Part shown: in pieces, positions 1-64,000 of the stretch
Layout: every line of letters starts with the position of its first letter
Position numbering within the stretch: the stretch's first letter is position 1
Origin: an uncultured Gammaproteobacteria bacterium
GTDB taxonomy: Bacteria; Patescibacteriota; Microgenomatia; Daviesbacterales; UBA10151
Direction: 5' to 3'
Assembly (NCBI GenBank): GCA_964640215.1
Contig: CAZXEW010000030.1
Location: forward strand, 17,920 to 81,919
Length of the DNA stretch: 64,000 nucleotides
The notes under the pieces: model-generated
The model's input: only the letters and a program-made list of their open reading frames with translations
What the model was told of the DNA's origin: nothing
The model's database searches: none
Translations under genes and position numbers: made by a program

Positions 1-2
1 CT

Positions 3-524
3 TTGCTTGAGGCCGGTCAGCTGTTGAAAAATGACCAATATTTAAAAATTGGCTTAGCATCGCTTAATTTTTTGATAAAAAATTCTAAATATCAGTCAAT
101 GCCGTCTGTAGTGGGTAATCGGGGTTGGTGGGAAAAAGGACGACCAAAAGCATTGTATGATCAGCAGCCAATTGATGTATCTTATACCGTTCTGGCACTG
201 CTTAGTGCCTATCGAATTTTTGGTGAGAAGTTTTATCTTGATCAGGCTTTATTTTTTTACAGTTGGTTTCATGGTAATAACAGCCAGGGAGTAAGAATGG
301 TTGATGGGACCGGAGCCTGTTTTGATGGCCTGGGGCAAAATGGGGTAAATACAAATTGCGGAGGAGAATCCAGTGTAGTTTATTTGATGGCTGGTTTAGA
401 GTTAAAACGACTGTTAACTAATGTCAAAAGCAATTTGCGGGCAGAAATCCAATCTTTGGCAAATGGAGGTATTTTGCCACAAAAAAACCCGCACGTAGCG
501 GGTTTTCTTGAATTACTAACTTAA
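3..524 (+). CDS. hypothetical protein, 5'-truncated at window edge; possibly C-terminal part of an (alpha/alpha)6 six-hairpin glycosidase-like protein
   Basis: Open frame running in from the window start to the stop at 522-524. Weak family resemblance only (GGESSVVYLMAGLEL, NRGWWEKGRP); no catalytic motif identified. Confidence 0.3.
   Translation: MLEAGQLLKNDQYLKIGLASLNFLIKNSKYQSMPSVVGNRGWWEKGRPKALYDQQPIDVSYTVLALLSAYRIFGEKFYLDQALFFYSWFHGNNSQGVRMVDGTGACFDGLGQNGVNTNCGGESSVVYLMAGLELKRLLTNVKSNLRAEIQSLANGGILPQKNPHVAGFLELLT
486..509 (+). terminator. putative intrinsic terminator hairpin (CCCGC-acgta-GCGGG) followed by TTTTCTT
   Basis: aaaaaaaCCCGCacgtaGCGGGttttctt lies 15 nt before the stop of the 3..524 ORF. 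The upstream A-run would also allow minus-strand function. Confidence 0.35.
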
Positions 525-626
525 CAGCTAGCTTGGTATTTATATCACTCTCGCTTTTTTCCGTCAACGGCATCAAACTATGACTAATTGTATCGTGGTA
601 CAATTAGATTCAGACGACCTAGTTAC

Positions 627-690
627 TAAGGACTTAGGACCTAGTCGCTTTAATTGTTTTTAACTTAAGTCCTAACTCCTAAGTCCTAAC
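627..690. promoter_or_regulatory. inverted repeat AAGGACTTAGGA ... TCCTAAGTCCT plus direct repeat TAAGTCCTAAC x2 immediately upstream of the rpiB start
   Basis: Read directly: 627-644 taaggacttaggacctag and 664-690 cttaagtcctaactcctaagtcctaac. The rpiB ATG is at 695. Confidence 0.3.
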
Positions 691-694
691 AACT

Positions 695-1141
695 ATGATT
701 TATTTGGGTGCCGATCATCGAGGGTTTGAGTTGAAGGAGCGGCTGCGGAAGCGGTTGGTTGATGAGGGTTTTGAGGTGACGGATTTGGGAAATGATCATT
801 TTGAGCCAGGAGATGATTATGTTGATTTTGCCAAAAAAGTAGCTGATGCGGTGGCCCAGGAGCCCCAAAACCGTGGGGTGTTGCTGTGTGGATCAGGGGC
901 AGGCGTGGATATGGTGGCGAACAAGGTCGATGGGGTGCGGTCTGCATTGGTTGATGACTTAGAGCGGGCGAAACAGGCCAGAGAACATGAGGATGCTAAC
1001 GTCTTGAGCTTGCCGGCCGATAAGCTGGACGCCGAGGAGACCTATCGAATTGTTAAAGCCTTTTTAGAGACGCAGTTTTCGAATGATGCCCGCCACGAGC
1101 GGCGGTTAGAAAAGATGACAGAAGTTGAGAAAGAAAATTAA
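695..1141 (+). CDS. rpiB: ribose-5-phosphate isomerase B (RpiB/LacAB family)
   Basis: MIYLGADHRGFELKE...LLCGSGAGVDMVANK, the characteristic RpiB N-terminal and active-site region. 148 aa is typical for the family. The stop overlaps the rpe start (TAATG). Confidence 0.85.
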   Translation: MIYLGADHRGFELKERLRKRLVDEGFEVTDLGNDHFEPGDDYVDFAKKVADAVAQEPQNRGVLLCGSGAGVDMVANKVDGVRSALVDDLERAKQAREHEDANVLSLPADKLDAEETYRIVKAFLETQFSNDARHERRLEKMTEVEKEN

Positions 1142-1806
1142 TGGTTCAAATCGTACCCGGAATTTTGGCGACAACTGAGTCTGAGTATCGGCAAATGGCC
1201 GGGCAGCTGGATAAAGCGGGCGCCCTCGAGGGTGGGTGGGTCCAGATTGATTTGATGGATGGAGATTTTGTGGCGAATAAGTCGGTTTCTGCTGAGGTGG
1301 TGAAAAAATACCCATTAAATTTGCAGGTCGAAGTTCAGTTAATGGTGGTTGATCCAGCGGGGTGGATTGAAGCTTTGAGTGGTGTTGGGGTGAAGCGATT
1401 CGTGGCTCCGATTGAAACCGATGAGGCAGGTTTAGACGAATTTTTTTCGAGATGTAAAGTTAAAGATATTGAAGTTGGGCTGTCAATTAATCCAGAAACA
1501 CCAGTAGAAAAAATTGAAGAATATTTAGACATTTTGGATGCGGTGTTGATAATGTCGGTTGAGCCGGGCTTTGGGGGGCAGGAGTTTATTGATGGATCGA
1601 TCGAAAAGGTCAAGGCGTTGGCTCGACTTCGGGGGACAAACGGGTTTATGATAGAAGTGGATGGAGGCATTACACTCCAGCATGTACCCGAGCTAATAAA
1701 GGCTGGTGCAGATAATTTAGTGATTGGTGCCGGACGGTTACTGGAAGGAGATTTAGATGAAAATCTTGAGCAATTTTGGGAAGCGACCCAACAGATCGCC
1801 AGCTGA
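1141..1806 (+). CDS. rpe: ribulose-phosphate 3-epimerase
   Basis: VQIDLMDGDFV, MSVEPGFGGQEF and VDGGI motifs. 221 aa. Translationally coupled to rpiB. Confidence 0.85.
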   Translation: MVQIVPGILATTESEYRQMAGQLDKAGALEGGWVQIDLMDGDFVANKSVSAEVVKKYPLNLQVEVQLMVVDPAGWIEALSGVGVKRFVAPIETDEAGLDEFFSRCKVKDIEVGLSINPETPVEKIEEYLDILDAVLIMSVEPGFGGQEFIDGSIEKVKALARLRGTNGFMIEVDGGITLQHVPELIKAGADNLVIGAGRLLEGDLDENLEQFWEATQQIAS

Positions 1807-2425
1807 GAGAAAAGTGTCCGCCATCTCGACGGTGGCGATATTTGGCTACTCCGATACCAAAGAGGATCAACGTCTCTATAAAAGCGTGGTTGAGGTGACC
1901 AAAGGTCTGGCGGAGGCCGGTTATACGGTGGTGGATGGGGGCGGGCCGGGAGTGATGCGGGCGGCGACAGTGGGAGCCAAGATGGGCGGCGGAAAAGTGA
2001 TCGCGGTGACGATGAAGCCAAAGGACATTCCCTATTTTGAAGGTCGGGATCCGGAGAATCTGTTTGATGAGGAGATTAAGACTGACAATTATGTCGAACG
2101 GACACTGGCGATGTTGAGGGAAGGACAGGTCTACGTGGTGTTCAACGGTGGGACAGGGACGATTTCGGAGTTTGGAATGGCCTGGGGGTTGGCCAGGCTT
2201 TATTTTGGCCATCATAAACCGCTGATTTTGTATGGTAAGTTTTGGAAGAAAATTATTAGGGCGTTTCGGGAAAATATGCTGCTGCGGCCTGAGGAGTTTA
2301 AAGTCTATCGAATTGTTGACTCGCCTGATGAGGTGTTGGATGCGATTGAGGATTTCCAAAAAGAGATTGACCGAGGTGAACACACCCACCACCTGGCTGC
2401 CACCAGGGGGGATTTTTCGATCTAG
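1757..2425 (+). CDS. LOG family protein (cytokinin riboside 5'-monophosphate phosphoribohydrolase-like, TIGR00730)
   Basis: GGGPGVM and NGGTGTISE (PGGxGTxxE) motifs. The ATG at 1757 overlaps rpe by 50 nt; an alternative GTG start near 1812 (VSAISTVAIFGYS) is plausible. Confidence 0.7.
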   Translation: MKILSNFGKRPNRSPAERKVSAISTVAIFGYSDTKEDQRLYKSVVEVTKGLAEAGYTVVDGGGPGVMRAATVGAKMGGGKVIAVTMKPKDIPYFEGRDPENLFDEEIKTDNYVERTLAMLREGQVYVVFNGGTGTISEFGMAWGLARLYFGHHKPLILYGKFWKKIIRAFRENMLLRPEEFKVYRIVDSPDEVLDAIEDFQKEIDRGEHTHHLAATRGDFSI

Positions 2426-2573
2426 AAAGGACAGGTGTCAAGTTAGTACGCCTCGAAGATATATTGTGTTCTAACAGTTGGCTGATTGTAGTTACAATGT
2501 TTAGCTATAGCTTATTCTTGTAACCAGGAGATAGATCTTGGATTTTGTTTATTAGAAGGCTTAAGATAGAGGT

Positions 2574-3461
2574 ATGTATCTGTCTGATGAAGAGATTGAG
2601 CAGTTGGAGTTGACGGCTAATACGATCCGCCAGAATATTATTAGGATGCTGGTGGAGGCGGGGTCGGGGCATTCGGCCGGGCCGCTGGGGATGGCTGATG
2701 TCTTTACGGCGATGTTTTTCCATGTTTTGAATATTGATCCATCGAGGGTGGATTGGGAGGAGCGGGATCGGTTTGTACTCTCTTGCGGGCATATTTGTCC
2801 GGTGATGTATGCGACGATGGCCCGTCGCGGTTTTTTCCCGGTTGAGGAGTTGAGAAGTTTGCGAAAATTAGGGACGCGGTTGCAGGGGCATCCACATCGG
2901 GAGTCGTTGCCGGGGCTTGAAACGACTTCGGGGCCGCTTGGCTCAGGGTTGTCACAGGCAAGTGGGATGGCCTTGGTGGCCAAGATGGATCAGCTGATGT
3001 GGCGAGTCTACGTGGTGATGTCGGATGGTGAGCACGATGAGGGTAATACCTGGGAGGCAGTGATGCTGGCGGCTAAGTATAAGTTGCATAATCTGACGGC
3101 GATTTTGGACCGGAATAACATCCAGATTGATGGTTTTACTGAAGATGTGATGCCGCTGGATTCGCTTAAGGCCAAATACGAGGCGTTTGGCTGGTCGGTG
3201 ATCGAGATTGACGGGCATAATATTCGCGAAATAATCGAGGCTTGTGAGAGGGCTAAAACGATTGTCGAGGGTCCGACCCTGATCTTGGCGCACACGATCC
3301 CCGGCAAGGGCGTTGATTTTATGGAAGGCGATTTTCACTGGCACGGCTCGCCGCCGGGGACTCAAGACGTGGCGGGCGATCCACCCAAAGCTGAACAGGC
3401 CCAAATTGCCTTGAAAGAGTTGAGAACGTTAAGGGGGAAGATTAGGAGTGAACATGAATAA
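2574..3461 (+). CDS. tkt: transketolase, N-terminal (TPP-binding) subunit of a split transketolase
   Basis: GSGHSAGPLG TPP-binding motif and a DGEHDEGNTWEA region. ~295 aa matches the split-Tkt N subunit. Confidence 0.85.
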   Translation: MYLSDEEIEQLELTANTIRQNIIRMLVEAGSGHSAGPLGMADVFTAMFFHVLNIDPSRVDWEERDRFVLSCGHICPVMYATMARRGFFPVEELRSLRKLGTRLQGHPHRESLPGLETTSGPLGSGLSQASGMALVAKMDQLMWRVYVVMSDGEHDEGNTWEAVMLAAKYKLHNLTAILDRNNIQIDGFTEDVMPLDSLKAKYEAFGWSVIEIDGHNIREIIEACERAKTIVEGPTLILAHTIPGKGVDFMEGDFHWHGSPPGTQDVAGDPPKAEQAQIALKELRTLRGKIRSEHE

Positions 3462-3759
3462 CGAGAGTATATCATCTCCAAATCGTATAGTTATTTGGCT
3501 AGCAGGGCATCCGGCGATTTTTGCTTTAGTGTTTTTATTTCTCGGGTTGGCCGATGCTTTTTTAGCATTTAAAGGTTTCGGTAGAGCTAGTAATCTTTTT
3601 TTAGGTAGGTGGTACGTAGTACCGAAAAAAGCAACTAAGGAAGATCGAATAGGTTTAAGATTTTTTGCTTTCTTGGAGCTAATTATACCGGTGTTGTTAT
3701 TAATTGGTTTTTTGCAAGATAGATATACAAAGGGATCACTATTGGATATTTTTAAATGA
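3448..3759 (+). CDS. hypothetical small membrane protein (2-3 predicted TM helices)
   Basis: ORF with hydrophobic stretches AIFALVFLFLGLADAFLAF and LELIIPVLLLIGF. Overlaps the tkt N-subunit end by 14 nt. No family recognised. Confidence 0.4.
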   Translation: MNMNNESISSPNRIVIWLAGHPAIFALVFLFLGLADAFLAFKGFGRASNLFLGRWYVVPKKATKEDRIGLRFFAFLELIIPVLLLIGFLQDRYTKGSLLDIFK

Positions 3760-3812
3760 TTAACACCAAAGCTAATTTAAATCCTAAATTGTTTGAGGAT
3801 GGTGTGGAATTT
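3756..3812 (+). repeat. diverged direct copy (~50/55 nt identical) of the 5' end of the transketolase C-subunit gene (4806-4862)
   Basis: atgattaacaccaaagctaatttaaatcctaaattgtttgaggatggtgtgga versus 4806 atgattaatgacaaagctaatttgaatcctaagttgtttgaggagggtgtgga. It encodes MINTKANLNPKLFEDGVE versus MINDKANLNPKLFEEGVE. The 60-aa ORF 3756..3938 diverges after this point and is probably a relic. Confidence 0.6.
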
Positions 3813-3935
3813 TGGTCAAAAAAAATCCGCTTTGGAGCGGATCTCTTTGCGGATATACACGCCGATGCGATTATAGTACCCAGCCCGCGTATTGCTATAT
3901 TAGCAAATTGGCTGTTTGGAAACAAGGAGAAAATA

Positions 3936-4375
3936 TGAGTAGATTAATAGTACTATTTTTGATTTTGTTTTTTGGGGGAGCAATGTTGTTTTTTCTGGTG
4001 ACGAGTGTAATCAAGCCGTATAGCGTGGCTGGCGGAGATGCCGGTCCTTATATGCAGGGGGATATCGTTTTTTCGGCCTCGAAAGATCTTTATTTAATGT
4101 TTGGTCGGTTGAAAGTTGGGGATGTGGTGGTTTATGGACGCCCGCAATTTGATCAAGTTAGTGGGGCCTATATTGGAGATCTTGAATCAATTAGCCAGAT
4201 TATGGCAATGCCTGGACAAAATTTAGAGCCGGATAATCAGGCATTTTATTTTGATAACAAGCCGGTCGGTCAAGTAGTGCCTGGATATTTTTATCTGGTT
4301 CGTTTTGCCAGTGATAAGCGATGGGCAGTTCCGGAGTCAAAAATTAGCCATGTAGTCTGGTTTCCGCAAAAATGA
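3936..4375 (+). CDS. signal peptidase I (S26)-like membrane protein lacking the catalytic Ser/Lys (putative pseudo-peptidase)
   Basis: Good SD (aaggagaaaatATG at 3936) and an N-terminal TM helix. S26 landmarks are conserved: GDIVF, KVGDVVVY, VPGYFYLVRFASDKRWAVP (compare GDNRDNSxDSRYWG). The SGSM serine position reads GGDA and the catalytic Lys position reads YIGD. The longer ORF-track start at 3812 is probably not used. Confidence 0.5.
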
Positions 4376-4803
4376 TAACGACCCTGAATAGACTAAGTTT
4401 GCTAGAGATCGCAAATACCATTGCAGCCTACGTTCTACCTGTTTTTTCGTACACGTACGGTCTTTATTGTGTAGTTATTGGTATAAGAAATGATAATTTT
4501 GCCAGAGTTATATTTGGAACGATCGCTATTTTTGCCGGTTTAATAGTTGGAGCTTTGGAGGTTCGATTGGCCAACGGTATTTCCTATAATGGTCAGGGCG
4601 GGGTTTGGGAGAAAATGTTGTTTTTATCCGCGCTTGGGATAATTTTTGTTCTATTTGCTATATTTTGTTTTGATCCCCAAAAGCAAATAACCAATACTAA
4701 TTCAGTCTCGGGTACAAGGATATTTCGAATAATGTTACTGATACTAGGACTGGTTTTAATTTCATTGTCAGTATTTTTATTTTATTTTAGAGGGGTTATG
4801 TAA
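4372..4803 (+). CDS. hypothetical polytopic membrane protein (4 predicted TM helices)
   Basis: ORF coupled to the upstream gene (ATGA overlap). Hydrophobic segments throughout. No family recognised. Confidence 0.45.
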   Translation: MITTLNRLSLLEIANTIAAYVLPVFSYTYGLYCVVIGIRNDNFARVIFGTIAIFAGLIVGALEVRLANGISYNGQGGVWEKMLFLSALGIIFVLFAIFCFDPQKQITNTNSVSGTRIFRIMLLILGLVLISLSVFLFYFRGVM

Positions 4804-4805
4804 AT

Positions 4806-5828
4806 ATGATTAATGACAAAGCTAATTTGAATCCTAAGTTGTTTGAGGAGGGTGTGGAGATGAAGCCTTCGCGGGATGGGTTTGGGGAGGGGTTGGTGTT
4901 GGCGGGGGAAGAAGACAAAAATGTAGTGGCGCTATGTGCGGATTTGACGGAGTCGACGCGGATGGAGGCGTTTAAGCAGAAATTTCCGGAACGATTTATA
5001 GAAGTGGGGGTGGCTGAGCAGAATCTGGTGACAGTTGGATCTGGGATGGCGGCGGCTGGAAAGATACCGTTTGTTAGTTCGTACGCCACATTTTCGCCGG
5101 GGCGGAATTGGGAGCAGATTCGAACAACGATTTGTTACAACAACCAGCCGGTCAAGATTGTCGGTTCTCACGCCGGTATTTCAGTCGGGCCGGATGGGGC
5201 GACGCACCAAGCGTTGGAGGATATGGCCTTGATGCGGGCGTTGCCCAATATGGTGGTGATTTGTCCGGCCGATGCCATTGAGGCGCGTAAAGCCACCCAG
5301 GCGATTGCCCGGACAAAAAAACCGACCTATTTGCGTTTGTCGCGCGATAAAGTGCCGGTAATAACAACCGAACAAACTCCCTTTGAAATAGGTAGGGCGG
5401 AAGTACTCTTTTCATCACTATCGGATACAGGGTTGAACCCTAAAGCCGATAGTGTAGCCATTATTGCCTGTGGACAGATGGTGTACAGGGCGCTGCAAGC
5501 GGCGAAAGAGTTAGGGGAGCAAAAGATTGGGGTCAGGGTGATTAACTGTCATACCATCAAGCCGTTGGATAAAGAGACGATTTTAAAGGCCGCCCAGGAG
5601 TGTGGGGCGATCGTGACAGTTGAGGAGCATCAGGTGAACGGTGGACTCGGTGGAGCGGTGGCGGAATTGGTCTCTCAACATTGCCCGGTGCCGACTAAGA
5701 TTATAGGTATTGACGATCATTTTGGCGAATCAGGGAATCCTCAGGAATTGCTAAAAAAGTTCGGCTTAACCAAGGAGGCGATTGTTAAGGGCGTTTTGCA
5801 GGTCCTGAGGATGAAACCTAATAATTAA
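4806..5828 (+). CDS. tkt: transketolase, C-terminal (pyrimidine-binding plus C-terminal domain) subunit
   Basis: GFGEGLVLAGEEDKNVVALCADL, FIEVGVAEQNLV and GSHAGISVGPDGATHQALEDMALMRALPNM are typical of the Tkt C-terminal half. Confidence 0.85.
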   Translation: MINDKANLNPKLFEEGVEMKPSRDGFGEGLVLAGEEDKNVVALCADLTESTRMEAFKQKFPERFIEVGVAEQNLVTVGSGMAAAGKIPFVSSYATFSPGRNWEQIRTTICYNNQPVKIVGSHAGISVGPDGATHQALEDMALMRALPNMVVICPADAIEARKATQAIARTKKPTYLRLSRDKVPVITTEQTPFEIGRAEVLFSSLSDTGLNPKADSVAIIACGQMVYRALQAAKELGEQKIGVRVINCHTIKPLDKETILKAAQECGAIVTVEEHQVNGGLGGAVAELVSQHCPVPTKIIGIDDHFGESGNPQELLKKFGLTKEAIVKGVLQVLRMKPNN

Positions 5829-6178
5829 GAAACGACACTGTGTTGAGTTGGGGAATTTAAAACAAGATAATTGACCAAAGGGTCTGAAGGGTGTGGCTGG
5901 GCCAGGTTTGTTAAATATAAAGCTACTTCAAGGGTGGGGTTAGAAAACCAGTCTTCAGAAACCTTGCCTAGCTGTTTAGAAGAGTTGAATAAGCGTCTTT
6001 TGAGCTGTTTTCTAGCTTCGCTTTGGATGTCATAGAGTGTGGCTGAGTCAGGTGTTGGCTGGTATCTGTGGACCCATTCAGTTATGAAAGTTCCAAGAAA
6101 TTTAGTGTCAAATGGTAAAGGATCGACTGTAATCTTGTGTCTTTGGTCGGGGTTAATTTTAACATCGCTGGTGGTCAC
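5825..6178 (-). CDS. hypothetical protein
   Basis: 117-aa ORF whose start overlaps the stop of the upstream minus-strand ORF (ATGA at 6175-6178). No recognisable motifs. Confidence 0.35.
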   Translation of the reverse strand: MTTSDVKINPDQRHKITVDPLPFDTKFLGTFITEWVHRYQPTPDSATLYDIQSEARKQLKRRLFNSSKQLGKVSEDWFSNPTLEVALYLTNLAQPHPSDPLVNYLVLNSPTQHSVVS

Positions 6179-6837
6179 AAATCTGATACAGGTTTTAGTA
6201 AAAAGCGGTGGGAATGTTGTTTACTAGTGCTGAGACTTTTTAGGACAGCAGGTAGATACGACTGGGTATCTCTACGATTAGAGATGATCCCAACTATTTC
6301 CGCAATTGTAGGATAATCGCCGGTGGTATCAACGGTTAATCCGTGTGGTGTAGATATATTAAGCAAGGAGGCTTGACCAAAAGGGTTTATTACAATCGGA
6401 GATTTGGGATAGAGAAGTTGCCAATAATCGAGTGCATCAACTGATCCCAGAAATACTTGATTGGTAGGTACTCCTCTGCTTCTAATTAACGCTTCTGCTA
6501 AGTCAGATATTACCTTGCGAACAAAAAAGCGATTTAATGATTGGAATTGGGCTGATGTCATGGGAAGTGAGACATAGTTGGTATATTCCTGATAGGTGTT
6601 GATGAACTGAGTGGTTCGAGGATACTGATTGAAAAATCGAACCGGATCTGAAAAATCTAATTGAGGTAGCTGATTGCCGGGAGGGAAATTAGGTGCCTGT
6701 TCCACCATTATTTGCAACGTCTCGGCCTCTATAAAGTCGGTGTGGTCTCCAATCAGATTTTGGTCAAAGCTGTTCTTTAATCTGTCTAGTTCAAGGTGCA
6801 TGGTCTGTATTATAATTATAGCTGAGGTATAATTCAA
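6175..6837 (-). CDS. hypothetical protein
   Basis: 220-aa ORF with coding-like composition, the first gene of a two-gene minus-strand pair. No recognisable motifs. Confidence 0.4.
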   Translation of the reverse strand: MNYTSAIIIIQTMHLELDRLKNSFDQNLIGDHTDFIEAETLQIMVEQAPNFPPGNQLPQLDFSDPVRFFNQYPRTTQFINTYQEYTNYVSLPMTSAQFQSLNRFFVRKVISDLAEALIRSRGVPTNQVFLGSVDALDYWQLLYPKSPIVINPFGQASLLNISTPHGLTVDTTGDYPTIAEIVGIISNRRDTQSYLPAVLKSLSTSKQHSHRFLLKPVSDL

Positions 6838-6930
6838 TAATTATAGGTTAGGTGTCCAAGCGATTAGTTGTTTAGATTTTTTGTAATGGTTGACAGAAAG
6901 ATTGAAATCGGTCAGAATGGATTTTGTACT

Positions 6931-7725
6931 ATGGCTGAAACTCCACATGTTGAATATCGGCAAGGTTTTATGTCGACGCCGGCGGCGATTTTGGTCGGAT
7001 CGATTTTGATTTCGGTATCGATTTTGCTGAGTAGTGGGATTATCCGAATTAAGGGTGTGACGCCGAATTCTCCGGTTTTGGGAGAGGCGACGACTGGAAG
7101 CGGTGCGGTCGCGCAGGCATCTGCGGCACCAGCGGCGGCTGAGAATGCAGGTCCAGTGAAAGTATCATTGGCAGATAGTCCGGTATTGGGCGACAAAAAA
7201 GCCAAGTTAACAATGGTTGAGTTTTCGGATTATGAATGTCCGTTCTGTAAGCGTTACTATACTGATACCTACAGCCAGTTGAAGAAAGATTATGTTGATA
7301 CCGGCAAGATGAAGATAGTTTTTCGCAACTTGCCGCTGTCATTTCACCAAAATGCCCATAAAGAAGCTCAGGCAGCTCTTTGTGCCAGGGATCAAGGCGG
7401 GGACACGGTTTACTGGAAATATCACGACGAGATGTTTACGCGAACCACCTCAAATGGAACTGGTTTAAGTTTGGATCAGTTGCCGGTGATTGCCAAGGAA
7501 ATCGGTCTCAATGGGGATACTTTGAAAAGCTGCATCGATTCAGGCAAGTATGTTCAAAAGGTTGACAAAGATTTGGCCGATGCCGGGACTTATGGTGCGA
7601 CTGGAACGCCTAGCTTTTTTATCGGCAAAGATAACGGTGACGAGAGTATGACAGGGACTATTGTGGTGGGTGCTCAACCGTTTAGTGCTTTTAAGGCGCT
7701 GATTGATCAGCAATTGGCCCTGTAA
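6931..7725 (+). CDS. DsbA/BdbD-like thiol:disulfide oxidoreductase (thioredoxin fold), membrane-anchored
   Basis: CPFC active-site motif inside VEFSDYECPFCKRYY, a C-terminal GATGTPSFFIG motif (DsbA cis-Pro loop region), and an N-terminal TM helix. The start is chosen at the in-frame Met before the TM; 6970 or the ORF-track start at 6868 are alternatives. Confidence 0.65.
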   Translation: MAETPHVEYRQGFMSTPAAILVGSILISVSILLSSGIIRIKGVTPNSPVLGEATTGSGAVAQASAAPAAAENAGPVKVSLADSPVLGDKKAKLTMVEFSDYECPFCKRYYTDTYSQLKKDYVDTGKMKIVFRNLPLSFHQNAHKEAQAALCARDQGGDTVYWKYHDEMFTRTTSNGTGLSLDQLPVIAKEIGLNGDTLKSCIDSGKYVQKVDKDLADAGTYGATGTPSFFIGKDNGDESMTGTIVVGAQPFSAFKALIDQQLAL

Positions 7726-7786
7726 TTAGGTGTCAATACTAGATTAAACTCTTCCGACAGTTCCATTTTTAGGCTACACTGTAAAT

Positions 7787-8764
7787 ATGTTTGATTTGAT
7801 TTCGGTTGGCGACTCGGTAATAGATTTATTTGTACCGCTGATTGATGCGGAAACCCGGAGTGAGGATGGGCAGCGAAAATTGATACTAAGGAGTGGGGAT
7901 AAAGTGCCGGTTGGGCCATCGACGTCACTAATTGGGGGAAATGCGGCCAATAACGCTGTTGGATCGACACGGCTGAAGTTGAATAGCGCCATTTACACTA
8001 ATGTTGGGGATGATGAGGATGGGCAGCGGATTGCCGATAATTTCCGGAGCGAGGGGGTTGACTGCCGGTATTTGGTCAAAAATAAAGAGATGTTGTCGAA
8101 TCACCATGTCGTGCTTGATTTTAAGGGTGAGCGGACGATTTTGGTTCACCATCAGCCCTGGAAGTTAGAGTTGCCGGAATTAGAGCGGACAAAATGGGTC
8201 TATTTGACCTCGCTGTCGCCCTCGTTTGTGGATACTAATTTTATCGAACAGCTGATCAACTATCTCGAACGGACGCGCTCGAAGCTATTGTATAATCCGG
8301 GGACTTTCCAGATTAAGCAGGGGGTTAAGAAAAATCCGCGATTGTTGTCTTTGACAGAGGTTTTTATTGTTAATAAGGAAGAAGCCAAACTGGTGTTGGG
8401 TTTTGAAGAGGGTGAGAAAAAAGAGATGAAAGAGCTGCTGACAGGATTGCATGATCTGGGGCCGCGGCAGGTAGTTGTAACAGACGGTGAGAACGGCTCG
8501 TGGGGGTTTGACGGGGAAAATTTTTTTGAACTAGGTTTGTTTCCAGCTAATTTAGTCGAGATGACCGGGGCCGGTGATGCATATGCCACCGGGGTGTTGG
8601 CTGGATTATTACACGGGAAGAGTTTAGACTCTGCCATGCGCTGGGGTGCGGCAAATGCGGCTGGAGTAGTAGAGCAGGTTGGTCCACAGGCGGGGTTGCT
8701 GACTTATGACCAGATGCAAGAGCGATTGAAAGCTAATTCGAAGATTGTAGCCAAAAAGATTTAG
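7787..8764 (+). CDS. PfkB-family carbohydrate kinase (ribokinase-like)
   Basis: GAGDAYATGVLAGL PfkB signature 2 plus an N-terminal GGNAANNAVG region. The ribokinase role is only suggested by context (rpiB, rpe, tkt nearby). Confidence 0.8.
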   Translation: MFDLISVGDSVIDLFVPLIDAETRSEDGQRKLILRSGDKVPVGPSTSLIGGNAANNAVGSTRLKLNSAIYTNVGDDEDGQRIADNFRSEGVDCRYLVKNKEMLSNHHVVLDFKGERTILVHHQPWKLELPELERTKWVYLTSLSPSFVDTNFIEQLINYLERTRSKLLYNPGTFQIKQGVKKNPRLLSLTEVFIVNKEEAKLVLGFEEGEKKEMKELLTGLHDLGPRQVVVTDGENGSWGFDGENFFELGLFPANLVEMTGAGDAYATGVLAGLLHGKSLDSAMRWGAANAAGVVEQVGPQAGLLTYDQMQERLKANSKIVAKKI

Positions 8765-9457
8765 AATTAGGGTCCGTAGAATTAGGGTCCGACCCTTAGG
8801 TTTCAAGGGTCAATTCCCCTAAGGCTTCTTCAGTATTTTCTAGATAGTCTTCAACAAAATTTTCATACGAAAGGCAGTCTCTTAGATAGATATTGTGCGC
8901 AGTTTTGAAAAATGACAAAATAAAATCAGGTTTCACCCAATCAGCTTTAGCTAAAGATAGATAGTAACGATAGCTTGAAAAATCATATGTTTTAGGGTCG
9001 GACCCTGGATAAGGGTTAAGATGGATATAACGTGACAGGTGTAACAGGTAGATATCTTCCAGAATTATTGTTGCTTTATATTTTCCTTGAAATAACGTGC
9101 CTACCCGGTTGTATTTGAGATTGAAGAAAGTTGCATATTTAGTGCAGACGGCACGCATAAGCTTTGTTATCCCATCCTTAGTGATTTGATGTAGCATTAA
9201 ATGGAAATGATTTGGCATTAAGCAAAAGGCAAGTAAATTTACCTCTTGAGCTAGAGATTTAGGGTCCGACCCTAATGTTGGGTCAAGGTAATGTTTCAAA
9301 TAACTTAGGAAGATGGTGTAATCTTGCCTATCAAGAAAGATAATACGTTTTTCTACGCCTCGATTGTAAACATGGTAATAACTATTTTCGGAGAATTGTC
9401 TGATAGTGTTTTTTGCTGGCATTTGTTTTTTTGTTATCGGCTTTAGGGTCCGACCCC
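8765..9457. repeat. cluster of five copies of a 13-nt REP-like palindrome AGGGTC(C/G)GACCCT: 8765-8778 (imperfect), 8784-8796, 8994-9006, 9261-9273, 9445-9457
   Basis: Palindromes read directly. Two copies flank the RAYT gene on each side and two lie inside its CDS, each encoding G-S-D-P. Confidence 0.6.
8796..9422 (-). CDS. REP-associated tyrosine transposase (RAYT; IS200/IS605 TnpA-like HUH Y1 transposase)
   Basis: YHVYNRG N-terminal motif, HFHLML HUH motif, and a catalytic Tyr region QGKYKA. 208 aa. Flanked by REP palindromes. Confidence 0.75.
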   Translation of the reverse strand: MPAKNTIRQFSENSYYHVYNRGVEKRIIFLDRQDYTIFLSYLKHYLDPTLGSDPKSLAQEVNLLAFCLMPNHFHLMLHQITKDGITKLMRAVCTKYATFFNLKYNRVGTLFQGKYKATIILEDIYLLHLSRYIHLNPYPGSDPKTYDFSSYRYYLSLAKADWVKPDFILSFFKTAHNIYLRDCLSYENFVEDYLENTEEALGELTLET

Positions 9458-9525
9458 AGGCAGGAGTGCATGTGCGTAGTTTAGCAGTAATGGTGAGTTT
9501 GTCAAATTGTGATATTATCTACTGG

Positions 9526-10389
9526 ATGAGTGCACGGGAGTGGTTGGAGAAAGCTAAAAGGGAGAAATTTGCGATTGGGGCCTTTAATGTGGCCAATTTG
9601 GAGACGTTTAAGGCGGTGGCGCAGGCGGCGGCGAATAAAAAATCGCCGGTGATAATTGAGAGCTCGCCGGGGGAGACGGAATGGATGGGGGCGGAAAATG
9701 TGGTTGATTTGGCGCGCAATTATTCGTTAGAATGCGGGGTGCCGATTTTGGTCAATTTGGATCATTCGTTGGAGGTCAAAGATTGTTTGAGTGCGATCGA
9801 GGCGGGTTATGATCTGATTCATTTTGATGGCTCGAAGTTGCCAATTGTGGAAAATATCCGTTTAACCAAACAGGTGGCCGAAGCGGCGCATGCTAAGGGT
9901 TTGACGGCCGAGGGGGAGCTTGATCATATCGGTGGATCGTCCGAGGTTCATGCCGGGGCGGCAGCTGATGAAGCCAGCAAAGTACCAATGACTGAACCAG
10001 AAAACGCTAAGAGGTTTGTTGAGGAGACGGGGGTGGATATATTCGCGGCTTTTGTGGGAAATGTCCATGGATTATATACCGGTGGAATGAAAAAATTGGA
10101 TGTGGAGCGGGTTAAGGCGATTGCCGAGGCGACGGGGGTGTTTTTGTCGCTGCACGGATCCTCGGGCATACCCGAGGATCAGGTTAAGGCCGCGATTCAA
10201 AACGGAATCGTCAAGGTAAACCTGAACTCTGAAGTTCGCCAGGCTTTTAAGGATGAGTTAGAAAAAATTCTCCAACAAAATCCGGATGAGTATGCGATGT
10301 ATAAAGCCCTCCCTCCGGTGGTTGATGCAATCCGCCAATTAGTAGAACACAAAATCGACCTTTTCGGATCAGCCGGGAAAGCAGTTTAA
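9526..10389 (+). CDS. fba: class II fructose-bisphosphate aldolase
   Basis: NLDHS, HFDGS, GNVHG and LHGSSG motifs of class II FBP/tagatose-BP aldolases. The start is placed at MSAREWLEKAK; the ORF-track start at 9406 lies over the REP/RAYT region. Confidence 0.85.
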   Translation: MSAREWLEKAKREKFAIGAFNVANLETFKAVAQAAANKKSPVIIESSPGETEWMGAENVVDLARNYSLECGVPILVNLDHSLEVKDCLSAIEAGYDLIHFDGSKLPIVENIRLTKQVAEAAHAKGLTAEGELDHIGGSSEVHAGAAADEASKVPMTEPENAKRFVEETGVDIFAAFVGNVHGLYTGGMKKLDVERVKAIAEATGVFLSLHGSSGIPEDQVKAAIQNGIVKVNLNSEVRQAFKDELEKILQQNPDEYAMYKALPPVVDAIRQLVEHKIDLFGSAGKAV

Positions 10390-10523
10390 CTAAAGCTGAG
10401 GCAGGATTTCGGTGATAGCTTGGTCAATTGTTTTGACAGTAACTCCGCTTTGTTTGATCATCTCCAGCTCGGCTGGGAAAACCGTCTAAGCTATTTTGTT
10501 TGGTTTATCAGCTAAGAAGAAAC

Positions 10524-10541
10524 TCCGACGTACGTCGGAGA
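10524..10541 (-). terminator. perfect 18-nt hairpin CTCCGACGTACGTCGGAG between convergent genes, with a T-run on the minus strand
   Basis: The palindrome reads directly. The minus strand continues TTTCTTCTT after the stem, immediately downstream of the GT2 fusion gene end at 10561. Confidence 0.5.
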
Positions 10542-10560
10542 GCTTCATTGATGGGTAATA

Positions 10561-13479
10561 TTACTTGGTGCTTATTAAAGTAGATTTTGAGGAAACAGAA
10601 TAAAGATCTTGTCCATTTTCAGACAAATCGTTTTTACCAACATAATTTTTCGTGCCTTTAAAAGTCTTTGTATAAATACCAAAATCCCAGTTGTTCTTAA
10701 TTATATTATTTGCGACCTTATTACTTGAGGCATCATCAACAAAATAAACACCAACTTTGTTATTTGTAATATTGTTGTCATTGATCTGGTTCGAATCTGT
10801 TTTTACATAAACTGCAGTTTGGTTTTGGCTAAAAATATTATTTGAAACAGTATTGTTATCTGCTTGGCCGTAAAGATATACTCCATATTGCTTATTTTTA
10901 CTAAACTCATTGAGAGTAATTTGGTTTTTTTGGGATCTGGTGTTGGCTCTGAAGCCCCTCTGATTCCCGTATATTTTATTATTCTTAACTATATTATTGC
11001 TTGAGTCATAGAAGGCAATACCGTCTTTATTACCATAAACGGTATTATTTTCGACGATATTACTATTTGAATCCCGATCCAACATTATTCCGTGGAGTTT
11101 ATTGTTGTAAGAGAGGTTATTTCTAATAATATTATTAACACATCTTTTAGAGAAAATTATTCCGTGGTTGCCATTGTTGCGAGAAATATTATTCTCAACT
11201 AAAAATCCATTTGAATCATCGTGTGGATCCAGTCCATATTGGATGTTTTCATAAAACTCATTACCTGCCCAAACCATACCAACCGCACCGTATGTATATG
11301 CTCCGAAGTAATTATGGTGGAATTTTGAATTTTTAACCTCTCCTGTTACAAAATACTTACCGGCTGTTCCATCTGGTAATTTCCAGGAAACTCCATAAGA
11401 TGAACCATCCAAACTTGAATGAGGATCAAATCCTAAGTAACCCAAATCAGAATTTAGAATATCCATTCTTGAGCTATATTTGGCCATAATAAAACTTCTG
11501 CCATCTTTGTCATTCTTATCATAGTCATTTTTAGTCGTGTCCCAAGAAGATATTCTGACCCCATCAATGTGGACATTTCCGCCCCATGTTCGAATAGATA
11601 CAAAGTTCCCAGGCTCACTCTTAAGTTTTAACCATTCAACCTCATCCTTACTTAAGTATAAAGAGACTCCTTTTTCAATCTTAAGGTTGGCTTTGAGTAG
11701 CCACTCTTTAGGTTTGGTTTGTTCAATTTTGTCATTTCCTAATTTTGTCTGTAAATCGGCCAGTTTTATTGGGTTACCTCTGCCAAAAACATGAATTGTG
11801 TTATCTTCCTTATCATAGATAATCTCAAGCTTTGTGACTTTCTTAATTGTGTATGAGTTGGTATGAGGAGACTCTAAGCTAAATTGTTGATAAGGGATGC
11901 TGAGGATTGTTCCTGGCTCAATTCTGTTCCAATTAGGTAAGATATTTAAGTTTGCTTCAACTATATCTTGAACATCTGTATCAAAAGCAACCGCAATTCC
12001 AGATAGGATATCTCCCTGCTTAACAACATATTTTTTTATTAACAAACCATTATCATTAATATAAGTTTTAGAGTCTAAATCACTAACTTGCTCTAATTTA
12101 ATATTGCTGTCTAAAACTATATTCTCAGCCTGTATTTTAGTATCTACCAGATTTTGAGCAAGCTGTCTATTCGGTTCCGGAAAAGTGAGGCCCGTTTTCT
12201 GGGAATAAACAAGTCCAGTCAGAACAAAAAGCAGTATTGCAGACATAGCATATGCTGGAACATAACTTAAAAATTTAAATTGAGGTAACCTGCTTTTATC
12301 CCATCGGGTAATCCAACTTTGAGTATTTAAAGTAAACAGAGCATATATTTTCAAAATTGCTGAAACAAATGTATACAATACATAAAAAGGTAAAATAGTT
12401 ACATGAGCGGGTCTTCTTTGTAAATGAGGGTAAATTTTAATAGCTCTTGAAATAAACCACCAAATGAAAATTAAACCTGCTCCTAAATATAGACTTAAGT
12501 AAAGAGATATTAAAAAGTAGATCGGGCTTAAAATCATGGCAAAGGCTTGAACAACTTTGTCAATTTGGTAAAACGCTAGAGCTGGATGTCTAAATGGCCA
12601 GCCTTGAAAAATTGCTCTTAAGTCTGCCCTTAAACTATTTCTAGTCCATCTGAGCCTTTGTTTCAAGTAGGATTTCAAATCAGTCATTCCCGGGGTATAT
12701 ACTCTGGCATTCTTTTGATAGGCAACCTTCCAACCACTAGCTAAAACTAAATAGGTTAATCTCTTGTCGTCTCCCGCGATAACTGGCTTACCCATAAAAG
12801 TCTCATTCACCAGCTCATCACACATTGGTAAAACAACACTTCTTCGATAAAATGCTGTTCTTCCAGATAAACAAACTAGAGCATCTCCAGCTGCAGCTAA
12901 AAAAGTAAATTCCTCGCAGTATCTTAAATCCAATTGAATATCAAACAATTTTTGAGCTAAGGTATGGGTTTGTAGCACGTTCTGTCTAGTTGTGACTCCG
13001 GCAACTTTAGGGTCAATAAACGGAGGTAGTGAGTTTTTCAGAACTGTTTCTGCCCAGAGAGTGTCTGAATCAACTAAAGCCACCAGCTCTCCCTTAGCAA
13101 TTTTAATTCCGTCAGCCAAAGCTGCTCTTTTACCAGGTTTTTTAGTAATAATTAGTTGTGTGTGAGAATAAGTTCTAGAAAATTTTCTAAAGATCTCTAT
13201 CGATTGTTTATCAGTGTAGTCAATTACAGCAATAATCTCAAAAGGAGCATTTTCTGCCCAAGAAAAAAGAGCTGCTTTAAATATACTTGGGTCTTCGTTA
13301 TAAACTGGCGTAATAATAGAAACAGACGCTTTGAAGTTATTCTTTTTAACTTTGTAAAATGATCCAATAACTTTTTTAACAACCCAAGTAAGCCAACGCC
13401 AAACTCCAATAATTCCGATTGGTAAATAAAATAGTATTATGGATAAGTAATGTTGGATGTAGGACAGTGTATTTTCCAT
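10561..13479 (-). CDS. membrane GT2 processive synthase of the HAS/NodC/chitin-synthase type, fused to a LysM domain and a C-terminal right-handed parallel beta-helix (PbH1) domain
   Basis: N-terminal TM helix. GT-A motifs: VDSDTLW (DxD), AGDDKRLT (GDDRxLT of HAS/NodC/CHS), QRLRWTRNS (QxxRW). Multiple TM helices follow the GT domain. A LysM domain (YVVKQGDILSGIAVAFDTDVQDIVEANL) is followed by ~12 NNxIxxN/GIxx beta-helix repeats. Confidence 0.8.
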   Translation of the reverse strand: MENTLSYIQHYLSIILFYLPIGIIGVWRWLTWVVKKVIGSFYKVKKNNFKASVSIITPVYNEDPSIFKAALFSWAENAPFEIIAVIDYTDKQSIEIFRKFSRTYSHTQLIITKKPGKRAALADGIKIAKGELVALVDSDTLWAETVLKNSLPPFIDPKVAGVTTRQNVLQTHTLAQKLFDIQLDLRYCEEFTFLAAAGDALVCLSGRTAFYRRSVVLPMCDELVNETFMGKPVIAGDDKRLTYLVLASGWKVAYQKNARVYTPGMTDLKSYLKQRLRWTRNSLRADLRAIFQGWPFRHPALAFYQIDKVVQAFAMILSPIYFLISLYLSLYLGAGLIFIWWFISRAIKIYPHLQRRPAHVTILPFYVLYTFVSAILKIYALFTLNTQSWITRWDKSRLPQFKFLSYVPAYAMSAILLFVLTGLVYSQKTGLTFPEPNRQLAQNLVDTKIQAENIVLDSNIKLEQVSDLDSKTYINDNGLLIKKYVVKQGDILSGIAVAFDTDVQDIVEANLNILPNWNRIEPGTILSIPYQQFSLESPHTNSYTIKKVTKLEIIYDKEDNTIHVFGRGNPIKLADLQTKLGNDKIEQTKPKEWLLKANLKIEKGVSLYLSKDEVEWLKLKSEPGNFVSIRTWGGNVHIDGVRISSWDTTKNDYDKNDKDGRSFIMAKYSSRMDILNSDLGYLGFDPHSSLDGSSYGVSWKLPDGTAGKYFVTGEVKNSKFHHNYFGAYTYGAVGMVWAGNEFYENIQYGLDPHDDSNGFLVENNISRNNGNHGIIFSKRCVNNIIRNNLSYNNKLHGIMLDRDSNSNIVENNTVYGNKDGIAFYDSSNNIVKNNKIYGNQRGFRANTRSQKNQITLNEFSKNKQYGVYLYGQADNNTVSNNIFSQNQTAVYVKTDSNQINDNNITNNKVGVYFVDDASSNKVANNIIKNNWDFGIYTKTFKGTKNYVGKNDLSENGQDLYSVSSKSTLISTK

Positions 13480-13496
13480 AAGCGTAAAAACTTAAA

Positions 13497-14414
13497 TTAA
13501 AGAGGTAAACCTGTTGTGAAAGATGAGTGAATTTTTCTAGAAGGAGTTTTGGTGTTTTTAAAGGTATTATTTACTTCTATTGTTGTCTCAAGTAGATTTG
13601 CTTCTAAACCTTTCTTTTGCGCCCAGGCTAAGAATGCCTGAGTGTCTTTTGGTAAACAAGCACCAGAGAAAGGACCAAAATCTCGGGTACCATATTTAGG
13701 GTTCCAAATACCCTCGCAGCTTTTAGTTGTAAGCTCAAACATATGGTCTGAATCAACCTTTATAGCTTTAGCAATTGTTCTCATTTCGTTAAAGAAGGTA
13801 ATCTTGAAGGCGTTAAAAAGATTATGAACGTATTTTTGCATCTCAGCTTCTATTAGGGGAACCCTGTAAATTGGACAGTTGAATTTCTGATACACTTTTT
13901 CAAGTAAGTCGCCAGATCTTTTATCAAATTCTCCAATAACAACTACCCAAGGATTTGCAAAATCTTCGACTGAGGATACTTCTCTTAAGTATTCTGGATT
14001 CATACAAACTCCAAAATCTATACCTACTTTTTTACCGGAGTATTTTTCAAGGATTTTAACAATGCTTTCGGTTGTTCCTGGAGGTACAGTACTTCTAACC
14101 ACAGCTAAGTGGTATTTTGGCATTTTTACAAGTCTTTTGCCCAAGTCTTTAGCAGCAAGTTTTATATAATCTAACTGGATTTCACCGTTAAGAGTAGGGG
14201 TTGGAACAGTAAATATAGATATATCGGTATTATTTGGTATATCAGAATCACTTGCCAGGTTGGCTATAAAACCCTGATCTTTAAGTTTCTCAATAATGTT
14301 TTGATTTACATCAATAAAGTTTATATCAAAACCCTTGGAGATAAATCCTTTTCCTGTAGCCTGGCCAACTACACCGGAACCAATGATTGATAATTTAAGT
14401 TTCTTATTTCTCAT
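13497..14414 (-). CDS. UDP-glucose/GDP-mannose 6-dehydrogenase family protein, lacking the C-terminal UDP-binding domain
   Basis: IGSGVVGQATG Rossmann motif and the catalytic-Cys motif GACLPKD (GGxCxxKD). Only 305 aa, and the stop lies 18 nt upstream of the GT2 gene. Confidence 0.7.
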   Translation of the reverse strand: MRNKKLKLSIIGSGVVGQATGKGFISKGFDINFIDVNQNIIEKLKDQGFIANLASDSDIPNNTDISIFTVPTPTLNGEIQLDYIKLAAKDLGKRLVKMPKYHLAVVRSTVPPGTTESIVKILEKYSGKKVGIDFGVCMNPEYLREVSSVEDFANPWVVVIGEFDKRSGDLLEKVYQKFNCPIYRVPLIEAEMQKYVHNLFNAFKITFFNEMRTIAKAIKVDSDHMFELTTKSCEGIWNPKYGTRDFGPFSGACLPKDTQAFLAWAQKKGLEANLLETTIEVNNTFKNTKTPSRKIHSSFTTGLPL

Positions 14415-14558
14415 TTTATTTTCTAATTTTCTATGAGCTAACTAATACAGACATATATTAAAGATTTGAGCCTAAAATATATCCAGTAGTAATTATTACA
14501 AGCTATTCTACTATAACACCAATAGTTTGTCAAGGATTAATTATAGGATACTCTTTGA

Positions 14559-15842
14559 TTAGAGTATGATCTTGCTGAGGTAGATTGGGAAGTTTAGTTC
14601 TTTAGTGGAAAAAAGAATTAAGCTGTTTTGGGTTTTAGATTGAGATAAAATATTGGGAAAAAAGGAGTCCTTCGCAATTTGAAGTTTTTCTGAGAAGGAC
14701 GCTTCAGCTTCTTTTTTAACGACTAAGTAGGATGTGCCTTCATGTGGATTATCCTCAGGAAATTCAGATTCTTTATCTGTCTCAAGCCAGGTAATAAATA
14801 AACTATTATCTATACTTACCCCTATCTGAGGAAAGAATTGAAAAGTTGCGGATTCTGACACAATTTCTGATTTTGACCAATCTTTGCCATCAAATTTTGC
14901 GTACCTAACTTGTGTTTTTCTATTACTTAGGCTAAATTCTCTCCAAGTAAGGTGTAGCCTATTTTTTGAGTCTAGTGTGACAGATAAGTGTCTGTTGTCT
15001 TGGGAGGAATTAGAAATATTTTTCCACTCAGACCAGCTGCCCCCTTCGTTTAAAGATATTGAATACCAAATTTGAGAATTATTGAGATTTTGTTTGGAGT
15101 ACATAAAAACATAAAGCAGTCCATTTTTATCCTGAATAATTGTTGGCCTGGATTGAGATCCTGATGATAAATTTATATCTTTCCAACCGGACCAATCTTT
15201 CCCATCCTTTGATTTGGAAAACTTTATCAGCTGATTATTGCTATCTTTATCTTTTCCCTCCCAGACTACAAATAAGTTATCATCCCCACCTACCAAAATA
15301 TTAGGGTGTTCCTGCCAGAGAGTTTGGTTTTTGTACCCTTCTACATAGGAAATATTAACGGCTTTCGACCAAGTTTCCCCCCCATCCTGAGAGCCAGAAT
15401 ATTTGATCTGTCGATCCCCGTCCGGGTTATTTGAATCTGCACCATACCAAATGAGATGTAGGTTATCCCTGGAATCTATAGCAATAGAGGGTACTCTTTG
15501 GCTAGCTTTATTATCAACAATGGAGACATTCTTTATAAAATCTACTTTATAGGACACGTCCCCATCTTTTTTTAATTTGGCGACAAAAATTTCATAATAA
15601 TTATTTGCTTTTTTTCTGTAAGCTACAAAAATATTCCCTTTAGAGTCAGAAACCAGTTTTTTTTGCCCACTAAAACCTAGTGCTTTATAGTCTTCTGAGA
15701 CATCGACTAAGATATTATTTATCATAAAATCTTTAGTTTCTTTCATACTTACATCCGTAGATACTTGTTTTTGAGCTGTTTTAAAAGATATCAATATAGC
15801 AGTCAGAACAACAATAATTAGTATTGGGATAATTTTTAGCAT
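14559..15842 (-). CDS. BNR/Asp-box repeat (sialidase-like beta-propeller) protein, N-terminally membrane-anchored
   Basis: Asp-box repeats SQDGGETWS, SKDGKDWS, NEGGSWSEW, DGKDWSKS. N-terminal TM helix. Confidence 0.6.
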   Translation of the reverse strand: MLKIIPILIIVVLTAILISFKTAQKQVSTDVSMKETKDFMINNILVDVSEDYKALGFSGQKKLVSDSKGNIFVAYRKKANNYYEIFVAKLKKDGDVSYKVDFIKNVSIVDNKASQRVPSIAIDSRDNLHLIWYGADSNNPDGDRQIKYSGSQDGGETWSKAVNISYVEGYKNQTLWQEHPNILVGGDDNLFVVWEGKDKDSNNQLIKFSKSKDGKDWSGWKDINLSSGSQSRPTIIQDKNGLLYVFMYSKQNLNNSQIWYSISLNEGGSWSEWKNISNSSQDNRHLSVTLDSKNRLHLTWREFSLSNRKTQVRYAKFDGKDWSKSEIVSESATFQFFPQIGVSIDNSLFITWLETDKESEFPEDNPHEGTSYLVVKKEAEASFSEKLQIAKDSFFPNILSQSKTQNSLILFSTKELNFPIYLSKIIL

Positions 15843-15956
15843 GTCGTGATTAGTGTAATAGTATCACCAAAATACCTGTTGAGATACGATCAAAGATAAA
15901 GTGGGGTATTTAGTGTTTGGCTGAATTGGTCGGATTGTTTTAGAGGAAAGTTAAAT

Positions 15957-17618
15957 TTACGATCCATGTTTGACGTCGGGGTGGGGCTTGGCGAGATGTT
16001 GGTAGGAGTAATCGAGGGTGGCGTCGACCTTTTTGTGAGGATTGAAGATGTCGTTTGGGTCGAAGATGTGTTTGACTCTTTTAAATAGTTGATAAACTTT
16101 TTGGCCGTACATTTGTTCTAAATAAGCGCCCCGGACCAAGCCGTCGTTGTGTTCGCCGGACATCGAGCCGTGATATTCAAAGACTAGACTATAAACTTTT
16201 TGGGCAATTTCCGGTAAGATTTGGCGGATTTTCGGATTGGCAAAATCGATTAGCGGAATAATGTGGAAATTGCCGTTACCGGCGTGGCCGGCGATAGTAT
16301 AGATCATCATTTTCTGATACTGGCTGAGGATTTTTTTGAGCTTGGGTAGAAAAGCTGGCAGGTCTTGGTGGCGGACGACGAGGTCGTCAATGAACGGGGC
16401 TGTTCGTTTGTGGGTGGCGTGGTGGCGAAGCAGATTAAAACTTTCCCGGCGGATGGTCCAGTATTTTTTGGACTCTGCTTCGCTTTGGGTGATGTGGGTT
16501 TTGAGATGGAACGGTTTAAGATCTGACTGAGCTTCCAGTAGTTTTTGGTTGACCTCCTCCATCGAATCGCCGGTAAATTCGGCCAGCAAAATTAGTTTCG
16601 GCAGGCCGCCGGTCAGAGACATCCACATCTCGGGAATAAATTGCCAAGCGAGTTTAAGCATACTAGTAGGGTTGATGACTTTGAAAATATCACCGATGAA
16701 GCGGGTGGCAACTTTGAGTGTCTGATCGTCGAAGGATTCCAGGCTTTCGGGCTGATGAGTCAGAAGCTGATTGATGATTTCGGCTAAATTGTTGAGATCT
16801 TTAAGGAAAATAACCAACAAGTTGGAATAGGGTTTGGGTTTGACCAGAGCAAACTCTATTTCCGTGACGATACCCAGAGTGCCTTGTGAGCCAACAATCA
16901 GTTTGTTTAAATCGAAAGTTTGGCCGTCCCAGACGTTCCAAAGCGAGTAGCCGGTTGAATTTTTAGTGACGTTCGGTTTGGCGGATTTTATCAGGTCGTA
17001 GTTGGTAGTGATTAGGTCGTAGAGCTGTTTGTAAAGCCGGCCTTCGAAATCTGGCTGAGAGAGCTTAGAGCTTAGAGCTTGAGAGGTTAGTGGTGTAATA
17101 GTGTATTCGTGGCCATCGGACAAAACAACTTTGAGGCGTTTGACGTAACGCTGCGTTTGGCCGTAGGAGAGGGTTTTTTCACCGGCCGAGTTGTTGCCGA
17201 CCATCCCGCCGACCGTGTTTATTTCGCGCGAGGCGGTATAACAGGGTAGAAGCAGTCCTTTTTTGAGGGTTTGTTTCTCAAAGTCGCGATAATAAACACC
17301 GGGTTGGGTGACGACACTATCAACTTTGACCTCCCCCATTTGGTTGAAGTGTTTGGTCATATCGAGAATAATCGAGTCGTTGATGGCGCCGCCGGACATG
17401 CAGGTACCGCCGCTGCGGGCGGTTAGAGAGAGGTTTTGATCCGGATGCTCGTTGACGAATTTGACCAGAGACTGGATATCTTTGGTGTTGGCCGGATAAA
17501 CGACGGCTTGGGGTTTAATTTCGAAAATTGAGGCATCCTGGCTGTAGGCAGTTAAGGTTTCATCGTCGGTTTTGACCTCGCCTTTGATCGCTTTTTTGAT
17601 ATCTGAAATTGTATCCAT
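15957..17618 (-). CDS. FAD-linked oxidase (GlcD/D-lactate dehydrogenase-like, PCMH-type FAD-binding)
   Basis: RSGGTCMSGG (RGGGTxxxGG motif) in an N-terminal FAD-binding domain. 553 aa with a C-terminal oxidase domain. Confidence 0.75.
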   Translation of the reverse strand: MDTISDIKKAIKGEVKTDDETLTAYSQDASIFEIKPQAVVYPANTKDIQSLVKFVNEHPDQNLSLTARSGGTCMSGGAINDSIILDMTKHFNQMGEVKVDSVVTQPGVYYRDFEKQTLKKGLLLPCYTASREINTVGGMVGNNSAGEKTLSYGQTQRYVKRLKVVLSDGHEYTITPLTSQALSSKLSQPDFEGRLYKQLYDLITTNYDLIKSAKPNVTKNSTGYSLWNVWDGQTFDLNKLIVGSQGTLGIVTEIEFALVKPKPYSNLLVIFLKDLNNLAEIINQLLTHQPESLESFDDQTLKVATRFIGDIFKVINPTSMLKLAWQFIPEMWMSLTGGLPKLILLAEFTGDSMEEVNQKLLEAQSDLKPFHLKTHITQSEAESKKYWTIRRESFNLLRHHATHKRTAPFIDDLVVRHQDLPAFLPKLKKILSQYQKMMIYTIAGHAGNGNFHIIPLIDFANPKIRQILPEIAQKVYSLVFEYHGSMSGEHNDGLVRGAYLEQMYGQKVYQLFKRVKHIFDPNDIFNPHKKVDATLDYSYQHLAKPHPDVKHGS

Positions 17619-17649
17619 TACTCTAGCTTAAGGGAGATGTGGGTTGGCG

Positions 17650-18183
17650 TCAATGACGGGACTTTTTTAGTAATGACGGTAAAAACCGATCCAGACCGAA
17701 GTAGCCGGCAGTCCGCCAGGCTAGTAACAGTAAAAATTGGAGTAGTAAAAGGACTGGATTCGTGCTGAGAGTTCCGGCCAGCAGGTAATTCATATTCATG
17801 AAGGCTCCGAAGAATGCAGCCACCGGGGTAAACGCTCCCAGGATGAGTCCAATTCCGACAGCTATTTCTCCGTAGGTAACAAGGTAGGAAAATATGGTGG
17901 AATTAGGCAGAACAAAATTTTTTAAGAACTCAGCGTACCAGAGAGAGACATCGGGATGGGCTCCGCCGGTCTTGGCTAAAGCGCCTTTGACAAAGCCTTG
18001 GATGGCAGTGCCGGCGGCGTTGCCGGTCCAGGCAGCGCTTTGGGATTTTTCAAAGCCGGCCACCAGCCATTGCCAGCCGACATAAAGGCGGATTACCAGC
18101 CAGACGACAGCCAGCCGGTGGTCACCAAACAGGAAGCTAAGTAGTCTGGGTTGCGAATTTTGACTGTCGCTGGAGTTGGCCAT
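17650..18183 (-). CDS. DoxX family membrane protein
   Basis: 4-TM protein with the DoxX-like region WLVIRLYVGWQWLVAGFEK. Confidence 0.6.
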   Translation of the reverse strand: MANSSDSQNSQPRLLSFLFGDHRLAVVWLVIRLYVGWQWLVAGFEKSQSAAWTGNAAGTAIQGFVKGALAKTGGAHPDVSLWYAEFLKNFVLPNSTIFSYLVTYGEIAVGIGLILGAFTPVAAFFGAFMNMNYLLAGTLSTNPVLLLLQFLLLLAWRTAGYFGLDRFLPSLLKKSRH

Positions 18184-18232
18184 CTATATTTATGATACAT
18201 CCAGAACTGTCAACAGTAAATATCTAGTTTAC

Positions 18233-18799
18233 TTAACCTAGGTGGGGTTTGAGGTATTTTTTGAAGAAGAAATAGATCAAGTTGGTAAGAATGCCGAAGG
18301 TGAAGATGAGCAGAAGAAGGGTTGGTGAGGTCAGGCTTTTTTCGATGTCGGAGATGACCCGCAAAGGGTTGAAGAGCGCGTACCAGGATTGGGTCCGTTG
18401 GACTTTGCCGAGAGTGACGCCGAGGGCGATCAGGAAGTTGAAAAAAATGATCAGCAAGTTAAGATTTTGTCGGCTGATTTTGAAGAGTTTATTAAGATGA
18501 CGTTCCATCGGGTAAAGAGCATATAGATAGGTGGTGATGCCGATGATGATTACTCCAATATACTGAATAAGTAGAAATAGTTTAGTCTGGGAATCGGCCA
18601 GCCAGAATTGGTCAGGCAGGTACTGTAGGTCGGTCAATAGATAAATGGTGTTGGGGATGAAGAGAACCCAGAGGACAAAAAAGATCAGTTTAAATGGTTT
18701 TTCGGGAGTTTTGATGGTCAAATAACAAGTCAAATTCCCCAGCAGGGCCAATGCGACGTTGACAATAATCCAATCCAGGTTGTTTGAGAGGACAGACAT
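18233..18799 (-). CDS. hypothetical polytopic membrane protein (possibly DUF1361-like, RTQSWY motif)
   Basis: Hydrophobic throughout. Weak resemblance to the RxNSWD motif. Confidence 0.4.
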   Translation of the reverse strand: MSVLSNNLDWIIVNVALALLGNLTCYLTIKTPEKPFKLIFFVLWVLFIPNTIYLLTDLQYLPDQFWLADSQTKLFLLIQYIGVIIIGITTYLYALYPMERHLNKLFKISRQNLNLLIIFFNFLIALGVTLGKVQRTQSWYALFNPLRVISDIEKSLTSPTLLLLIFTFGILTNLIYFFFKKYLKPHLG

Positions 18800-18860
18800 A
18801 AAGGTAATTTAAGTAATTTTAACAGATTGAGTTTTTAAATTTGCGGAAGTTGGGTATGAT

Positions 18861-20375
18861 ATGGGGATGAAATGGCTGTTGGGGATATTTATTTTGGCAC
18901 TGATGGTCCGGTTTTTCTACTTTCCAGGAAATATCTATTTTGGTTTTGATCAGGCCAGAGATGCTTTTTCGATCCGGGAGATTTTGGATGGACATTTAAA
19001 GTTAGTTGGTCCCTCGACCTCGACTGAAGGATTAAATCATGGACCGCTGTTTTATTATTTGTACGCGCCATTTTACTTGATTGGTCAGGGTGATCCGATG
19101 TGGATGGCAGGATTTGTCCGTGTGGCCAATGCTATGGCTGCAGTGTTGGTTTTTATGATTGCTTCAATATTATTTAACAAAAAAACCGGGTTGATCGCGG
19201 CGTTGCTGTTTGCCGTTTCGTTTGAGCAAACCCAATGGGCACTTTATACGGGTAATCCGTCTTTGGGCGTTTTGTCGGTGCTGTTGATGTACCTGGGACT
19301 AGCAATGTTAATTTTTAGGCGTCAACCGTATGGTTTGATGTTGGCGCTGGTTGGGTATGGCTTATCAATCAACTTCGAATTTGCTAATTTGCATTTGTTA
19401 ATTCCATTGGTATTGTCTCTAGCATTTTATCGGAAAAAAATTTGGCCGATCGGAAAAAAATATTTATTGGCTGCGGTGATTGGATTTGGTCTGTCGATTT
19501 CGACCTTTATCATTACTGATTTAAAATTTGGCTTTCAGACTACTAAAAATATTCTGCTGCTTGTGCGTTTGCGACAAGGTGGCGAAATGCCGAATTATTT
19601 GGGAAATCTTTATTATATTTCGTTGAGGTTTGTGCATGACAATTTAATGAGTTTTGAGGGGTTGAGTAGTGTGGTGGTGTTTGGATTATTGGCGATTTTT
19701 TTATATTTCATGTTGAGGTTTAAAACAGATCGAAGACAATTGATTTTTTTATTGATTTGGTTTAGCGGTGGATGGGTAGCATACCTTCGAAATTTTTCGA
19801 ATTTGCCTCTTTATTATTACAGCGCGGCAGCTAGTGTTAGTTTGCTGATTTTTGCAGCTATGTTGATTGAGAAAATATCTTTGAAAAATAGACTAATGGC
19901 TTCGTTGCTAGTGCTGATTATTCTTTGGTCGAATTTAAGCCTGATCGGTCAGTTTAACTGGCAAGGTACGATTCCGGAGCTGTACGTTCAGTCAGGAATG
20001 CTGTTAAAGGATGAAAAACAGGTGATCGACTATACTTACATTATGGCCGAAGGTCAGCCGTTTGCAGTCAACTCACTGAGTATGCCTTTTAATATCAATA
20101 CCACCTGGAGTTATTTATATGAGTGGTACGGGCAAAAGCGCTATGGGTATTTACCTATCTGGGGAGCAGACGTGGCGGTGGGTTTCCCGGGGAATTTAAA
20201 GGTGATTAGTGCCAGGTCTACGTTGCCGGAAAAACGATTTTCGATTATCGAGCCGACCCGGGGGGTGGCGGGTTGGTTTATAGAGGATTTTTTCACCAAC
20301 GAAAATTATTTTACTAAAGTGGTCGAGCAAAAAAAGTTTGGTAAGCTGATGGTTCAGTTGAGAGAGCCAATTTAG
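18861..20375 (+). CDS. GT-C fold membrane glycosyltransferase (ArnT/PMT family-39/83-like)
   Basis: ~12 predicted TM helices, an N-terminal loop motif FDQARDAF in the DE/Dx position typical of GT-C enzymes, and a long C-terminal periplasmic domain. Confidence 0.5.
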   Translation: MGMKWLLGIFILALMVRFFYFPGNIYFGFDQARDAFSIREILDGHLKLVGPSTSTEGLNHGPLFYYLYAPFYLIGQGDPMWMAGFVRVANAMAAVLVFMIASILFNKKTGLIAALLFAVSFEQTQWALYTGNPSLGVLSVLLMYLGLAMLIFRRQPYGLMLALVGYGLSINFEFANLHLLIPLVLSLAFYRKKIWPIGKKYLLAAVIGFGLSISTFIITDLKFGFQTTKNILLLVRLRQGGEMPNYLGNLYYISLRFVHDNLMSFEGLSSVVVFGLLAIFLYFMLRFKTDRRQLIFLLIWFSGGWVAYLRNFSNLPLYYYSAAASVSLLIFAAMLIEKISLKNRLMASLLVLIILWSNLSLIGQFNWQGTIPELYVQSGMLLKDEKQVIDYTYIMAEGQPFAVNSLSMPFNINTTWSYLYEWYGQKRYGYLPIWGADVAVGFPGNLKVISARSTLPEKRFSIIEPTRGVAGWFIEDFFTNENYFTKVVEQKKFGKLMVQLREPI

Positions 20376-20395
20376 CGTGGTATAATATTGCCATT

Positions 20396-21043
20396 ATGGA
20401 GGCTAGTCCTCGCAGCAGCGATTTTTTTTACTCGGTTGTTTGGTCGGATGAACGCGTAGAGGGAACATTATTCCCATTGGGGGTTTATAGCTTTTCGAGT
20501 TTGAAACATTGTGAAAGAGTTGGTTTGTTGGCTCTGAATTATGCGATGGAGTTGGGATGGAGTGATCAGGATTGTCGAATAATCGGTTTGGCAGGGGCAG
20601 TGCACGATGTCGGGAAGGCGGATATATCTTTAGCAGTATTGCACAAACCGGATGGATTAACCCTAGCTGAGCGTGAACATATGAAAACACACGTTTGGAA
20701 GGGCTACCAACGGGTGTTAGAATCCTTTGAAGGAGTTCCCGAAGTACCGCGGTTACTAGGTGGACACCATAGATTACAAATTATAGATCCTTATCCACTA
20801 AGAGGTTTTGAGCGAGGGATGGTTATAAGAGAAACAGGTCGCAACAGTTTGGGGGGAGCTGTCAATTATTTTAATAAATTGTCGGTGTTAGTGGCAGCTG
20901 ACATGAGAGTCGCATTAGAGGAGGATCGAGGCTATAGACCGCCTGTTGATTCGAAATTAATTCCGGAGATGATTAGAAGAAATTTTAAGGGTAACTTGAC
21001 TCTTTTAGATCGACTCGATCCATTAGTGCCGCTGGCTGCTTAG
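20396..21043 (+). CDS. HD-GYP-like HD-domain phosphohydrolase (degenerate GYP)
   Basis: HCERV ... AGAVHDVGK ... EREHMKTHVWKG ... GGHHRLQ. The spacing matches the HD-GYP family, but GYP reads DPYP. Confidence 0.5.
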   Translation: MEASPRSSDFFYSVVWSDERVEGTLFPLGVYSFSSLKHCERVGLLALNYAMELGWSDQDCRIIGLAGAVHDVGKADISLAVLHKPDGLTLAEREHMKTHVWKGYQRVLESFEGVPEVPRLLGGHHRLQIIDPYPLRGFERGMVIRETGRNSLGGAVNYFNKLSVLVAADMRVALEEDRGYRPPVDSKLIPEMIRRNFKGNLTLLDRLDPLVPLAA

Positions 21044-21762
21044 TTGACGACAACCCGGGTGCCGGGGTTTTCGGGAGAAGCCCGGAGAGCGTTTTGGTTG
21101 GCAGCTAAGACCGGGCCGGTCCATTCGAAGAGTTGGGCGACTTGGCCAAGTGGAGAGTTGACACAGCCATGGGACATCGGATGCCCAAAGTTGTTATGCC
21201 AATAGGCGCCGTGAATAGCAAATCCCTGATAAAAGAACATGTTGCTGGGTACGTTGGGTAAATTGTAGTAAGTCCCAAGGTCTTTTGAACCTCCAATCAT
21301 GCTTTGATGGCGGGTCTTGTACCAGATGTTGAAGGTGCCCTTGGGGGTGGGATACCAGAGGCCTGATGAGATCGGAAATTCCATGACGACTTTGTTGCCT
21401 TCATAAGCGCGCAGTTTTTGTTCGCTTAAAGATACTTGGATCCATTTTTCTTCACCGGAGGAGTTAGTAGTACCGAGGACGTTGGCAGTGGGGTCGTAAT
21501 CGTTGGTTTGAGCCAGCGAAGTTTTAGGGTAATCGACAGTTTGTCCCTCAAAGATAGCAATGGTTGAGCTTTCATCAAAAGCCCCGTTTTGGTTAAGTAT
21601 ATTGCTGGCATTGCAGCAGGAGGTGGTGGTATCTCCCGAGATGTGAAGATTGTAGGCGACGAAACGGCGGACTGGCAACAAAGAGGCGACGAAAACCACG
21701 AGTAATATGATAACCAACAGGGGCAGAAACCGGGACATATTCTCATTGTCAGTCATGCTCAA
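21040..21762 (-). CDS. L,D-transpeptidase (YkuD domain) with N-terminal membrane anchor
   Basis: HGAYWHNNFGHPMSHGCVNS contains the catalytic His/Cys motif. N-terminal TM helix. Confidence 0.75.
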   Translation of the reverse strand: MSMTDNENMSRFLPLLVIILLVVFVASLLPVRRFVAYNLHISGDTTTSCCNASNILNQNGAFDESSTIAIFEGQTVDYPKTSLAQTNDYDPTANVLGTTNSSGEEKWIQVSLSEQKLRAYEGNKVVMEFPISSGLWYPTPKGTFNIWYKTRHQSMIGGSKDLGTYYNLPNVPSNMFFYQGFAIHGAYWHNNFGHPMSHGCVNSPLGQVAQLFEWTGPVLAANQNALRASPENPGTRVVVN

Positions 21763-21831
21763 ATTTTAGTCAAGGGGAGAATTAATCCCTCGTTGTGTCC
21801 TCCAGAAAGCGTTCGCTAGGTAATTACTTTG

Positions 21832-21854
21832 TCATTCCCGCGGAGGCGGGAATC
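21832..21854. repeat. hairpin repeat element copy (GTCATTCCCGCGGAGGCGGGAAT)
   Basis: Member of the dispersed ATTCCCGC-N3-GCGGGAATGAC family. Intergenic. Confidence 0.6.
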
Positions 21855-22040
21855 TATGTCTTTGGATTCGCTCACTCATGAATCCTCGAAACCAGGTTTT
21901 AGGTGGTGTTTACATATCTTGGAATCAGAATTTCGGATACAATGTTTCTGGAAAACCCAACTTCGGGATTAATTTTCCCTCTGGGAAATTTCTGAATTTC
22001 TAATTGCTAATTTCTAATGAAATTTAATCAGCTAGCTCTT

Positions 22041-22583
22041 TTATGCCTCGAGGATTACAAATTGCATATTTTCTTTAGCAAAGACAGTGGGTTTTTGGGG
22101 GAAATAACTTTGGGAAGGCATAGTTTCTTCTGTATCACCTGCCCAAGAGAGAAAAAACATATATGATCGACCAGTCCGATTAAGCTCGACGGCATCATAA
22201 TCACTGACTCCTTTGAGTGTCCTAGCGTTTAGCATCATCACAGCGGTATATCGATCGACTTGTTCTTGTGATAGATTATTCAAATAGATACTGATTTCAA
22301 TTGGTAGAGTGGTTAGTTTTGGAGCTAATATACTGCTATGAGCTTCAAACTCAACATTAAATGGGCCAGCCGGCGTACTGACACCATCGAAATCCTCCAG
22401 AAACTGTTCAGCCGAAGGGTGGGTAAAGAGTAGCTTACCTGGGCCAACGCCAATTATATCGAGGAGAGCTGTTTGTTCAGGTAGTGCCAGTCCTGTAGGA
22501 GAAGTGTCAATACTAGGGGGAATAGGAAACGGTACGCCAACCCTGACTGGAGTAGGTGTGATTTCAGCGGATTCAAGAGACAT
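22041..22583 (-). CDS. hypothetical protein
   Basis: 180-aa ORF with coding-like composition. No motifs recognised. Confidence 0.4.
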   Translation of the reverse strand: MSLESAEITPTPVRVGVPFPIPPSIDTSPTGLALPEQTALLDIIGVGPGKLLFTHPSAEQFLEDFDGVSTPAGPFNVEFEAHSSILAPKLTTLPIEISIYLNNLSQEQVDRYTAVMMLNARTLKGVSDYDAVELNRTGRSYMFFLSWAGDTEETMPSQSYFPQKPTVFAKENMQFVILEA

Positions 22584-22774
22584 ATCTTGGGTACAATATA
22601 TGGTATCCAGGATGATGTCAAGTAGATAGAGAGTGATTGACTGCAGAAGAATTAATATCGAAGTCAGGTTTTTTAAAACTAAAGTGTAGTCAGTTGAGAT
22701 AGAGTCAGTATGGAACTAGGCAATCAGAGATGGTACTGACGTAACTTGAGTGAGGGTGGGACAAACCAGAGTAG

Positions 22775-22817
22775 ATTCCCGACTTCTCGGGAATGACAAA
22801 GGGGAAACGGGAATGAC
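22775..22817. repeat. hairpin repeat element copy (ATTCCCGACTTCTCGGGAATGAC plus a second GGGAATGAC unit)
   Basis: Read directly. Intergenic. Confidence 0.6.
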
Positions 22818-22881
22818 CCCAACCAAACAGCGCGAACGTTTTTTAACAAAATCTGACGAGGTGTTAGTTCTTCTGAGTCTT

Positions 22882-22934
22882 GAGATCCTTCGCTAGGACG
22901 CTCAGGATGACAAAAGGGAATGGTCAGGATGACA
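22882..22934. repeat. variant repeat element (GAGATCCTTCGCTAGGACGCTCAGGATGACA ... GGTCAGGATGACA)
   Basis: Related to the copy at 58848-58878 (GAGATCCTTCGCTAAGACGCTTCAGGATGACA). Confidence 0.5.
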
Positions 22935-23046
22935 ATTTGAGACTAGCGAGGGGTGACACGAAGGAAGGGCTCCCGCTCGCGCGGACTGTAAAGGAGCACG
23001 TGCGGGAGGGAATTCGGGGCAGGACCCGGAGCCGATTTTGTGGGCA

Positions 23047-23055
23047 TGGTATAAT
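23047..23055 (+). promoter_or_regulatory. extended -10 element TGGTATAAT 12 nt upstream of the dac ATG (leaderless or short-leader mRNA)
   Basis: catggtataatttttgggcgcagATG. Confidence 0.35.
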
Positions 23056-23067
23056 TTTTGGGCGCAG

Positions 23068-23991
23068 ATGGATAAATTGTGGCTGAGTGTGTTGATGGTT
23101 GGGGTGTTGGCGGGGGGAGTTTTGGCGGTTTGGCGGAGTTTACCAGGGCCGAAGCCGCTGGTTAATCCGGTGTTGGGTGTTAGCGTGATGGGTGTGGCCG
23201 AGAATATTTGGTCGCCGAAGGAGGCCTCGGCCAGTGGGGGTGGACCGGAGGTGGATGCCAGGGCGGCTTTTTTTGTGGAGACGAAGACTGGTAAGATAAT
23301 GTATCAGAAAAATGCTCATTTTCGGATGCCGATAGCCTCGCTGACGAAGATTATGACGGTGATTGTAGCGATGGAGCATCGGCAGCTGAGTGATATGATG
23401 GCGGTGTCTGAGGCGGCGGCAAATATGGAACCGGATCGAATGACGCTGAAAGCGGGGGAGCAGCTGTCGCTTGAGGAGCTGCTTGATGGGATTTTTTTAG
23501 TGTCGGGTAATGATGCCTCCGAGGTGTTGGCAGAAGGTGTAACTGGACGGCGGGAGGAGTTTATTAATTTGATGAATTCAAAAGCAGCCTCACTCGGGAT
23601 GAATGATACCCGATTTATAAATCCATCGGGCCTTGAAGAGGAGGGAAAGGTGCAGTATTCAAGCGCTTATGATGTGGCATTGATGTCTCGATATGCAATC
23701 TCGCGTTGGCCATATTTGGTGGAAATATCGGCCCAGCCCCATATTTTTTTACCGGCCACTGCCACACACCAGGATTATGATTTGTATTCGGGAATAAGTT
23801 TATTGACGACGTACCCGGGAGTGGTTGGTTTTAAAACTGGTTTTACTGAGCCAGCGGGTTTGACCTTAGTGACGCTGGCCCGCCGTGGTAATGCGGAAGT
23901 GTTAGGGGTGATTCTGAATTCAGATGATCGTCGGGAGATGGCCAAAAAGTTGTTGGATTACTCATTTGAGGAGTGGGGGTTTATTGAATGA
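23068..23991 (+). CDS. D-alanyl-D-alanine carboxypeptidase (serine-type, S11/PBP5 family)
   Basis: SxxK (ASLTKIMT), SxN (SGNDAS) and KTG (FKTGFT) motifs. N-terminal signal/TM. The start is taken at MDKLW (23068); the ORF-track start at 23038 is unlikely. Confidence 0.75.
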   Translation: MDKLWLSVLMVGVLAGGVLAVWRSLPGPKPLVNPVLGVSVMGVAENIWSPKEASASGGGPEVDARAAFFVETKTGKIMYQKNAHFRMPIASLTKIMTVIVAMEHRQLSDMMAVSEAAANMEPDRMTLKAGEQLSLEELLDGIFLVSGNDASEVLAEGVTGRREEFINLMNSKAASLGMNDTRFINPSGLEEEGKVQYSSAYDVALMSRYAISRWPYLVEISAQPHIFLPATATHQDYDLYSGISLLTTYPGVVGFKTGFTEPAGLTLVTLARRGNAEVLGVILNSDDRREMAKKLLDYSFEEWGFIE

Positions 23992-24545
23992 TTGTTATTA
24001 TCTATCTGTTTGCCATTTTGAGTTTGGTGTTGGCATTTGTGACCTTGGCGTTTGTAGTGATGGGTTTTTTAGGGCAGTGGTATGGGGCGCCGTTTGTGCC
24101 GACGAGCAGTGAGCGTTTGCGGGCGGTTTTGGCCCGGGCAGATTTGAAAAAAGGTCAGATGTTAGTAGAGCTGGGGAGCGGGGATGGCAGAGTGATTCGA
24201 GAGGCGGCCGAAAAGTATGGGGTGAAGGGAGTCGGTTTTGAGATTCATCCGATGCTGGTTGGTTATTCGAGGCTGAGAGCGGTTATGAAACGGCTGAAAA
24301 ATATCAAATATAGGCGCGGCAATTTTTACAAAGCGGATATTTCTAAAGCGGATGTGATCTTTATGTTTTTACTGCCGAAAACTCTCAAAAAGCTACGGAC
24401 TAAATTGACTGAAGAGTCGAAAAAAGGAGCTTTGATTATATCGCATGGTTTTAAGATCGAAGGTTTTGATAGATATTTAATTGATCTGATGGATGACAAT
24501 TATTATCCGACGTATTTTTATCGGTTAAAAGGGGGGGGTGATTAG
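23988..24545 (+). CDS. class I SAM-dependent methyltransferase-like protein with N-terminal TM helix
   Basis: VELGSGDGRV glycine-rich SAM-binding motif. Translationally coupled (ATGA) to dac. Confidence 0.5.
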   Translation: MIVIIYLFAILSLVLAFVTLAFVVMGFLGQWYGAPFVPTSSERLRAVLARADLKKGQMLVELGSGDGRVIREAAEKYGVKGVGFEIHPMLVGYSRLRAVMKRLKNIKYRRGNFYKADISKADVIFMFLLPKTLKKLRTKLTEESKKGALIISHGFKIEGFDRYLIDLMDDNYYPTYFYRLKGGGD

Positions 24546-24570
24546 AGAGAGAATCTGGTAGAATGTTAGT

Positions 24571-24735
24571 ATGTCAAGAAAGTCGCTAGTGATGCTGGGA
24601 ATGGTGGTTGGGTCGACCGCGGGTGGGTGGTTGCCGATGATGTTTGGGGTAGGAGCTTTTTCGCTAACGGCAATTATTACTACAGCTGTTGGGGGTTTAC
24701 TAGGGGTGTGGATTGCTTTTAAGCTGACTAACTGA
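24571..24735 (+). CDS. small hydrophobic protein (54 aa, 2 TM)
   Basis: MSRKSLVMLGMVVGSTAGGWLPMMFGVGAFSLTAIITTAVGGLLGVWIAFKLTN. Below the ORF-track length cutoff. Preceded by tagaat. Confidence 0.35.
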   Translation: MSRKSLVMLGMVVGSTAGGWLPMMFGVGAFSLTAIITTAVGGLLGVWIAFKLTN

Positions 24736-24984
24736 ACTGGCAGATTGGGGTTTGAGGCTGGCTGAGGCGCTGGAGGATGAAGGTGTGAGAGTGGAAACCG
24801 GGATGATCTGAACTCCGATTTTGGGTTGCTGTTTAGGTAAGTAATGGCCGACGAGTCCGATACTTAGAGCCAGAAAAAATACAATTAAACTAACAACTTT
24901 GAGGATGTGGGTGGTTCCGGATAGACGTGGTATGTTTTTATGATGACTGATTGAGTGTAGATAAAGCAAATAAAGTAGTATGGC

Positions 24985-25410
24985 TTAGAAACGGAAGGGA
25001 ATACCTATATTAGTGAATTTGAGTCTAGCTATGCGATTTACCTCTTCAGGATTTTCTAGATCGCGATAGGACTGACCATCAGGATTTTCAAAGCCAATAA
25101 TCCAAGGGTCTTCGATGGTTTGTAAAGTTTTCGGATCAAATGGAGCTACACGGATGACTGCACGGCCGCTTGATCCTAAGGCATACGAGACCAAAGTACT
25201 TAATAAATAAACGCCGATTTGTCGCCTAATTTCTCTAACGGTTTTGATTTGTTCTTGACTAGATTCTGCTAACAGAGGTAGTGGAATGAAATTATCGGCA
25301 AGATTTGGAAAAAGTGGAGGAAAATCCCCGGTTGTTTGCTGTTCTTGGCGCGTCAGGAAGTGTCGGATTTCTGCGTAATTTAATGAAAGTGCTTCGAATT
25401 TATGCTCCAT
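24985..25410 (-). CDS. hypothetical protein, divergently transcribed from small membrane protein A1
   Basis: 141-aa ORF. No motifs recognised. Confidence 0.4.
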   Translation of the reverse strand: MEHKFEALSLNYAEIRHFLTRQEQQTTGDFPPLFPNLADNFIPLPLLAESSQEQIKTVREIRRQIGVYLLSTLVSYALGSSGRAVIRVAPFDPKTLQTIEDPWIIGFENPDGQSYRDLENPEEVNRIARLKFTNIGIPFRF

Positions 25411-25497
25411 AGCTGTATTATAGTTAATCGCGACCCGAATATCAAACTATAGGATGGAAGTATTTGTTAGTAAGTTGTTTTTTAGTCATGATATACT

Positions 25498-25767
25498 ATG
25501 TTTATGCCTAAGATTTCGAAAAGAATGGTGGGTATTTTAGCACTAAGCGTATTAGTGTGGTTTGTCAGTGGTTTTATCCAGGTGTTTTTGGGTTGGTCGG
25601 AGAGTTTTATGGGGTATAGGGGGTGTAACTTGACTGGTTTTCCGATCGCGTTATGTATTTTGGGCAATGACGGCTTGGTTTGGGCGGTGTCGATTGCCAA
25701 TATTTTGATCTGGTTCGTGGTGTTGCAGTTTTTGGGGAAGTATGTAGGTGAAAAAAATAGAAACTGA
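25498..25767 (+). CDS. small 2-TM membrane protein, paralogue A1 (conserved GCxLTGxPIAxCI loop)
   Basis: Paralogous to 27243..27509 (GCNLTGFPIALCI versus [13 protein letters not shown]). TGATATACTAT extended -10 just upstream. Confidence 0.5.
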   Translation: MFMPKISKRMVGILALSVLVWFVSGFIQVFLGWSESFMGYRGCNLTGFPIALCILGNDGLVWAVSIANILIWFVVLQFLGKYVGEKNRN

Positions 25768-25774
25768 ATTTAAG

Positions 25775-26449
25775 TTATATTTCTAAATATAACCGATCAA
25801 GTAATGATTGAATGGCAGCTTCACAGTAACCTACGTCTTGGAGTGACAAGGGGGGTTTAGTATATTTGATTGATGACTCAGGTAATCTGAAATATGGCCC
25901 TAATGCATCAAAATTAGCAGGTAATGGGTAGGCTTTAATGCAGTTTCCGCGAGAGTCAAAAAAGTAGTGGGTATAAAAATCATTTCTTCTTTCAGGATAT
26001 GCAGCGATAAGTTGTCTGGCAGCATCTAGATACTGTGGATCACCCAGAACTCCCAAGTGTAAAGAATTAACCGAGTTGAAATGGAGTGCATGAGCCCAAA
26101 GAGACTCCCGAGGATCTTCATGGACAAAAGTGACTGATCCTCCGCCGATTTCAGTTGGTATCTGTGCGTCTCGGATGCTGGCCACTAAGCGGGTACCCTG
26201 TCTATCGATCGTTGCGTTGGTAAATAACGGGATAGAATCCCGGCCATTATGGTTATTCAATCTCAGCTGATAGGAAATCTCATTGATAATTAGTGGGAAT
26301 TTACGTGAGATTGATAGAGTTCGACGACTGAATTCATTCGCTTCTAATAACCTCTGTGGCTTTGGGGTATCTGGTAATCCGAGTATTCTTAATACTTCAT
26401 TGATAGCATCTTCGGAATTGAAAGGTTCCTGCTCGGGTGATGTAGGCAT
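25775..26449 (-). CDS. hypothetical cytoplasmic protein, paralogue B1
   Basis: ~30% identical to 26514..27176. Shared blocks: PEQ..NSE.AI, IGxGS..F..ED.R, PER..F..YFD..GNC.KA..LPA.F. No known family recognised. Confidence 0.5.
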   Translation of the reverse strand: MPTSPEQEPFNSEDAINEVLRILGLPDTPKPQRLLEANEFSRRTLSISRKFPLIINEISYQLRLNNHNGRDSIPLFTNATIDRQGTRLVASIRDAQIPTEIGGGSVTFVHEDPRESLWAHALHFNSVNSLHLGVLGDPQYLDAARQLIAAYPERRNDFYTHYFFDSRGNCIKAYPLPANFDALGPYFRLPESSIKYTKPPLSLQDVGYCEAAIQSLLDRLYLEI

Positions 26450-26513
26450 AGAGAATATATTATATGGTTTTGGATTTTAGAGTCAAGATTAAATAGCTTC
26501 TGGAGATGTTTTA

Positions 26514-27176
26514 TTAATATAGGTGTTCAAATAATATGCGAGTGGCGGCTACACAAGTGTGCATGTCTTGGTTTGTCATTGCTGATCTGACCCATTTGAC
26601 TGCCATGTCAGGTATGATTAGAGAAGGCCGAGAGTCTTTGAATTCAGCAGGCAAGGAGAGGGCTTTGGCACAATTGCCGTCGTTATCAAAATAATAATAG
26701 CTGAAAAACTCATAATTTCTTTCAGGATCGTCATGAATATAGTTTAGGGCGTCGACTAGTGAATTTGGATCGTCTTGGATCCCCAGGCGCAACAAATGAT
26801 CTGATTTAATACCGAGAAATTGAGCCATATCAGATCGTCGATGGTCTTCATACATAAAGAGAATTGATCCTTCGCCAATCTGGGTAGGTAATCTAGTGTC
26901 AAGAATTGTTGCTTTTAGATGCCCTATTGTTTGATTGATGCGTAATCCTGGCAACAATGTCTCCTGCAGCTGAGGAGTATAATGCAGCCTTCCTATTTTT
27001 TTAAGAATTGAGTTGACTAGGTGATCATGAGAAGATGCAATCGCTCGAGCCGAACCTCTGGCTGCAGCCTGTAATCGTAACTCTTCTGATCGGGCGTCAT
27101 CTGATAAACTAAACCATCTTTCGGCTTCTGCGATTGCAGCCTCGGAATTTAGGGGTTGTTCAGGAACGAGAGACAT
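26514..27176 (-). CDS. hypothetical cytoplasmic protein, paralogue B2
   Basis: See B1. Divergent from A2 across a 66-bp shared promoter region. Confidence 0.5.
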   Translation of the reverse strand: MSLVPEQPLNSEAAIAEAERWFSLSDDARSEELRLQAAARGSARAIASSHDHLVNSILKKIGRLHYTPQLQETLLPGLRINQTIGHLKATILDTRLPTQIGEGSILFMYEDHRRSDMAQFLGIKSDHLLRLGIQDDPNSLVDALNYIHDDPERNYEFFSYYYFDNDGNCAKALSLPAEFKDSRPSLIIPDMAVKWVRSAMTNQDMHTCVAATRILFEHLY

Positions 27177-27242
27177 ACCGGATATATTATAGTATTTTGA
27201 TTTTTTTCGTCAAGGTTTTTAGATGGGTGATATACTATAGAC

Positions 27243-27509
27243 ATGTTGGGATTCACAAAATGGAGGTTTTTGGCGACGTTGGGGTTGAGTGTGGTGGTTT
27301 ATTTCCTCAGTGTACTAATTCAATTTTTAACTGGTTTTAATGTTAGTTACAGTTTTTTATCTGATACTGGGTGTCAACTTACGGGATACCCTATTGCGAA
27401 ATGTATATATAATAAATCGTTTTTATTTGTAGATTTGGTGAATATTGTAATTTGGTTTTGGGTGATTCATTTGGTGTGGGGTTTTGTGAGTCCGCGAAAG
27501 GTAAAGTGA
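27243..27509 (+). CDS. small 2-TM membrane protein, paralogue A2
   Basis: See A1. The 3' end overlaps the 3' end of the convergent lipase gene. Confidence 0.5.
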
Positions 27510-30487
27510 TCTGCGATAAATTGGTAGGGTGGTAGAGTTTGGAAAAAGTGAAATAGCTGTTGAAATAGCTGGGTAAGATTACGGTTTTCAGTTGGTGAAT
27601 GAGTTGGGGAGGGTTTGGGGGTAGGTTTTGGTGTTGAGGCAGGTGATGGTTTAGATGAGTGGGTCGGTCGTGGTGATTTTATGGGTTTTGGACTTGCGGA
27701 AGGCCTGAGAGCAGGACTTGGTTTCGGTGAGGGAGTAGGATATGGAGTAAATAACGGTAAGGGTGTGGGAGAAATAGTTGGTGTAGGTGTTGGGGTTGGT
27801 GAGGGGGTGGGTGATGACGTTGGAGATGGTGAAGAAGTTGGTGAAAGTGTCGCTTCTGGAGTTGGTGAGGGACTCGGTGATGAAGAGGGTTCTGCTGTAG
27901 GTGTCGGATCTGGGCTAGGGGTTGGTGTAGGTGAAGGAGTTGGTGATGGAGAAGAAGTTGGAGTTGGCGGCAAAACGATGTTGATAATTGTGGTTTGAGG
28001 CTGTTCTTGATTGCCGGCATTGTCGGTTGAGAAGAATTGGAGAGTGGTTTGGCCTGGTTTTGAGATGATGAATGGTTCGGTATAGATGTTGATTGCTTGA
28101 CCGTTATCCAAGCTATACTCGGTTTTGAGAATTCCTGAGCCGTTGTCGTTGCTGGCCAATTTGACAGTAACTGGTTCAGTATAGTTGTCTTGGTTATCGG
28201 TAGGCTGCTCGATTTGGAGATTAGTGATCGGAGGAGTTTGGTCAGTTCCGGCGATGGTTGAACTTGATGGAGTGTCAATTCCATTGACCGTGATGCTTTG
28301 AGGGGTGAGTGTAGCGGGGTCGATTGGAATCTCAACCGGTGAGCTGGTAGTGATTGGGATGTTTATGTAAGTGGTTGTTTGGGCGATTTGGTCATTAGCG
28401 TAATCTCGGATTTTGGGACTAACTTTGATGTTGGTTGTCGAGCTGATTTTAGCTTTGAGTTTAGGGGCCTTCTTTTTAGCAAAAGCGTGTTTGGTTTTGT
28501 CCTGGACGTTATAGAAAGTATCAGGGATATTGGTTTCGATCTCGCCACTACTGTTTAGACCGGTGTGATTACCGGCATCATCATAGAGGTCTAAATTGCC
28601 ATCATCGATGGTGATCTGTTTGCCTTCGAGGTCGATTTTTTGGCTTTTGATCTCGATCGGATAGCTGTCACCTTCGTTCAGAATAGTTTTGGCGGTTTTC
28701 ATACAGGCGCCGTTTTCATTGATCAAATCGTTGTGGATCTGCTCGGAATAGAAGATTTGAGCGCCAGCAGATAGATCAAGTGAGCCTTTTTTGAGAGAGG
28801 CGCTGTAAAGCGGAACGGTGTGGTCGCCGTTGATATAGGTCTCGTCTTTTTTGGGGAAAAGATTAATTGGCCAGGTGACAGCGTAGGTTTCTTTGATCTG
28901 GCCGATGGTTGGTTGGCCGGTTCCAACACATTGGTAGAGTTTGACTCCGTTGTTTTGGTTAAAAGTGGCGTCTAGGTTAATGTGAAACTGTTCAGCCAGG
29001 TTGAAGGCGGTCATGTTGGAATTTATATTTTTTAGGAGAACCTTAGTTTGGTAGTAATCAAGATCGCCGGTGGCGCCGTTGTTATCGACATCGCTCATAT
29101 CGCTGAATGGGAACGGTAGCTGAGGAGTGGAGTTGTCGTAGAAATCGAAGTACCTAGAAGCTGGTAATAGATCAAACATACTTGTAAAATTTTGAGATAA
29201 ATCCTTAACTTCGCTGTCTGGAATAATATTGAGGTTTAAAAACAGAAATTTAGACTTGATTGGATTACCATAGAGGAGGGTTTTTAATGCTAACGAGGTG
29301 CCTAAATGGGGTGTCCCGAGCTCGATTAGTTTATTAACTTTGGTGGCTCTGGTAGGATTGGAGGTGTAATTTCGGGCGACTAAACCGCCCATGGAGTGGG
29401 AGAGGATATTGACTTTGGGTTGGCCAGTTTTGAGTTTGGCTTGTTCGATCAGGGCATCCAAGTCCTCGACTGTTCCCCCAACGTCTTTTCGCCAATCGTA
29501 GGTGAAGACGAAATAATCCACCCCTTTGGTGTAGCCGTTGTGTTCAAAAAAAGCATCGATCCCGCCGTAACCTTGGGGGGTTGGCCAGCCGGTTAAGCCA
29601 ATATCCGCCTCAGAAGTGACCCCGTCTGATTTTAGCTTCAAAACATCAAAATAATCATCGTTGCCGAGCTGAACAGCCTCGTTTTCATTAACCCAGATTT
29701 TTTCGCCGCTCAGGTAAGTATGTGAGTAGGTGCCGCTATGGCCATTATCGCCCGAGTAGTTAATATCTTGGTTGGCCTTCAGCTCTGAACCGCCAAGTCC
29801 GGGAATAAAGACGACCGGAAATTTTTGTTTACTAAGTGAGGTGACTACGACATTGTCGAAACGGACGATCGAAGTACCGATATCTCCTGTCCAGTAGGAT
29901 AGGGATAATCCGCCGGTTTTGACTTGTGTTCCTGTATCGTCCAAATCAAAAGCCAGGGTTGAGTCAATCCACATTTGGAGGTGTTCGTTGACTATTTCGA
30001 GCTTGAGGTGATAATTTTGGTTTTTTTTGAGCGGGATGGCGTGAGTGTCGACGAGAGTAGAATGGACACCGTTTTCGACTTTAGCTAGGATAACCTCGGG
30101 GGTGTTGTAGGTATTAGCACCGTCATTGAAGCGCATAGTAACCTCGTAGGTGTTGTTGGGGTCTTTTCGGCGGAAACCAATGCCGGCATCGACTCCCCCG
30201 TCCATCCGAATATCCAGTTCGGCTCGGTAGTTGTCCCAGGGTTGGTCTTTGTTGATGCGCCCGGTGTTAAGCCGGCCGGTTTTGAAGCCGAGTAGGCGCT
30301 GTTCTGAGTCGATTGACCAGTTGCCTGATTCAATGGTCCAATTATTGAGATTAGTGGTGAAATTATCGGAAAAAAGAGTGGATCCGGTTTGGTAATTTTC
30401 GGTGGCAAAGGCATTTTTGGGCCAAAGAAAAGCGAAGAGGAGGAGGATTGTCAGAAAACTAGTAAAGACTTTTAATGATCTAGCCAC
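27467..30487 (-). CDS. secreted multidomain protein: LamG/DUF1080-like lectin domain, LCAT/lipase-like alpha/beta hydrolase, Ig-like domains and a C-terminal P/S/T-rich region
   Basis: Signal peptide [39 protein letters not shown] ... [14 protein letters not shown] (GxSxG nucleophile elbow). ~150 aa of PTPSP low complexity near the C-terminus. Confidence 0.65.
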
Positions 30488-30543
30488 TTTTTAGGCAGTG
30501 GCTTACGTAACTGTTAAGTTGGGCGAATTATGGGCTCTTTTTA

Positions 30544-31137
30544 TCAAAAAAGCAATGGTGAGTCTGAGATTGGTGGGTTGACTGGTTTGGGGGTAAGACC
30601 GAGGGGTGGCAGCCAGGGTTTATATTGGCAATTTGATCGTGGGGTGCACAGAGGTAGGGTACAAACCCAGATTGGATCATTGGAGGTGAGGTGAAGGATT
30701 GGTGGGTGTTCGGACGAAATTTCGAGACGGCGACCGCCGCCTCGACTTCTAACAGCTTGGATCTGCGGGGCGATGAATATAGGGTTAAGTGAGTCGGCTC
30801 CGGCAATATTAATGCTTGCGAGCATTTGGAAGCGTTGCTCCGGGTTACTGGGATGAAAACTGGCTGATAATAAGCGATATGCACCGGGTTGTGCCAGATA
30901 AGCATTTTCCAATTGAATTTTTAGGCTAAGGATTAGTTCGAGCGTCATCTGTCGTTGTGTCATTTCCGTGCGAGGGTAGCCGATCCGGCGGGACTGTGCA
31001 ATGTGGCGAAAGGGTTGAGGCATGCGATCTATTTTTGCTGACCAGCCTCGGAGTATAGCCAAGTCAGACTCAGCTAATGCAGACAAAACTTGGTACTGTG
31101 TTGTTAGATCTGGAATATCGATGTGTTCAACGCTCAC
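30544..31137 (-). CDS. hypothetical protein
   Basis: 197-aa ORF whose start overlaps the S51 fragment ORF. No motifs recognised; possibly spurious. Confidence 0.3.
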   Translation of the reverse strand: MSVEHIDIPDLTTQYQVLSALAESDLAILRGWSAKIDRMPQPFRHIAQSRRIGYPRTEMTQRQMTLELILSLKIQLENAYLAQPGAYRLLSASFHPSNPEQRFQMLASINIAGADSLNPIFIAPQIQAVRSRGGGRRLEISSEHPPILHLTSNDPIWVCTLPLCTPRSNCQYKPWLPPLGLTPKPVNPPISDSPLLF

Positions 31138-31492
31138 TGGTATATTTTAACAACTTCCCCATAAAAATGGGGAGTTTGGTTAAAGAAAATGCCGCTTTGG
31201 TCATTGCAAGTGTAGATTGTGTGGGTGGTTTGGGCGGCGTAGGTGCGTATTGCGGGAGATCCGCAGGGGTGAAGTGAGGTGAAAATTCAAAGTTGACAAA
31301 GTTGAGGGCGGTTAGGTCTTTGAGACCGATATCGTTGGGATCGGCGAAGGGTAGGGTAGCGACGGCGATGTTGGGAGTAAAAACGATCGTACCGGCGCTG
31401 ACGCCGATGATCAGGCCGCCGTGATCGAGATGGGTTTTGAGGATTCGGCCAAATCGGCGATGGTTAATGTAGTTGAGAAACTCATTGGTCAA
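31127..31492 (-). pseudogene. peptidase S51 (PepE/cyanophycinase-like) fragment lacking the N-terminal ~90 aa
   Basis: HLDHGGLIIGVSAGTIVF (GxSAG nucleophile) and FSPHF (His region). There is no room for the N-terminal half before the divergent ppi gene at 31668. Confidence 0.35.
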
Positions 31493-31667
31493 ATGACTTA
31501 TATTCGGCCTCGGTTTGGTGAAACCAGCTTCTGGCTGCGTCCTGAGGTGAGGAAGAAATATAGGCTATGTTGTGGTCATGGGCGCTGATTTCTGAGGCTA
31601 TTCTAGTTATTATCCAAAATGTTTAAAGAAAGTTGCAGATTGAAGTATTTTTGGGTATAAAGGGGGC

Positions 31668-32348
31668 GTGAATCAGAAGTCGTTTAGTATTATTTTTTTG
31701 ATTGTTTTGGGGATTGCGGTGGCGGTGGTGGTGATATCGAGGCTGAGCGAGGGAGTCAATAGATCGTCGGCTAGCCCGACGCCGGTGCCGAGAATTGATA
31801 GTTTATTTCAACAGAGGGTTGAGTCTTCAGCGCAGGTTTCTCTAGCCACTGCAAGTCCTCAGGTTAGACAGACCAAGCAGTATCCTCACTTTCCGGGGAT
31901 TTATTTGCCGGAGCAGCTTAAGAATAAAAAAATCGTGATTTCAACGGCCAAGGGGAATATTGAATTTGAGATTTATCCGGAAGCGACCAAAGCGGCCTCG
32001 AATTTTATCTATTTGGCTCAGGATAAGTTTTATAATGGTTTAACTTTTCATCGAGTGGAGCCCTTTTTTGTGATCCAAGGTGGTGATCCGAAGAGGGATG
32101 GGTCCGGCGGGCCGGGTTATGTGTTCGAAGATGAAATGGTCAAGCGCGCCTATTCTAAAGGGATTGTAGCCATGGCCAATGCCGGGTCGAATACCAATGG
32201 TTCGCAGTTTTTTATTATGCTATCCGACCACCCGGAGTTACCGCCTAAGTACACCATCTTTGGCAAAGTTATTGCCGGACTTGACGTTGTGGATAAAATC
32301 CAAGCCGGAGACGTCATGCAGTCGGTTTCTGTGGCGAATTTGAAGTGA
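31668..32348 (+). CDS. ppiB: peptidyl-prolyl cis-trans isomerase, cyclophilin type, N-terminally membrane-anchored
   Basis: FHRVEPFFVIQGGDP, MANAGSNTNGSQFFI and TIFGKV are cyclophilin hallmarks. Confidence 0.8.
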   Translation: MNQKSFSIIFLIVLGIAVAVVVISRLSEGVNRSSASPTPVPRIDSLFQQRVESSAQVSLATASPQVRQTKQYPHFPGIYLPEQLKNKKIVISTAKGNIEFEIYPEATKAASNFIYLAQDKFYNGLTFHRVEPFFVIQGGDPKRDGSGGPGYVFEDEMVKRAYSKGIVAMANAGSNTNGSQFFIMLSDHPELPPKYTIFGKVIAGLDVVDKIQAGDVMQSVSVANLK

Positions 32349-32462
32349 AAGTTGAGTTGACATACCGATTCTCGATTGGGTAAAAAGCGCTATATCTTGT
32401 ATATTGACAGAAGTTGGAAACGGTATGGTATGTTAGATATGTTGAAGAGAAAAAGACTTGGG

Positions 32463-32478
32463 ATACAAGATGTTGTAT
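32463..32478 (+). promoter_or_regulatory. candidate NrdR-box-like palindrome ATACAAGATGTTGTAT overlapping the nrdR RBS
   Basis: 6-4-6 inverted repeat read directly. The NrdR box consensus is a 16-bp AT-rich palindrome (acaCwAtATaTwGtgt). A TTGACA (32403-32408) with TGGTATGTT lies upstream. Confidence 0.3.
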
Positions 32479-32483
32479 AAGCT

Positions 32484-32951
32484 ATGAAGTGCTGCTACTG
32501 CGCAAGTGTACTTAGCAAAGTTATTGACAAGCGAGAGGTTCAATCAACAGGGGAAATAAGGCGGCGGCGGGAGTGTTTGAAATGCCATAAACGGTATACG
32601 ACCTATGAGCGGGTGGCGGGTTTGGAGTTGATGGTGATCAAAAGGGATGGTCGCAAGGAGGCCTTTAGCCGGGATAAAATTCGCAGTGGGTTGGAGAGGG
32701 CATTGGAGAAGCGGCCCGGGATCGGTCAGGTGGGTGAGATCGTCGAGCGGATTGAGGCGAAGCTGAGAAGCAAAGGTGAAAAGATGGTAGCCTCGAAAGT
32801 GATCGGTCAGGCGGTGCTGATTGAGCTGCGAAAGATAGATAAAGTGGCTTATTTGCGGTTTGCGTCGGTTTATCGCTCCTTTCAGACGATGGGAGATTTT
32901 TCGAAGGAGCTGGAGTCGCTGGATAAGGTTCATCATAGCGAACATATATGA
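32484..32951 (+). CDS. nrdR: transcriptional repressor NrdR (zinc ribbon plus ATP-cone)
   Basis: MKCCYCAS...RRRRECLKCHKRYTTYER zinc ribbon followed by an ATP-cone. Overlaps the nrdJ start. Confidence 0.85.
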   Translation: MKCCYCASVLSKVIDKREVQSTGEIRRRRECLKCHKRYTTYERVAGLELMVIKRDGRKEAFSRDKIRSGLERALEKRPGIGQVGEIVERIEAKLRSKGEKMVASKVIGQAVLIELRKIDKVAYLRFASVYRSFQTMGDFSKELESLDKVHHSEHI

Positions 32952-35900
32952 AAAAAATTCAAAAACAGCGAGCAGTCTATCAACAAATTAGCCCGGTGAC
33001 CCGGTCGGTTCAGGACAGCGGTGAGATCCGTCCCCGTGTAGACAAGCAGATATTAGGTAAAAAATTTACGCCATGGTTTACTCCTGAGGTGTCGAGTCCG
33101 ACTCAATTGGAAGGTGTCAGACAGAAGGTTTTTTTGGACCGCTACGCCAACAAAGATGAGAAAGGTCAGCCGATTGAGCAAACGCCCGAGGAGATGTGGA
33201 CTAGGGTAGCCAACGGCATCGCTGAGATGGAGAAGACTCCAAAGTTAAAGCGCTATTGGGCGGAGCAATTTTATAAAGCGATGGAAGGGTTTAAGTTTGT
33301 ACCTGGCGGCAGGATTCTGTCTGGTGCCGGGACGGGTTATCAGGTGACGTTTTTTAATTGTTATGTTATCCCCTCCCCTGAGGATTCGCGCCGGGGGATT
33401 ATGGAAAATATTATGCACACAGTCGAGATTCAATCCCGGGCCGGTGGGGTGGGGGTCAATCTATCGTCGCTACGTCCAAACGGGGCCCGGGTTCGTAAGG
33501 TCAATGGGACATCGTCCGGTCCGGTCAATTGGGCGGCGCTATATTCAACAGCTAATCATGATGTGATCCAACACGGGGGTTCGAGGCGGGGGGCGTTAAT
33601 GCTGATGCTGCATGACTGGCATCCGGATTTGGTGGAGTTTATCCATGTTAAAGAAGATCTGTCAAAGATCCCCGGGGCTAATTTGTCGATTTGCGTCTCG
33701 GATAAATTTATGAAGGCGGTTAAAGAGGATGGGGAGTGGACGACCCGGTTTCCAGATCACTCAGATCCGGAGTATGACGAGCTGTGGGATGGCGATATCG
33801 AAGCTTGGGAGGCGAAGGGTAAACCGGTTATGATTTTTGCAACCTATAAAGCCCGGGATCTCTGGCGGCAAATTTGTACGGCGGCCTGGCAGTCAGCTGA
33901 GCCTGGCTTGCATTTTCTGGAGCGGTCAAATAAGCAATCAAACACTTTTTATTTTGAGAAACTTTTGAGCACAAATCCGTGCTTGACAGGAGATACCTGG
34001 GTTCATACCAATGATGGGCCTAAGCAAGTTAGCGATTTAATTGGGACCGAGTTTTTGGCTAGGATTAACGGTCAAAATTATTTATCGGGTCCAGGAGGCT
34101 TCTTTAAAACGGGAACAAAGCAGGTTATCAGGCTCCAAACTGTTGAAGGTTATCATCTGAGGTTAACCCGGAATCACTTGATTAAACGAGTACTTCCGAC
34201 GGCTTCTAGGCAGATAGAGACGGAGTGGTGCGAGGCAGGACAACTCAAGATAGGCGATCAAATTTTGCTTCACGATCATCGAGCGAATCCCTATTGGACT
34301 GGAGAATACAATGATAAGGAAGGATATTTAATGGGGCTGCTGGTTGGTGATGGTACTTTGAAGACTGATAAAGCCGTTTTGTCGGTCTGGGGTGGCGAAA
34401 ATGTTCATAACTTGGCTTATATTCCGGGGGTCCATGAAGTGATGCAGTTTGCCCTGCAAAATGCCTTTTCAGTTCCTCATCGGCGCGATTTTACGGGTTG
34501 GATGGCCATTCCAGGGCGTAACGAACATCGGTTGGCATTAGGATATATCAAACACTTAGCTCACCAACTGGGGATGTTTCCGGGTCGAAAAACAATTACA
34601 CCGGAGGTCGAAAAGACTTCGAGCGATTTTTACCGCGGTTTTTTGAAGGGATTGTTTGATGCTGATGGTTCGGTGCAAGGATTGGATGGTCGCATTTCGG
34701 TTCGGTTAGCTCAATCAGATTTGGGTTTTCTGGAAGCAGTTCAGCGGATGTTACTGCGTCTTGGAATTTTTTCCCACATCTACAAAAATAGACGAAAAGC
34801 TGGTTTGAAACTGCTCCCGGATGGTAAAGGTGGGTATAAAGAATATGCCACTCGGGCCCAGCACGAACTTTCGATCACTAAGGATAATGTGGAAGTTTTT
34901 AACGATTTGATCGGTTTTGCTAACAGTAAGAAAGCAACTGATTTAGCGAATAAGATAAGAGCCCATAGCAAGAGAGGTTTTTACAGTGAAAGGTTTGTGG
35001 TCAGGGTTGAAAGTTTAGAAACTGAAGCTAAAACTGAGGTTTTTGATGTTAAGATTCCGGGTGTAAACTATTTTGATGCCAACGGAATAGTGGCCCATAA
35101 TTGTGGGGAGCAGCCGTTGGGGGCTTGGGCGGTTTGTAATTTGGGGGCGATGAATCTGGCCGCCTATGTCAAGGATGGACAGTTTGATTACACGGGTTTG
35201 GATGCTGATGTGCGGGTGGCGATGCGGTTTATGGATAATGTGGTTAATGCTAATTATTATTTCTACGATATTAATGAAGAGAAAGCCAAAGAGATTCGCC
35301 GGACTGGAATAGGGACGATGGGGTTGGGGGACGCACTGATTAAGATGCAGATGCCGTATGGTTCAGCGGAGAGTTTGGCGGAGATTGAGAAGATTTACAA
35401 AACAATTAGGGACGCGGCCTATGAGACTTCAGCGGATTTAGCAACTGAGAAAGGTCCGTTTCCGATGTTTGTGGCTGAAAAGTTTGCCAAAGGTCATTTT
35501 ATTCGTCAATTGTCACCCTCACTCCAAGCTAAGATTGCTAAGCAGGGGATCAGAAATGCGGTGATACTGACACAGGCGCCGACTGGAACGACCTCGCTGG
35601 TGTCAGGCGTGTCTTCGGGGATTGAGCCGGTTTATGATTTTGCGATGATTAGAAAAGACCGGATCGGGGAGCATGTAATTTATCATCCCCTGTATCAAAA
35701 ATGGATGGAAGAAAATCCGGGGGCGAGTCAGAAACCGGACTATTTTGTGTCAGCCAACGACCTGACGCCAGATGAGCATGTTCAAGTTCAAGCCTTGATT
35801 CAAAAATATACTGACTCGTCGATTTCAAAAACTGTCAACGCGCCGAACAACCACACGATTGAGGATGTCGAAAAATTGTATATGGATGCTTACGATCTGG

Positions 35901-36568
35901 GGTGCAAGGGTGTGACTTATATGCGGGATGGTTCGCGTCTGGGGGTGCTAAGTCATATTGAAGAGAAAAAAGAAGCTGAGCCGGAGGTAGCTGCGCAGCC
36001 GGTGATCATGCATCGGCCGATGATGTTGGCCGGCCGAACTTATAAGGTTGAGACTCCGATGGGCGAGGCATTTATGACTATTAACCGGGACGATCAGAAC
36101 AACCCTTACGAGGTGTTTGTTAATATTGCCAAAGGCGGGATGCATACCAGTGCTGACGCTGAAGCGATCGGCCGGTTGATCTCGATGAATTTGCGCTACT
36201 CAAAGGGCAGTCGAATTGATACGGCCAGGCGGATTGTGTCCCAGCTGCGGGGGATCGGTGGTTCGCACAGTGTCGGGTTTGGTAAAGACCGGGTGATGAG
36301 TTTGGCGGACGCGGTGGCGAAAGTGCTGGCTGAAGAGATTGATTTAGCGACGGGTCAAGGTCAAACACCCGAGCCGGAGATGATGTCACTTCCATTGACT
36401 GTCGAGAGTCCGGCGGTCGATGAGGCAGTGTCTGCGCCCGCTGTTGAATTTAAAAATGGCTTGGCCAAGCACAACCATGCTGATCTTTGTCCGGAATGCG
36501 GCGGGGCCAGCCTGGTTCGGGAAGAGGGTTGCTCGAAATGCTACTCCTGCGGATATTCTAAGTGCTAA
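32948..36568 (+). CDS. nrdJ: ribonucleoside-diphosphate/triphosphate reductase, class II (adenosylcobalamin-dependent), containing an intein
   Basis: Catalytic block NP|CGEQPLGAWAVCNL split by an insertion. C-terminal zinc ribbon CPECGG...CSKCYSCGYSKC. 1206 aa including a 374-aa intein. Confidence 0.9.
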   Translation: MKKIQKQRAVYQQISPVTRSVQDSGEIRPRVDKQILGKKFTPWFTPEVSSPTQLEGVRQKVFLDRYANKDEKGQPIEQTPEEMWTRVANGIAEMEKTPKLKRYWAEQFYKAMEGFKFVPGGRILSGAGTGYQVTFFNCYVIPSPEDSRRGIMENIMHTVEIQSRAGGVGVNLSSLRPNGARVRKVNGTSSGPVNWAALYSTANHDVIQHGGSRRGALMLMLHDWHPDLVEFIHVKEDLSKIPGANLSICVSDKFMKAVKEDGEWTTRFPDHSDPEYDELWDGDIEAWEAKGKPVMIFATYKARDLWRQICTAAWQSAEPGLHFLERSNKQSNTFYFEKLLSTNPCLTGDTWVHTNDGPKQVSDLIGTEFLARINGQNYLSGPGGFFKTGTKQVIRLQTVEGYHLRLTRNHLIKRVLPTASRQIETEWCEAGQLKIGDQILLHDHRANPYWTGEYNDKEGYLMGLLVGDGTLKTDKAVLSVWGGENVHNLAYIPGVHEVMQFALQNAFSVPHRRDFTGWMAIPGRNEHRLALGYIKHLAHQLGMFPGRKTITPEVEKTSSDFYRGFLKGLFDADGSVQGLDGRISVRLAQSDLGFLEAVQRMLLRLGIFSHIYKNRRKAGLKLLPDGKGGYKEYATRAQHELSITKDNVEVFNDLIGFANSKKATDLANKIRAHSKRGFYSERFVVRVESLETEAKTEVFDVKIPGVNYFDANGIVAHNCGEQPLGAWAVCNLGAMNLAAYVKDGQFDYTGLDADVRVAMRFMDNVVNANYYFYDINEEKAKEIRRTGIGTMGLGDALIKMQMPYGSAESLAEIEKIYKTIRDAAYETSADLATEKGPFPMFVAEKFAKGHFIRQLSPSLQAKIAKQGIRNAVILTQAPTGTTSLVSGVSSGIEPVYDFAMIRKDRIGEHVIYHPLYQKWMEENPGASQKPDYFVSANDLTPDEHVQVQALIQKYTDSSISKTVNAPNNHTIEDVEKLYMDAYDLGCKGVTYMRDGSRLGVLSHIEEKKEAEPEVAAQPVIMHRPMMLAGRTYKVETPMGEAFMTINRDDQNNPYEVFVNIAKGGMHTSADAEAIGRLISMNLRYSKGSRIDTARRIVSQLRGIGGSHSVGFGKDRVMSLADAVAKVLAEEIDLATGQGQTPEPEMMSLPLTVESPAVDEAVSAPAVEFKNGLAKHNHADLCPECGGASLVREEGCSKCYSCGYSKC
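33980..35101 (+). mobile_element. intein (374 aa) with LAGLIDADG homing-endonuclease domain inserted in the NrdJ active-site motif
   Basis: Starts with Cys (CLTGDTWVHT), ends with HN followed by the +1 Cys of the CGEQ motif. Two LAGLIDADG motifs: LMGLLVGDGT and LKGLFDADGSV. Confidence 0.8.
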
Positions 36569-36587
36569 CGAGCTATTAATCATTAGG

Positions 36588-36596
36588 TGATATAAT
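36588..36596 (+). promoter_or_regulatory. extended -10 TGATATAAT 7 nt upstream of the mntA ATG (leaderless transcript)
   Basis: ggtgatataatatttccATG. Confidence 0.4.
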
Positions 36597-36602
36597 ATTT
36601 CC

Positions 36603-36890
36603 ATGAAAAATAGGATTGATCAGATTAAGGCTAAGGCATTGCCTATTCTTCAACAAGCAGGAGTAACTCGTTCTGCTATTTTTGGGTCGGTGGCTAGAGG
36701 TGAGGCGAAAGCTGAAAGTGATATTGATATTTTAGTAGATTTTCCGAGGGGTAAGGGTTTATTTGATTTTGTGGGGTTGAAACTTGATTTAGAGGAGGCC
36801 TTAGGTCGGAAAGTCGATTTAGTCCAGTATGGTACTATCAAACCGGCGATTCGAGAATATGTCCTCCGTGATCAAATTCAGATATTATGA
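36603..36890 (+). CDS. mntA: minimal nucleotidyltransferase (MntA-like antitoxin of an NTase/HEPN type VII TA pair)
   Basis: GSVARGEAKAESDIDILVDF (GS...DxD NTase motif). 95 aa. Confidence 0.75.
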   Translation: MKNRIDQIKAKALPILQQAGVTRSAIFGSVARGEAKAESDIDILVDFPRGKGLFDFVGLKLDLEEALGRKVDLVQYGTIKPAIREYVLRDQIQIL

Positions 36891-37237
36891 AGCGGACGAT
36901 AAAGCTATATTTAGATGATATCTTAGAAAGCATTGAGCTTATTCAAAAATACACTGTTAGCCTAACGGAAGAAGAATTTGGTGATAACGTCGCAGTTCAA
37001 GATGCGGTGCTTAGGAGGTTGGAGATAATTGGTGAAGCTAGTAACCACCTACCAGAGGATGTTAGACAGGAATATTCGAATGTCCCCTGGAAAAAGGTCG
37101 TTGGTATGCGTAATCTAATCAGTCACGAATACTTTGCTGCTGACATTGAGGTTGTTTGGGATACTGTAAAAATAGATTTGCCCAAGCTAAAAATAGCCGT
37201 GGAGAGATCAACGCTAGCCAAGGTATCCGAAAACTAA
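36887..37237 (+). CDS. hepT: HepT-like HEPN toxin (DUF86)
   Basis: MRNLISHEY (Rx4-6H HEPN motif). Overlaps the mntA stop. Confidence 0.75.
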   Translation: MKRTIKLYLDDILESIELIQKYTVSLTEEEFGDNVAVQDAVLRRLEIIGEASNHLPEDVRQEYSNVPWKKVVGMRNLISHEYFAADIEVVWDTVKIDLPKLKIAVERSTLAKVSEN

Positions 37238-37248
37238 TAGCTTGTAGG

Positions 37249-37303
37249 CCGCGAAGACGGTTGCGAAAAATGCTGCAGTTGCGGATATTCTAGGTGCTAA
37301 GGA
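37249..37303 (+). repeat. ~55-bp imperfect direct repeat of the nrdJ 3' end (36519-36572)
   Basis: gaagacggttgcgaaaaatgctgcagttgcggatattctaggtgctaaggag versus nrdJ gaagagggttgctcgaaatgctactcctgcggatattctaagtgctaacgag. It would encode EDGCEKCCSCGYSRC* against NrdJ EEGCSKCYSCGYSKC*. Confidence 0.65.
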
Positions 37304-37665
37304 GAAGTGTTGGGGTGTGTTTGTTGGTAGGCTTCAAGGTCAGAGGGGTGAATAAAGTAACCCGGGCCAATACGCACTGCTGGCATCAGACCATTTATTA
37401 CGTTTCGCCAAACAGTCTGTCTTGAAATACCAAGTATTGACCCAGCCTGACCTAGTATAAGCAAATTTTCTCCTGATGATTCGAGTGAGGCATCTGGAAT
37501 TCGTAGACGTTTTCCTAGAGTTGTACGGGCGATATCTATTGTAAGGTCGTCTGCAAGGGCAAGTAGATCAGTTATTGATAATTTTTTAAGATAATCGAAT
37601 TTAGGTTTGCCTAGCGTATCCTGAATTCGTCTGATAATGGATGCATCTGTTTCAGGATTGACCAT
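37297..37665 (-). CDS. DNA-binding protein with C-terminal excisionase/MerR-type HTH (HTH_17)
   Basis: LGISRQTVWRNVINGLMPAVRIGPGYFIHPSDLEAY. Confidence 0.5.
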   Translation of the reverse strand: MVNPETDASIIRRIQDTLGKPKFDYLKKLSITDLLALADDLTIDIARTTLGKRLRIPDASLESSGENLLILGQAGSILGISRQTVWRNVINGLMPAVRIGPGYFIHPSDLEAYQQTHPNTSP

Positions 37666-37753
37666 AGAAGGATTATATGTCGAATGTGAATACTGTCAAT
37701 TGGTACTATATATAGTAGCTTGCTAAGCACGGCACACTAGCTATACTACTATC

Positions 37754-38332
37754 ATGGCTGAAAAACGGGTGGTGAATAGGGGGTTTAAAAGGAAGTATTT
37801 CGAGTCGGATAAGGGGTTGGTGATTGTTTATACCGGTGAAGGGAAGGGGAAGACCACGGCGGCGCTGGGGTTGGCTTTGCGCTCGGCCGGGTATAAAAAA
37901 CGGGTGTTGATTGTTCAATTTGGCAAGACTTGGTTTACCGGCGAGATCGAGGGGGTTAAAAAATTAGCGCCGTACGTCAAGCTGATCCAAGGGGGGTTGG
38001 GGTTTGTCAAAATTTTTGATGATAATTCAACTACTCTGGAACACGTCGAGATGGCTAATAAGACCTTTGAGCTGGTCTACGATGAGCTGACATCTGGTAA
38101 ATGGGATGTAGTGGTCGCCGACGAGATTGTCGGGGCGATTGCGGCCAAGTTGTTGAAATTTGAACAAGTCGCAAAATTGATTAAAGATAAACCCTACCGG
38201 GTGGATTTGGTCTTGACCGGTCATTACGCCAGCAAAAATTTGCTGGAACTGGCTGATACAGCCACTGAAATGGTCCAAATTAAGCATGTTTATCAAAAAG
38301 GTATCCTGGCCAAGCCGGGGGTGGATTACTAA
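37754..38332 (+). CDS. btuR: cob(I)yrinic acid a,c-diamide / cob(I)alamin adenosyltransferase (BtuR/CobA/CobO family)
   Basis: VIVYTGEGKGKTTAALGLALR P-loop typical of CobA/BtuR. ~190 aa. Confidence 0.8.
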   Translation: MAEKRVVNRGFKRKYFESDKGLVIVYTGEGKGKTTAALGLALRSAGYKKRVLIVQFGKTWFTGEIEGVKKLAPYVKLIQGGLGFVKIFDDNSTTLEHVEMANKTFELVYDELTSGKWDVVVADEIVGAIAAKLLKFEQVAKLIKDKPYRVDLVLTGHYASKNLLELADTATEMVQIKHVYQKGILAKPGVDY

Positions 38333-38346
38333 TACTATCGGTTTTA

Positions 38347-38359
38347 GGGTTGAACCCTT
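38347..38359. repeat. REP-like 13-nt palindrome AGGGTTGAACCCT downstream of btuR (possible terminator hairpin)
   Basis: Same 6-1-6 architecture as the RAYT-associated AGGGTCCGACCCT. Confidence 0.35.
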
Positions 38360-38573
38360 AATCTTATAGTTTAATGGACCTTTTAAACCAGATGATTTTG
38401 AAGTTGAGGCTGTGGAATTTTTCGGTTTAGACGAGGTTCAGAAGATGATTGATAGTGGTGAAACTTTCGCATCTGAGACGTTGTTTGTTCTGGGGAAGTA
38501 TTTTTGGTTAAAGATGTCGAGCGGATAAATGAAGCAAGGGTAGATTATTAAACCTGAAGAACTTTCAACGATA

Positions 38574-39257
38574 GTGAAGCCAACGTTCGGTTCAATCAGA
38601 GCCGAAGATTTTCGGTTCAAACGGGAATTACCAGCAGATCAGCTCCTGTTGATGTATCGGGATTTTGAGCGGGAATGCATCGATAAACAAGCTACGACTA
38701 TTGCTAGACGAGAGTATAAGAGCCTACCGTTTATTAGAGCAGGTTGGGAGTGGTCGGTTTTTCGACTGGATGATTGGTCAGTGGTAAAAATCCCAGCTGG
38801 GATTTTTACGGAGGTGGCGGACGAGCGATATCTAGAGAATAGTCGAGAGGCTTATTTGCAATTAGGACGCTTTTTTCCAGCAGCATTTATCGCTAAAAGT
38901 CAGTTTCGACGCGAAGATGACTTGAGTATCATCGAGCAGGAATATATCGAAGGACCCTGGGCGATAGAGGTAGTATACGATGAGATTGATTTTCAGTTAA
39001 AGGGTCGGTTAGTTGAATTTTTAAGCGCGGCTAAGCAGATGGTAATGGAGTTGCATTGGAATCCGGATTTTCATCTAAACCCGTCGCCGGCAGGATTTAA
39101 GTTACGTAATACAATGTTGCAAATTTCGACAGGTTTACCAAAACTGATCGATTTTACATCGTTGATTGATACCTATCGAATATTTCCTCAGATGACCGAG
39201 CGGGTGGTGCAACATCAGATTCAGAGGATTGATGAAGTATTAGCCCGGTTAAAATGA
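38574..39257 (+). CDS. hypothetical protein
   Basis: 227-aa ORF. No motifs recognised. Confidence 0.4.
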   Translation: MKPTFGSIRAEDFRFKRELPADQLLLMYRDFERECIDKQATTIARREYKSLPFIRAGWEWSVFRLDDWSVVKIPAGIFTEVADERYLENSREAYLQLGRFFPAAFIAKSQFRREDDLSIIEQEYIEGPWAIEVVYDEIDFQLKGRLVEFLSAAKQMVMELHWNPDFHLNPSPAGFKLRNTMLQISTGLPKLIDFTSLIDTYRIFPQMTERVVQHQIQRIDEVLARLK

Positions 39258-39299
39258 CCTATAATTGATTGTGATCCCGATATTTGTTATTATAGACTC

Positions 39300-40124
39300 A
39301 TGAAATTGCTGTTTGATGTCGGTGGAACAAATATACGGTTAGGGGTTTCTGAGACTGGCGAGAAGATAGATCAGCAGACGATTTTCCCGAATCCGGAAAA
39401 ATTTGAAGATGCTTTGGTTAGGATGTGGGATGAGTCTCGAAAATTAGTTGGTCAACAACCGATCGAGATGGTGGTTGCAGGACTTGCCGCCCCGGTATCT
39501 AAAGATCGTTCACACATATTAAATGGAGGTAATATACCAGCGTGGTTTGACCGGCGTTTGTTAGATGAAATTGGCCGAAAATTTGAAACAGAGAAGGTTT
39601 ATTTAGAAAACGATGCCAAGATGGCTGCCTTGGGGGAGGCGGGATATGGAGCTGCGAAAGGATATGATTATGCGGCTTATTTAACTATTAGTACTGGAGT
39701 TGGGGGTGCGATTGTGCGGGGTGGTCGAGAAGTTCGTGGTTTTGAGCCTGCATATCAGATTGTGGCTTACGACAGGCCGTTGGATCCAATCGAAAATAGA
39801 CATGGATTAGGTGATCAACTGGATGGTTGGAAGATTGCGCAGCGGTATGGGTTGAAAGCAGAACACATCGAAGATCCGCGGGTCTGGAAAGAGATAACTC
39901 GTTGGAGCGGAGTACTGGTTCGGAACACCATCGTTAACCACGATCCTGATATTATCGTAATTGGTGGGTCATTAACCAAAAGTTTGAATTTAGAAGAGAT
40001 AGTCGCGGTGGCTAAGGAGCCGCCTCAAGCATATCCAGAGTTGCCACCAATAGTTTATGCGTCTTTGGGGGATTATGGTGGGTTGTATGGGGCATTGCAG
40101 CTCTCGAATCTGGTTGATAGTTAA
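39300..40124 (+). CDS. ROK family sugar kinase (glucokinase-like)
   Basis: LLFDVGGTNIRLGV N-terminal ATPase motif, ENDAKMAALGE, ISTGVGGAIV. Confidence 0.75.
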   Translation: MKLLFDVGGTNIRLGVSETGEKIDQQTIFPNPEKFEDALVRMWDESRKLVGQQPIEMVVAGLAAPVSKDRSHILNGGNIPAWFDRRLLDEIGRKFETEKVYLENDAKMAALGEAGYGAAKGYDYAAYLTISTGVGGAIVRGGREVRGFEPAYQIVAYDRPLDPIENRHGLGDQLDGWKIAQRYGLKAEHIEDPRVWKEITRWSGVLVRNTIVNHDPDIIVIGGSLTKSLNLEEIVAVAKEPPQAYPELPPIVYASLGDYGGLYGALQLSNLVDS

Positions 40125-40370
40125 GACGGGATTCTGGAGGTGCAGGCTTCCCAGAATGACAGGGTTAGAAGATTGCCACTCCGACGGTTGCTGGATCGTA
40201 ATGACGTGGTAGTGTTTAGCGGTAGTCGGTCAGCGGTAAGCTGATTTGGAGGGTTGACAGGAGTTAGCACTCGTGATAATATTCTGCTAATTATTAAGCG
40301 AAACTCTGAGAATAAAGGTAACTTCTCGACTTCGCTTAGAAGAAAATATAGAGGCTCGGAGAATATATAG

Positions 40371-40413
40371 ATTCCCGCCTTCGCGGGAATGACGAAAATA
40401 AAATGGGAATGAC
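40371..40413. repeat. hairpin repeat element copy (ATTCCCGCCTTCGCGGGAATGAC plus a second GGGAATGAC) ending 2 nt before the lon ATG
   Basis: Read directly. Degenerate relatives at 40130-40200. Confidence 0.6.
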
Positions 40414-40415
40414 GA

Positions 40416-42824
40416 ATGAATATGCCGATTGACGTAATATCACATCCCCTGAAACTCAAAAGCGTGCTGCCGGTTGGACCGCTGCGCGGGACGGTTATTT
40501 ATCCGGGAGCCAATGTGCCGATTATCTGCGGGCGGGCCAAATCGCGCTCTGCCTTGGATGCGGCTTTTGCGACCGATCGGTTGATCGTCTTTGTGACCCA
40601 GAAAAATGAACGGTTGGATGAGCCGACGGTCAAAGATTTGTTTCAGGTCGGGACGGTCTGTCTGATCAAGCGGGTGGTTAGAGTCGAAAACGAGTATCAA
40701 GTTCAGGCTGAGGGTTTGGTGCGGGTCTTTTTGAAAAATTATACCCAGTTGGAGCCTTTCTTTGAGGCCGAAATTGATGAAATCCCGGAGCTGTTTGAGA
40801 AAAATGAAGAGACCGAGGCGCTGAGCCGGACGGTCCGAGAGCAGCTCAAACGCTATTTAGAGCTAAGCGGCAATCCGTGGATTGATCCGACCACTCTTCA
40901 AAACTGGTCGATGTTGTCGTTTAACGACGATCCGAATCAGCTGGTCAATACGATCTGCCAGGCGATTGATTTTAAGACCATTGATAAGCAGCAAATTTTG
41001 GAAACGATCTCGGCGGTCGAGCGGTTACGGAGGGTGTCGGAGCTGCTGGCCAAGGAGCTGAGGATTTTAGAGATTTCCCAGAAAATTTCCTCACATACTC
41101 AGGAGCGGGTGTCGCGAATGACTAAAGAGGCGATTTTGCGTGAGCAGATGCGTTCGATCGAGGAGGAGTTGGGGGAGAATAATGAGAATCAGGAAATTCG
41201 CGAATTTGAATTGAAGATCCGTAAGGCGACCATGCCTAAAGAGGTTCGGGAGAAGGCCATCAAAGAGCTATCGCGGCTGGCCAAGATGTCGACCTATAAC
41301 CCGGAGGCAGGTTATATCCGCAATTATTTGGAATGGCTGACTGATTTGCCCTGGAAGGTGTCTGGCAAGACCAAAGTCGATATGAGATCAGCTGAAAAGA
41401 TTTTGGATGAAGATCATTATGGGCTGAAAAAGGTCAAGGAGCGGATTTTGGAATATTTGGCGGTCTATAAATTGTCGGGCAAAATTAAGGGTCCGATTTT
41501 GTGTTTTGCCGGACCTCCGGGAGTAGGTAAGACGTCGATTGGTAAATCAATTGCCCGCTCTCTTGGGCGAAAATTTGTCAAAGTATCTTTAGGTGGAATA
41601 CGGGATGAGGCGGAGATTCGGGGTCATCGACGAACTTATGTTGGCTCGATGCCGGGGCGAATCGTCCAATCGATCAAGCAGGCCGGGGTGACCAATCCGG
41701 TGTTTATGCTGGATGAGATTGATAAAGTTGGGGCAGACTACCGTGGTGATCCGTCGGCGGCTTTGCTGGAGGCGTTGGATCCGGAGCAAAATAACCAGTT
41801 TTCTGACCATTATTTGGAGGTGCCGTTTGATCTGTCGAATGTGATGTTTATTACGACTGCTAATGTGCTTGATACGATTCCACCGGCCCTGCGGGATCGG
41901 TTAGAGGTGATCCGCTACGCGGGCTACACCCAGGATGAGAAGTTTCATATCGCCAAGAAATATTTGATTCCTAAAACTGTCGAGTCGAGCGGGTTGAAGC
42001 CTAATCAGATCGAGTTTGAAGATAAAGCGGTTGAAAAGATCATTGATAGTTATACTCGTGAGGCTGGAGTGCGCAGTTTGGAGCGGGAGATTGCGGGAGT
42101 GGTCCGAAAAGTGGTCCGTAAGATCGCTGATGGAGATGTCAAAAAGACCTTTGTAGTGACCAGCGAAGAGATTGAAAAGCTGCTGGGGCCGATTAAGTTC
42201 TTTCCGCAGCTGGCTGAGATTGAAGATATGGTTGGTGCGACTACGGGGTTGGCTTGGACTGAAGCTGGTGGGGATATTTTGTTTATCGAAGTGTCGTTGA
42301 TGCCAGGTCGAGGCCAAATTGTGCTGACCGGGCAGCTTGGAGATGTGATGAAGGAGTCGGCACAGGCGGCGATGTCGTATGTCCGCTCAAACTGGCACAA
42401 GATCGGTCTGCCGGAGCGGTTTTTCCATAAAGTTGATGTCCATGTCCATGTGCCGGACGGCGCGACTCCCAAAGATGGCCCATCAGCCGGGAGTGCGTTG
42501 ACCACGGCGATTGTGTCGGCTTTTACTAAGGTGCCGGTTCGAAAAGACGTGGCGATGACCGGTGAGGTGACACTGAGAGGTCGGGTGTTGGAGATCGGGG
42601 GTTTGAAGGAAAAAGTGATAGCGGCTCACCGGGCTGGAGTCAAAACCGTGATTGCTCCTGAAAATAATCGAAAAGACCTGGAGGATATTCCAGATTACGT
42701 TCGAAACGAGATGAATTTTGTGTTTGTCAAACACATGGATGATGTTTTGGCCGTCGCCCTGTCACGCCCACCGGTTGCCGGCAGCCTCAAACACCGCCCT
42801 CTCCCCGCTCCGGCGTTTGCCTAG
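40416..42824 (+). CDS. lon: ATP-dependent protease La (Lon)
   Basis: Lon N-domain, Walker A GPPGVGKTS, and a protease domain with PKDGPSAG around the catalytic Ser. Confidence 0.9.
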   Translation: MNMPIDVISHPLKLKSVLPVGPLRGTVIYPGANVPIICGRAKSRSALDAAFATDRLIVFVTQKNERLDEPTVKDLFQVGTVCLIKRVVRVENEYQVQAEGLVRVFLKNYTQLEPFFEAEIDEIPELFEKNEETEALSRTVREQLKRYLELSGNPWIDPTTLQNWSMLSFNDDPNQLVNTICQAIDFKTIDKQQILETISAVERLRRVSELLAKELRILEISQKISSHTQERVSRMTKEAILREQMRSIEEELGENNENQEIREFELKIRKATMPKEVREKAIKELSRLAKMSTYNPEAGYIRNYLEWLTDLPWKVSGKTKVDMRSAEKILDEDHYGLKKVKERILEYLAVYKLSGKIKGPILCFAGPPGVGKTSIGKSIARSLGRKFVKVSLGGIRDEAEIRGHRRTYVGSMPGRIVQSIKQAGVTNPVFMLDEIDKVGADYRGDPSAALLEALDPEQNNQFSDHYLEVPFDLSNVMFITTANVLDTIPPALRDRLEVIRYAGYTQDEKFHIAKKYLIPKTVESSGLKPNQIEFEDKAVEKIIDSYTREAGVRSLEREIAGVVRKVVRKIADGDVKKTFVVTSEEIEKLLGPIKFFPQLAEIEDMVGATTGLAWTEAGGDILFIEVSLMPGRGQIVLTGQLGDVMKESAQAAMSYVRSNWHKIGLPERFFHKVDVHVHVPDGATPKDGPSAGSALTTAIVSAFTKVPVRKDVAMTGEVTLRGRVLEIGGLKEKVIAAHRAGVKTVIAPENNRKDLEDIPDYVRNEMNFVFVKHMDDVLAVALSRPPVAGSLKHRPLPAPAFA

Positions 42825-42834
42825 GTTAATGCAG

Positions 42835-43365
42835 TCAGCGAAACATTGCACGGTTAGCTATTTCGTCTAGCATGTCACGCATATCTAATTCATCCTCATC
42901 TATGATTGGTCCTATTTCGCGAGTTAATAATTGAAAAAATCGATTTTCAACTGAGTCTGATTTAGGAGTGTAGTGGATTTTAAGATAGTCAAGTTCGGCC
43001 AAATGTCGTTTTTTCCGTCTGTTATCTGGAGCAAAGCTGCTGATGTCAAGTAAGTGTCGTAGGTCGGGGTAATATATTTCTGGTTCGCTGAAACCAAAGA
43101 TAAACTGGCCGACTTTTGTGGTTGCTGCCCAAGCTTGGCTAAAATATTCTTGGGTAGTTCGGTTGTGGCGACTAATTGCAACTTGGCGTTGGTGCTCAAA
43201 AAGGGTTGCTAAGTCAGAATCTGTTTTTGCATCAAAAACATAGTCGGGGTTAAAGTGGCGATAGCCGTAAAAGTCCTCCATGTACGGAATGATGTACTTT
43301 GGAGTTGATTTTGTTATACGTTCAAGATGATGACTCATTAGGAGGATTTTAGACCTGATGGTCAT
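42835..43365 (-). CDS. hypothetical protein
   Basis: 176-aa ORF. No motifs recognised. Confidence 0.4.
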   Translation of the reverse strand: MTIRSKILLMSHHLERITKSTPKYIIPYMEDFYGYRHFNPDYVFDAKTDSDLATLFEHQRQVAISRHNRTTQEYFSQAWAATTKVGQFIFGFSEPEIYYPDLRHLLDISSFAPDNRRKKRHLAELDYLKIHYTPKSDSVENRFFQLLTREIGPIIDEDELDMRDMLDEIANRAMFR

Positions 43366-43445
43366 AAAAAATCAAGTATATGTTAATTGGCTTGACACTG
43401 GTGGTATTATATCTGTATAAAAAGTAAAAAAAAAGGGAGTGTTTT

Positions 43446-43802
43446 ATGAGCTTAAATATACAGCAGAAGTATCATCTACCCTCAGAAATAGAGGTAGCAA
43501 TCAGTCGTAGTAAAAATGAATATTATGCGAAATTGACTGATTACCCTGGATGTTTCACTGTGGCCGACAGTTGGTTGGAATTAATTCAAAATATTACTGA
43601 TGCTGTTTTAACCTATTTTGAAGTTCCCAGAGAAGAGGCCCAGAATTGTAACATTTATTATTTACCGACTATGCCGGAATTGGTGGATTTTGAGAGTAGG
43701 GTGAGCCAGCCATCTTCGGATTCTCGAATTAGTGCGAAGTTTTTGTACCTTTACCATTCTGCCCAGAACGGTTCTTATGCCAAGCATTCCCGTATTCGGT
43801 AG
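43446..43802 (+). CDS. hicB: HicB-like antitoxin (UPF0150 fold)
   Basis: YYAKLTDYPGCFTVADSWLELIQNITDAV resembles the HicB N-terminal domain (xxxPGCxxxGxTxEEA pattern). Confidence 0.5.
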   Translation: MSLNIQQKYHLPSEIEVAISRSKNEYYAKLTDYPGCFTVADSWLELIQNITDAVLTYFEVPREEAQNCNIYYLPTMPELVDFESRVSQPSSDSRISAKFLYLYHSAQNGSYAKHSRIR

Positions 43803-44076
43803 AAAACAAGCAGAGAAGGGGTTGAAGATTTTAGGATTTGAGATATACGAGGATAGGGGTAAAGGTGGACATGGGTTAGCTAAACACCCGACCAGAAAGC
43901 CAGATCCGCTACGACAAATTGCGAATATAACCATCCCTCATACAAAAAATAAAGCTTTTGATGATCCTAATTTACGAAGTGATTTCGTCAAGGAAGTGAT
44001 GGCTTTTGGTTTTACAAAGGAGCAAGTTATAGCTGCGTTAACTGGTAAAAAGGGCAGCATTCTTAATGCGGCTTGA
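43777..44076 (+). CDS. hicA: HicA-like mRNA interferase toxin (YcfA family) with C-terminal extension
   Basis: KGLKILGFEIYEDRGKGGHGLAKHP ... ITIPHTKNKAF matches the HicA dsRBD-like motif (GSHxxxxHP ... PxHxxKxL). The start is taken at internal MPSIPVF; the ORF-track start at 43732 overlaps hicB more. Confidence 0.5.
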   Translation: MPSIPVFGRKQAEKGLKILGFEIYEDRGKGGHGLAKHPTRKPDPLRQIANITIPHTKNKAFDDPNLRSDFVKEVMAFGFTKEQVIAALTGKKGSILNAA

Positions 44077-44220
44077 CTCGTGAGGCTATTTTTAGTAAAT
44101 TTAACCAATTATAAGGACCTGCGTCGAGCTTCGGTGAGGGATAATTATACCTCGCTCTAGCAGAACCTTGCCTTTTTAATTTAAAAGCAGCTATCATAGT
44201 TTAAAGGGGAAATTAAAAAC

Positions 44221-44727
44221 GTGAACATTAAGAACTTACCTAGAGGGAAAAAATATCCGGAAGAGTTTAATTTGGTGGTGGAGATGCCGAAAAAGTCGCA
44301 CAATAAGTACGAGTATGATGAGGAGCTCGATATTATCAAAATCGATCGGGTATTTTATTCGGCGATGGCGCTGCCGCTGGATTATGGCTTTATTCCGCAA
44401 ACCCGATCAGAGGACGGGGATCATTTGGATGGAATCGTGCTGCTGGATGATCCGGCTTATCCTGGCATAATGGTGCCTTGCCGACCGGTTGGGGTGCTGT
44501 ATATGGTTGATTCCGGTGAAAAAGATGAAAAAATTATCGCCGTGCCAGTTGATGATCCGAGATATAAACATGTTACCGAGCTTGATCAATTGGGGGAGCA
44601 CTTGCAGAAAGAGCTGACTCATTATTTTGAAAACTACAAAACTTTACAAGGCAAAAAGGTCGAGGTAACAGGCTGGGGAAATCGCGAACAAGCTCTTAAA
44701 GTAATGAACGAATCGGTTGAAAAATAA
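44221..44727 (+). CDS. ppa: inorganic pyrophosphatase (family I)
   Basis: VVEMPKKSHNKYEYD, DGDHLDGIVLLDD, KIIAVPVDDPRY. Confidence 0.85.
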   Translation: MNIKNLPRGKKYPEEFNLVVEMPKKSHNKYEYDEELDIIKIDRVFYSAMALPLDYGFIPQTRSEDGDHLDGIVLLDDPAYPGIMVPCRPVGVLYMVDSGEKDEKIIAVPVDDPRYKHVTELDQLGEHLQKELTHYFENYKTLQGKKVEVTGWGNREQALKVMNESVEK

Positions 44728-45478
44728 TCCCGAGTTGCCTCAAATAATCCAAGAAAACATTTCTCCGACCGCGGTGGTTTCACAGGTCGATGAGTTAGTT
44801 TGGCGAATAGACAGTAATTCAGAGCCTCAAAGTTATGAGGGTAAAACTCTATCAGCTAAAGCTGAGAAGAAACCGCGACCATCAGGTCGCGGAGCTTCAT
44901 TAATCGTTAGCGGTCCGTCTGGGGTGGGAAAGGATACTGTTGTGAACTTGCTTGACTGGGCGAAGTTTACCCGGGTTCGGACAGCCACGACTAGGCAGAG
45001 GCGAGAAGGTGAGGGTGAGGATGATTATTATTGGTTGAGCCGGGAGGAGTTTGAGGACTTGGAAGGACGAGGGGAGTTCATTGAAACGAATCAATATGCA
45101 GAAAATTGGTATGGAACTTGGCGGGTCAAGGTGGAAGAGGTGATGGGTGGGGGGAAGATACCGGTTTTCAGGATTGATCCCAGAGGAGCCAGACATCTCA
45201 AAGAATTACAGCAGGAGGGAGAGAGGTTATTTCAAGGGACTAGGTTGGTCTATTTCTTTGTGGTGACTGAAAGTGAGGAAGAGTTGAGGGAGCGATTGGT
45301 TGGTCGGGGTTTGAGGGGGGCTGTTGATGAAAATTTGGAAAAACGGCTTGATATTATGAAGGAAGATTTAAGTTTAATGAAATACGCGGATTTTGTGGTG
45401 ATGAATGAATTTGGGAAAGAGGCAGAGGCGGCAGCGGAAATAGAGAAACAGGTGTTAGATTTGGCTCAAGAACGATAG
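44717..45478 (+). CDS. gmk: guanylate kinase with ~65-aa N-terminal extension
   Basis: SGPSGVGKDT P-loop. TTRQRREGE..GEDDYYWLSREEFE. Confidence 0.8.
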   Translation: MKNNPELPQIIQENISPTAVVSQVDELVWRIDSNSEPQSYEGKTLSAKAEKKPRPSGRGASLIVSGPSGVGKDTVVNLLDWAKFTRVRTATTRQRREGEGEDDYYWLSREEFEDLEGRGEFIETNQYAENWYGTWRVKVEEVMGGGKIPVFRIDPRGARHLKELQQEGERLFQGTRLVYFFVVTESEEELRERLVGRGLRGAVDENLEKRLDIMKEDLSLMKYADFVVMNEFGKEAEAAAEIEKQVLDLAQER

Positions 45479-45672
45479 GGTGTCTTTGGATTTTGGAGTT
45501 TTTGTTCGTGTTCGAGGACATTGGTGGCGACGCGGTCGAGTTTTTGACCAACTTTTGCCAGATCTTCTTTTGTGGCTAATGTTTCGAATACGGGGAAAAG
45601 TACTTCTTTCATAACATCGACGATGATATCTCTGATATCTTCTTTGTCCTGAGTCGTTAACATTGTCGGCAT
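45466..45672 (-). CDS. hypothetical small protein
   Basis: 68-aa ORF with weak similarity to 59945..60238. Confidence 0.3.
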   Translation of the reverse strand: MPTMLTTQDKEDIRDIIVDVMKEVLFPVFETLATKEDLAKVGQKLDRVATNVLEHEQKLQNPKTPYRS

Positions 45673-45704
45673 ATTCTAGTCTTCTGGTTTTGGGTAGTCA
45701 ATAG

Positions 45705-46181
45705 TTAAATAGAAGTGGCTGGAGGCGTCGGATTGGGGTTGGGAGAGCCGGCTTGTTTACCGGCGAGAGCATTTTGGATTTCATTAACAATCTGCCCAGG
45801 AGTATAGGAGGCTTTGATTAGATAGCCTTGGGCCCCAAGTTCGAAGCCTTCTTTGATAACGGCATCCTGGCCGAGGTTGGTTAGAAGTAGAATCGGCATT
45901 TGGGAGTTGGGATTTTTGGCGCGCCACTCCTTGAGGAGCTCGAGGCCGTTAATCCCAGGCAACATGATATCGAGCAGTAGTAAATCGAAGGTTTGGCTGT
46001 TGAGTTGCTGGAGACCGGTGGTACCATCATGGGCAATTTGGACGGCGAAGCCGGCGCCGGTGAGTTGCCTGGAATAAAGATCAGCGATGAATGTCTCATC
46101 TTCGACCAACAAGATTTTCTTAGGTTGAGCGGTTGGCGGTTGAGTTGGTGGTGAAGGGGGTTGTGGGTCCATTACCTTCAA
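45705..46181 (-). CDS. response regulator receiver-domain protein (stand-alone CheY-like)
   Basis: KKILLVEDE ... DLLLLDIMLPGINGLELL ... receiver motifs. Pro-rich N-terminal tail. Confidence 0.8.
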   Translation of the reverse strand: MKVMDPQPPSPPTQPPTAQPKKILLVEDETFIADLYSRQLTGAGFAVQIAHDGTTGLQQLNSQTFDLLLLDIMLPGINGLELLKEWRAKNPNSQMPILLLTNLGQDAVIKEGFELGAQGYLIKASYTPGQIVNEIQNALAGKQAGSPNPNPTPPATSI

Positions 46182-46183
46182 GG

Positions 46184-47662
46184 TTATTCGCTTTTGTGCT
46201 GAAAGTCAATCCTTTGTAAGTTGGATGGAAGGGGTTGTTGTTGGACTATTGGCAGTGAAAAGTAGAAAGTGGAGCCCTGGTTGAGAGTGGATTCGACCCA
46301 GATGCGGCCGTGGTGCAAGTCGATGATCGATTTGGCAAGGTAGAGGCCAAGGCCGGTGCCTTTGGAGTTGCTGGAGGTGTCGAGGGCGCCTTGGACACGG
46401 AAAAATTTAGTAAAAAGGTGGGCGAGCGCTTCCTGTGGGATGCCGACACCGGTATCTTTGACAAAAGTGACGATTTCCTTGTTGTCTGTTTTGGCTCCAA
46501 CCGTGATGTTACCACCTTCTTTGGTGTAATTGATGGCATTTCCGATAATATTATTTAAAACTTCGGCGATTCTGATTGGGTCAGCTAAAACTTGGGGTAG
46601 TGGGAAGGTGGTGGTGTCGAGAGTCAGAGAGATATTCTTTTGGGCAGCCTGGAGGCGATTATCTTCAACCATTTTGGTCAGGAGAGTTTGCCAATCGACA
46701 TGTTGAGTAGTGATAGAGAAGGCATTGCGCTCGACTTTAGAGACATTGAGGAGGTTTTCGATCAGCGAGTTGAGTTGTTTGGCACTAATCATAATCCGAT
46801 CCAAAAATTCGGTCTGGACTTTGTTGAATGTAGCTTTATTTTCATCCATAAAAACCGACAAATAACCGATGATGCTGGTTAGGGGTGTTCGGAGTTCGTG
46901 GGAAGCCATTGAAACGAAATCAATTTGGATGCCTTGGAGAGCTTTTTCCTTACTGACGTCGTGTAGAATCAGCAGGCATTTGAGGTTGTTGGCTGTTTGA
47001 CTGACGATCTGAGAGGTTTGGACTTTGACAGAATTTTGGAGGTTGTTTTTGCCGACAATTGTTAGGGTTTCGGGTAGGGTGTTTTGAGAGAGGTGGTTGG
47101 GGTTGCAGAGCATTGCCAGATCAACTTTTATCCCATCTTTTTCGTTAAAACGGACGAAATTATCAAGGGCTTTGTATTCGAGTTCTTGGTTGGTGTAGCC
47201 GGTCAGTTTTTGAGCGGTGGAGTTTTGGATCACGACTTGATTGTTGAAATCAAGGGCGATAACTCCGTCAGAGACGGCGTTGATAATCGAGGCCATTTTG
47301 AGTTTTTCCGAGTCGAGTGAAAGCTGATATTGGGTGAGGCGGCCGGAAGAAGTTTTGAGATGAGTGGAGAAATCAGTAATAATTTGGGCCAATTGGCCGA
47401 TTTCATCCGAGGTTTTGACGGTGAGCGGGTTTTGAAAATTGCCTTGGAGGAAAAGATTAGCGGTAATCAGAATTTTATTTAGTGGGTGAAGCAGCACGAA
47501 AATTGCGGCGATAAGGACCGAAAAAACGACCAGTGAGATGAGAGCAAGAAGTATTTTATCGCTGAGGAAAAAAACAGAGCTGATTTGGATGACAGCGGCC
47601 AAAATGATGATGACCGAGAATTTAGTAACGAGCGGAAATTTGGGTTTGGTTGTTGGTGGCAT
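46184..47662 (-). CDS. sensor histidine kinase (TM, HAMP, PAS, HisKA, HATPase_c)
   Basis: H-box HELRTPLTSIIGY and G2 box GTGLGLYLAKS. Confidence 0.8.
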   Translation of the reverse strand: MPPTTKPKFPLVTKFSVIIILAAVIQISSVFFLSDKILLALISLVVFSVLIAAIFVLLHPLNKILITANLFLQGNFQNPLTVKTSDEIGQLAQIITDFSTHLKTSSGRLTQYQLSLDSEKLKMASIINAVSDGVIALDFNNQVVIQNSTAQKLTGYTNQELEYKALDNFVRFNEKDGIKVDLAMLCNPNHLSQNTLPETLTIVGKNNLQNSVKVQTSQIVSQTANNLKCLLILHDVSKEKALQGIQIDFVSMASHELRTPLTSIIGYLSVFMDENKATFNKVQTEFLDRIMISAKQLNSLIENLLNVSKVERNAFSITTQHVDWQTLLTKMVEDNRLQAAQKNISLTLDTTTFPLPQVLADPIRIAEVLNNIIGNAINYTKEGGNITVGAKTDNKEIVTFVKDTGVGIPQEALAHLFTKFFRVQGALDTSSNSKGTGLGLYLAKSIIDLHHGRIWVESTLNQGSTFYFSLPIVQQQPLPSNLQRIDFQHKSE

Positions 47663-47875
47663 TAGTCATTTTCCATCGTAACAGCCAAGTTGGTTCTTGA
47701 CAAGGTTGGGGAAGATGTCTAGACTAGAATTCCAGAGGCATGAACTGCTGGAGATTTATTAGAATCAAAAAAACGATAAAAAAAGTAAATATGTGTTGTC
47801 GTTTTGAGCCGAGAGGCTCTATTTTTTTGGGAAAAAATTGTCATCCCCGATCCAATCGGGGATCCAGTTGGATAG

Positions 47876-47932
47876 ATTCCCGCCTCCGCGGGAATGACAA
47901 AGGGAGCGAGGATGATAATGGGAGGAATGACA
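47876..47932. repeat. hairpin repeat element copy (ATTCCCGCCTCCGCGGGAATGAC plus GGATGATAATGGGAGGAATGAC), preceded by a second hairpin TCATCCCCGATCCAATCGGGGATCC
   Basis: Read directly. Sits in the promoter region of the AsnA-like gene. Confidence 0.6.
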
Positions 47933-47955
47933 GGATTAGAAAGGAGGTGATAAAG

Positions 47956-49044
47956 ATGAAAAAACTGAAGCTAAAGGTTCAAAATCAACCAATAAGCTTG
48001 GATTACAATCAGCATTTCAGCAATGTGGTGCTGGTTAACCAGAGTCTGAATTTGGGTGCTCAGAGTAGTTTTCGGGCGCGGGGAAGAGTGTATGTTGACG
48101 TGCCGGAGATTGTGGGGATTACTGGGGCGTGCGAGAATGTCGATACGCTATTTAAGGTTGGGAGCCGGGTCGGTCGAGCGTTGTTTTTTACTCAAACTGG
48201 GCAGTTGGCTTTGGAACAGGCTCTGCAGTCTTTCTCGGCGGTCAATACGGTGATCCATTCGGGTCGGGATGAGGAGCAAGAGGACGGGCGGCACTTGCGG
48301 CAATTTAGGTTGACCGAAGAGGAGTTTGACTCTGAAAGTGTCGGAATGGCGCGAGAGGATTACGATGAAGAGGTAATGTATGAGGCGCTTTTAACGAGTA
48401 TCCAGACTATGGTCCAGGCGATGATTAAGCAAGTACTGGCAGACTGTGGGAGTTTGCTGAAAAAGAGCTACGGACGCGATTTAAAACGGTTGGAGGAGGC
48501 GGCCAAAATAGATTTTTTGAGGATTAGCTATGAAGGGGCGGTTAAGTTGCTTAACGCTAATGGCTATCCGAAGGTGCGGTTTGGGGATGATCTAAAGGCG
48601 GAGCATGAGGCCAAAGTGGTTGAGTTGTTAAATGGTCGAGGCGCAGAGAGGCCGGTATTTATCATGAAGTATCCCAAGCAGATCAAGTTCTTTAATATGA
48701 AAGTGGCGGGTAGTGATGAGCAGGTCTGCTTGTCAGCGGATTTGATTTTTCCATACGCAGGTGAGGGGGTAGGGTCGGCGGTTCGGGAGCATGATTTTGG
48801 GCGGTTGAATGAGCGGTTGGTTGGCTCGACGATGTATGCGCTTCATCTGAAGCGAGGCGGGAAATATGAGGATTTTGGCTGGTATTTAAAGATTATTGAA
48901 AGTGGTGCCACCAATCCGCATGCCGGTTTTGGGATCGGCAACGAGCGGGTGATGCAGTACATTTTTGGCGAGTCGGACATTCGTAACGTTTCGACCTTCT
49001 CTTTGTTAAACTCGCAGACAGGAGATTGGGGAGAGAGGGGTTAA
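47956..49044 (+). CDS. aspartate--ammonia ligase (AsnA)-like / class II aaRS-like catalytic-core protein
   Basis: Strong SD aaggaggtgataaagATG. C-terminal GFGIGNERVMQYIF (class II motif-3-like, compare AsnA GGGIGQSRL). N-terminal QPISLDYNQHFS resembles AsnA QISFVKSHFS. The ORF-track 5' extension (47740) covers the repeat elements and is not coding. Confidence 0.5.
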   Translation: MKKLKLKVQNQPISLDYNQHFSNVVLVNQSLNLGAQSSFRARGRVYVDVPEIVGITGACENVDTLFKVGSRVGRALFFTQTGQLALEQALQSFSAVNTVIHSGRDEEQEDGRHLRQFRLTEEEFDSESVGMAREDYDEEVMYEALLTSIQTMVQAMIKQVLADCGSLLKKSYGRDLKRLEEAAKIDFLRISYEGAVKLLNANGYPKVRFGDDLKAEHEAKVVELLNGRGAERPVFIMKYPKQIKFFNMKVAGSDEQVCLSADLIFPYAGEGVGSAVREHDFGRLNERLVGSTMYALHLKRGGKYEDFGWYLKIIESGATNPHAGFGIGNERVMQYIFGESDIRNVSTFSLLNSQTGDWGERG

Positions 49045-49658
49045 GGGAGCATTGAGAGGATGGATTGGGTGACATCTGGTAAAGAGGTACAGCTGGTGGT
49101 ATTGTCGACAGGACCGGAGAAGTGACCCATTTGGTGTTTGGTGATTAGCTTGGCGCCAAGTTTTTGTTTGAGAATATCGCCGTATTTGAGGGGGACGTAG
49201 GGATCGTCATCAGATTGAATCGCCACAAAGTGGTGGGCTTTGGTTTTTATTTTTCGCCGAGGCGGGAAAGAAACTGCGTCTGTTGAGACGCGTAGTTTCA
49301 CTTTTTCGAAATCGATGGGAGTCTCAAAAAAGTTGGATAATTCAGGAAAACCTAAATCATCGGTAAATCCGGCCACGAAAACGACTCCGCCGATTTTTTG
49401 ATTTGCTCCGAGTGTTTCCAGGAAGCGCATTATTGTGATGCAGCCTGAGCTGTGACCTATTAAAAATAGATTTTGGTCAGGTTGACCGATTGTTTCCTGA
49501 AGTTTTGGTAGCCAAAGAGAGAGTTTGGGCAAGTTCGTTTCCGGCATTTCTGGGATGAGGACTTTAAAGCCCTTTTCTTCAAGCTCTTTTTTAGTCTGCG
49601 GATACCAGCAATAGTCGGGGTAACCATCCCAACAATGGACAATAACTGCCCGTTTCAT
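49041..49658 (-). CDS. alpha/beta serine hydrolase of the YdeN/RBBP9 family
   Basis: MKRAVIVHCWDG start and FLIGHSSGC nucleophile elbow. ~200 aa. Confidence 0.55.
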   Translation of the reverse strand: MKRAVIVHCWDGYPDYCWYPQTKKELEEKGFKVLIPEMPETNLPKLSLWLPKLQETIGQPDQNLFLIGHSSGCITIMRFLETLGANQKIGGVVFVAGFTDDLGFPELSNFFETPIDFEKVKLRVSTDAVSFPPRRKIKTKAHHFVAIQSDDDPYVPLKYGDILKQKLGAKLITKHQMGHFSGPVDNTTSCTSLPDVTQSILSMLP

Positions 49659-49716
49659 GGTGATATTTTAAACCATTTACCGATTGGTGTATACTCTGCA
49701 CAGGAATTAATTTTAC

Positions 49717-50229
49717 ATGGCAGAAAGCTTGTTTGATGAAGTCGAAGATCGGATTGTAACAGCATTCGATATCGACGATAAGCCACACCTATTGCCGTTG
49801 AAGTCGTTTCGATTAAGAGTGTCAGTTTATGGAATTTTGCAGGAGGGAGATAAGGTTTTTGTCCAAAGGCATCCCAATATTGAACAATATAGTTTACCCG
49901 GAGGGGGTATTGGCTTGGGTGAGGGTTTGGAAGTGGCGTTAAAGCGCGAATATCTGGAGGAAACCGGCATAAAAATAAAACCGGTCAGAATCTTTGCAGC
50001 TATAGAAGATTTTATCACCTACGGAATGGAGAATGCTTTTGGGATTTTGGTCATATACTTAGTTGAGAAAGCGGACAATGCAGTGAGGCCAATTGCCTCG
50101 ACAGAGGATTCGGCTGAAGCTAAGTTTGTGCCTATTGAAGAGTTGTTAAACGGAAAGATCCGGCGGGTTTTTAGAAGTATTATTAGGGAATTGACTCTTA
50201 GCAAAAGTAATAAAAAGAATGAAAAATAA
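49717..50229 (+). CDS. NUDIX hydrolase
   Basis: Nudix box LPGGGIGLGEGLEVALKREYLEETGI. Confidence 0.7.
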   Translation: MAESLFDEVEDRIVTAFDIDDKPHLLPLKSFRLRVSVYGILQEGDKVFVQRHPNIEQYSLPGGGIGLGEGLEVALKREYLEETGIKIKPVRIFAAIEDFITYGMENAFGILVIYLVEKADNAVRPIASTEDSAEAKFVPIEELLNGKIRRVFRSIIRELTLSKSNKKNEK

Positions 50230-50887
50230 AGTTGTTTTAATTACCGGTTCGAGCATTGGGATTGGGAGGGAGATGGCGTATGTGTTTGCTAAAGAAGGGG
50301 CGAAAGTGATTGTTACATATTATAAGGATCGGATGGAGGCGGAAAAGGTGGTGAAGAGGTGTCGGGAGTTGGGGGCCAGTGATGTTTTGCTGCTGCACTT
50401 GGATGTGATGGATGATAAAAGTATTGTCGATGCGGTGGAGAGGACTATTGAAAAGTTTGGAAAGATCTCGGTGCTGGTAAATAACGCCGGGGTGTCGCAT
50501 TGGATGAGTTTTGCCGACCAAAGTTTTGAGGACATTGAGGTGGAGGTGCGGACCAATCTGGAGGGTTTGATAAAGATGACTCGCCAGAGCATCGAGCATA
50601 TCGAGGATGCGATCATTAATGTGGCCAGCATTTTGGGTTTTCTGGTGGAAGAAAAAGAGACGGTTTATTGTGCTACCAAGTGGGGGGTGCGGGGGTTTAC
50701 GAAGGCTTTGGCTCTTGAATACCCAGACAAGAAAATTTATGTCGTAAACCCGGCCGGAACAGCTACCCAGATGAATGATTTTCTCGGTACACCCCCCGAA
50801 AAGGTGGCGGAAATAGTTTTAAAACTAGTCAAAGGTGATTATGATTTGGAATCAGGAGCTGATGTGAATGTTTTGGACTATATTTAA
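50219..50887 (+). CDS. short-chain dehydrogenase/reductase (SDR)
   Basis: VVLITGSSIGIGREMA (TGxxxGxG) and NNAG motifs. Confidence 0.75.
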   Translation: MKNKVVLITGSSIGIGREMAYVFAKEGAKVIVTYYKDRMEAEKVVKRCRELGASDVLLLHLDVMDDKSIVDAVERTIEKFGKISVLVNNAGVSHWMSFADQSFEDIEVEVRTNLEGLIKMTRQSIEHIEDAIINVASILGFLVEEKETVYCATKWGVRGFTKALALEYPDKKIYVVNPAGTATQMNDFLGTPPEKVAEIVLKLVKGDYDLESGADVNVLDYI

Positions 50888-51098
50888 AGTTTCGTTGGCC
50901 AAGTTTTTACTTCGATGGAAAGAGTAGTTCGGGAGCATCATCAGTTAAAGCAGCGAATAATCTTGGATGGCAGCACTTGGGGTTAAAACCCGAAGTGGCA
51001 AAGATTCTCCCATTAACTTCTATGAGAGTACCCCCGGATGTTGTATAATAATTCGTCTTAATTTTGCAAGCTATTGTCTAATGTAAAAAAAAGTAAAG

Positions 51099-52538
51099 AT
51101 GTCAATCTCAATTGAAGAAAAAGAACGTGATCGGGTAGAAAGATATGAACCTTTCAGGCGCATTCTTAAAGACGGTGAGACGAGGTTGGGGATACCTCCT
51201 GAAAGATGGTGGCGCTCGAGCGTGATGTTTCTGGAACATACTCAAAAAAAGCTAGGTAGATCACCGGCTGATTATCCGATGCCTATTCAGGAATTCTTCG
51301 GGACGTACGGTACCAAGGTGTTAGAGGTCCTGAAATGTGAAGCTAAAAGTGGTGATACCGACCATGATTTAGCGGCTCGAGCTGTTATGGTGATGCATAA
51401 AATATCAGATGTTTTGATGGCTGATGAGACTATTGACCATGAACAAAGGACAATTAGTCATCTGAGTCTTGAAGAAATTTGCACCAGGTCTGCCCGGTTT
51501 AAATTAGTTGAGACTCATGGGGCAGCAACGAATTGTCGGTTTTTAAGTATCATGTCAGATAAACGAAACAGTTGGCATAATTATCCGTTGCCCAGGACCA
51601 ATAAGGTGCTGCATAAAGGGGGAGTCGGTCGGACCATTTTAAAAATATTGGCCGGAGCCAATCCAAACACCATCGAGTCTGAGTTACCACCGAATGATTT
51701 TGATTATTTAGTTATTAAAGACAGCGAAGGCTTTAGGGATGCCAGAGAGTTAGGTGCTGATCCTGATGGTATTGAAGCTGTTGATGGCTTTGATTTACAA
51801 GAATTAATGAATAACCGCGATCTTGATATTAACAACGCATTTATCGGTCGTGACGGAATTTATTTTGCGACTGATGCCTTTGAAGCAGCCAGAACAGGTA
51901 AGATTGCAATTGTCTCAACTAAGCGGGGAATCTATGGGTCGGAAGTGTTTTATCATGATGGTGACCGAATTTTGAAAAATCGCGGTATTATGCGGCTGTT
52001 GAAAACAGTAGCCGAAAGTAAAGCGTTATCTTTTGATTTTCTACCAGTCAATCGTCAGGTAAATTTGGGAATCTACTGGTTAGTTTTAGCAAAACGGTTT
52101 GAGAGAAAGGATCAATTTCCGGTTATCATGGATCGGTTGTTTGTTTTAGGGTCCCAGATTGGCCAGGTGCCTGAAGGTGCCAGTAGTGTGATTGATGTTC
52201 TTGAAGCGGTACATACCAGGTATCCGTTTTACGATATTGATGGTGCGCCGCTTGATGGGGTTGGTGTTGCCAGGTGGTTGGGCAAAAAATTAATGAGACA
52301 GATTGATAAAAAGTACCGGGATGTCATGGATATTCCATCAATGATGCCATTGATTAGACAGCCTGGTGATACTGTTCCATACGAAGTTAACTTAGACGGT
52401 TATATAGCCGACTCACGCCGCCTGGAAGACATGAAGAAAGAGTGGGTCAATTTTATTGAACGGTGTCGACGCCGGACTGCCGATCATGTTAAAAGTTTAC
52501 AGGGTGAGGAGTACGTAGATGATGATCCGGAGGAGTAA
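51099..52538 (+). CDS. hypothetical protein with possible nucleotidyltransferase-like motif
   Basis: 479-aa ORF. LHKGGVGRTILKILAGANPNTIESELPPNDFDYLVI could be a G[GS]-x(n)-DxD NTase core. Nothing else recognised. Confidence 0.4.
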   Translation: MSISIEEKERDRVERYEPFRRILKDGETRLGIPPERWWRSSVMFLEHTQKKLGRSPADYPMPIQEFFGTYGTKVLEVLKCEAKSGDTDHDLAARAVMVMHKISDVLMADETIDHEQRTISHLSLEEICTRSARFKLVETHGAATNCRFLSIMSDKRNSWHNYPLPRTNKVLHKGGVGRTILKILAGANPNTIESELPPNDFDYLVIKDSEGFRDARELGADPDGIEAVDGFDLQELMNNRDLDINNAFIGRDGIYFATDAFEAARTGKIAIVSTKRGIYGSEVFYHDGDRILKNRGIMRLLKTVAESKALSFDFLPVNRQVNLGIYWLVLAKRFERKDQFPVIMDRLFVLGSQIGQVPEGASSVIDVLEAVHTRYPFYDIDGAPLDGVGVARWLGKKLMRQIDKKYRDVMDIPSMMPLIRQPGDTVPYEVNLDGYIADSRRLEDMKKEWVNFIERCRRRTADHVKSLQGEEYVDDDPEE

Positions 52539-52589
52539 TTAGATCTAACCCGCTTTTCAAAGCGAGATTTAATTTGTATACTCGAAAAG

Positions 52590-53225
52590 GTGCCAAGTGA
52601 AAGTTTAGCTAGTCTTGATCCCGAAACTGCTGATGCGCGTGGTGAAGCGTCGGTTGAGCATATCCGAACGATCTACTCTAATCGGCGGATATTTCCATTT
52701 ATTCAGCAAATCACGACGATAGCCCGATTTAGCGAACTTGATGGTCAAGGTGTAGATATTGTGGCAGATCTTGAATCAAATCATCCGCTGACTCAATCAC
52801 TGGATTCGTCAATTCTATATATTCAGTCAAAATCAATGGATCTTAATGTGATTAATTTCCTAAAGGCACGTCGGGCAAATGGACAACTAGAACAACCCGC
52901 TCGGCAGCCTTTAGTGGCCATTAATGGTCAAAGACCTGAAGTCGATGTTATTGGTGATACTTATACGCAGCTGTTGCTGTATATGGGATTATTGCATAAC
53001 TGTTATGAACTACAATTTCCAAATCTTTGGCAACCTGAAATTGAAGGCTTACTGGATACCTGTGGTGATGAAGCGAAGCAGATTACGCTTGATCAGCTAA
53101 ATCAGGGGATATTTCGGAGAAATAGAGGGGTAAATAGAGAGCTGGCGGCAATTGATCCCTATTTTTTTAGCCGCCGCGACGAAACACTGCAAAGATTGAC
53201 CAGGATTTTACCTACTTACCAATGA
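52590..53225 (+). CDS. hypothetical protein
   Basis: 211-aa ORF. No motifs. Confidence 0.35.
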   Translation: MPSESLASLDPETADARGEASVEHIRTIYSNRRIFPFIQQITTIARFSELDGQGVDIVADLESNHPLTQSLDSSILYIQSKSMDLNVINFLKARRANGQLEQPARQPLVAINGQRPEVDVIGDTYTQLLLYMGLLHNCYELQFPNLWQPEIEGLLDTCGDEAKQITLDQLNQGIFRRNRGVNRELAAIDPYFFSRRDETLQRLTRILPTYQ

Positions 53226-53252
53226 GATTTAGAGAGATGATATGCTTTACTT

Positions 53253-53540
53253 ATGAGTGAGACAAGTGAAGAAGTACCGCAGAATATTATTGATGAGTAT
53301 GGGGATACGATTGACCAAAATCCAAGAAGAAAGTCCTGGATTCGCGATCAGCTTGACGGAGCATTAGCGATGTTCAATTGGGCAGTTGAAAATATTAGAC
53401 GAGGTAACCATTTGCCTGTTAAACCAGGTCAAGTCACTCGAAATTTAGATGATTTAAGAAGCAAGCTTCAGAATGCGGAAGAAATAACAGTTGGAAAAAA
53501 GGGAGAAATACTTCCAAAGCCCCAAAATTCTGTAGAATAA
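53253..53540 (+). CDS. hypothetical small protein
   Basis: 95-aa ORF ending 20 nt before the tRNA-Glu 3' end. Confidence 0.35.
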   Translation: MSETSEEVPQNIIDEYGDTIDQNPRRKSWIRDQLDGALAMFNWAVENIRRGNHLPVKPGQVTRNLDDLRSKLQNAEEITVGKKGEILPKPQNSVE

Positions 53541-53559
53541 CCAGGAATAATCCTGAGCT

Positions 53560-53636
53560 TGGCACCGCTAGCGGGATTCGAACCCGCGATTTGTTGAATG
53601 AGAATCAACTGTCCTAGGCCTCTAGACGATAGCGGC
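53560..53636 (-). tRNA. tRNA-Glu (anticodon CTC), CCA encoded
   Basis: The reverse complement gives GCCGCTATCGTCTAGAGGCCTAGGACAGTTGATTCTCATTCAACAAATCGCGGGTTCGAATCCCGCTAGCGGTGCCA. There is a 7-bp acceptor stem (G1-U72 wobble). The D-arm GTCTAGAGGCCTAGGAC matches E. coli tRNA-Glu. The anticodon stem is GTTGA/TCAAC with loop TTCTCAT, and the T-arm is GCGGGTTCGAATCCCGC. Confidence 0.8.
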
Positions 53637-53638
53637 TC

Positions 53639-53820
53639 GTGTGCGAGCCAGCCGCGTTCGACGCGGCGGCTTATTAAGATGTCAAGGTTGCTACGTCTGC
53701 GAGTATTTCACTAACTATCTAGATCGTTGTCAGATAGTGCTCCATACTCTAATGACGTAGCTGCTCGCGTGCGAGCCAGCCGCGTTTGTGAAAACCACGT
53801 TTGACGTGGACGCGGCGGCG
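53639..53820. repeat. two direct copies of a GC-rich hairpin repeat (TCG(T/C)GTGCGAGCCAGCCGCGTT...ACGCGGCGGC) at 53639-53670 and 53765-53820, with an A/T-rich inverted repeat (CTATCTAGATCG...AGATAG) between them; 5' flank of tRNA-Glu
   Basis: Read directly. A third, reverse-orientation copy lies inside secA at 62272-62318. Confidence 0.55.
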
Positions 53821-53902
53821 TATCAGATTTTTTAAATCCTCATGCCTGTGGATTATACCAAATTGTCATCTCCTATCCAATTTAATCGGGTACAATGTAG
53901 GT

Positions 53903-55234
53903 ATGGGACGAATATTTGCGGGGTTTTGGTGGATGGGATTGTTTGGTTTGGCGGTCTGTTTTGGATTAATTTTTGGGATAAACGATATTTTAAAGCATGT
54001 CCCGCTTTTTCTAGTTTGGTTTGGATTGGCTTTTGTCTGTTGGGGAATGTTGATAATTGGTGTTTTGTATAGGCCGAAACCTGACTTAAAAATTCCCCTG
54101 CTAATAGTTAGTATAATAATAGTTTTGCTTTGGTTGATGCCAACGACTCTGTCGACTGATGTTTATACCTACCTGTGGGACGGGGAAACTCTGGTATCGG
54201 GGTTCAACCCCTATTTGCATAAACCTTCGGATGCGGTATTTGATGTCCGGCACTCGTCTGATTTGTATCAAAAGATATATTGGAAAGGTGAGTACACGGT
54301 TTATCCGCCGCTGGCTGAATTGGTATTTTCGATCGGGCATTATTTTTATCAATGGTTTGGGTTGGTGGGTGCCAAGATTTGGTTGAGTTTGCCAACGATC
54401 GTGTTAGCCGGGTTGTTATTTAAAGTGTTGGATCGTCGGTATTGGCTGGTTTTTGTGACCAATCCGTTACTTTTGTTTGAGTCGTTTAACGGCGGACATA
54501 TTGATGTTTGGATGATGTTGTTTGGTTGGTTGGCATATTGGTCTTACCTGCGAAAACACTACTACATATCGGCCGGCTGGTTGGGGTTGGCAACAGCGGT
54601 CAAAATAATTCCGATTGTATTTTTGCCGATTATTGCGATTGATTTAGTCAAGTCGAAAAGATGGAGGGACGGGGTCGTGTATAGTCTGTTAGTAGGTTTG
54701 ATACTGTTGGTATTTTACCTGCCGTTTATCAGTGTGTCGCTGTTTCCGGTTTTTCGTTACGTGACCTATTCAGATGTCAATGAATTTAATGCCAGTGTTT
54801 ATCGATACCTGCATTTTTTGGGTGGAATTTGGTCGGTGTTAACTCATCAAAATATTAAAATAATCTTGGCGGTCGGATTAATTTTGGGGGTAGTGGTGGT
54901 AGCAATGCGTAAGTTTTCGGTTAATAGTTTGGTTTTGGCAGGAATTATTTTTCTAATTCTGAATTCGGTAGTTTATCCTTGGTACCTGTTGTTTTTGTTG
55001 CCATTGATATTTTGGACAATTGAAAAATCGAGAGCGAATTATTGGTTTATCGAACTTTGGGTGGTGGAACTATTTTTGGCAATGACTTATTTCGACCAGA
55101 TTTCAACTAGCTTAATTTCTTATGAGCAAAAAAAGGAGATAGTTTATAAATTATCGATGATTGGTTATGGGGTGATTTTGCTGGTCGCTTGTGGACTGGT
55201 TTGGTATAACAGAAAAAATATGAGGTTGAAGTAG
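53903..55234 (+). CDS. polytopic integral membrane protein, possibly a GT-C/DUF2029-type glycosyltransferase
   Basis: ~12 TM helices. The start is placed at MGRIFAGFWWMGL (53903), not the ORF-track 53801. Confidence 0.45.
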   Translation: MGRIFAGFWWMGLFGLAVCFGLIFGINDILKHVPLFLVWFGLAFVCWGMLIIGVLYRPKPDLKIPLLIVSIIIVLLWLMPTTLSTDVYTYLWDGETLVSGFNPYLHKPSDAVFDVRHSSDLYQKIYWKGEYTVYPPLAELVFSIGHYFYQWFGLVGAKIWLSLPTIVLAGLLFKVLDRRYWLVFVTNPLLLFESFNGGHIDVWMMLFGWLAYWSYLRKHYYISAGWLGLATAVKIIPIVFLPIIAIDLVKSKRWRDGVVYSLLVGLILLVFYLPFISVSLFPVFRYVTYSDVNEFNASVYRYLHFLGGIWSVLTHQNIKIILAVGLILGVVVVAMRKFSVNSLVLAGIIFLILNSVVYPWYLLFLLPLIFWTIEKSRANYWFIELWVVELFLAMTYFDQISTSLISYEQKKEIVYKLSMIGYGVILLVACGLVWYNRKNMRLK

Positions 55235-55288
55235 GGTTATTTGATGCTGGATCTTTAAAAAAGGCGGTGGGTTAGCTATACTTTAGGC

Positions 55289-56803
55289 ATGGCATTAGAG
55301 GAGGTTAAGAAAGACCGGCTCAAAAAGCTGGCGAATATCAAGAATCTGGGGATTGATCCTTATCCGGCGAAAGCGGAGCGAAAGCAAGCGGTAGCGCAAG
55401 CCTTGGATTTGTTAGGTAAAAAAGTGACCGTGGTGGGACGTATTAGGTCTCTTAGACCGCATGGCAAAATTGCCTTTGCGGATTTGGAGGATGAGTCAGG
55501 GAAGATTCAGTTGCTGTTTACGGAGATGGGTTCCCGCCTACGCGGGAATGACAGCAGAGGGAGTGGGAATGACAAGGGGAGGAGTGGGAATGACAAGAAA
55601 GAATGGAATGGAGGCGGCGGGTTTGATTTTTTGAATAATTTGGATCTCGGGGATTTTTTGGAGGCATCGGGTGAGGTTATAAAAACTCAAGCAGGGCAAA
55701 CGACGGTTCAGGTCGATGATTTTAGGTTGTTGACGAAATCTTTGCGGCCGCTGCCGGTCGAGCATTTCGGGTTGAAGGATACGGAAGAAAGATTGCGTAA
55801 GCGTTATTTAGACCTGATTTTGAATCCGGAAGTTAAAGAAATGTTTCGGCTAAAAACCAAGTTTTGGGCCAGCCTGCGCAGCTTTTTGATCGAAAAAGGC
55901 TTTTTGGAGGTTGAGACGCCGGTGCTGCAGGCGATTCCGGGAGGAGCTGATGCCCGGCCGTTTGTGACTCATCACAACGCCCAGGATATGGACCTATATT
56001 TACGGATTTCTTTGGAGCTGCCGCTGAAACGGTTACTGGTTGGCGGTTTTGAGAAGGTCTTTGAGATCGGCCGGATTTTCCGAAACGAGGGGATTGATGA
56101 CGAGCATTTGCAGGATTATACTCAACTGGAGTTTTATTGGGCGTACGCTGATTACAACCAGCTGATGGATTTTGTTCAGGAGATGTATCAGCGGGTGATA
56201 TCGGAGACTTTTGGGAGATTAACCACCAGTTGGCATGGTCATGAGATAAATTGGGAAGGTGATTGGTCGAGGATGGATTATACCCAATTGCTTGACGAAT
56301 ACTGGAAGGTGAAAACCAGTGAAATGTCGGTCGATGATTTGTATGAATTGGCCAAAAAATTAGGGGTTAATGTTGAACCGAAGCTTGGAAAGTGGCGGTT
56401 GCTGGATTATCTTTATAAAAAAACGATCCGGCCGAAAATTATTCAACCGATGTTTGTGATTAATCATCCGGTCGAGGTTGAACCACTGGCTAAACGACTG
56501 GAATCGGATCTGACCAAGGTCCAAAGGATGCAGGTTTTGGCGACCGGTTCGGAGCTTGGTAAGGGTTTTTCAGAGTTGAATGACCCGATTGATCAAAAAG
56601 AGCGGTTTGTGGAGCAGGAAAAGCTGCGTAAAGGCGGCGATGAGGAGGCCCAGATGATGGATGAAGATTTTGTCGAAGCGCTGGAGTACGGGATGCCGCC
56701 GGCGGCTGGCTTTGGGATTTCGGAGAGACTGTTTTGGAGGTTGGTTGATAAAACCGCCCGGGAATGCGTCTTTTTCCCGACGATGAGGGCTGAGAAAGAA
56801 TGA
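55289..56803 (+). CDS. lysS: lysyl-tRNA synthetase (class II) carrying a ~30-aa in-frame repeat-encoded insertion in the N-terminal OB domain
   Basis: OB-fold anticodon-binding domain, motif 2 FRNEG, motif 3 AGFGISERL. The insertion MGSRLRGNDSRGSGNDKGRSGNDKKEWNGGGG is encoded by the repeat at 55531-55594. Confidence 0.9.
   Translation: MALEEVKKDRLKKLANIKNLGIDPYPAKAERKQAVAQALDLLGKKVTVVGRIRSLRPHGKIAFADLEDESGKIQLLFTEMGSRLRGNDSRGSGNDKGRSGNDKKEWNGGGGFDFLNNLDLGDFLEASGEVIKTQAGQTTVQVDDFRLLTKSLRPLPVEHFGLKDTEERLRKRYLDLILNPEVKEMFRLKTKFWASLRSFLIEKGFLEVETPVLQAIPGGADARPFVTHHNAQDMDLYLRISLELPLKRLLVGGFEKVFEIGRIFRNEGIDDEHLQDYTQLEFYWAYADYNQLMDFVQEMYQRVISETFGRLTTSWHGHEINWEGDWSRMDYTQLLDEYWKVKTSEMSVDDLYELAKKLGVNVEPKLGKWRLLDYLYKKTIRPKIIQPMFVINHPVEVEPLAKRLESDLTKVQRMQVLATGSELGKGFSELNDPIDQKERFVEQEKLRKGGDEEAQMMDEDFVEALEYGMPPAAGFGISERLFWRLVDKTARECVFFPTMRAEKE
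55531..55594. repeat. hairpin repeat element (TTCCCGCCTACGCGGGAATGAC plus two GGGAATGAC units) inserted in-frame in lysS
   Basis: Read directly. Reading frame preserved. Confidence 0.7.
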
Positions 56804-57384
56804 CCAGAGATGAAGCCTATGTTTTGCTTTGTCAGATGATCCAGAGCCCGAATTTGCGTAAACATGGATTGGCGGTGGAGGCGATAATGAGGGCTCTCGC
56901 ACGCGAATTAAGAATGAACAATGAACAATTAGGCAAAGAAGAATTTGATGAGGAGGAGTGGGCGATTGTCGGGCTTTTACATGACGCGGATTATGAGTTA
57001 GTTGCTAAAGATTTGTCGCAGCATACTTTGGTGACTGAGAAAAAGCTTCGAGAATTTGGGGCGTCGGAGCGAATAATTAACGGTGTCAAAGCCCACCATC
57101 CTGATCATGTAGCTGAGCGGAATAATTTGATGGGTAAGGCGGTTTACTGTGCGGATGAGTTGTCCGGGTTGATTACGGCGGTAGCTTTGGTCCAACCTGA
57201 CAAAAAGTTGGCTTCGGTAACCGTTAATTCAGTAATGAGAAAGTTTAAGGTTCCAGCATTTGCAGCGGGCGCGTTAAGGAACCAGATTGAAGACTGTGAA
57301 AAGGAACTCGGGATTCCGCTTGAAGAATTTGTTAAAATAGCGCTTGAAGCAATGCAGCGAATATCAGGGGAGTTGGGATTATAA
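56800..57384 (+). CDS. HD-domain (HDIG-type) phosphohydrolase
   Basis: H..AVEAIMRALA ... GLLHDADYE. Translationally coupled to lysS. Confidence 0.6.
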   Translation: MTRDEAYVLLCQMIQSPNLRKHGLAVEAIMRALARELRMNNEQLGKEEFDEEEWAIVGLLHDADYELVAKDLSQHTLVTEKKLREFGASERIINGVKAHHPDHVAERNNLMGKAVYCADELSGLITAVALVQPDKKLASVTVNSVMRKFKVPAFAAGALRNQIEDCEKELGIPLEEFVKIALEAMQRISGELGL

Positions 57385-57405
57385 TTGAAGGAAGTTCTCC
57401 ACTCC

Positions 57406-57500
57406 GGTCGAACAATAATTAGGATGGTCGAACAATAATTAGGATGGTCGAACAATAATTAGGATGGTCGAACAATAATTAGGATGGTCGAACAATATTT
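57406..57500. repeat. tandem repeat, 20-bp unit GGTCGAACAATAATTAGGAT x4.7, between the HD gene and serS
   Basis: Four perfect copies (57406, 57426, 57446, 57466) plus a partial fifth. No spacers. Confidence 0.85.
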
Positions 57501-57549
57501 TTTGAGCACCTCATTAATATTCTTCGAAGCCTAGTCGAGAAGTACAGAT

Positions 57550-58839
57550 ATGTTAGACATTAAATTTATTAGAGAAAATACAGATTTGGTTAGGAAGGCG
57601 GTTCGAGATAAGAACTCGAGTGTGGATTTGGATCAGTTGCTAAGGGTTGATGAGAAGAGACGAGTTTTGACCACTCAAGTCGAAGCTCTGCGTCAGCAGC
57701 GAAATGAAGCAGCGGCAAGTAAGGACGTTGAGCGAGGTAGATCGATAAAGGGAGAGTTGGGGAAACTAGAGGCGGATTTGGTCGTCGTCAGTAAGGATTA
57801 TTTTGAGTTGATGATTCAGGTGCCGAATATACCGCTGGCTGATGTGCCTATCGGTAAAGATGACAGCGAGAATGTGGTGGTCCGGAAATGGGGAGAGCCG
57901 AAAAAGTTTGATTTTGAGGTCAAAGATCATTTTGAGTTAGGTAAAGCGCTCGACTTAATTGATACGGAGACGGCGGCGGCGGTGACGGGGTCGCGATTTA
58001 CATATTTGAAAAATCAAGCGGTCGGGCTGCAATTTGCGCTGATTCAATATGCTTTTTCGATTTTGCAGGACCAGGCTATCTTAAAAGAGATTGCCGAGAA
58101 AGTAGCACCGGGTTTTAGTTCAAAAGTGTTTACTCCAGTTGTTCCGCCGGTGATGATCCGCCCGGAGGTCTATACAAAAATGGCCCGACTCGATCCGGAA
58201 CAGGCTGAGGAGCGCTACTATCTTCAAAAAGACGATATTTATTTGATTGGTAGTGCCGAGCACACATTAGGACCGATGCATATGGACCAGATTTTGGATG
58301 AGGAAGGGTTGCCGATTAGGTATGTCGGTTATTCAACCAGTTTTCGGAGAGAGGCTGGTTCGTATGGTCGCGATGTTAAGGGGATTTTGCGGATGCATCA
58401 GTTCGATAAAGTCGAAATGGAGTCGTTTTGTTTGCCGGAGAATTCAGCGCAGGAGCAGGAATTTTTTGTCGCAATCCAGGAGCATTTAATGCAGATGTTG
58501 AAGATTCCCTACCAAATCGTCAACGTCTGTACTGGTGATATGGGTGGACCGGATGCGCGTCATTTTGATGTGGAATGTTGGGTACCGGCCCAAAAGAAAT
58601 ACCGGGAGACGCATAGTGCGGATTTAGTGACTGACTATCAGGCTAGACGATTGGGAACTAAGTGTCGACGAAAAGATGGAAAGGTCGAGTTTATCCATAT
58701 GAATGATGCGACTGTTTTTGCGATTGGACGGACTTTAATTGCGATTATGGAAAATTATCAGCGGATGGATGGTTCGATTGAAGTGCCAGAGGTGTTGGTT
58801 CCATATACTGGTTTTACAGAGATTACCCCAAAAAATTAA
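57550..58839 (+). CDS. serS: seryl-tRNA synthetase
   Basis: N-terminal coiled-coil MLDIKFIRENTDLVRKAVRDK. Class II core with motifs 2 and 3. 429 aa. Confidence 0.9.
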   Translation: MLDIKFIRENTDLVRKAVRDKNSSVDLDQLLRVDEKRRVLTTQVEALRQQRNEAAASKDVERGRSIKGELGKLEADLVVVSKDYFELMIQVPNIPLADVPIGKDDSENVVVRKWGEPKKFDFEVKDHFELGKALDLIDTETAAAVTGSRFTYLKNQAVGLQFALIQYAFSILQDQAILKEIAEKVAPGFSSKVFTPVVPPVMIRPEVYTKMARLDPEQAEERYYLQKDDIYLIGSAEHTLGPMHMDQILDEEGLPIRYVGYSTSFRREAGSYGRDVKGILRMHQFDKVEMESFCLPENSAQEQEFFVAIQEHLMQMLKIPYQIVNVCTGDMGGPDARHFDVECWVPAQKKYRETHSADLVTDYQARRLGTKCRRKDGKVEFIHMNDATVFAIGRTLIAIMENYQRMDGSIEVPEVLVPYTGFTEITPKN

Positions 58840-58847
58840 TTAGTTTA

Positions 58848-58878
58848 GAGATCCTTCGCTAAGACGCTTCAGGATGAC
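58848..58878. repeat. variant repeat element GAGATCCTTCGCTAAGACGCTTCAGGATGACA downstream of serS
   Basis: Near-identical to 22882-22912. Confidence 0.5.
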
Positions 58879-58894
58879 ATGTTTAGCAGAAAAA

Positions 58895-59887
58895 TTATTT
58901 TGATTTGGGTGTTGGTGAGGCTGGTGATGCGGACGGTGAGCCAATAATGCTGCCTAAAGTGGCAGGGCCAGTGACTGATGAGCCGCTGGCAGTGGCCGGA
59001 GCGGGCGTAGGTTGAATTAGTAGTTTAGGAGGGTTGGTTAAGGGTGGTTGGGTAACGGCAGGGACAGAGGCAGGGGCGGTGGAGGCGCTGGTGTTACCTC
59101 GGCCGAAGAAAAAATATATCGAACCAGCCGCAACTAATAAGACGACGATAACAGCCCCAATTATCATTAGTAGTGTAACCTTGCTGGATTGAGTTCCTTT
59201 GGGTGGTTCTGAGGCTGGGGTAGGTGCGGGGGCAGCAGCGAATTGATTATTGGAGTTGTAGGTCGAAGGATTGTAGACAGAGGAGTTGTTTTGATTATCA
59301 GGCGAGAGGGCAGCGATGTGGGAGAGGTCAGTGGGGGCTGGTTCTGACATTTCCGGTGGAGCTGTGTTAGCAGGAGGCGGAGGAGAGTCGGTGGTTGGTG
59401 GTGCTGGAGGAGGTGTGGGGTCGGAAGTTGGGTTGTTTGGCCAGGGCGGAGTTGGTGGTGGAGTGAAAGGCGGGGAAGTGGGGGTTGGAAATGGTGAGGT
59501 GCCGATGGTGGAGGTGTTTGGGTCGAGGGTGGTGTTGATAGATTGTGGAGTTTGAGGAGGTGGAATTTGAAGAGGATCTACGGTTGGGGTTGGAAAAGGT
59601 GGATTGGTGGATGGTGGTATCGAATCGAACGGTTGGCTCGGCGGATCAGGTGCATGAGGTTGGATGGGAGGGGTTGGATATATAGATGGACCCGTTGGGT
59701 TGTTGAAATTCGGTGCAGGAGGATCGTTAGGGGGAGTTGGAGTGGGAGGCCATGGCAAAGTGGCACCAGGAATGCTAGCAGCGGTGGGATCGTTGGCTAG
59801 AGGTGTGGGTTGAGGTGGTGGGATAGCGGCGCCAGGGACGTTATTGTTTGGATCGCTAGGTGGATTTTGGTTGTTTTGATCGTCCAT
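58895..59887 (-). CDS. proline-rich low-complexity protein with C-terminal TM helix
   Basis: PPxP-rich throughout, one hydrophobic helix LLMIIGAVIVVLLVAAGSIYFFF. Gene status uncertain. Confidence 0.4.
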   Translation of the reverse strand: MDDQNNQNPPSDPNNNVPGAAIPPPQPTPLANDPTAASIPGATLPWPPTPTPPNDPPAPNFNNPTGPSIYPTPPIQPHAPDPPSQPFDSIPPSTNPPFPTPTVDPLQIPPPQTPQSINTTLDPNTSTIGTSPFPTPTSPPFTPPPTPPWPNNPTSDPTPPPAPPTTDSPPPPANTAPPEMSEPAPTDLSHIAALSPDNQNNSSVYNPSTYNSNNQFAAAPAPTPASEPPKGTQSSKVTLLMIIGAVIVVLLVAAGSIYFFFGRGNTSASTAPASVPAVTQPPLTNPPKLLIQPTPAPATASGSSVTGPATLGSIIGSPSASPASPTPKSK

Positions 59888-59944
59888 TTGGGCAGAACTA
59901 CTAGTTTCAAGTTTAAATTAGCCGAGAGTAGTTGTCAATGAGGT

Positions 59945-60238
59945 CTAAGCTTCTGAAATATGAGGAAGTTTGGCAAGTCCCAGGTGGTCTTTGATTTCGT
60001 CGATTTCGCGCTTGTTGCGTTCGTAGGTCAGGGAGATTTTGTCCCAGATCGCTCCGGTTTGCTGATGGATATCTTGAGCTTCTGCGGTAAGTGCGTCAAT
60101 TTTGTCAGTATGTTCTTCTAGGAATTTGGTATGCTCAGACAGAGTCTGTTTAATCGGCGCCAAAGCTTTATCTAAAGCAGTTTCGATTTCTTCTCGGATC
60201 AGAGTACGGAGTCTGTTGATTAAATCATCCTCATTCAT
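59945..60238 (-). CDS. hypothetical small coiled-coil protein
   Basis: 97-aa ORF with weak similarity to 45466..45672. Confidence 0.35.
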   Translation of the reverse strand: MNEDDLINRLRTLIREEIETALDKALAPIKQTLSEHTKFLEEHTDKIDALTAEAQDIHQQTGAIWDKISLTYERNKREIDEIKDHLGLAKLPHISEA

Positions 60239-60351
60239 GGCGTAATTTTACTCCAGGCTTAGGGTAAATACAATACCGAAGCTGGGCGTGCGTTGGTGGC
60301 GTCTCATTTTTGTGAGACATGCGTCTCAATCTGCGATATAATACAGCAACA

Positions 60352-63300
60352 ATGTTGAATATTTTTAATAATTTTCTAGACGCGAATAGGCGGGAGATCA
60401 ATCGGTTGAGTGCGATTGTGGTAAAGATAAATTCCTTTGACGGTAAAATAAAAAAACTGACCGATAAACAACTCAAAGAGAAAACGGCTGATTTTAAAAA
60501 GCGTCTGACAAAAGGTGAATCTCTGGTTGATTTGTTGCCAGAGTCATTCGCGGTGGTGAAAGAGGCCTTTCGGCGGACTCTCAAAATTGATTTATTTGAT
60601 GTCCAGATGATGGCGGCGATCGCGGTCCACTTGGGTAAGATTGCGGAGCAGAAGACGGGAGAGGGTAAGACTTTCTCAGTGGTGCCGGCGATTTATCTGA
60701 ATGCTTTGATCGAGCGGGGGGTGCATGTGGTGACTGTCAATGACTACTTGGCGAGGCGGGATTGCGGGTGGGTGGCGCCGGTGTTTGAGATGCTTGGTTT
60801 GAGGTGTGCGGCGATTATTCATGAAGAAGCGTTTATTTTTAATCCGAGACACAAAGCCGAAGGGATTGATGATCCGCGATTGAAACATCTTCATCCAGTG
60901 TCTCGAAAAGAGGCCTACGACGCGGATATTACCTATGGAACGAATAACGAGTTTGGCTTTGACTATTTGCGTGATAACATGGCTCATACCCTGGCGGATC
61001 AAAAACAACGGGGGCATTATTTTGCGATTGTTGACGAGGTTGACTCAATATTAATCGATGAAGCTAGGACACCGCTGATTATCTCCGCGCCAGCCCAGGA
61101 ACCGACGGATAAATATGTCCGGTTTGGTAAAGTGATTGATCAGTTGTCAGCAGCGACGGATTTTGTGGTTGATGAGAAGCTGCGGACAGCTCACTTGACC
61201 GAGCATGGGACGATCAAGATTGAGAAAATTTTGGGGGTGGAAAATTTGTATGAGAATGATTTTTCGACGCTGCATCATTTGGAAGAGGCTCTGAAAGCCC
61301 GGACGCTGTTTTCGAAAGATAAGGATTATGTGGTTCGAGACGACGAGGTGATTATTGTTGATGAGTTTACGGGGCGGTTGATGCCGGGAAGGCGGTATTC
61401 GGAAGGATTGCATCAGGCGATTGAGGCTAAGGAGGGTGTGACGATCCAGCAGGAGTCTAAGACGATGGCGACGGTTTCGTTTCAGAATTATTTTCGGATG
61501 TATGAAAAGCTAGCCGGGATGACCGGGACAGCGGCGACGGAGGCGGAGGAGTTTCATAAAATTTATAAGCTGGATGTGGTGATCGTGCCGACTAATATGC
61601 CGACCCAGCGCAAAGATCACCCGGATTCGATATTTAAAACAGTTTCAGCCAAATACACGGCGGTGGCGGAGGAGATTGGTAAAATTCATGAGAGCGGCCA
61701 GCCGGTGTTGGTAGGGACGACTTCGATTGAGAAAAATGAGTTTTTATCGGAGCTGCTGAAGCGCAAAAAGATCTCGCATGCCTTGCTGAATGCTAAAAAC
61801 CACCAACGTGAGGCGGAGATCATCGCTGATGCTGGGCAGAAGGGGTCGGTGACGGTGGCGACTAATCTAGCCGGACGAGGAGTGGATATTAAGTTGGCTA
61901 AAGGAGTGCCGGACTTGGGCGGATTGTATGTAATCGGAACCGAGCGACATGAATCGAGGCGGATTGATAATCAGCTGCGGGGGCGCTCAGGCAGGCAGGG
62001 TGATCCAGGGGCGAGTAAATTTTTCGTGTCGCTGGAAGATGATTTGATGCGGATTTTTGGTGGGGAGCAGGTGGCTAAGGTGATGAACTTTTTGAAGGTG
62101 CCGGAGGACACACCGATTGAGAACCCACTAGTGTCGCGGGCGCTGGAAGGGGCCCAGAAAAAAGTCGAGGGGCATAACTTTGATATGCGAAAACACACCG
62201 TTGAATATGACGATGTGATGAATCAGCAGCGCAAGATTATTTACGGGGTCCGCCAGCAGATTTTGGTGGCCGCGTCCACGTCGAACGTGGCTAGCGCAAA
62301 CGCGGCTGGCGCGGCGGCAAATGTGGGTTCATCTTCTGTCATTCCCGCGAAGGTCGAAGATCCCCGAACGGGGGCGGGAATCCATGGATCCCCGAACGGG
62401 GTCGGGGATGACAAAAATGTCGGCTTGAAAGACGACATTTTGGAGAAGGTCCGTAAAGAAGTTGATCAGATCGTCTCGGTTAATGCGCTGGAGGAGGTTA
62501 ATAAAGAGAAGATTATTGAGGAATTTTGCGCGATTATTCCGTTTGATGAGAACAGTCAAAAGGGGTTGGTCCAACAGTTGGGGCAGTTTAGTTCAGGAGA
62601 GCAGATTGGCGAATTTTTAGGGAAGTTGGCGATGGATCTATACGTCCAAAAGGAAAAACAAATGGGGACGGAGGCCGCTCGCCAAATCGAAACTTTTGTC
62701 TATTTGCAGACAATGGATGAGCTATGGATAGAGCATTTGGATACGGTTGATGATCTGCGGAGCGGGATTAATTTGCGGGCTTACGCGCAACGTGATCCGC
62801 TGGTCGAGTATAAGCGCGAGGCTTTTGATCTGTTTGATAAATTGATTCAGGCGATTGACAGTGCTGTAGTCCACCGGATTTACCGGGTGTCGATACCAAA
62901 TCAGCAGCCGATTATGGTCCAGCCAGTCCAGGAAATTCACCAAGAGGCTTTGGATGAAGATTTGTTGAAGGAGGAAGTTGGTCAGCTGATCAGTCCTTTA
63001 GATAGAGACTTGGAAAAATCGGATGCGAACGTACGGGTTGAACGCGATTCATCACCCGTAATTGCCGCTTCTTCTGTCATTCCCGCGGAGGCGGGAACCC
63101 AGTTAAGTCATCCTGAACTCGATTCAGGATCCGGTAATTCCAACACCCGAGTCACTATCGAGCGGGCCGGTGCTAATCCTATTGTTCAGGAAATCCGCGG
63201 CGACGGAGCCACCACCCGGACTCACGCCAAAATCGGCCGCAACGATCCCTGCTGGTGTGGGAGCGGAAAAAAATATAAAAAGTGCCACTATCCCAATTAA
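60352..63300 (+). CDS. secA: preprotein translocase ATPase SecA, with two repeat-encoded in-frame insertions
   Basis: Start placed at MLNIFNNF. DEAD-like motor DEVDSILIDEARTPLIIS. C-terminal zinc finger CWCGSGKKYKKCH. Extra segments VAASTSNVASANAAGAAANVGSSSVIPAKVEDPRTGAGIHGSPNGVGDDKNVG (62272-62412) and SSVIPAEAGT (63076-63097) are encoded by repeats. Confidence 0.9.
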   Translation: MLNIFNNFLDANRREINRLSAIVVKINSFDGKIKKLTDKQLKEKTADFKKRLTKGESLVDLLPESFAVVKEAFRRTLKIDLFDVQMMAAIAVHLGKIAEQKTGEGKTFSVVPAIYLNALIERGVHVVTVNDYLARRDCGWVAPVFEMLGLRCAAIIHEEAFIFNPRHKAEGIDDPRLKHLHPVSRKEAYDADITYGTNNEFGFDYLRDNMAHTLADQKQRGHYFAIVDEVDSILIDEARTPLIISAPAQEPTDKYVRFGKVIDQLSAATDFVVDEKLRTAHLTEHGTIKIEKILGVENLYENDFSTLHHLEEALKARTLFSKDKDYVVRDDEVIIVDEFTGRLMPGRRYSEGLHQAIEAKEGVTIQQESKTMATVSFQNYFRMYEKLAGMTGTAATEAEEFHKIYKLDVVIVPTNMPTQRKDHPDSIFKTVSAKYTAVAEEIGKIHESGQPVLVGTTSIEKNEFLSELLKRKKISHALLNAKNHQREAEIIADAGQKGSVTVATNLAGRGVDIKLAKGVPDLGGLYVIGTERHESRRIDNQLRGRSGRQGDPGASKFFVSLEDDLMRIFGGEQVAKVMNFLKVPEDTPIENPLVSRALEGAQKKVEGHNFDMRKHTVEYDDVMNQQRKIIYGVRQQILVAASTSNVASANAAGAAANVGSSSVIPAKVEDPRTGAGIHGSPNGVGDDKNVGLKDDILEKVRKEVDQIVSVNALEEVNKEKIIEEFCAIIPFDENSQKGLVQQLGQFSSGEQIGEFLGKLAMDLYVQKEKQMGTEAARQIETFVYLQTMDELWIEHLDTVDDLRSGINLRAYAQRDPLVEYKREAFDLFDKLIQAIDSAVVHRIYRVSIPNQQPIMVQPVQEIHQEALDEDLLKEEVGQLISPLDRDLEKSDANVRVERDSSPVIAASSVIPAEAGTQLSHPELDSGSGNSNTRVTIERAGANPIVQEIRGDGATTRTHAKIGRNDPCWCGSGKKYKKCHYPN
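62272..62412. repeat. two adjacent repeat elements inside secA: the GC-rich tRNA-flank family (62272-62318, reverse orientation) and the hairpin family (62338-62412, nested CCCCGAACGGGG hairpins)
   Basis: Read directly. Frame preserved across both. Confidence 0.7.
63076..63097. repeat. hairpin repeat core GTCATTCCCGCGGAGGCGGGAA inside the secA C-terminal linker
   Basis: Identical core to the copy at 21832-21854. Confidence 0.65.
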
Positions 63301-63412
63301 ATTAAATTGGGAGTGTACTTTTCTGCTTTGCAGTAAACGCTGTCACTACCCGAATTAGTGATCGCTTCTGCTAGGCAGTAAGAAGTGTAGTTATCTTATT
63401 TGTGAGTATAAA

Positions 63413-63913
63413 ATGACTGAAAGATTAGTAATTACCGCACCAGAGCAGCGGGAGGTAAATTAGCCGATTATTTTTTTAGCAGGGCCAATTCAAGGAGCAG
63501 AGGATTGGCAAGCTGAAGCCATTAGAATTATTTACGATTTCAATCCTAAAGCGGTAATCGCTTCGCCTCGAAGAAGATCGCTTTCTGAAGAGTTTAATTT
63601 TGATGAGCAGGTAGATTGGGAGACAAAATATTTAGAAAAAGCCGGCCAAAACGGGGTGATTATGTTTTGGTTAGCTAAAGAGGCCGAAGTTGTAGAAGGT
63701 CGAGAGTATGCACAAACAACCAGATGGGAATTGGCCACCTGGAAAGAAAGACATTTAACTAGGGGAGTAAAATTAGTTGTTGGTATTGAAGAAGGATTTT
63801 CTGGTGCAAGATATATAAGAAAAGTGTTAACAAATGAGTGTCCCAGCGTCCCATTGTTCAAAAGGCTTGAAGAAACGTGTTTGGCGGCTTTAGTTATGAA
63901 TGCCGGAAAATAG
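63413..63913 (+). pseudogene. nucleoside 2-deoxyribosyltransferase-like (Rossmann-like) gene interrupted by an in-frame TAG at 63461-63463
   Basis: Translates as MTERLVITAPEQREVN*PIIFLAGPIQGAEDWQAEAIRIIYDF.... The FLAGP motif near the N-terminus is typical of Ndt/LOG-like folds. The ORF track only sees the 85-aa tail from 63656. Confidence 0.4.
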
Positions 63914-64000
63914 GTTCATAATAATTATACTATTGATTGTTAATGTAGCTAAGTCTATCTGCTATACTAAAAAAGTCATGTTTCGTCTGCCTAAAACTTC

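Follow-up and report, generated by a model that had tools for sequence, protein, structure and literature searches.

The window, the 64-kb stretch of DNA analysed here, contains the gene order nrdJ-mntA-hepT, a second copy of the nrdJ 3′ end, a convergent HTH_17 gene and cobA (Table 1). The frame of nrdJ is intact. Its product is interrupted by a LAGLIDADG intein at aa 346-718, whose limits correspond to gaps in tblastn alignments with L001, L003, L005 and L007, relatives that lack the intein, and its C-terminus is a zinc-ribbon tail. We refer to the tail that terminates nrdJ as Ta and to the copy stranded beyond hepT as Tb. The stop codons of Tb and the HTH_17 gene overlap by 2 nt. The homologue search with the HTH_17 protein matched only the protein itself and gives no clue to its origin.

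Table 1. Features of the nrdJ-cobA region and of the tkt locus (positions in the window)
Feature	Position	Strand	Evidence or remark
Stranded tktC 5′ end, 12 nt upstream plus 18 codons	3744-3808	+	repeat D3
tkt cassette: S26-like peptidase gene (3935-4375) and 143-aa membrane ORF (4372-4803)	3935-4803	+	
Functional tktC 5′ end (gene 4806-5828)	4794-4858	+	partner of the stranded copy in D3
nrdJ, class II (B12-dependent) ribonucleotide reductase	32948-36568	+	Ribonuc_red_lgC 1e-111, LAGLIDADG_3, TSCPD (Pfam)
Functional nrdJ tail Ta, last 16 codons, stop and 4 nt	36518-36572	+	reference copy of repeat D5
Extended -10-like element TGaTATAAT	36588-36596	+	ends 6 nt ahead of mntA ATG; sequence reading
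mntA, MNT nucleotidyltransferase antitoxin, 95 aa	36603-36890	+	PF01909 1.2e-14, PF18765
hepT, HEPN RNase toxin, 116 aa	36887-37237	+	PF01934 1.6e-27
Stranded tail Tb (core 37250-37304), reads (LVG)REDGCEKCCSCGYSRC*	37241-37304	+	in frame with hepT, behind TAA TAG
Orphan HTH_17 gene (excisionase/MerR-like DNA-binding), 122 aa	37297-37665	-	PF12728 2.9e-8
Sigma-70 consensus promoter TTGACA-16-TATAAT of the HTH_17 gene	37672-37699	-	12/12 match; ends 6 nt before ATG
cobA, ATP:corrinoid adenosyltransferase	37754-38332	+	PF02572 2e-52; conserved downstream anchor of the slot

HepT is an RNase, which MntA neutralises by adenylylation of the tyrosine in the RX4HXY motif. In the window the two genes are co-oriented with the antitoxin first, and the mntA stop and hepT start overlap in ATGA (36887-36890). 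A sequence-only reading of this DNA had named the pair MntA/HepT, an identity borne out by the Pfam matches and by both motifs: RNLISHEY of HepT corresponds to RX4HXY, and FGS-VARGEAKAES-DID of MntA to GS-X10-DXD with a spacing of exactly X10, as defined for MNT antitoxins (PMC7641770). As in class I HepT/MntA systems, a PF01909 antitoxin lies upstream of a PF01934 toxin and overlaps it, and proteins of the same kind and size are encoded. By sequence, the pair is assigned as an ordinary class I type VII toxin-antitoxin (TA) module, with a divergent HepT and a leaderless-type promoter. The closest HepT homologue among 5.8 billion proteins is 62% identical, and the nearest homologues (≤62%) lie in other, unrelated contexts, none with flanking repeats. 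No HepT relative was found in the viral collection, in which the NrdJ relatives are 29-43% identical at best.

The position of the extended -10 element and the absence of a Shine-Dalgarno sequence make a leaderless mntA transcript plausible, as the sequence-only reading had proposed. Promoters of this geometry precede about 14 of the 63 window genes, including cobA, and thus the promoter type is not a mark of the cassette. The insert between the two tails measures 681 nt, which leaves no room for anything beyond the promoter, mntA and hepT. Its junctions are very tight: the promoter occupies the 34 nt from the Ta stop to mntA, and Tb begins 3-12 nt after the hepT stop. No terminal inverted repeats were seen at the insert ends.

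Two nrdJ tails of probably different ancestry

The two tails form a 55 nt direct repeat with 44 identical positions (80%) at a spacing of 732 nt, in agreement with the repeat of about 80% identity that had been claimed to follow hepT. The homology runs from the Arg codon 17 codons ahead of the nrdJ stop to 4 nt beyond the stop, and possibly extends a further ~9 nt upstream in Tb, where a Leu and a Val codon (37241-37246) are followed by an extra GGC. The encoded peptides read as stated earlier, REEGCSKCYSCGYSKC at the end of NrdJ and REDGCEKCCSCGYSRC in the downstream copy. No identical stretch is longer than 13 nt (TGCGGATATTCTA), which may be a crossover core or just conserved Cys-Gly-Tyr-Ser codons. 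Tb has no start codon and is preceded by the in-frame stops TAA TAG at 37235-37240, 3 codons upstream; thus, Tb is not a gene.

Both ends of 63 ORFs, 126 termini of 66 nt each, were aligned with the flanking 3 kb. Only two termini in the window have a diverged copy nearby, namely the nrdJ 3′ end (score 27.5) and the tktC 5′ end (score 38). The background peaked at 15.5, with a median of 9.5, which places the repeat far above chance. An independently assembled Logan contig (L081, ERR3478687) matches positions 35420-38336 with 1 mismatch in 2917 nt. It reproduces every junction between nrdJ, the cassette and Tb, which argues that these are not a misassembly of the GenBank record. The predicted RNA fold of Tb was not significant (z = +1.3) and no attC-like hairpin was found. 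Rfam gave no matches at Tb or in the tail units of L007 and L065, two of the other genomes described below.

The differences between Ta and Tb are structured by codons. Over 51 nt there are 10 differences (41/51 identical), among which are two completely replaced codons, TCG/GAA and the synonymous serine switch TCC/AGT; by our own calculation, random placement of 10 differences would yield two such replacements with P ~0.002. Each of the four amino-acid changes affects a position that is naturally variable in genuine NrdJ tails. The codons for the four Cys and for Gly are unchanged, as is the stop. In a random-mutation simulation, divergence that preserves codons to this degree had P = 0.011. 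Tb is also closer to the nrdJ tail of another lineage, L109 (46/51), than to the resident Ta (41/51), an affinity that in a tail of only 51 nt depends on 5 versus 10 differences. The best matches of Ta among the tails of unrelated lineages reach 43/51, so that Tb is no nearer to Ta than these are. Compared with the tail of the closest relative, L001, Ta scores 42/51 and Tb 39/51, which is not decisive for nativeness; the tails of L001 and L002 read REEGCQKC, and neither window copy is decisively favoured. The Tb residues Cys9 and Arg15 do not occur in any functional tail.

From these comparisons, Tb was not copied from the resident end; it descends from an nrdJ terminus with a separate history as working coding sequence, probably in another lineage. 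As such it would mark an exchange of DNA between lineages at this site and not a local duplication, and the earlier description of Tb as a diverged duplicate of the resident gene end was not upheld. L109 itself was considered as a recent donor and rejected: the 5′ part of the window cobA is 73-74% identical to that of L109, as it is to every other lineage, and a recent L109-like tract is absent.

Silent gene termini in other Daviesbacteria and at the tkt locus

For comparison we used 160 further loci around nrdJ relatives; the nrdJ 3′ end is still present in about 123 of them. Across Daviesbacteria loci the order ppi-nrdR-nrdJ-cobA-lon forms a conserved backbone. The distance between nrdJ and cobA varies from 13 to 1904 nt (in L013 the two genes apparently overlap by 19 nt), and the contents of the gap are unrelated from locus to locus. 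The gap is thus a hypervariable slot, occupied by differing accessory genes among Daviesbacteria. MntA, HepT and the HTH_17 protein are encoded at none of the 160 other loci. An apparent duplication of cobA in L018 turned out to be a scaffold N-gap artefact. Genome and metagenome scans for closer relatives gave a best NrdJ identity of 74-75% over the C-terminal 386 residues (L001; 84% in the N-extein and 76% in the C-extein), and neither a donor genome nor a relative with an empty site was found in these scans.

A strict zinc-ribbon motif scan of the 161 loci placed a second tail in the window genome only. This was a false negative, as a relaxed motif together with a DNA-level terminus scan recovered silent nrdJ tails in three further genomes: five extra tails arranged as a 101-nt tandem array in L007, and one each in L009 and L065. 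Most nrdJ loci (~120/124) have a single tail. The silent tails in the three genomes show 7-12 nt differences in 36 nt with 0-1 amino-acid change (P < 1e-5 by simulation). The intervening DNA is a short, unrelated non-coding spacer of 39-64 nt, for which no other occurrence was seen in the 1.5 Mb examined for dispersed repeats. The homology boundary lies at -36 in these genomes versus -51/-60 in the window, and a hairpin enclosing the tail is strong in L007 and L065 and absent from Ta and Tb. The extra tail of L009 matches the real tail of L065 at 32/36 positions. The native-like copy lies downstream in L065 and upstream in L009, which fits variable crossover points and not a fixed site. All nrdJ tails encode one zinc-ribbon peptide, CxxC...CG[YF]SxC, which is strictly kept while synonymous diversity among related lineages is extreme, including switches between serine codon families and all three stop codons. 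Comparison of the nrdJ downstream region, put forward earlier as a check, uncovered both a variable slot and silent extra tails.

The tkt locus had been cited as a second cassette bracketed by a duplicated gene terminus. The bracket is real, a 65 nt direct repeat with 83% identity and a spacing of 1050 nt; what is repeated here is the 5′ end of a gene, and the cargo is not a TA module. The stranded tktC 5′ end is ATGA-coupled to a small ORF on its upstream side and continues into a fused extension of 42 codons (ORF 3756-3938). In the relative L170, tktN, the small ORF and tktC follow each other with the same ATGA overlap, and judged by this coupling the stranded copy occupies the ancestral position. 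The functional tktC end would then have arrived with the insert. Both tktC copies contain a Gly codon specific to this lineage, which none of the 119 other TktC homologues among the matches listed has. Past codon 18, the nucleotide similarity of the tktC pseudo-copy is weak (~39%). The peptidase gene of the cassette matches PF10502 (2e-7), the membrane ORF has no family match, and no counterpart of the cassette was found in L170-L172.

The proposal of a recurring insertion mechanism that regenerates the interrupted gene end fits tkt, given the ancestral placement of its stranded copy. No machinery dedicated to insertion is visible. The proposed tie to TA modules did not hold, since the tkt cargo is a peptidase and a membrane protein and the tails in L007, L009 and L065 enclose non-coding spacers. 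The two window cases resemble each other in the lengths of their repeats (55 and 65 nt) and in having in-frame spacings (732 and 1050 nt), a regularity suggestive of some order beyond two chance events.

Origin of the stranded tails and known parallels

We give roughly even chances to the explanation that the nrdJ locus is the footprint of recombination with DNA of another lineage, in which the zinc-ribbon-coding terminus served as a patch of homology. DNA from another Daviesbacteria lineage, in which an nrdJ terminus adjoined accessory DNA, would have recombined into the locus through the last 50-60 nt of nrdJ, which are highly conserved. A linear fragment could have entered by homology-facilitated illegitimate recombination, with one homologous end and an illegitimate joint 3 nt past the hepT stop; alternatively, a circularised fragment could have entered by a single Campbell-type crossover, which would give the same product. 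Either way the nrdJ end would stay intact, accessory DNA would be gained and one start-less tail would be stranded, host recombination being the engine and the TA module the cargo. We infer this route from the anatomy of the locus, the codon-preserving divergence of the tails, the affinity of Tb to L109, the variability of the slot, the recurrence in other genomes, the tkt locus, the absence of a recombinase or other machinery, and a precedent: stranded 3′ ends of T6SS and Rhs arrays have been proposed to arise by homology-facilitated illegitimate recombination (PMC5361080). Against it count the very low efficiency expected of RecA-type exchange over ~55 nt at 80% identity with a longest identity of 13 nt, the extreme tightness of the junctions, and the similar repeat lengths and in-frame spacings of the two window cases. 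Further points against it are that neither a donor, an empty site nor a close relative was found, that the affinity of Tb to L109 depends on 5 versus 10 differences, and that the tails of L001 and L002 do not decisively favour either copy.

A rather unlikely alternative is a miniature site-specific cassette of the e14/phage 21-icd type, with a surrogate nrdJ 3′ end as the attachment site and a recombinase that acted in trans or has been deleted. Integration within the last 50-60 nt of nrdJ would have replaced its end and pushed the native one downstream. The gene-end anatomy is indeed that of attL and attR, and the copies differ mostly synonymously or conservatively, as do those of e14 in icd (PMC6379469). 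The recurrence at the nrdJ end in three genomes and at tktC, the tight junctions, the similar repeat lengths, the excisionase-family HTH_17 gene adjoining Tb and the ancestral position of the stranded tkt copy all point in the same direction. However, Pfam scans of ~60 ORFs across the 64-kb window revealed no integrase, resolvase or serine recombinase, and thus no tyrosine or serine recombinase in the cassette or around it; a single related match, to a Y1_Tnp-like gene (8796-9422), lies at a distance of 27 kb. The 681-nt insert is filled by the promoter and the two TA genes, and the HTH_17 gene is an orphan outside the bracket. The identical core never exceeds 13 nt, the cassette is missing from all 160 other nrdJ loci and its nearest homologues elsewhere lack repeats. 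Cargo and homology boundaries vary between the window and the three genomes, and the native-like copy changes sides between L065 and L009.

Genes for ribonucleotide reductases are textbook targets of inteins, of introns and of free-standing homing endonucleases, and nrdJ of the window already carries a LAGLIDADG intein. A nuclease might cut the conserved nrdJ terminus, whereupon repair from a recoded, resistant allele would co-convert the flanks and might leave a tail behind, accessory genes next to the resistant tail hitch-hiking with it. The combination of great synonymous diversity and strict conservation of the peptide would be expected from such a history, but synonymous saturation is expected regardless at 25-30% nucleotide divergence. 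As none of the four tail duplications has a nuclease gene next to it (HepT is an RNase, and the intein site lies 2.5 kb upstream), and as a single tail is the rule at nrdJ loci, we consider break-driven homing improbable.

The direct repeat that brackets the insert would also be produced by duplication in situ, as a long target-site duplication or by replication slippage at insertion, with later neutral decay of Tb, to which its unique Cys9 and Arg15 may be due. This is strongly disfavoured and highly improbable: the two complete codon replacements (P ~0.002) and the simulation results for the window and, far more strongly, for L007, L009 and L065 disagree with random decay, Tb is nearer to the foreign tail of L109 than to Ta, transposase ends are absent, and we know of no bacterial transposition mechanism that makes 55-65-nt duplications. 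An assembly chimera of two strains that co-exist, or a real small zinc-ribbon gene, has hardly any probability left, even though the source is a metagenome-assembled genome and the Tb frame is open to a stop, because the Logan contig reproduces all junctions, no repeat at the hepT/Tb junction could mislead an assembler, and the second zinc-ribbon gene that the sequence-only reading had allowed for was ruled out by the start-less Tb frame behind in-frame stops and the lack of such a gene in relatives.

Three further candidates were rejected. A diversity-generating retroelement is contradicted by the lack of a reverse transcriptase among the Pfam matches in the window and by the involvement of an A, in either copy, in only 2-3 of the 10 mismatches, an integron cassette by the lack of an attC hairpin and of IntI, and a transposon target-site duplication by a length of 55 nt at 80% identity, codon-preserving differences and the lack of inverted repeats.

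How accessory genes are gained in the ultra-small, streamlined CPR genomes, which have few recognisable mobile-element genes, is poorly understood. The TA module itself is ordinary; the nrdJ locus matters as a concrete, datable footprint of accessory DNA that came in at the edge of an essential gene and left that gene unbroken, and the second nrdJ allele fragment left behind is evidence of exchange between lineages. Together with tktC, the silent tails in three genomes suggest that conserved gene termini are landing pads for gene gain. It is a speculative and unlikely extension that Daviesbacteria, and perhaps other streamlined Patescibacteria, regularly gain 0.1-1-kb cassettes at nrdJ and tktC by an integrase-less or trans-acting route with surrogate termini. 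If so, inserts would land in conserved, essential genes no more than 12-20 codons from either end, each bringing a synonymously recoded surrogate terminus so that the host gene survives, and the displaced termini would pile up as silent, codon-perfect fossils such as the five-unit array of L007. Such a dedicated mechanism would amount to a cassette system of a new kind, similar to e14/icd integration but in miniature and with no recombinase. If there is none, stranded termini are still a practical marker to detect and orient recombination in uncultured lineages.

Among known systems, integron cassettes share with the window cassette the small size, tight packing, promoter-proximal position and recurrent insertion site, but the window cassette has no attC hairpin, IntI or attI and carries its own promoter. 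The prophage e14 and phage 21 likewise insert into the terminal codons of a housekeeping gene, icd, and supply a substitute end that keeps it intact. In e14 a start-less pseudo-end of 163 bp, icd′, is stranded on the far side, and the ends differ conservatively (PMC6379469). Rac, in the 5′ end of ttcA of E. coli, is the parallel of the tktC case. As prophages of 15-23 kb, these elements encode an integrase of their own and have a defined core of identical sequence. The window inserts measure 0.68 and 1.05 kb; no recombinase was found in the 64 kb, and no identical core exceeds 13 nt.

The displacement arrays of Rhs, CDI and T6SS genes consist of a gene body, the current 3′ end with its linked gene or genes, and then start-less older or foreign 3′ ends; they accumulate without an integrase (PMC5361080), as the five extra tails of L007 have accumulated. 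Their displaced ends encode different toxins under selection for diversity, whereas nrdJ encodes a housekeeping reductase. Functionally different C-termini are not found at nrdJ, where the tails encode essentially one zinc-ribbon peptide, so that there is no protein-level pay-off, unlike in Rhs and T6SS arrays. Two other hallmarks are present: a start-less 3′ fragment lies downstream of the intact gene and its cargo, both in Tb and in the L007 array, and the stranded ends have diverged as functional coding sequence does. The upstream functional end appears to be the newcomer at tktC and in L065, and the reverse holds in L009.

The nrdJ locus and its mntA-hepT cassette

The window derives from a genome of Candidatus Daviesbacteria (Patescibacteria). 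Among 185,579 species-representative genomes and the JGI metagenomes, the best matches to its NrdJ are Daviesbacteria MAGs, with at most 75% identity over the C-terminal 386 residues. The flanking ppi, nrdR, cobA and lon genes and both NrdJ exteins are consistently nearest to L001 and L002, two of the related loci centred on nrdJ, which makes the nrdJ gene body look vertically inherited. L082 and L106 share the LAGLIDADG intein (33983-35101) and L006 has part of it; the closest relatives L001, L003, L005 and L007 lack it. In comparisons with L026-L029, L106, L107 and L109, the N-extein of the window NrdJ is 27-29% identical to one reductase form and 74-84% identical to the other. Different Daviesbacteria have one or the other of these deeply divergent class II reductases in the same nrdR-nrdJ-cobA slot, with nrdR, cobA and lon still 60-83% identical, which looks like xenologous displacement in situ.

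Features of the window and of related nrdJ loci (positions without a locus handle refer to the window)
Feature	Position	Strand	Remark
tktN	2574-3461
Small membrane ORF			between tktN and tktC
Stranded tktC start	3744-3808		83% identical to 4794-4858; fused to 42-codon extension
S26-like peptidase gene	3935-4375
143-aa membrane ORF			between tktN and tktC
tktC	4806-5828
ppi	31668-32348
nrdR	32484-32951
nrdJ	32948-36568		LAGLIDADG intein at aa 346-718
mntA	36603-36890
hepT	36887-37237
Start-less nrdJ tail	37241-37304
HTH_17 gene	37297-37665	minus	convergent
cobA	37754-38332
Two further lineage-specific genes			between cobA and lon
lon	40416-42824
Example promoters of leaderless type	37672-37699	minus
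	37720-37747	plus
	26450-26490; 27177-27217
Palindrome	21835, 40372, 47877, 55531, 63080		18 nt each
Silent tail units	L007:7170-7705; L009:7222-7324; L065:645-719
Conserved leader	e.g. L065:760-850		in L004, L008, L009, L011, L012, L065, L086-L088

MntA matches PF01909 (E 1e-14) and carries GS-X10-DID, and HepT matches PF01934 (E 2e-27) and carries RNLISHEY, that is, the RX4HXY motif whose tyrosine is polyadenylylated by MntA in the characterised Shewanella system (PMC7641770). The two genes overlap by ATGA. The MntA/HepT pair recognised in the sequence-only reading is therefore confirmed, and by these matches and motifs it is assigned to the class I type VII toxin-antitoxin (TA) modules. The module belongs to a known family, of which it is an ordinary and divergent representative: no HepT relative above 62% identity was found in 5.8 billion proteins and none in the viral collection, and the nearest ones have unrelated surroundings that lack flanking repeats. 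Elsewhere in the window, a HicB-like antitoxin gene occupies 43446-43802.

The pair had also been called leaderless. This is plausible for the mntA transcript, because an extended -10 element (TGaTATAAT, 36588-36596) ends 6 nt ahead of the ATG and there is no Shine-Dalgarno sequence, but the geometry does not mark the cassette. It is rather a habit of the organism: a -10 hexamer stops 6-9 nt short of the start codon in about 14 of 63 window genes, cobA and the HTH gene among them. Shine-Dalgarno-like motifs occur in only about 12 of the 63, and leaderless expression seems common in the source genome. The tandem paralogues at 25775-26449 and 26514-27176 share a promoter of this type. The HTH gene has a perfect TTGACA-16-TATAAT promoter, and its product is an orphan with no homologue found.

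Ancestry of the second nrdJ end

Comparison of the locus with itself yielded a direct repeat just where the end of nrdJ had been reported to recur, immediately after hepT: 44 of 55 positions are identical between 36518-36572 and 37250-37304, at a spacing of 732 nt. The homology runs from an Arg codon 17 codons ahead of the nrdJ stop to 4 nt past the stop, and probably extends over two further codons (Leu-Val, 37241-37246) with an extra GGC. The stranded tail, which reads (LVG)REDGCEKCCSCGYSRC and then a stop, cannot be a gene, and hence not a genuine second zinc-ribbon gene, because it has no start codon and begins 3 nt past the double stop (TAA TAG) of hepT. For 126 gene termini, the outermost 66 nt were aligned to the neighbouring 3 kb; only two stood out from the background, whose maximum score was 15.5, namely the 5′ end of tktC (38) and the 3′ end of nrdJ (27.5). 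The structure is not an assembly artefact: a Logan contig from a separate assembly has the whole of 35420-38336 with a single mismatch.

The two tails differ at 10 of 51 coding nucleotides, and the differences are structured by codon: CGG/CGC (synonymous), GAG/GAC (E/D), TCG/GAA (S/E, three changes), TAC/TGC (Y/C), TCC/AGT (Ser/Ser, three changes) and AAG/AGG (K/R). By our own calculation, 10 changes placed at random would replace two codons completely with P ~0.002. All four amino-acid differences fall at positions variable among functional NrdJ tails, and both tails keep the four Cys, the Gly and the stop; in a random-mutation simulation, an outcome with at most four amino-acid changes and with frame and stop intact had P = 0.011. 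Among 122 nrdJ tails of other genomes, the stranded tail is nearest to that of L109 (46/51, versus 41/51 to the resident tail), a locus whose reductase is only ~42% identical overall to the window NrdJ. The resident tail is equally similar to many unrelated tails (best matches 43/51), and the tail of L001, the closest relative, shares 42/51 positions with the functional copy and 39/51 with the stranded one. The codon structure of the differences and the affinity to L109 indicate that the two tails come from different genomes, in which they diverged while still functional as coding sequence, and at least one of them appears to have arrived by horizontal exchange. The simulation and the L109 match thus speak strongly against the initial view of the downstream copy as a diverged self-duplicate.

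When 1.5 Mb of related loci were scanned for gene termini at the DNA level and then with a relaxed motif, silent extra nrdJ tails came to light in three further genomes (five in L007, one each in L009 and L065); with tktC in the window, these substantiate the predicted recurrence of extra gene ends. In L007, a 5.4-copy, 101-nt tandem array directly follows nrdJ; the last 11 nrdJ codons and a stop recur, silent and codon-perfect, at the end of each unit. Silent and resident tails differ at 7-12 of 36 nt, including TCN/AGY serine switches and all three stop codons, yet by 0-1 amino acid (simulated P < 1e-5 in every comparison). The silent tail of L009 matches the functional tail of L065 at 32/36, and silent tail 1 and its flank in L007 are similar to the functional end of L009. 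For L065, comparison with the relatives nearest by gene body gave 28-31/36 for the downstream copy and 22-24/36 for the functional one, so that the downstream copy looks native. In L009, on the contrary, the functional copy looks native. In both loci, the DNA past the second tail is homologous to that past the single tail of relatives.

In L007 and L065, the sequence just past each stop is the reverse complement of the Lys-Lys-Cys-Tyr codons in the tail it follows, and the resulting 12-16-bp hairpin co-varies with the synonymous variant; therefore, each unit is a complete former 3′ end. The L007 unit folds with z = -3.3, none of the L007, L009 and L065 units has an Rfam match, and neither window tail has a hairpin of this type.

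Several other repeats were observed. The terminus scan flagged short tandem copies at or in gene ends with scores of 32-38 (L047:10805-10909, L026:752-859, L094:2459-2575). A palindrome, TTCCCGC-N4-GCGGGAA, often followed by TGAC, occurs five times in the window versus 0.01 expected and resembles REP elements and Rickettsia-type palindromic elements; it also stands directly 3′ of the silent L009 tail. The copy at 55531 is in frame in the OB domain of a 504-aa class II aminoacyl-tRNA synthetase gene (lysS/aspS-like, 55289-56803), adding ~28 residues ('SRLRGNDSRGSGNDK...'), and that at 63080 is inside a 993-aa ORF. A 20-nt unit (GGTCGAACAATAATTAGGAT) forms four tandem copies and a partial fifth at 57406-57505, intergenic, after an HD-domain gene.

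The tkt locus and the nrdJ-cobA slot

The second bracketed cassette claimed for the window, at tkt, was verified by the duplicated tktC start. In L170, the relative locus used for comparison, tktN, a small ORF and tktC follow each other, and the stop of the small ORF overlaps the tktC start (ATGA). The stranded copy in the window keeps this arrangement, which suggests that it is the stranded end that occupies the ancestral position and the functional end that adjoins the insert, in support of the idea that interrupted gene ends are regenerated. A Gly codon common to both tktC copies is found in none of 119 other listed TktC homologues, and 5 of the 7 coding differences between them are at third positions, pointing to a close relative as donor. 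As the cargo here is an S26-like peptidase gene and a membrane ORF, the phenomenon is not specific to TA modules, to which it had been tied. The copy-to-copy spacings at nrdJ and at tkt (1050 nt, 3756-4806) are both multiples of three, and nrdJ, hepT and the stranded tail share one reading frame (36887-37300); the spacings may be a coincidence (1 in 9), and the L007 and L009 units break the rule.

The order nrdR-nrdJ-cobA-lon is conserved across Daviesbacteria, and the nrdJ-cobA gap is a variable slot. Its length ranges from 13 nt to 1904 nt, apart from L013, where the two genes apparently overlap by 19 nt, and its contents are unrelated: RAYT-like Y1 transposase genes, 390-480-aa ORFs behind a conserved leader and assorted hypothetical genes. 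MntA, HepT and the HTH protein are absent from all 160 other nrdJ loci, as the proposed comparison of nrdJ downstream regions revealed. The window has a Y1_Tnp (IS200/RAYT-like) gene at 8796-9422 on the minus strand, between pfkB and fba, and 213-216-aa ORFs with its N-terminal motif, assigned to the family by eye, lie in the gap in L003, L028, L029, L031, L035 and L053. The leader of ~100 nt (GAAGCTCCGAAGTYTGTGAAACTCARACACTGTGCCGCAACCGTATAGCCGGGTCGAAGGCTTC...), whose L065 copy has no Rfam match at the gathering threshold, precedes the 390-480-aa ORFs of unknown function and may be an undescribed cis-regulatory RNA adjoining B12-related genes. The cobA-lon interval of the window (38574-40459), with a 227-aa ORF without family match, a ROK-family gene and a 112-aa ORF, is another variable slot with lineage-specific fill, since lon follows cobA within 40-120 nt in most relatives. 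An apparent internal cobA duplication (L018:1617-1717) flanks an N run and was rejected as a scaffolding artefact.

Recombination, rival explanations and known systems

Four Daviesbacteria genomes have stranded codon-preserving tails, and in the window a second gene is affected too. The simplest account would be host recombination with DNA from another lineage, the nrdJ tail acting as a homology patch; being rich in Cys and Gly codons, it is among the most conserved nucleotide stretches of the locus. An intact gene, the cargo and a stranded homeologous tail would result from either of two routes, a linear fragment undergoing homology-facilitated illegitimate recombination or a circularised fragment joining by a single crossover, and variable crossover positions would place the native-like copy on either side.

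A purely accidental origin is countered by the inefficiency of recombination across ~55 nt at 80% identity, by the very tight junctions and by the likeness of the two window cases in repeat length and in-frame spacing. For these reasons a miniature site-specific cassette, unlikely as we consider it, is kept as a live rival. Against it, Pfam scans of ~60 ORFs covering the window detected no integrase, resolvase or reverse transcriptase; the only Y1_Tnp-like gene they found is 27 kb away. The 681-nt insert has room only for a promoter and two genes, its ends have no inverted repeats and it contains no attC-like fold. Nuclease-driven homing is a minor rival of distinctly lower probability. In-situ duplication followed by drift is very improbable, and an assembly chimera or a second gene still more so, both being disfavoured by the direct tests.

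The host-recombination account has a precedent. The stranded tails add a new form to the recombination known to regenerate or displace gene termini. Their interest is moderate and would rise sharply if a dedicated mechanism were shown. The same logic has been proposed for T6SS and Rhs arrays, where, as in the window, stranded 3′ ends are attributed to such recombination (PMC5361080). In icd, the e14 element supplies the last codons of the gene and strands a 163-bp pseudo-end (PMC6379469), an anatomy that matches the nrdJ cassette of the window.

Follow-up and report, generated by a model that had tools for sequence, protein, structure and literature searches.

A probable stand-alone class II-like nucleotidyltransferase of an uncatalogued family, encoded in a variable interval next to tRNA-Glu

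Three open reading frames adjoin the 3′ end of a tRNA-Glu gene in the 64,000-nucleotide stretch of DNA analysed here (the window), and the first of them carries residues reminiscent of nucleotidyltransferases (NTases). This raises the question whether the trio is an NTase cassette for defence or signalling which has integrated at the tRNA, as originally predicted, and which reaction the product of the first frame might catalyse. The ORF and tRNA calls bear out the described arrangement of three co-directional frames of 479, 211 and 95 aa beside the 3′ end of the minus-strand tRNA-Glu(CTC), which is the sole tRNA gene within the window (ARAGORN, Rfam). The close adjacency also stands, but the ORF3 stop codon is separated from the 3′ end of the tRNA by 19 nt (53541-53559) instead of the 20 nt given before. 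The features of the locus are:

51099..52538, + strand: ORF1, 479 aa, ATG start
52590..53225, + strand: ORF2, 211 aa, GTG start, acidic (pI 4.9), near-orphan
53253..53540, + strand: ORF3, 95 aa, ATG start, orphan ORF and putative gene
53560..53636, − strand: tRNA-Glu(CTC), called by ARAGORN and Rfam, CCA encoded, convergent with ORF3
51022..51049, + strand: promoter-like site (ATGAGA-16-TATAAT) 50 nt 5′ of the ORF1 start, consensus match only
52551..52564, + strand: terminator-like hairpin in the ORF1/ORF2 gap, consensus match only
52554-52582, + strand: promoter-like site in the ORF1/ORF2 gap, consensus match only
53556-53541, − strand: terminator-like hairpin 3′ of tRNA-Glu, consensus match

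Comparison with the orthologues on contig L006 yielded pN and pS values of 0.21 and 0.82 for ORF1 and of 0.24 and 0.74 for ORF2; as pN is far below pS in both cases, ORF1 and ORF2 are real genes. ORF3 matched only itself among 5.8 billion proteins and may not be a gene. The terminator-like and promoter-like sites in front of ORF2 suggest that ORF1 may form a transcription unit of its own, the number of promoter-like sites in the region being not above shuffle expectation. The 212-nt spacer upstream of ORF1 showed no significant similarity in tblastx to the neighbouring AsnRS-like gene, and the idea that it is a relic of that gene was dropped.

As originally stated, none of the three products belongs to a recognisable family, meaningful matches being absent in Pfam, NCBIfam, PHROGs and PADLOC. 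For ORF1, no Pfam or NCBIfam model (including PF01743, cca and pcnB) matched even at E ≤ 1, and the distant members of its family gave no Pfam match at E ≤ 0.1. Two alignments were used, a narrow one of 45 close homologues (A1) and a broad one of 40 family members (A4); phmmer and hmmsearch runs with ORF1, A1 and A4 against the PDB sequences produced only helical-bundle noise. The NTase fold was checked, as suggested, by structure prediction. The AlphaFold (AF2) model of ORF1 is confident (pLDDT 91.5, pTM 0.89), and, while a Foldseek search of the model against the PDB returned no match, its best structural matches are CCA-adding enzymes, with ca. 196 superposed residues. All structure-based neighbours are RNA 3′-end polymerases. 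The likeness to the solved class II members covers the head and the neck, and the central 150–200 residues are predicted to fold like these two parts of bacterial poly(A) polymerase and the class II tRNA nucleotidyltransferases. They are preceded by an N-terminal extension of ca. 165 residues composed of a four-helix bundle and a small β domain. The bundle is family-specific, contains the nearly invariant W38, is shorter in distant members and found only non-specific helical-bundle matches. The C-terminal helical part is, like the whole N-terminal extension, specific to the family. For the C-terminal helices (residues 316-470) no relatives were detectable, nor were the body and tail domains, by which class II enzymes bind tRNA, detectable in ORF1. 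The overall pI of ORF1 is 5.8; three of four segments are acidic (pI 5.2–6.0) and the small β domain is near neutral (pI 7.8). An enzyme that holds on to tRNA would not be expected to be this acidic. The predicted elements of ORF1 are:

51099..51428, + strand: N-terminal four-helix bundle, residues 1-110, predicted from the secondary structure of the model and alignments A1 and A4
51606..51716, + strand: motif A, residues 170-206, with residues invariant in A1 and A4, aligned to BstCCA
51774..51776, + strand: E226 in DGIEAV, predicted third catalytic carboxylate, without variation among the 45 close homologues, paired by hhalign with E79 of 1MIV
51816..51833, + strand: motif B, R240-D241-L-D-I-N245, aligned to R111/D112/N116 of 1MIV in two hhalign runs
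51975..52013, + strand: first ‘neck’ helix, residues 293-305, KNRGIMRLLKTVA, with the invariant residues R295, G296, R299 and K302

The broad family profile was aligned by hhalign with a reference profile built from the Bacillus stearothermophilus CCA-adding enzyme (BstCCA, pdb-code: 1MIV), a second CCA enzyme and E. coli poly(A) polymerase (PAP), which gave P = 2.7e-4. A local run of the same profile pair resulted in a score of 41.1 (P = 9e-5), compared to 14.6 ± 2.0 (maximum 22.4) for 60 column-shuffled profiles and 14.0 for the reversed profile; the family-CCA/PAP alignment thus lies ca. 13 SD above the shuffled controls.

The original prediction had read HKGG...DFDYLVI (residues 172-206) and DLDINNAF (residues 241-248), both present in ORF1 as quoted, as a weak indication of a Pol-β-type NTase core. 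The core itself is well supported, as the GG and DFD elements constitute an invariant motif A aligned to the GG/DxD of class II enzymes. The model shows the corresponding strand/helix/strand pattern, in which a strand ending with K173-G174-G175 is followed by a helix with R178, an insertion, and D200-x-D202 at the opening of the next strand. Hhalign pairs G174, G175 and R178 with G26, G27 and R30 and D200 and D202 with D40 and D42 of BstCCA, so that GG..R of ORF1 corresponds to GGAVRD. The distance of 24 residues between G175 and D200, which had given rise to doubts, was counted correctly and is long because a conserved 12-residue insertion, ANPNTIESELPP, separates the GG helix from DxD. E195 and P197 of this insertion are, like G174, G175, R178, D200 and D202, invariant in A1 and A4. 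DLDINNAF, in contrast, had been taken for the third-carboxylate motif and turned out to be part of the class II motif B (RRDxTxN), with RDLDIN paired to RRDFTMN. The third carboxylate is predicted to be E226 instead, on the basis of its alignment with E79, and is replaced by K, R or another residue in the most distant family branch of A4. Within motif B, A1 shows no variation at R240, D241 and N245, conservation of D241 and N245 in A4 reaches at least 90%, and the first R and the T of RRD(F/L)TxNA are not conserved in the ORF1 family. In CCA-adding enzymes, motif B (RRDFTxN) reads the ribose 2′-OH of the incoming NTP. The first neck helix occupies the place of the class II motif D (EDxxR), which serves CTP/ATP selection and is not recognisable in ORF1 or its alignments. 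The motif D region reads YGSE(282)-β-hairpin-KNRGxMR(299)L, and an hhalign comparison of A1 with alignment A3 pairs MRL..K with the MMRAVRF helix, which suggests a residue-level equivalence of the two.

Altogether, we consider ORF1 to be probably a catalytically competent, stand-alone class II-like NTase of an uncatalogued family, with the trio being accessory in a variable interval. This explanation rests on the AF2 model, the motif pairing by hhalign, the lack of a conserved neighbour, the rarity of the family and the variability of the interval (see below). By analogy with class II enzymes, the core would bind a ribonucleoside triphosphate together with two Mg2+ ions and might transfer the NMP in a template-independent manner to a 3′-OH, the acceptor of which would most likely be an RNA 3′ end. 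We infer both substrate and nucleotide solely from the analogy of the fold. Because the EDxxR template is not conserved, the nucleotide and substrate specificity is probably unlike that of CCA addition.

A further-reaching reading, possible but unlikely, regards the family as a new functional NTase class, observed chiefly in CPR/Patescibacteria MAGs, which would retain the class II two-metal core and the ribose-reading motif and have other parts in place of the CCA/PAP template and the RNA-binding domains. Its acceptor would not be tRNA 3′ ends, the reaction being, for example, protein or metabolite NMPylation or the formation of a nucleotide signal; a new substrate site would be built from the invariant E195/P197 insertion together with the N-terminal bundle, and the chaperone-like ORF2 would act as regulator in this lineage. 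More generally, the core might work on a non-RNA acceptor, either by nucleotidylylating a small molecule or a protein or by making a nucleotide signal. The acidic to near-neutral charge of all four segments (pI 5.2–7.8), the missing EDxxR template and tRNA-binding body and tail domains, the additional invariant acidic residue E195 beside the predicted active site and the novelty of the N-terminal domains are in line with this option. Nevertheless, we regard it as unlikely: the structure-based neighbours without exception polymerise at RNA 3′ ends, the conserved motif B works in class II enzymes on an NTP together with an RNA primer, and the surroundings of the ORF1 homologues contain no conserved partner or target gene.

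The latter statement derives from an all-versus-all BLAST clustering of the ORFs of 28 loci, combined with scans of 81 flanking proteins against Pfam and PADLOC. No neighbour family occurred in more than 3 of the 28 loci, and none was conserved among the 22 non-redundant ones. A KamA-like radical SAM gene lies 3′ of the ORF1 homologue in two loci (L001 and L112), and in the window a class II aaRS-like gene is located 5′ of ORF1. A link to EF-P modification was rejected, as the aaRS-like gene encodes an AsnRS-type catalytic-domain paralogue instead of EpmA, and a radical SAM gene adjoins the homologue in a single lineage only. Likewise, an association with Fic/SoFic was discarded because it is limited to 2 loci.

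These neighbourhoods also bear on a second alternative, in which ORF1 is a toxic or defensive NTase blocking tRNA 3′ ends like MenT or AbiEii and is neutralised by a chaperone-like acidic ORF2, so that the block would amount to a small toxin-antitoxin or defence module located in a variable hotspot. ORF2 has a single homologue, found only in the closest relative and likewise directly 3′ of an ORF1 homologue; ORF1 and ORF2 are thus adjacent in both lineages that possess ORF2. The product is acidic, and its low-confidence model weakly resembles protein-binding α+β folds such as PsiB, YbjN, type III chaperones and AcrIIA11. Two ORF1 homologues adjoin SoFic-type defence genes, one of them (L010) within an island that also carries genes for type III restriction-modification, Shedu, a large resolvase and type IV secretion; AbiEii is encoded ca. 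7 kb from another homologue, and the patchy and rare occurrence of the family also fits. PADLOC defence models matched none of ORF1-3, and the combination of a family-model match and a conserved partner was not found for the anti-phage NTase systems CBASS CD-NTase, MNT/HEPN, AbiEii and MenT. We judge a toxin or defence module to be unlikely. The originally envisaged multigene NTase cassette for defence or signalling is not supported, as ORF1 has no conserved neighbour, ORF2 accompanies it only in the closest relative, and ORF3 stands without homologues. The two downstream frames are additions peculiar to the lineage, in which ORF2 may act as a partner of ORF1; the two may form a two-gene unit here, as the adjacency recurs in the sole ORF2-bearing relative.

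The ORF1 family is rare, patchy and uncatalogued, and was seen in CPR/Patescibacteria and a few loosely labelled MAGs. In a collection of 1.84 billion proteins (1.84e9) it is present with 209 cluster representatives, and 18 loci were found among 185,579 species genomes; nine of these loci belong to named CPR/Patescibacteria lineages and the rest to MAGs labelled ‘uncultured Gammaproteobacteria’ or Pseudomonadales; homologues were not found in the phage, viral and plasmid collections. This distribution speaks against ORF1 as a housekeeping CCA-adding or CCA-repair enzyme, i.e. a highly divergent stand-in for the canonical one, for which the family is far too rare in CPR. The best structural matches and the intact motifs A and B would agree with such a role, as would the lack of a canonical PF01743-like gene in the 64-kb window and ca. 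1.3 Mb of CPR loci, a sample far too small to inform. Yet close relatives lack ORF1 at the syntenic locus, the EDxxR template for C/A selection is missing, the adjacent tRNA-Glu gene encodes its own CCA, and canonical class II CCA-adding enzymes (CCA2) have been reported from Patescibacteria (bioRxiv 10.64898/2026.05.29.728689). Given this report, the ORF1 family is probably an extra and not a housekeeping enzyme, and we consider the stand-in highly improbable.

There remains the tRNA-Glu site itself. The region from 45.7 to 58.8 kb, which contains genes for a response regulator, a histidine kinase, the AsnRS-like protein, a serine hydrolase, NUDIX, SDR and GT87 proteins, LysRS, HD and SerRS, is free of integrase or recombinase genes, in agreement with the original observation. 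Segments of 25 and 16 nt from the tRNA-Glu 3′ end are unique within the window, also when 3 mismatches are tolerated, and a repeat search found no att-like pair of direct repeats of the tRNA 3′ end there. Only 3 of ca. 23 ORF1-family loci adjoin a tRNA, no more than expected by chance. The proposed synteny check revealed that homologues of ORF1, ORF2 and ORF3 are absent (E < 1e-2) in all 80 LysRS-anchored relatives, which are distant (LysRS identity 41–77%) and include five with tRNA-Glu(CTC) 5′ of LysRS (45–63%). Relatives that keep Lon, tRNA-Glu, LysRS, HD, SerRS and SecA are devoid of all three ORFs, and Lon and tRNA-Glu lie 0.9 kb apart in L039 and 3 kb apart in L067, compared with 10.7 kb here. 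The suggested comparison of composition gave a divided answer: GC3 is lowish (0.39, 0.33 and 0.29 for ORF1, ORF2 and ORF3 versus a window mean of 0.47, the ORF3 value being the third lowest among 48 window ORFs), but the z-scores are only −0.9, −1.6 and −1.9. Integration of all three genes as one horizontally acquired NTase defence or signalling cassette at the tRNA-Glu 3′ end, although compatible with their abutment on the tRNA, their absence from relatives and their low GC3, is largely refuted and scarcely tenable in the light of the missing integrase and repeats, the lack of co-inheritance of the three genes, tRNA adjacency at chance frequency, the lack of a defence-model match and the modest z-scores. 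ORF1-3 are accessory, not core, genes, and the trio is accessory cargo of a variable interval between Lon and the tRNA-Glu/LysRS/HD/SerRS/SecA block, neither a tRNA-integrated element nor a conserved multigene system.

The small genomes of CPR/Patescibacteria harbour many genes of unknown function. Placing a family devoid of Pfam matches into the class II NTase superfamily, with the predicted active site intact, converts one such gene into a testable biochemical hypothesis and adds a deeply divergent branch to a model superfamily of template-independent polymerisation. As this branch is devoid of the canonical EDxxR, it could reveal another route of nucleotide or acceptor selection. For annotation, the locus calls for caution, as genes with NTase motifs that abut a tRNA 3′ end are in themselves no evidence of an integrated defence island.

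A stand-alone class II-like NTase has its nearest known counterparts in the class II tRNA nucleotidyltransferases (CCA-, CC- and A-adding; PF01743), structurally characterized from B. stearothermophilus (1MIV), Thermotoga maritima (3H37), Aquifex aeolicus (4WBY) and human (1OU5). ORF1 differs from them by the failure to match PF01743 even at E ≤ 1, the 12 residues, the invariant E195 and P197 among them, that are inserted between GG helix and DxD, the absent EDxxR, the N-terminal extension of ca. 165 residues, a C-terminal domain unrelated by sequence and an acidic pI; moreover, its family is rare and patchy, whereas class II enzymes are universal. Bacterial poly(A) polymerase I (PcnB; E. coli 3AQL/3AQM) is basic and has recognisable PF01743 motifs including EDxxR, neither of which applies to ORF1. 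The TENT5/FAM46 non-canonical poly(A) polymerases (6JYJ) are eukaryotic and devoid of the class II motif B, while the ORF1 motifs align specifically with class II. The CD-NTases of CBASS, cGAS and OAS share the Pol-β NTase superfamily with ORF1, and CD-NTase and OAS had been proposed for comparison in the original prediction, but structural, Pfam and PADLOC matches to them are absent, and the scanned neighbours of the ORF1 homologues include no CBASS-type partners (effector, Cap2/Cap3-like). MenT, AbiEii/DUF1814 and MNT-HEPN, finally, resemble the ORF1 family both in the Pol-β-type GG/GS...DxD core and in their accessory, patchy occurrence, and for some of these toxins the target is the tRNA 3′ end.

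The three ORFs lie within the following gene order of the window.

40416–42824: Lon, followed by three small ORFs, a response regulator and a histidine kinase
Next in order: AsnRS-type catalytic-domain paralogue, serine hydrolase, NUDIX, SDR
51099–52538, plus strand: ORF1, 479 aa
52590–53225, plus strand: ORF2, 211 aa, GTG start
53253–53540, plus strand: ORF3, 95 aa
53560–53636, minus strand: tRNA-Glu(CTC), detected by both ARAGORN and Rfam, the sole tRNA in the window
Next in order: GT87, LysRS, HD protein, SerRS, one ORF, SecA

Coordinates, ARAGORN and Rfam agree with the original prediction of three co-directional ORFs beside the 3' end of tRNA-Glu, which is separated from the ORF3 stop codon by 19 nt; the CCA is encoded in the tRNA gene. 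The quoted peptides are present (ORF1 residues 172–206 and 241–248), and the ORFs indeed lack a recognisable family, as searches of Pfam, NCBIfam, PHROGs and PADLOC gave no match for any of the three. The listed 434-aa AsnRS-type ORF (47740–49044) is probably mis-started, its first 72 codons crossing a repeat element. A GGAGG-ATG start at 47956 yields instead a 362-aa AsnRS / asparagine synthetase A-like paralogue, consisting of an AsnRS-type class II catalytic domain devoid of the anticodon-binding domain and scoring well under equivalog cut-offs.

ORF1 is a genuine, conserved protein, and its family is uncatalogued. When 5.8 billion proteins were searched through a word index, 51 homologues emerged (34–55% identity, ~470–520 aa), none of which carries a precomputed Pfam domain. 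In an exhaustive HMMER profile search, only 209 of 1.84 billion cluster representatives matched at E <= 1e-3, and 117 of these at E <= 1e-30; Pfam domains are also missing from the distant members. Scanning 185,579 species, each represented by a single genome, provided 18 loci, half of them in CPR/Patescibacteria (Saccharibacteria, Kerfeldbacteria, Uhrbacteria, Peregrinibacteria, Woesebacteria, Patescibacteria group) and the other nine in MAGs labelled 'uncultured Gammaproteobacteria' or Pseudomonadales; searches of phage genomes, viral contigs and plasmids yielded no homologue. Distant relatives of ~900 aa (23–24% identity) adjoin recR in two MAGs, one of Woesebacteria and one labelled 'uncultured Gammaproteobacteria' (L027 2869–5589, L028 9332–12052); that of L027 is divided between two ORFs, being either frameshifted or a pseudogene. 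Compared with their nearest orthologues, which share the 1.7-kb contig L006, ORF1 and ORF2 are both under purifying selection (pN 0.21 and pS 0.82 for ORF1, pN 0.24 and pS 0.74 for ORF2). This acidic ORF2 (pI 4.9) has one homologue among 5.8 billion proteins (62% identity), located directly downstream of an ORF1 homologue (69% identical), and is missing at all other ORF1-homologue loci; in this lineage ORF2 might bind ORF1 as its partner, a possible if speculative role. An initial guess of a PD-(D/E)xK nuclease for ORF2 was not supported. ORF3 matches itself alone and may not be a gene.

The AlphaFold2 model of ORF1, based on a 45-sequence alignment (pLDDT 91.5, pTM 0.89), predicts four segments.

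Residues 1–110: N-terminal four-helix bundle
About residues 115–165: small beta domain
About residues 166–315: alpha/beta core
C-terminal to the core: helical region

For comparison with the ORF1-family profiles, a small alignment of class II tRNA nucleotidyltransferases was rebuilt from PDB sequences; its first row is full-length 1MIV, the class II CCA-adding enzyme of B. stearothermophilus, a sequence that 1miv_A matches over all 404 residues (E = 2.4e-274). The broad 40-sequence ORF1 profile aligned with it over 107 columns (hhalign, P = 2.7e-4), and local mode gave a score of 41.1 (P = 9e-5), compared with 14.6 +/- 2.0 (maximum 22.4) for 60 column-shuffled controls and 14.0 for the reversed profile. 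VLHKGG-VGR of ORF1 is paired with AYFVGG-AVR of 1MIV, P-N-D200-F-D202 with I-G-D40-V-D42, G-I-E226 with A-Y-E79 and R240-D241-L-D-I-N245 with R111-D112-F-T-M-N116. The first two pairs are motif A of class II tRNA nucleotidyltransferases, the third is their third catalytic carboxylate and the last their motif B, all with functions established for CCA-adding enzymes. DLDINNAF, originally proposed as the h[DE]h carboxylate, is accordingly motif B, the carboxylate role falling to E226. G174, G175, R178, E195, P197, D200, D202 and R299 are invariant in the broad family and D221, D241, N245, G267, G280, W393 and K397 at least 90% conserved; in the closer set, E226, R240 and neck-helix residues including R295, G296, K302 and K308 are invariant. 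The NTase motif of the original prediction thus stands, being invariant and aligned to class II, while its 24-residue GG-to-DxD spacing, formerly regarded as a weakness, is no mark of a false motif: the extra length is a conserved 12-residue insertion, ANPNTIESELPP, with two invariant residues, modelled as a short helix. In CCA-adding enzymes and bacterial poly(A) polymerases the EDxxR motif D is the template for CTP/ATP selection; it is not recognisable in the ORF1 family, where the equivalent region is YGSE-beta-hairpin-KNRGxMRLxK.

Integration at the tRNA found no support. The 3' segment of tRNA-Glu has no second copy in the window, also when up to 3 mismatches are tolerated, no integrase is present near ORF1–3, and a tRNA lies directly beside an ORF1 homologue in three loci only (the window, L022, L023); the total of tRNAs in the homologue loci is, as a rough estimate, about that predicted by CPR gene density. 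Among 80 metagenomic loci anchored on LysRS (41–77% identity) the order LysRS-(HD)-SerRS-SecA recurs and tRNA-Glu(CTC) lies upstream of LysRS in five (L032, L039, L051, L067, L085), and none of the 80 contains a homologue of ORF1, ORF2 or ORF3 at E < 1e-2. As these relatives lack the trio and the distance from Lon to tRNA-Glu varies (0.9 kb in L039, 3 kb in L067, 10.7 kb in the window), ORF1–3 are accessory genes in a variable interval, the relatives being too distant for dating or delimiting an insertion. The low GC3 of ORF1, ORF2 and ORF3 (0.39, 0.33 and 0.29 versus 0.47 +/- 0.09 in the other 47 ORFs; z = -0.9, -1.6 and -1.9) is suggestive, not decisive. A 22-nt direct repeat, AAATTGTCATCYCCKATCCAAT (47835–47856 and 53860–53881; 20/22 identical, none expected in shuffles), flanks the 6 kb that run from the AsnRS-like gene to tRNA-Glu and include ORF1–3; it may be fortuitous, a promoter element or the scar of a recombination event.

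Much clearer than the ORF1–3 region, a minus-strand block at 10561–15842 looks like a foreign cell-surface glycan island (GC 0.34–0.35, GC3 0.27–0.31, plus-strand GC skew about 0 versus +0.2 to +0.4 elsewhere). Its three genes encode a GT2 glycosyltransferase of 972 aa, which has LysM and a right-handed beta-helix, and two proteins resembling UDP-glucose/GDP-mannose dehydrogenases and BNR/sialidases, respectively. Plus-strand GC skew is about +0.2 to +0.5 over nearly all of 1–64000 regardless of gene orientation, and every listed ORF has a positive plus-strand GC3 skew; this strong uniform skew places the entire window on a single replichore, in a genome whose strand asymmetry is unusually strong. 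The hairpin repeat TCCCGCCTNCGCGGGAATGAC occurs seven times (0.01 expected; 21831, 22777, 40373, 47878, 55532, 62338, 63076), at 55532 in frame within the LysRS ORF, adding the peptide SRLRGNDSRGSGNDKGRSGNDK beside the OB domain, and twice within the SecA ORF (60319–63300). It looks like a MITE/REP-like element inserted in frame into essential genes, comparable to the Rickettsia palindromic elements. A GC-rich double-hairpin block directly upstream of the tRNA-Glu 5' end (53630–53674) has a second copy 128 nt beyond it, in which the hairpin is expanded (53758–53823), and a third related copy lies within the SecA ORF (62268–62322).

The proposed NTase multigene cassette or defence system is not supported, as ORF1 homologues lack a conserved neighbour. 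In all-vs-all ORF clustering of 28 loci each neighbour family was confined to five loci at most, and Pfam and PADLOC applied to 81 proteins at most two genes away gave none recurring in more than three; three further loci left this picture unchanged. Neighbours are chiefly housekeeping (penicillin-binding proteins, RecR, CysRS, RuvB), and a SoFic-type Fic gene adjoins in two of ~22 loci. The latter, on unrelated contigs (L009 6268–7611, L010 6597–7742; best E = 5e-118 to the SoFic model), is divergent to the ORF1 homologue; the L010 island also holds type III restriction-modification, Shedu (SduA), a large 739-aa resolvase and type IV secretion genes. In the P0042/P0043 lineage, the gene directly downstream of the ORF1 homologue resembles those of KamA-family radical SAM aminomutases (L001 9723–10805, L112 7716–8798) and the one directly upstream encodes a 349–353-aa protein without Pfam domains, an arrangement that may be a lineage-specific operon.

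Fold class, conserved catalytic triad and motif B of ORF1, as well as its stand-alone, accessory distribution, are firm. By analogy, the enzyme would perform a two-metal-ion, template-independent ribonucleotide transfer onto a 3'-OH, most likely that of an RNA. Against a tRNA as the substrate speak the pI of ORF1 (5.8 overall, three of four segments acidic at 5.2–6.0 and the fourth near neutral at 7.8), the missing EDxxR template and body/tail domains that are not demonstrable. A function away from tRNA, and possibly from RNA altogether, appears rather improbable. A housekeeping CCA-adding role is disfavoured by the rarity of the family, its absence in syntenic relatives and the canonical class II CCA-adding enzymes reported to be encoded by Patescibacteria (bioRxiv 10.64898/2026.05.29.728689). 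As a nucleotidyltransferase, ORF1 differs from the known class II enzymes by the unusual active-site insertion, new flanking domains and the lack of a Pfam entry, and its family constitutes a new branch of this well-known superfamily.

Follow-up and report, generated by a model that had tools for sequence, protein, structure and literature searches.

The window analysed here is a stretch of 64 kb from a genome of Candidatus Daviesbacteria (CPR, Microgenomates). It holds a tRNA-Glu gene on the minus strand, secA on the plus strand, and three copies of a short hairpin repeat, below called M, two beside the tRNA gene and one within secA. H1 and H2, first and second hairpin of M; R1, covariance model of M built from 22 sequences. 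The features are as follows.

53541–53556, minus strand: terminator-like hairpin directly 3' of tRNA-Glu.
53560–53636, minus strand: tRNA-Glu, anticodon CTC, CCA encoded (ARAGORN; Rfam tRNA, 59.9 bits).
53630–53674, core 53634–53670, plus strand: repeat copy 1, M in its simple form (R1, 51.1 bits, a score obtained partly by construction because copy 1 is among the 22 sequences of the model).
53690–53761, minus strand: imperfect hairpin of 72 nt between copies 1 and 2 (−29.3 kcal/mol, z about −5.2).
53758–53823, core 53762–53819, plus strand: repeat copy 2, nested variant of M (R1, 31.3 bits, E=1.8e-4; 20.8 bits with filters off).
53795–53809, plus strand: inner hairpin CCACGT-TTG-ACGTGG, nested in the H2 loop of copy 2 (seen in the sequence).
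53852–53879, minus strand: promoter-like site (TGGATA, 16-nt spacer, TG-extended TATAAT) that would serve tRNA-Glu.
60352–63300, plus strand: secA, ORF intact, 982 aa counted from the second ATG (P0001, 100% identical; all SecA Pfam domains present).
62266–62421, plus strand: in-frame SecA insertion (VAASTSNVASANAAGAAANVGSSSVIPAKVEDPRTGAGIHGSPNGVGDDKNV; alignment of 120 SecA proteins).
62269–62318, 45-nt match at 62269–62313, minus strand: repeat copy 3, reverse orientation, within secA (R1, 17.1 bits).

The preliminary description of this DNA had reported two direct copies 5' of tRNA-Glu, an A/T-rich inverted repeat between them, and a reverse-orientation copy within secA. All of this holds: the limits of the copies are slightly wider than first given, their placement on the 5' side agrees with tRNA-Glu being on the minus strand, the inverted repeat is the 72-nt hairpin, and the secA copy matches copy 2 at 87% over 45 nt (E=1e-9). 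Copies 1 and 2 align over 29 nt at 93% and 15 nt at 93% (E=6e-6 within the window).

Copy 1 consists of H1' GGCTCGTGTGCGAGCC (53634–53649), a single A, H2 GCCGCGTTCGACGCGGC (53651–53667), and GGC; the opening GGC of its H1' is the complement of tRNA-Glu nucleotides 1–3. Copy 2 begins with H1' TGCTCGCGTGCGAGCC (53762–53777) and A at 53778, followed by the H2 arms GCCGCGT (53779–53785) and ACGCGGC (53810–53816) and by GGC. Its H2 loop carries the inner hairpin, with the same CGT-TYG-ACG core as in the hairpins of M itself, and the predicted fold was recovered by folding. Copy 3 retains H2 with a nested hairpin (GCCGCGT CCACGTCGAACGTGG CTAGCGCAA ACGCGGC), then TGGC GCGGCGGC, is devoid of the H1 hairpin, and is translated as AASTSNVASANAAGAAA. 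The nested hairpin in the H2 loop is common to copies 2 and 3; a derived form is thus shared between a tRNA leader and secA, loci of the same genome that are otherwise unrelated. The motif CGTTYGACG is found 4 times in the 64 kb against 0.6 expected. Exact occurrences of GCCAGCCGCG also number four, three in the repeat copies and one at 41272 in a Lon-like gene, the last of which is a chance hit; with filters off, R1 detects three sites in the window, all of them the known copies.

The promoter-like site upstream of copy 2 (10 of 12 positions matched, with TG) is the sole promoter-like hit in 53400–54000, and implies a leader of ~210 nt that holds both repeat copies. Extended −10 boxes of the same type are present at CPR tRNA genes of other loci. 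TTGACG inside the hairpins was considered as a −35 box and dropped, no −10 box being found at the right spacing.

Only 84 nt of hairpin-forming DNA separate copies 1 and 2. The direct repeat extends beyond M and takes in the complement of tRNA nucleotides 1–7 (TAGCGGC vs TAGCTGC) and ~10 nt on the far side. On the tRNA strand, GCAGCTACGTCATTAGAG, which starts 3 nt upstream of the 72-nt hairpin, resembles the first 18 nt of tRNA-Glu (score reached by 45 of 5000 shuffles, p about 0.01). From this resemblance, the 72-nt hairpin is probably a relic of a duplicated 5' part of the tRNA, partly palindromised. As a decayed copy of the entire tRNA-Glu it is a weak candidate and was set aside, the similarity over the whole length not being significant (169 of 2000 shuffles, p about 0.08). 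The hairpin also has ATTAGAGTATG in common with the spacer between two tandem tRNA-Glu genes, which lie in the relative L177 at the same place as the tRNA-Glu of the window. A recombination or duplication event at this site, as suggested in the preliminary description, is thus upheld in a weaker, local form: tRNA nucleotides 1–7 (perhaps 1–18) are part of what is repeated, and L177 has its tandem tRNA-Glu genes. We infer that the leader pair goes back to a local tandem duplication.

Duplication could be taken as the whole explanation: slippage during replication, or a tandem duplication, at a hairpin would have produced the leader pair and ectopic gene conversion the secA copy, while similar hairpins would arise and spread by recombination and repair, M never having been transposed as a unit. 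The extension of the direct repeat into the first 7–18 nt of the tRNA and ~10 nt upstream agrees with this, as do the tandem genes of L177 and the secA copy, which has neither hairpin 1 nor clean ends; hairpins nested in hairpin loops (copies 2 and 3, and the M H1 of both L162 and L169) fit palindrome growth by template switching. It leaves unexplained, however, the near-identical 37-nt units at ~30 unrelated sites in many genomes, described below, and a sub-variant of M (GGCAC[C/T]GTCAAACGTGCC with a GATCRGC flank) shared by three different proteins. As a full account we consider it quite improbable; for the local tandem pair, slippage or duplication may well be the explanation, and is there compatible with M being a selfish element.

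The preliminary description had also raised an old integration site, the direct repeats then being attL/attR-like scars left at tRNA-Glu by an integrative element since lost. tRNA genes are common integration sites, tRNA relic halves beside intact tRNA-Pro and tRNA-Cys at other CPR loci suggest repeated integration, and three ORFs lying 3' of the tRNA (51099–53540) have no Pfam match. The duplicated part of the tRNA is, however, its 5' end and not the 3' portion, the copies lie only 84 nt apart, and what is repeated is a dispersed element in its own right. Neither an integrase nor a transposase was found in 42.8–59.9 kb, and the window holds no other tRNA-Glu fragment or duplicated tRNA 3' portion. 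An integration scar is accordingly very unlikely, and this part of the earlier proposal is not supported.

Comparison with related genomes shows the tRNA-Glu site to be empty elsewhere: at the syntenic tRNA-Glu(CTC) of Daviesbacteria relatives, the repeat is absent in four of four. M is likewise missing at three of three tRNA-Cys loci chosen independently of it, at the tRNA-Gly and tRNA-Arg of L169, and at the tRNA-Arg of L151; its conserved core does not occur in 105 kb of relatives.

The insertion in SecA is made up of copy 3 and a composite of another hairpin family (GTCATTCCCGCGAAGG..), with the predicted peptide sequence AASTSNVASANAAGAAANVG. It is absent from 119 relatives in the alignment of 120 SecA proteins, and the distance from QQIL to GLK is 51 residues in the window vs usually 9–12 in these relatives. 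The preliminary description of an in-frame insertion of ~45 aa adjoining the other hairpin family is confirmed as to frame and neighbour, with a net size corrected to ~40 aa. The match to Thermotoga maritima SecA ends at residue 665 and restarts at 714, i.e. around the insert, at what we take to be the transition from scaffold helix to wing domain. With the ORF intact and the break in the match to solved SecA structures located at the insert, the insertion is non-disruptive. Four of the six reading frames of M are open.

Outside the window, M is a unit of ~35–37 nt (consensus GCGGCACGTCAAACGTGCCAGCCGCGTTTGACGCGGCGC), composed of a hairpin GGCACGT-CAA-ACGTGCC, an A, and a hairpin GCCGCGT-TTG-ACGCGGC (58 nt with a nested hairpin). 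Judged by their sequence, the window repeats are a local variant of it. Hairpin 1 matches the reverse complement of hairpin 2 at 14 of 18 positions and each half is a 7-bp palindrome; overall, M is nearly a palindrome, its two 17-nt halves being inverted repeats of each other. The exact 21-mer GCCAGCCGCGTTYGACGCGGC was found in 51 metagenome contigs, of which ~38 are low-GC groundwater contigs, nearly all of these with the complete two-hairpin motif, and in one Microgenomates MAG (L034). The gapped pattern GCCAGCCGCGTT N0-30 ACGCGGC, run over genome contigs, is permissive and gives chance matches in GC-rich genomes; among the matches listed for it, only L034 was useful. In total, M occupies ~30 distinct sites in other CPR genomes, and this, together with its absence from the tRNA-Glu leader of the four relatives, bears out the mobile-repeat family proposed earlier. 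Copy number is low, with 3 copies in the 64 kb of the window and ~3 extra ones in roughly 270 kb of other loci. M has no match in Rfam, where only tRNA, LSU/SSU rRNA, and group II intron hits were obtained, and a full-text sequence search of papers gave no known family matching it. The 21-mer has no copy in IMG/VR viral contigs, and a phage link was dropped on this ground.

The stems of M covary: 97.9% of cells are paired, 5 pairs are changed on both sides, and none of 500 shuffles reaches this; hairpin 2 is invariant in part because loci were found by its exact sequence. Such symmetric compensatory changes point to pairing within a single strand and not to recognition of a fixed duplex, which argues against M being a sequence-specific DNA-level signal kept by selection, for instance a pair of DNA-uptake sequences or a palindrome bound by a protein. 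M does carry a conserved 9-mer core twice, in inverted orientation (CGTCAAACG / CGTTTGACG), is conserved across species in coding and non-coding DNA, and CPR bacteria do carry competence genes. The density, with 4 cores in 64 kb and 0 in the 105 kb of relatives, is nevertheless far too low for an uptake signal; that reading was rejected on this count, and a DNA-level signal of any kind appears most improbable.

The most frequent place of M is the very start of tRNA genes, on their first bases. It adjoins, with an overlap of 2–3 nt, the 5' end of tRNA-Cys, tRNA-Gly(TCC), tRNA-Arg(TCT), and tRNA-Ile(TAT), in 10 distinct junctions. At 12 of 12 tRNA junctions the last bases of M are the same as the GC, GGC, or GCC preceding it and as tRNA nucleotides 1–2/3. 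The −10 box of M-bearing tRNA genes lies 5–18 nt upstream of this preceding GC/GGC/GCC, a spacing that matches the 9–15 nt at empty tRNA genes. On the sequence of these junctions, M at tRNA genes looks like an insertion at the tRNA start with a 2–3-nt repeat. A GC flank is present in 14 of 20 M sites of all kinds, and a flanking repeat of 2–3 nt is indistinguishable from a GC that belongs to M. The last base of the 5' flanks is C (GGC, AGC, CGC, AAC, TCC, CCC, TAC), with no longer motif in common.

M is also found within tRNA-Pro and tRNA-Ile fragments. For the tRNA-Pro halves of L135 and L160, trans-joining of split halves as in Nanoarchaeum was considered and rejected: the acceptor arms match in L135 and do not in L160, and the 3' half of L135 has an aberrant T-loop (TGCGA). 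The halves are more likely relics than split genes. Inside ORFs, M lies in both orientations and in several frames. It is in frame in the LAGLIDADG ORF of a 23S group I intron, in a peptide deformylase (def), in a glycosyltransferase (GT2), and in the SecA of another lineage, at a position different from that in the window.

The tRNA junctions could also be read as the primary sites, M serving tRNA precursors as a cis-acting RNA module with a role in processing, stability, or folding, and its other copies being by-products of recombination with the leaders. M does lie in transcribed leader sequence, directly against the RNase P cleavage site, its last 2–3 nt being tRNA nucleotides 1–3, and its stems covary; in the tRNA-Cys leader of L125, where M also occurs in tandem, one copy is strongly diverged yet fully compensated. 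CPR RNase P RNAs are unusual (PMC8172020), which likewise speaks for such a module. M is nearly identical at the tRNA-Cys of L034, L168, L126, and L130, where the adjacent leader is completely different, and invariance of this kind could reflect selection for function instead of selfish persistence. All 10 metagenomic tRNA junctions have M in the same orientation, a bias for which no significance is claimed, as they represent only ~4 independent tRNA types; in the window, M is inverted relative to the tRNA as compared with all of them. Further points against a leader module are the empty tRNA-Glu, tRNA-Cys, and tRNA-Gly/Arg sites of other loci, the occurrence of M inside ORFs in both orientations and several frames, and a decayed copy at the tRNA-Gly of L142, a gene that itself is apparently intact. 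On balance, a function in tRNA precursors is unlikely.

The best explanation, to which we give a probability of roughly 55%, is that M is a small selfish palindromic insertion element which prefers the starts of tRNA genes, comparable to REPINs, Rickettsia palindromic elements (RPE), and mitochondrial double-hairpin elements. In its favour are the derived form common to copies 2 and 3, the diversity of M sites, the empty tRNA sites of relatives and other loci, the compensated stems next to decayed copies, and the second case of tandem copies in a tRNA leader, at the tRNA-Cys of L125. M would be non-autonomous insertion DNA, copied into new sites usually at a C^GC position, with a marked preference for the 2–3 nt with which tRNA genes begin, immediately after the promoter. 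The leader of tRNA-Glu would then be ordered as promoter, copy 2, 72-nt hairpin with the relic of the duplicated tRNA 5' part, copy 1, and tRNA; insertion here would cost little, because RNase P should remove the whole leader from the precursor. A copy of the nested variant would have been carried into secA together with another hairpin family, and may persist there because it is in frame (four of the six frames of M being open) and sits where the protein is poorly conserved. The mobility of M, its target preference, and the removal of the leader by RNase P are inferred from the arrangement of these sites. No transposase, RAYT, or other mobilising gene was found among 23 ORFs (9.4–17.6 kb and 42.8–59.9 kb), which speaks against this reading, as do the low copy number of M, its near-invariance at tRNA-Cys, and its inverted orientation at the tRNA-Glu of the window.

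A bolder and rather doubtful proposal is that M represents a new class of minimal bacterial mobile element, ~35 nt long and protein-less, which specifically targets the first nucleotides of tRNA genes. Such an element might insert into the single-stranded transcription bubble of almost leaderless, highly expressed tRNA genes; alternatively, a leader released by RNase P might be re-inserted. If this is true, M would be the first element in bacteria to correspond to those that target tRNA genes in compact eukaryotic genomes, and would drive both protein-loop insertions and the turnover of tRNA genes in CPR bacteria.

CPR genomes are tiny and gene-dense, and both the survival of selfish DNA in them and the origin of their lineage-specific protein insertions are poorly understood. 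The present analysis ties a local oddity, repeats at a tRNA gene and in SecA, to an element of 37 nt, conserved and structured, which turns up repeatedly across groundwater Microgenomates. If the preference for tRNA starts is real, M would show that the strategy of a "safe haven" at tRNA genes exists in bacteria too; it would give rise to extended tRNA leaders that RNase P has to handle, and would directly supply new peptide segments to essential proteins (SecA, peptide deformylase, and homing endonucleases being examples). For CPR MAGs there is also a practical side, as M breaks assemblies and yields spurious ORFs and missed or split tRNA calls.

Several known systems resemble M in part. Integrative-element att duplications are, like the tRNA-Glu repeat, direct repeats adjoining a tRNA gene and including a few of its bases; att repeats, however, comprise the 3' portion of the tRNA and bracket an island with an integrase, whereas here it is the 5' end that is repeated, with 84 nt between the copies and no integrase in 42.8–59.9 kb. 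Palindromic elements derived from IS200/IS605 (PATE) insert 3' of a fixed tetra- or pentanucleotide; what the 5' flanks of M share is a final C. MITEs, e.g. the Correia elements of Neisseria, are non-autonomous as well, are made up almost wholly of inverted terminal repeats, can share a transcript with neighbouring genes and alter them, and may likewise have a short flanking duplication. They usually measure 100–400 bp, with clear TIR/TSD and a related autonomous IS, whereas M has two 17-nt arms and a putative flank repeat of 2–3 nt, and no parent IS was seen in the loci examined.

REP/REPIN sequences (RAYT-mobilised; Escherichia coli, Pseudomonas) and M are both short GC-rich imperfect palindromes with an inverted doublet as the mobile unit, and with hairpins conserved through compensatory change. 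REPs are extragenic, present in hundreds of copies, marked by a GTAG head, and tied to RAYT, and show no preference for tRNA starts; M, in contrast, is ~37 nt long and low-copy, also resides in ORFs and RNA genes, has no GTAG in its consensus, and does show this preference. Closer in its range of sites is the RPE, a palindromic repeat found in frame in intact ORFs, where it is translated as an extra peptide, and in RNA genes and intergenic DNA. At 100–150 bp, RPEs (families RPE-1 to RPE-8) are three to four times longer than M, are confined to Rickettsia instead of CPR bacteria, and have no known targeting of tRNA starts; it is by their descriptions that the two are set apart.

In architecture, M is most like the double-hairpin elements and GC clusters of mitochondria (Allomyces DHEs, yeast GC clusters, sponge hairpin elements; PMC2800124), the unit of which is also two adjacent short hairpins, found in intergenic DNA, introns, intron ORFs, and variable parts of structural RNAs, inferred to be mobile, and protein-less. 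These belong to organelle genomes, have other sequences, and, unlike M, have not been reported to prefer the starts of tRNA genes. In choice of target, the counterparts are the tRNA-targeting retrotransposons (Dictyostelium TRE/DGLT-A, yeast Ty3; PMC5006619), which insert 5' of tRNA genes and so gain a safe haven in a gene-dense genome; these retrotransposons are long and autonomous, move by reverse transcription, and are directed by Pol III factors, whereas M would be a passive bacterial element of 37 nt.

By its sequence, the window is DNA of Candidatus Daviesbacteria (CPR, Microgenomates); an NCBI protein matches its SecA at 100% identity, and every one of the remaining close SecA matches (60-69% identity) that bears a source name is labelled Daviesbacteria or Microgenomates. 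The two direct repeats that the preliminary description placed 5' of tRNA-Glu were confirmed at 53630-53658 versus 53758-53786 (29 nt, 93%) and 53660-53674 versus 53809-53823 (15 nt, 93%), copy 2 having ~23 additional bases mid-repeat; the stretch between them, described as an inverted repeat, folds as a 72-nt hairpin (z=-5.2). The reverse-orientation copy reported in secA was likewise recovered (62269-62313 versus copy 2, 45 nt, 87%, E=1e-9 for the window), and this copy 3 has an extra internal hairpin in common with copy 2. In the window, GCCAGCCGCG (<=1 mismatch) has 8 matches versus 1.9 expected and CGTTYGACG 4 occurrences versus 0.6 expected; a covariance-model search with filters off found no further copy beyond the three sites. 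As the tRNA gene is on the minus strand, 53637-53902 is its 5' flank, with the following layout on the tRNA strand.

53852-53879, minus (tRNA) strand: promoter-like site, TG-extended TATAAT (sequence match)
Next: copy 2
Between copies 2 and 1: the 72-nt hairpin
Between this hairpin and copy 1: 19-nt spacer
Next: copy 1
53560-53636, minus strand: tRNA-Glu(CTC) (ARAGORN and Rfam), the single tRNA placed
53541-53556, after tRNA-Glu on its strand: terminator-like hairpin

With the promoter-like site beyond copy 2, both copies would be transcribed, in a predicted leader of ~210 nt. Read on the plus strand, they consist of hairpin GGCTCG-YGTG-CGAGCC, an A, hairpin GCCGCGT-loop-ACGCGGC, then GGC, and are local variants of a double-hairpin element, here called M. 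The first GGC of copy 1 is the complement of tRNA-Glu nt 1-3; the direct repeat continues into TAGCGGC/TAGCTGC, complementary to tRNA-Glu nt 1-7, and reaches ~10 nt farther on the opposite side. The bases that follow copy 2 show a weak similarity to tRNA-Glu nt 1-18 (score reached by 45/5000 shuffles). Since the repeat outruns M on either side, the leader copies would most simply be a tandem duplication of upstream bases, M and tRNA-Glu start; a comparable tandem M pair is found at tRNA-Cys in L125, a metagenome contig. They may alternatively stem from two separate M insertions at two tRNA starts. Of the integration or recombination site proposed earlier, local tandem duplication is the part that finds support, the repeat extending beyond M. 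The reading as att scar was rejected, its defining tests having failed: no repeat of a tRNA 3' portion in the window, no integrase at 42.8-59.9 kb and no island were found.

Several further features were recorded. In the Daviesbacteria relative L177, the syntenic site (1788-2100, minus) holds a tandem pair of tRNA-Glu(CTC) genes, with a GTCATCCTGAGC..GAAGGATC hairpin as well as a perfect-type palindrome of 38 nt (TTGACAAGTCAAATAG...TTTGACTTGTCA) in the leader; the inter-tRNA spacer of L177 has the 11-mer ATTAGAGTATG in common with the 72-nt hairpin of the window. The only other assembly with the window sequence, Logan ERR3478687 contig L001 (1788 nt, ~51851-53638), stops 2 nt past the tRNA 5' end, the exact start of copy 1, which fits an assembly break at repeat or hairpin. 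On the 3' side of the tRNA, 51099-53540 holds three successive plus-strand ORFs (479, 211 and 95 aa), for which a Pfam search gave no match; the relatives L122, L175, L176 and L177 lack, in the syntenic region, the GT87-like membrane protein of 53903-55234. A low-GC island at 10500-15900 (GC 0.34-0.375 versus ~0.45) has a GC skew of about zero versus an unusually strong positive skew (0.2-0.4) in the rest of the window, carries minus-strand envelope/polysaccharide genes (a 971-aa GT2-LysM-beta-helix protein, a UDP-glucose dehydrogenase fragment-like ORF, a BNR protein) and was probably acquired horizontally.

A first scan of species-representative genomes used an overly permissive pattern, and the matches listed were mostly chance matches in GC-rich genomes; among them was one low-GC Microgenomates MAG (L034), in which GCCAGCCGCGTTTGACGCGGC, with a second hairpin before it, adjoins tRNA-Cys at the 5' end. 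Further M loci were ascertained in metagenome contigs by an exact 21-mer of hairpin 2, which occurs at 51 loci, 8 of them GC-rich chance matches without second hairpin and ~38 on low-GC contigs, which come from several independent projects on groundwater and sediment. Almost all low-GC contigs hold full M, (G)C GGCACGT-CAA-ACGTGCC A GCCGCGT-TTG-ACGCGGC G(C); for these contigs, which carry no taxonomy, we infer a CPR origin from GC content, sample type, the label of L034, intron-bearing rRNA and SecA similarity. Window copy 1 aligns with M end to end, with differences confined to hairpin 1; among them is an A-T pair turned into T-A, a compensatory swap. As the halves of M are mutually inverted (14/18 identical), it is a palindrome made of two palindromes, open in 4/6 reading frames. 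No Rfam model covers it, a full-text literature search for its sequence gave no match, and IMG/VR holds no copy.

Over 20 distinct copies, paired cells make up 97.9% of the two stems and 5 pairs are altered on both sides, equalled by 0/500 shuffles. Compensated stems occur at tRNA-Cys in L125 (GAAACGT/ACGTTTC and GCCGAGT/ACTCGGC), in L147 (GGCAAGT/ACTTGCC), 3' of tRNA-Arg in L142 (GTCGCGT/ACGCGAC) and in the window (GGCTCG/CGAGCC). Loops and closing pairs (GT-CAA-AC, GT-TTG-AC) are best conserved, the invariance of hairpin 2 being largely a product of locus ascertainment. Hairpins of the same type are nested in a loop in L162, L169 and window copies 2 and 3. A reading of M as uptake signal or operator was rejected for low density and symmetric stem changes. 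The contexts of M are as follows.

tRNA-Cys start: L034, L126/L149, L168; diverged copy in L125
tRNA-Gly(TCC) start: L128, L151, L162; decayed copy in L142
tRNA-Arg(TCT) start: L142
tRNA-Ile(TAT) start: L140
Within tRNA-Pro 5' halves, directly 3' of the D-arm: L135, L159, L160, L169, L174
Within a tRNA-Ile fragment, directly 3' of the D-arm: L125/L154
Before a tRNA-Cys 5' fragment: L130
23S rRNA group I intron, in frame near the N-terminus of the LAGLIDADG ORF: three sequence variants
SecA C-terminal linker, in frame: L166 (this SecA only 51% identical to that of the window)
Peptide deformylase, in frame: L173
GT2 glycosyltransferase, in frame: L170
Intergenic sites: L136, L145/146, L147

At tRNA starts M adjoins the mature 5' end with 2-3 nt overlap. 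Of ~28 distinct full copies, about 19 are in contact with a tRNA gene or a fragment of one, far beyond expectation from the genome share of tRNA genes. The copies in SecA, peptide deformylase and GT2 have in common a sub-variant with an extra hairpin 1 base and a GATCRGC flank; for its family, each of these proteins presumably has ~12 or more additional residues at the M site.

The group I-type intron lies in 23S rRNA after ...GUAACUAU (helix 69-71 region) and carries a LAGLIDADG homing-endonuclease ORF, with M in frame in its N-terminal region (MSISAPRQTRLARSTCRTISRK...LAGFVEGEGSF); intron loci are L141 1-3651 (minus; M at 1106-1146), L124, L137, L150, L153, L157, L158 and L163, and L141 also has a group II intron domain match between rRNA genes. 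The hairpin 2 21-mer without hairpin 1 occurs in frame as AASNAAG on low-GC contigs (L131, L132/138/152, L148/167/172, L164, L171), in DNA ligase, transketolase, CarA, diphosphomevalonate decarboxylase and a repeat protein. It seems to substitute native residues with length unchanged, at least in CarA and the decarboxylase, and these sites may be chance, solo hairpins or conversion.

Relic tRNA halves flank an intact tRNA of the same identity at several CPR loci: L135 ~770-1000 (minus), L160 600-880, L130 2100-2390 and L179 ~5530-5707. In L135, two tRNA-Pro halves bracket a complete tRNA-Pro: the 5' one has acceptor CGGGGAG and stops at the anticodon, the 3' one has acceptor CTCCCCG, and their tails/leaders are complementary (GAAATGAC/GTCATTTC, CCCGCC/GGGCAGG), resembling the split tRNAs of Nanoarchaeum. 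Because the L160 acceptors mismatch and the T-loop of the L135 3' half is aberrant, the halves are more likely marks of repeated insertion or replacement events. L154 (92-140) and L125, near-identical contigs with the same flanks, are set apart by CCCTCCTTCGCGTAAAAAGCTTCGGAGGGCGCAG, a GC-rich hairpin of 34 nt that only one of them has as an insertion in the tRNA-Ile fragment, in its anticodon-loop region; this is a presence/absence polymorphism of a further hairpin element.

An alignment of 120 SecA sequences gives 51 residues for the window protein at a site occupied by ~9-12 in relatives. As previously described, the insert is composite: copy 3 (hairpin 2 and nested hairpin, no hairpin 1), then members of another hairpin family, GTCATTCCCGCGRAGG... 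The ORF is intact and all SecA domains are present. From our own reading of the structure, we take the site to be the junction of long scaffold helix and helical wing domain. The match to Thermotoga SecA (3DIN) ends at residue 665 and restarts at 714, flanking the insert. Across Daviesbacteria, the QQIL-GLK stretch (alignment around window residues 636-692) is a hot spot for insertion, at which many lineages have unrelated low-complexity inserts of 10-60 aa. At the protein level, some hold the peptides VIPSEARNP, VIASEAKQS..IATPRQGGARND and SLRGGSAADRRSNLL, of a type resembling the VIPA.. peptides encoded by this other family, hairpin family 1 (GTCATTCCCGCGRAGGCGGGAATC(T/C)A). With seven window copies it is more abundant than M:

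21831, 22782, 40378, 47883, 55537, 62338, 63076: starts of 16-nt matches to hairpin family 1

Partial GTCATTCCC repeats often precede these copies. Two (62338, 63076) lie in secA (peptides SSVIPAK../SSVIPAEAGTQ), a further hairpin, GATCCCCGAACGGGG, being nested in the loop of a secA copy, and one lies within the class II aaRS gene 55289-56803.

Comparison of the tRNA-Glu flank with relatives, as had been proposed, gave this result: the syntenic tRNA-Glu(CTC), upstream of aaRS genes and secA, is kept without M in 4/4 relatives (SecA 65-69% identical), and no M was found in the 105 kb examined. L122 has an extended -10 box 10 nt upstream of tRNA-Glu; in the other three, the upstream region is short and free of M. 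M is also absent from tRNA-Cys at three loci found independently of M, via the MFS gene adjoining tRNA-Cys in L034, one of which (L178) otherwise has the gene arrangement of L034; it is absent from tRNA-Gly(TCC) and tRNA-Arg(TCT) of L169 and tRNA-Arg(TCT) of L151. CPR tRNA genes (L034, L128, L151, L162, L168, L169) typically have a TG-extended -10 box (TGGTACAAT/TATAAT) 9-15 nt upstream of +1, so that precursor leaders must be of few nt unless an element such as M is inserted. In M-bearing tRNA genes this box lies a similar distance, 5-18 nt, from the GC/GGC (window: GCC) directly before M, and the final bases of M repeat this GC/GGC and make up tRNA nt 1-2/3. Such an arrangement would be expected had M entered the gene at its first bases and duplicated 2-3 nt; most non-tRNA sites, however, likewise have GC before M, and the flanking GC may simply be part of M.

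The main rival explanation, in which M is a functional leader module of tRNA precursors, finds support in the closeness of M to the RNase P site, in how strongly M is conserved at tRNA-Cys and in stem covariation; however, orthologous tRNA genes lack M, M is inverted relative to the tRNA in the window, within ORFs it takes both orientations and several frames, and the tRNA-Gly copy of L142, whose several mismatches make it appear to be decaying, sits at an intact tRNA. A small non-autonomous selfish palindromic element fits M best. Its mobility is inferred from near-identical units in unrelated contexts and genomes, from the derived nested form common to two loci of the window genome, from context-specific sub-variants and from orthologous sites filled versus empty; no transposase or integrase was found among 23 ORFs screened. 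M would be copied to new sites and persist where harm is small: in tRNA leaders, which would be removed by RNase P (CPR bacteria possess RNase P RNA; PMC8172020), and also in dead tRNA fragments, intron/ORF termini and tolerant protein loops.

Full membership of M among REPINs, Rickettsia RPEs, mitochondrial double-hairpin elements/GC clusters or MITEs fails or cannot be shown. Unlike REPINs, M has no GTAG and is neither extragenic nor high-copy; it is 3-4 times shorter than RPEs; and in comparison with MITEs it has no known parent IS and a putative TSD. Apparent tRNA-start targeting by M resembles, in logic only, that of the tRNA-targeting retrotransposons of compact eukaryotic genomes (PMC5006619). 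In its manner of working, M is like REPINs, RPEs, mitochondrial double-hairpin elements/GC clusters and MITEs.
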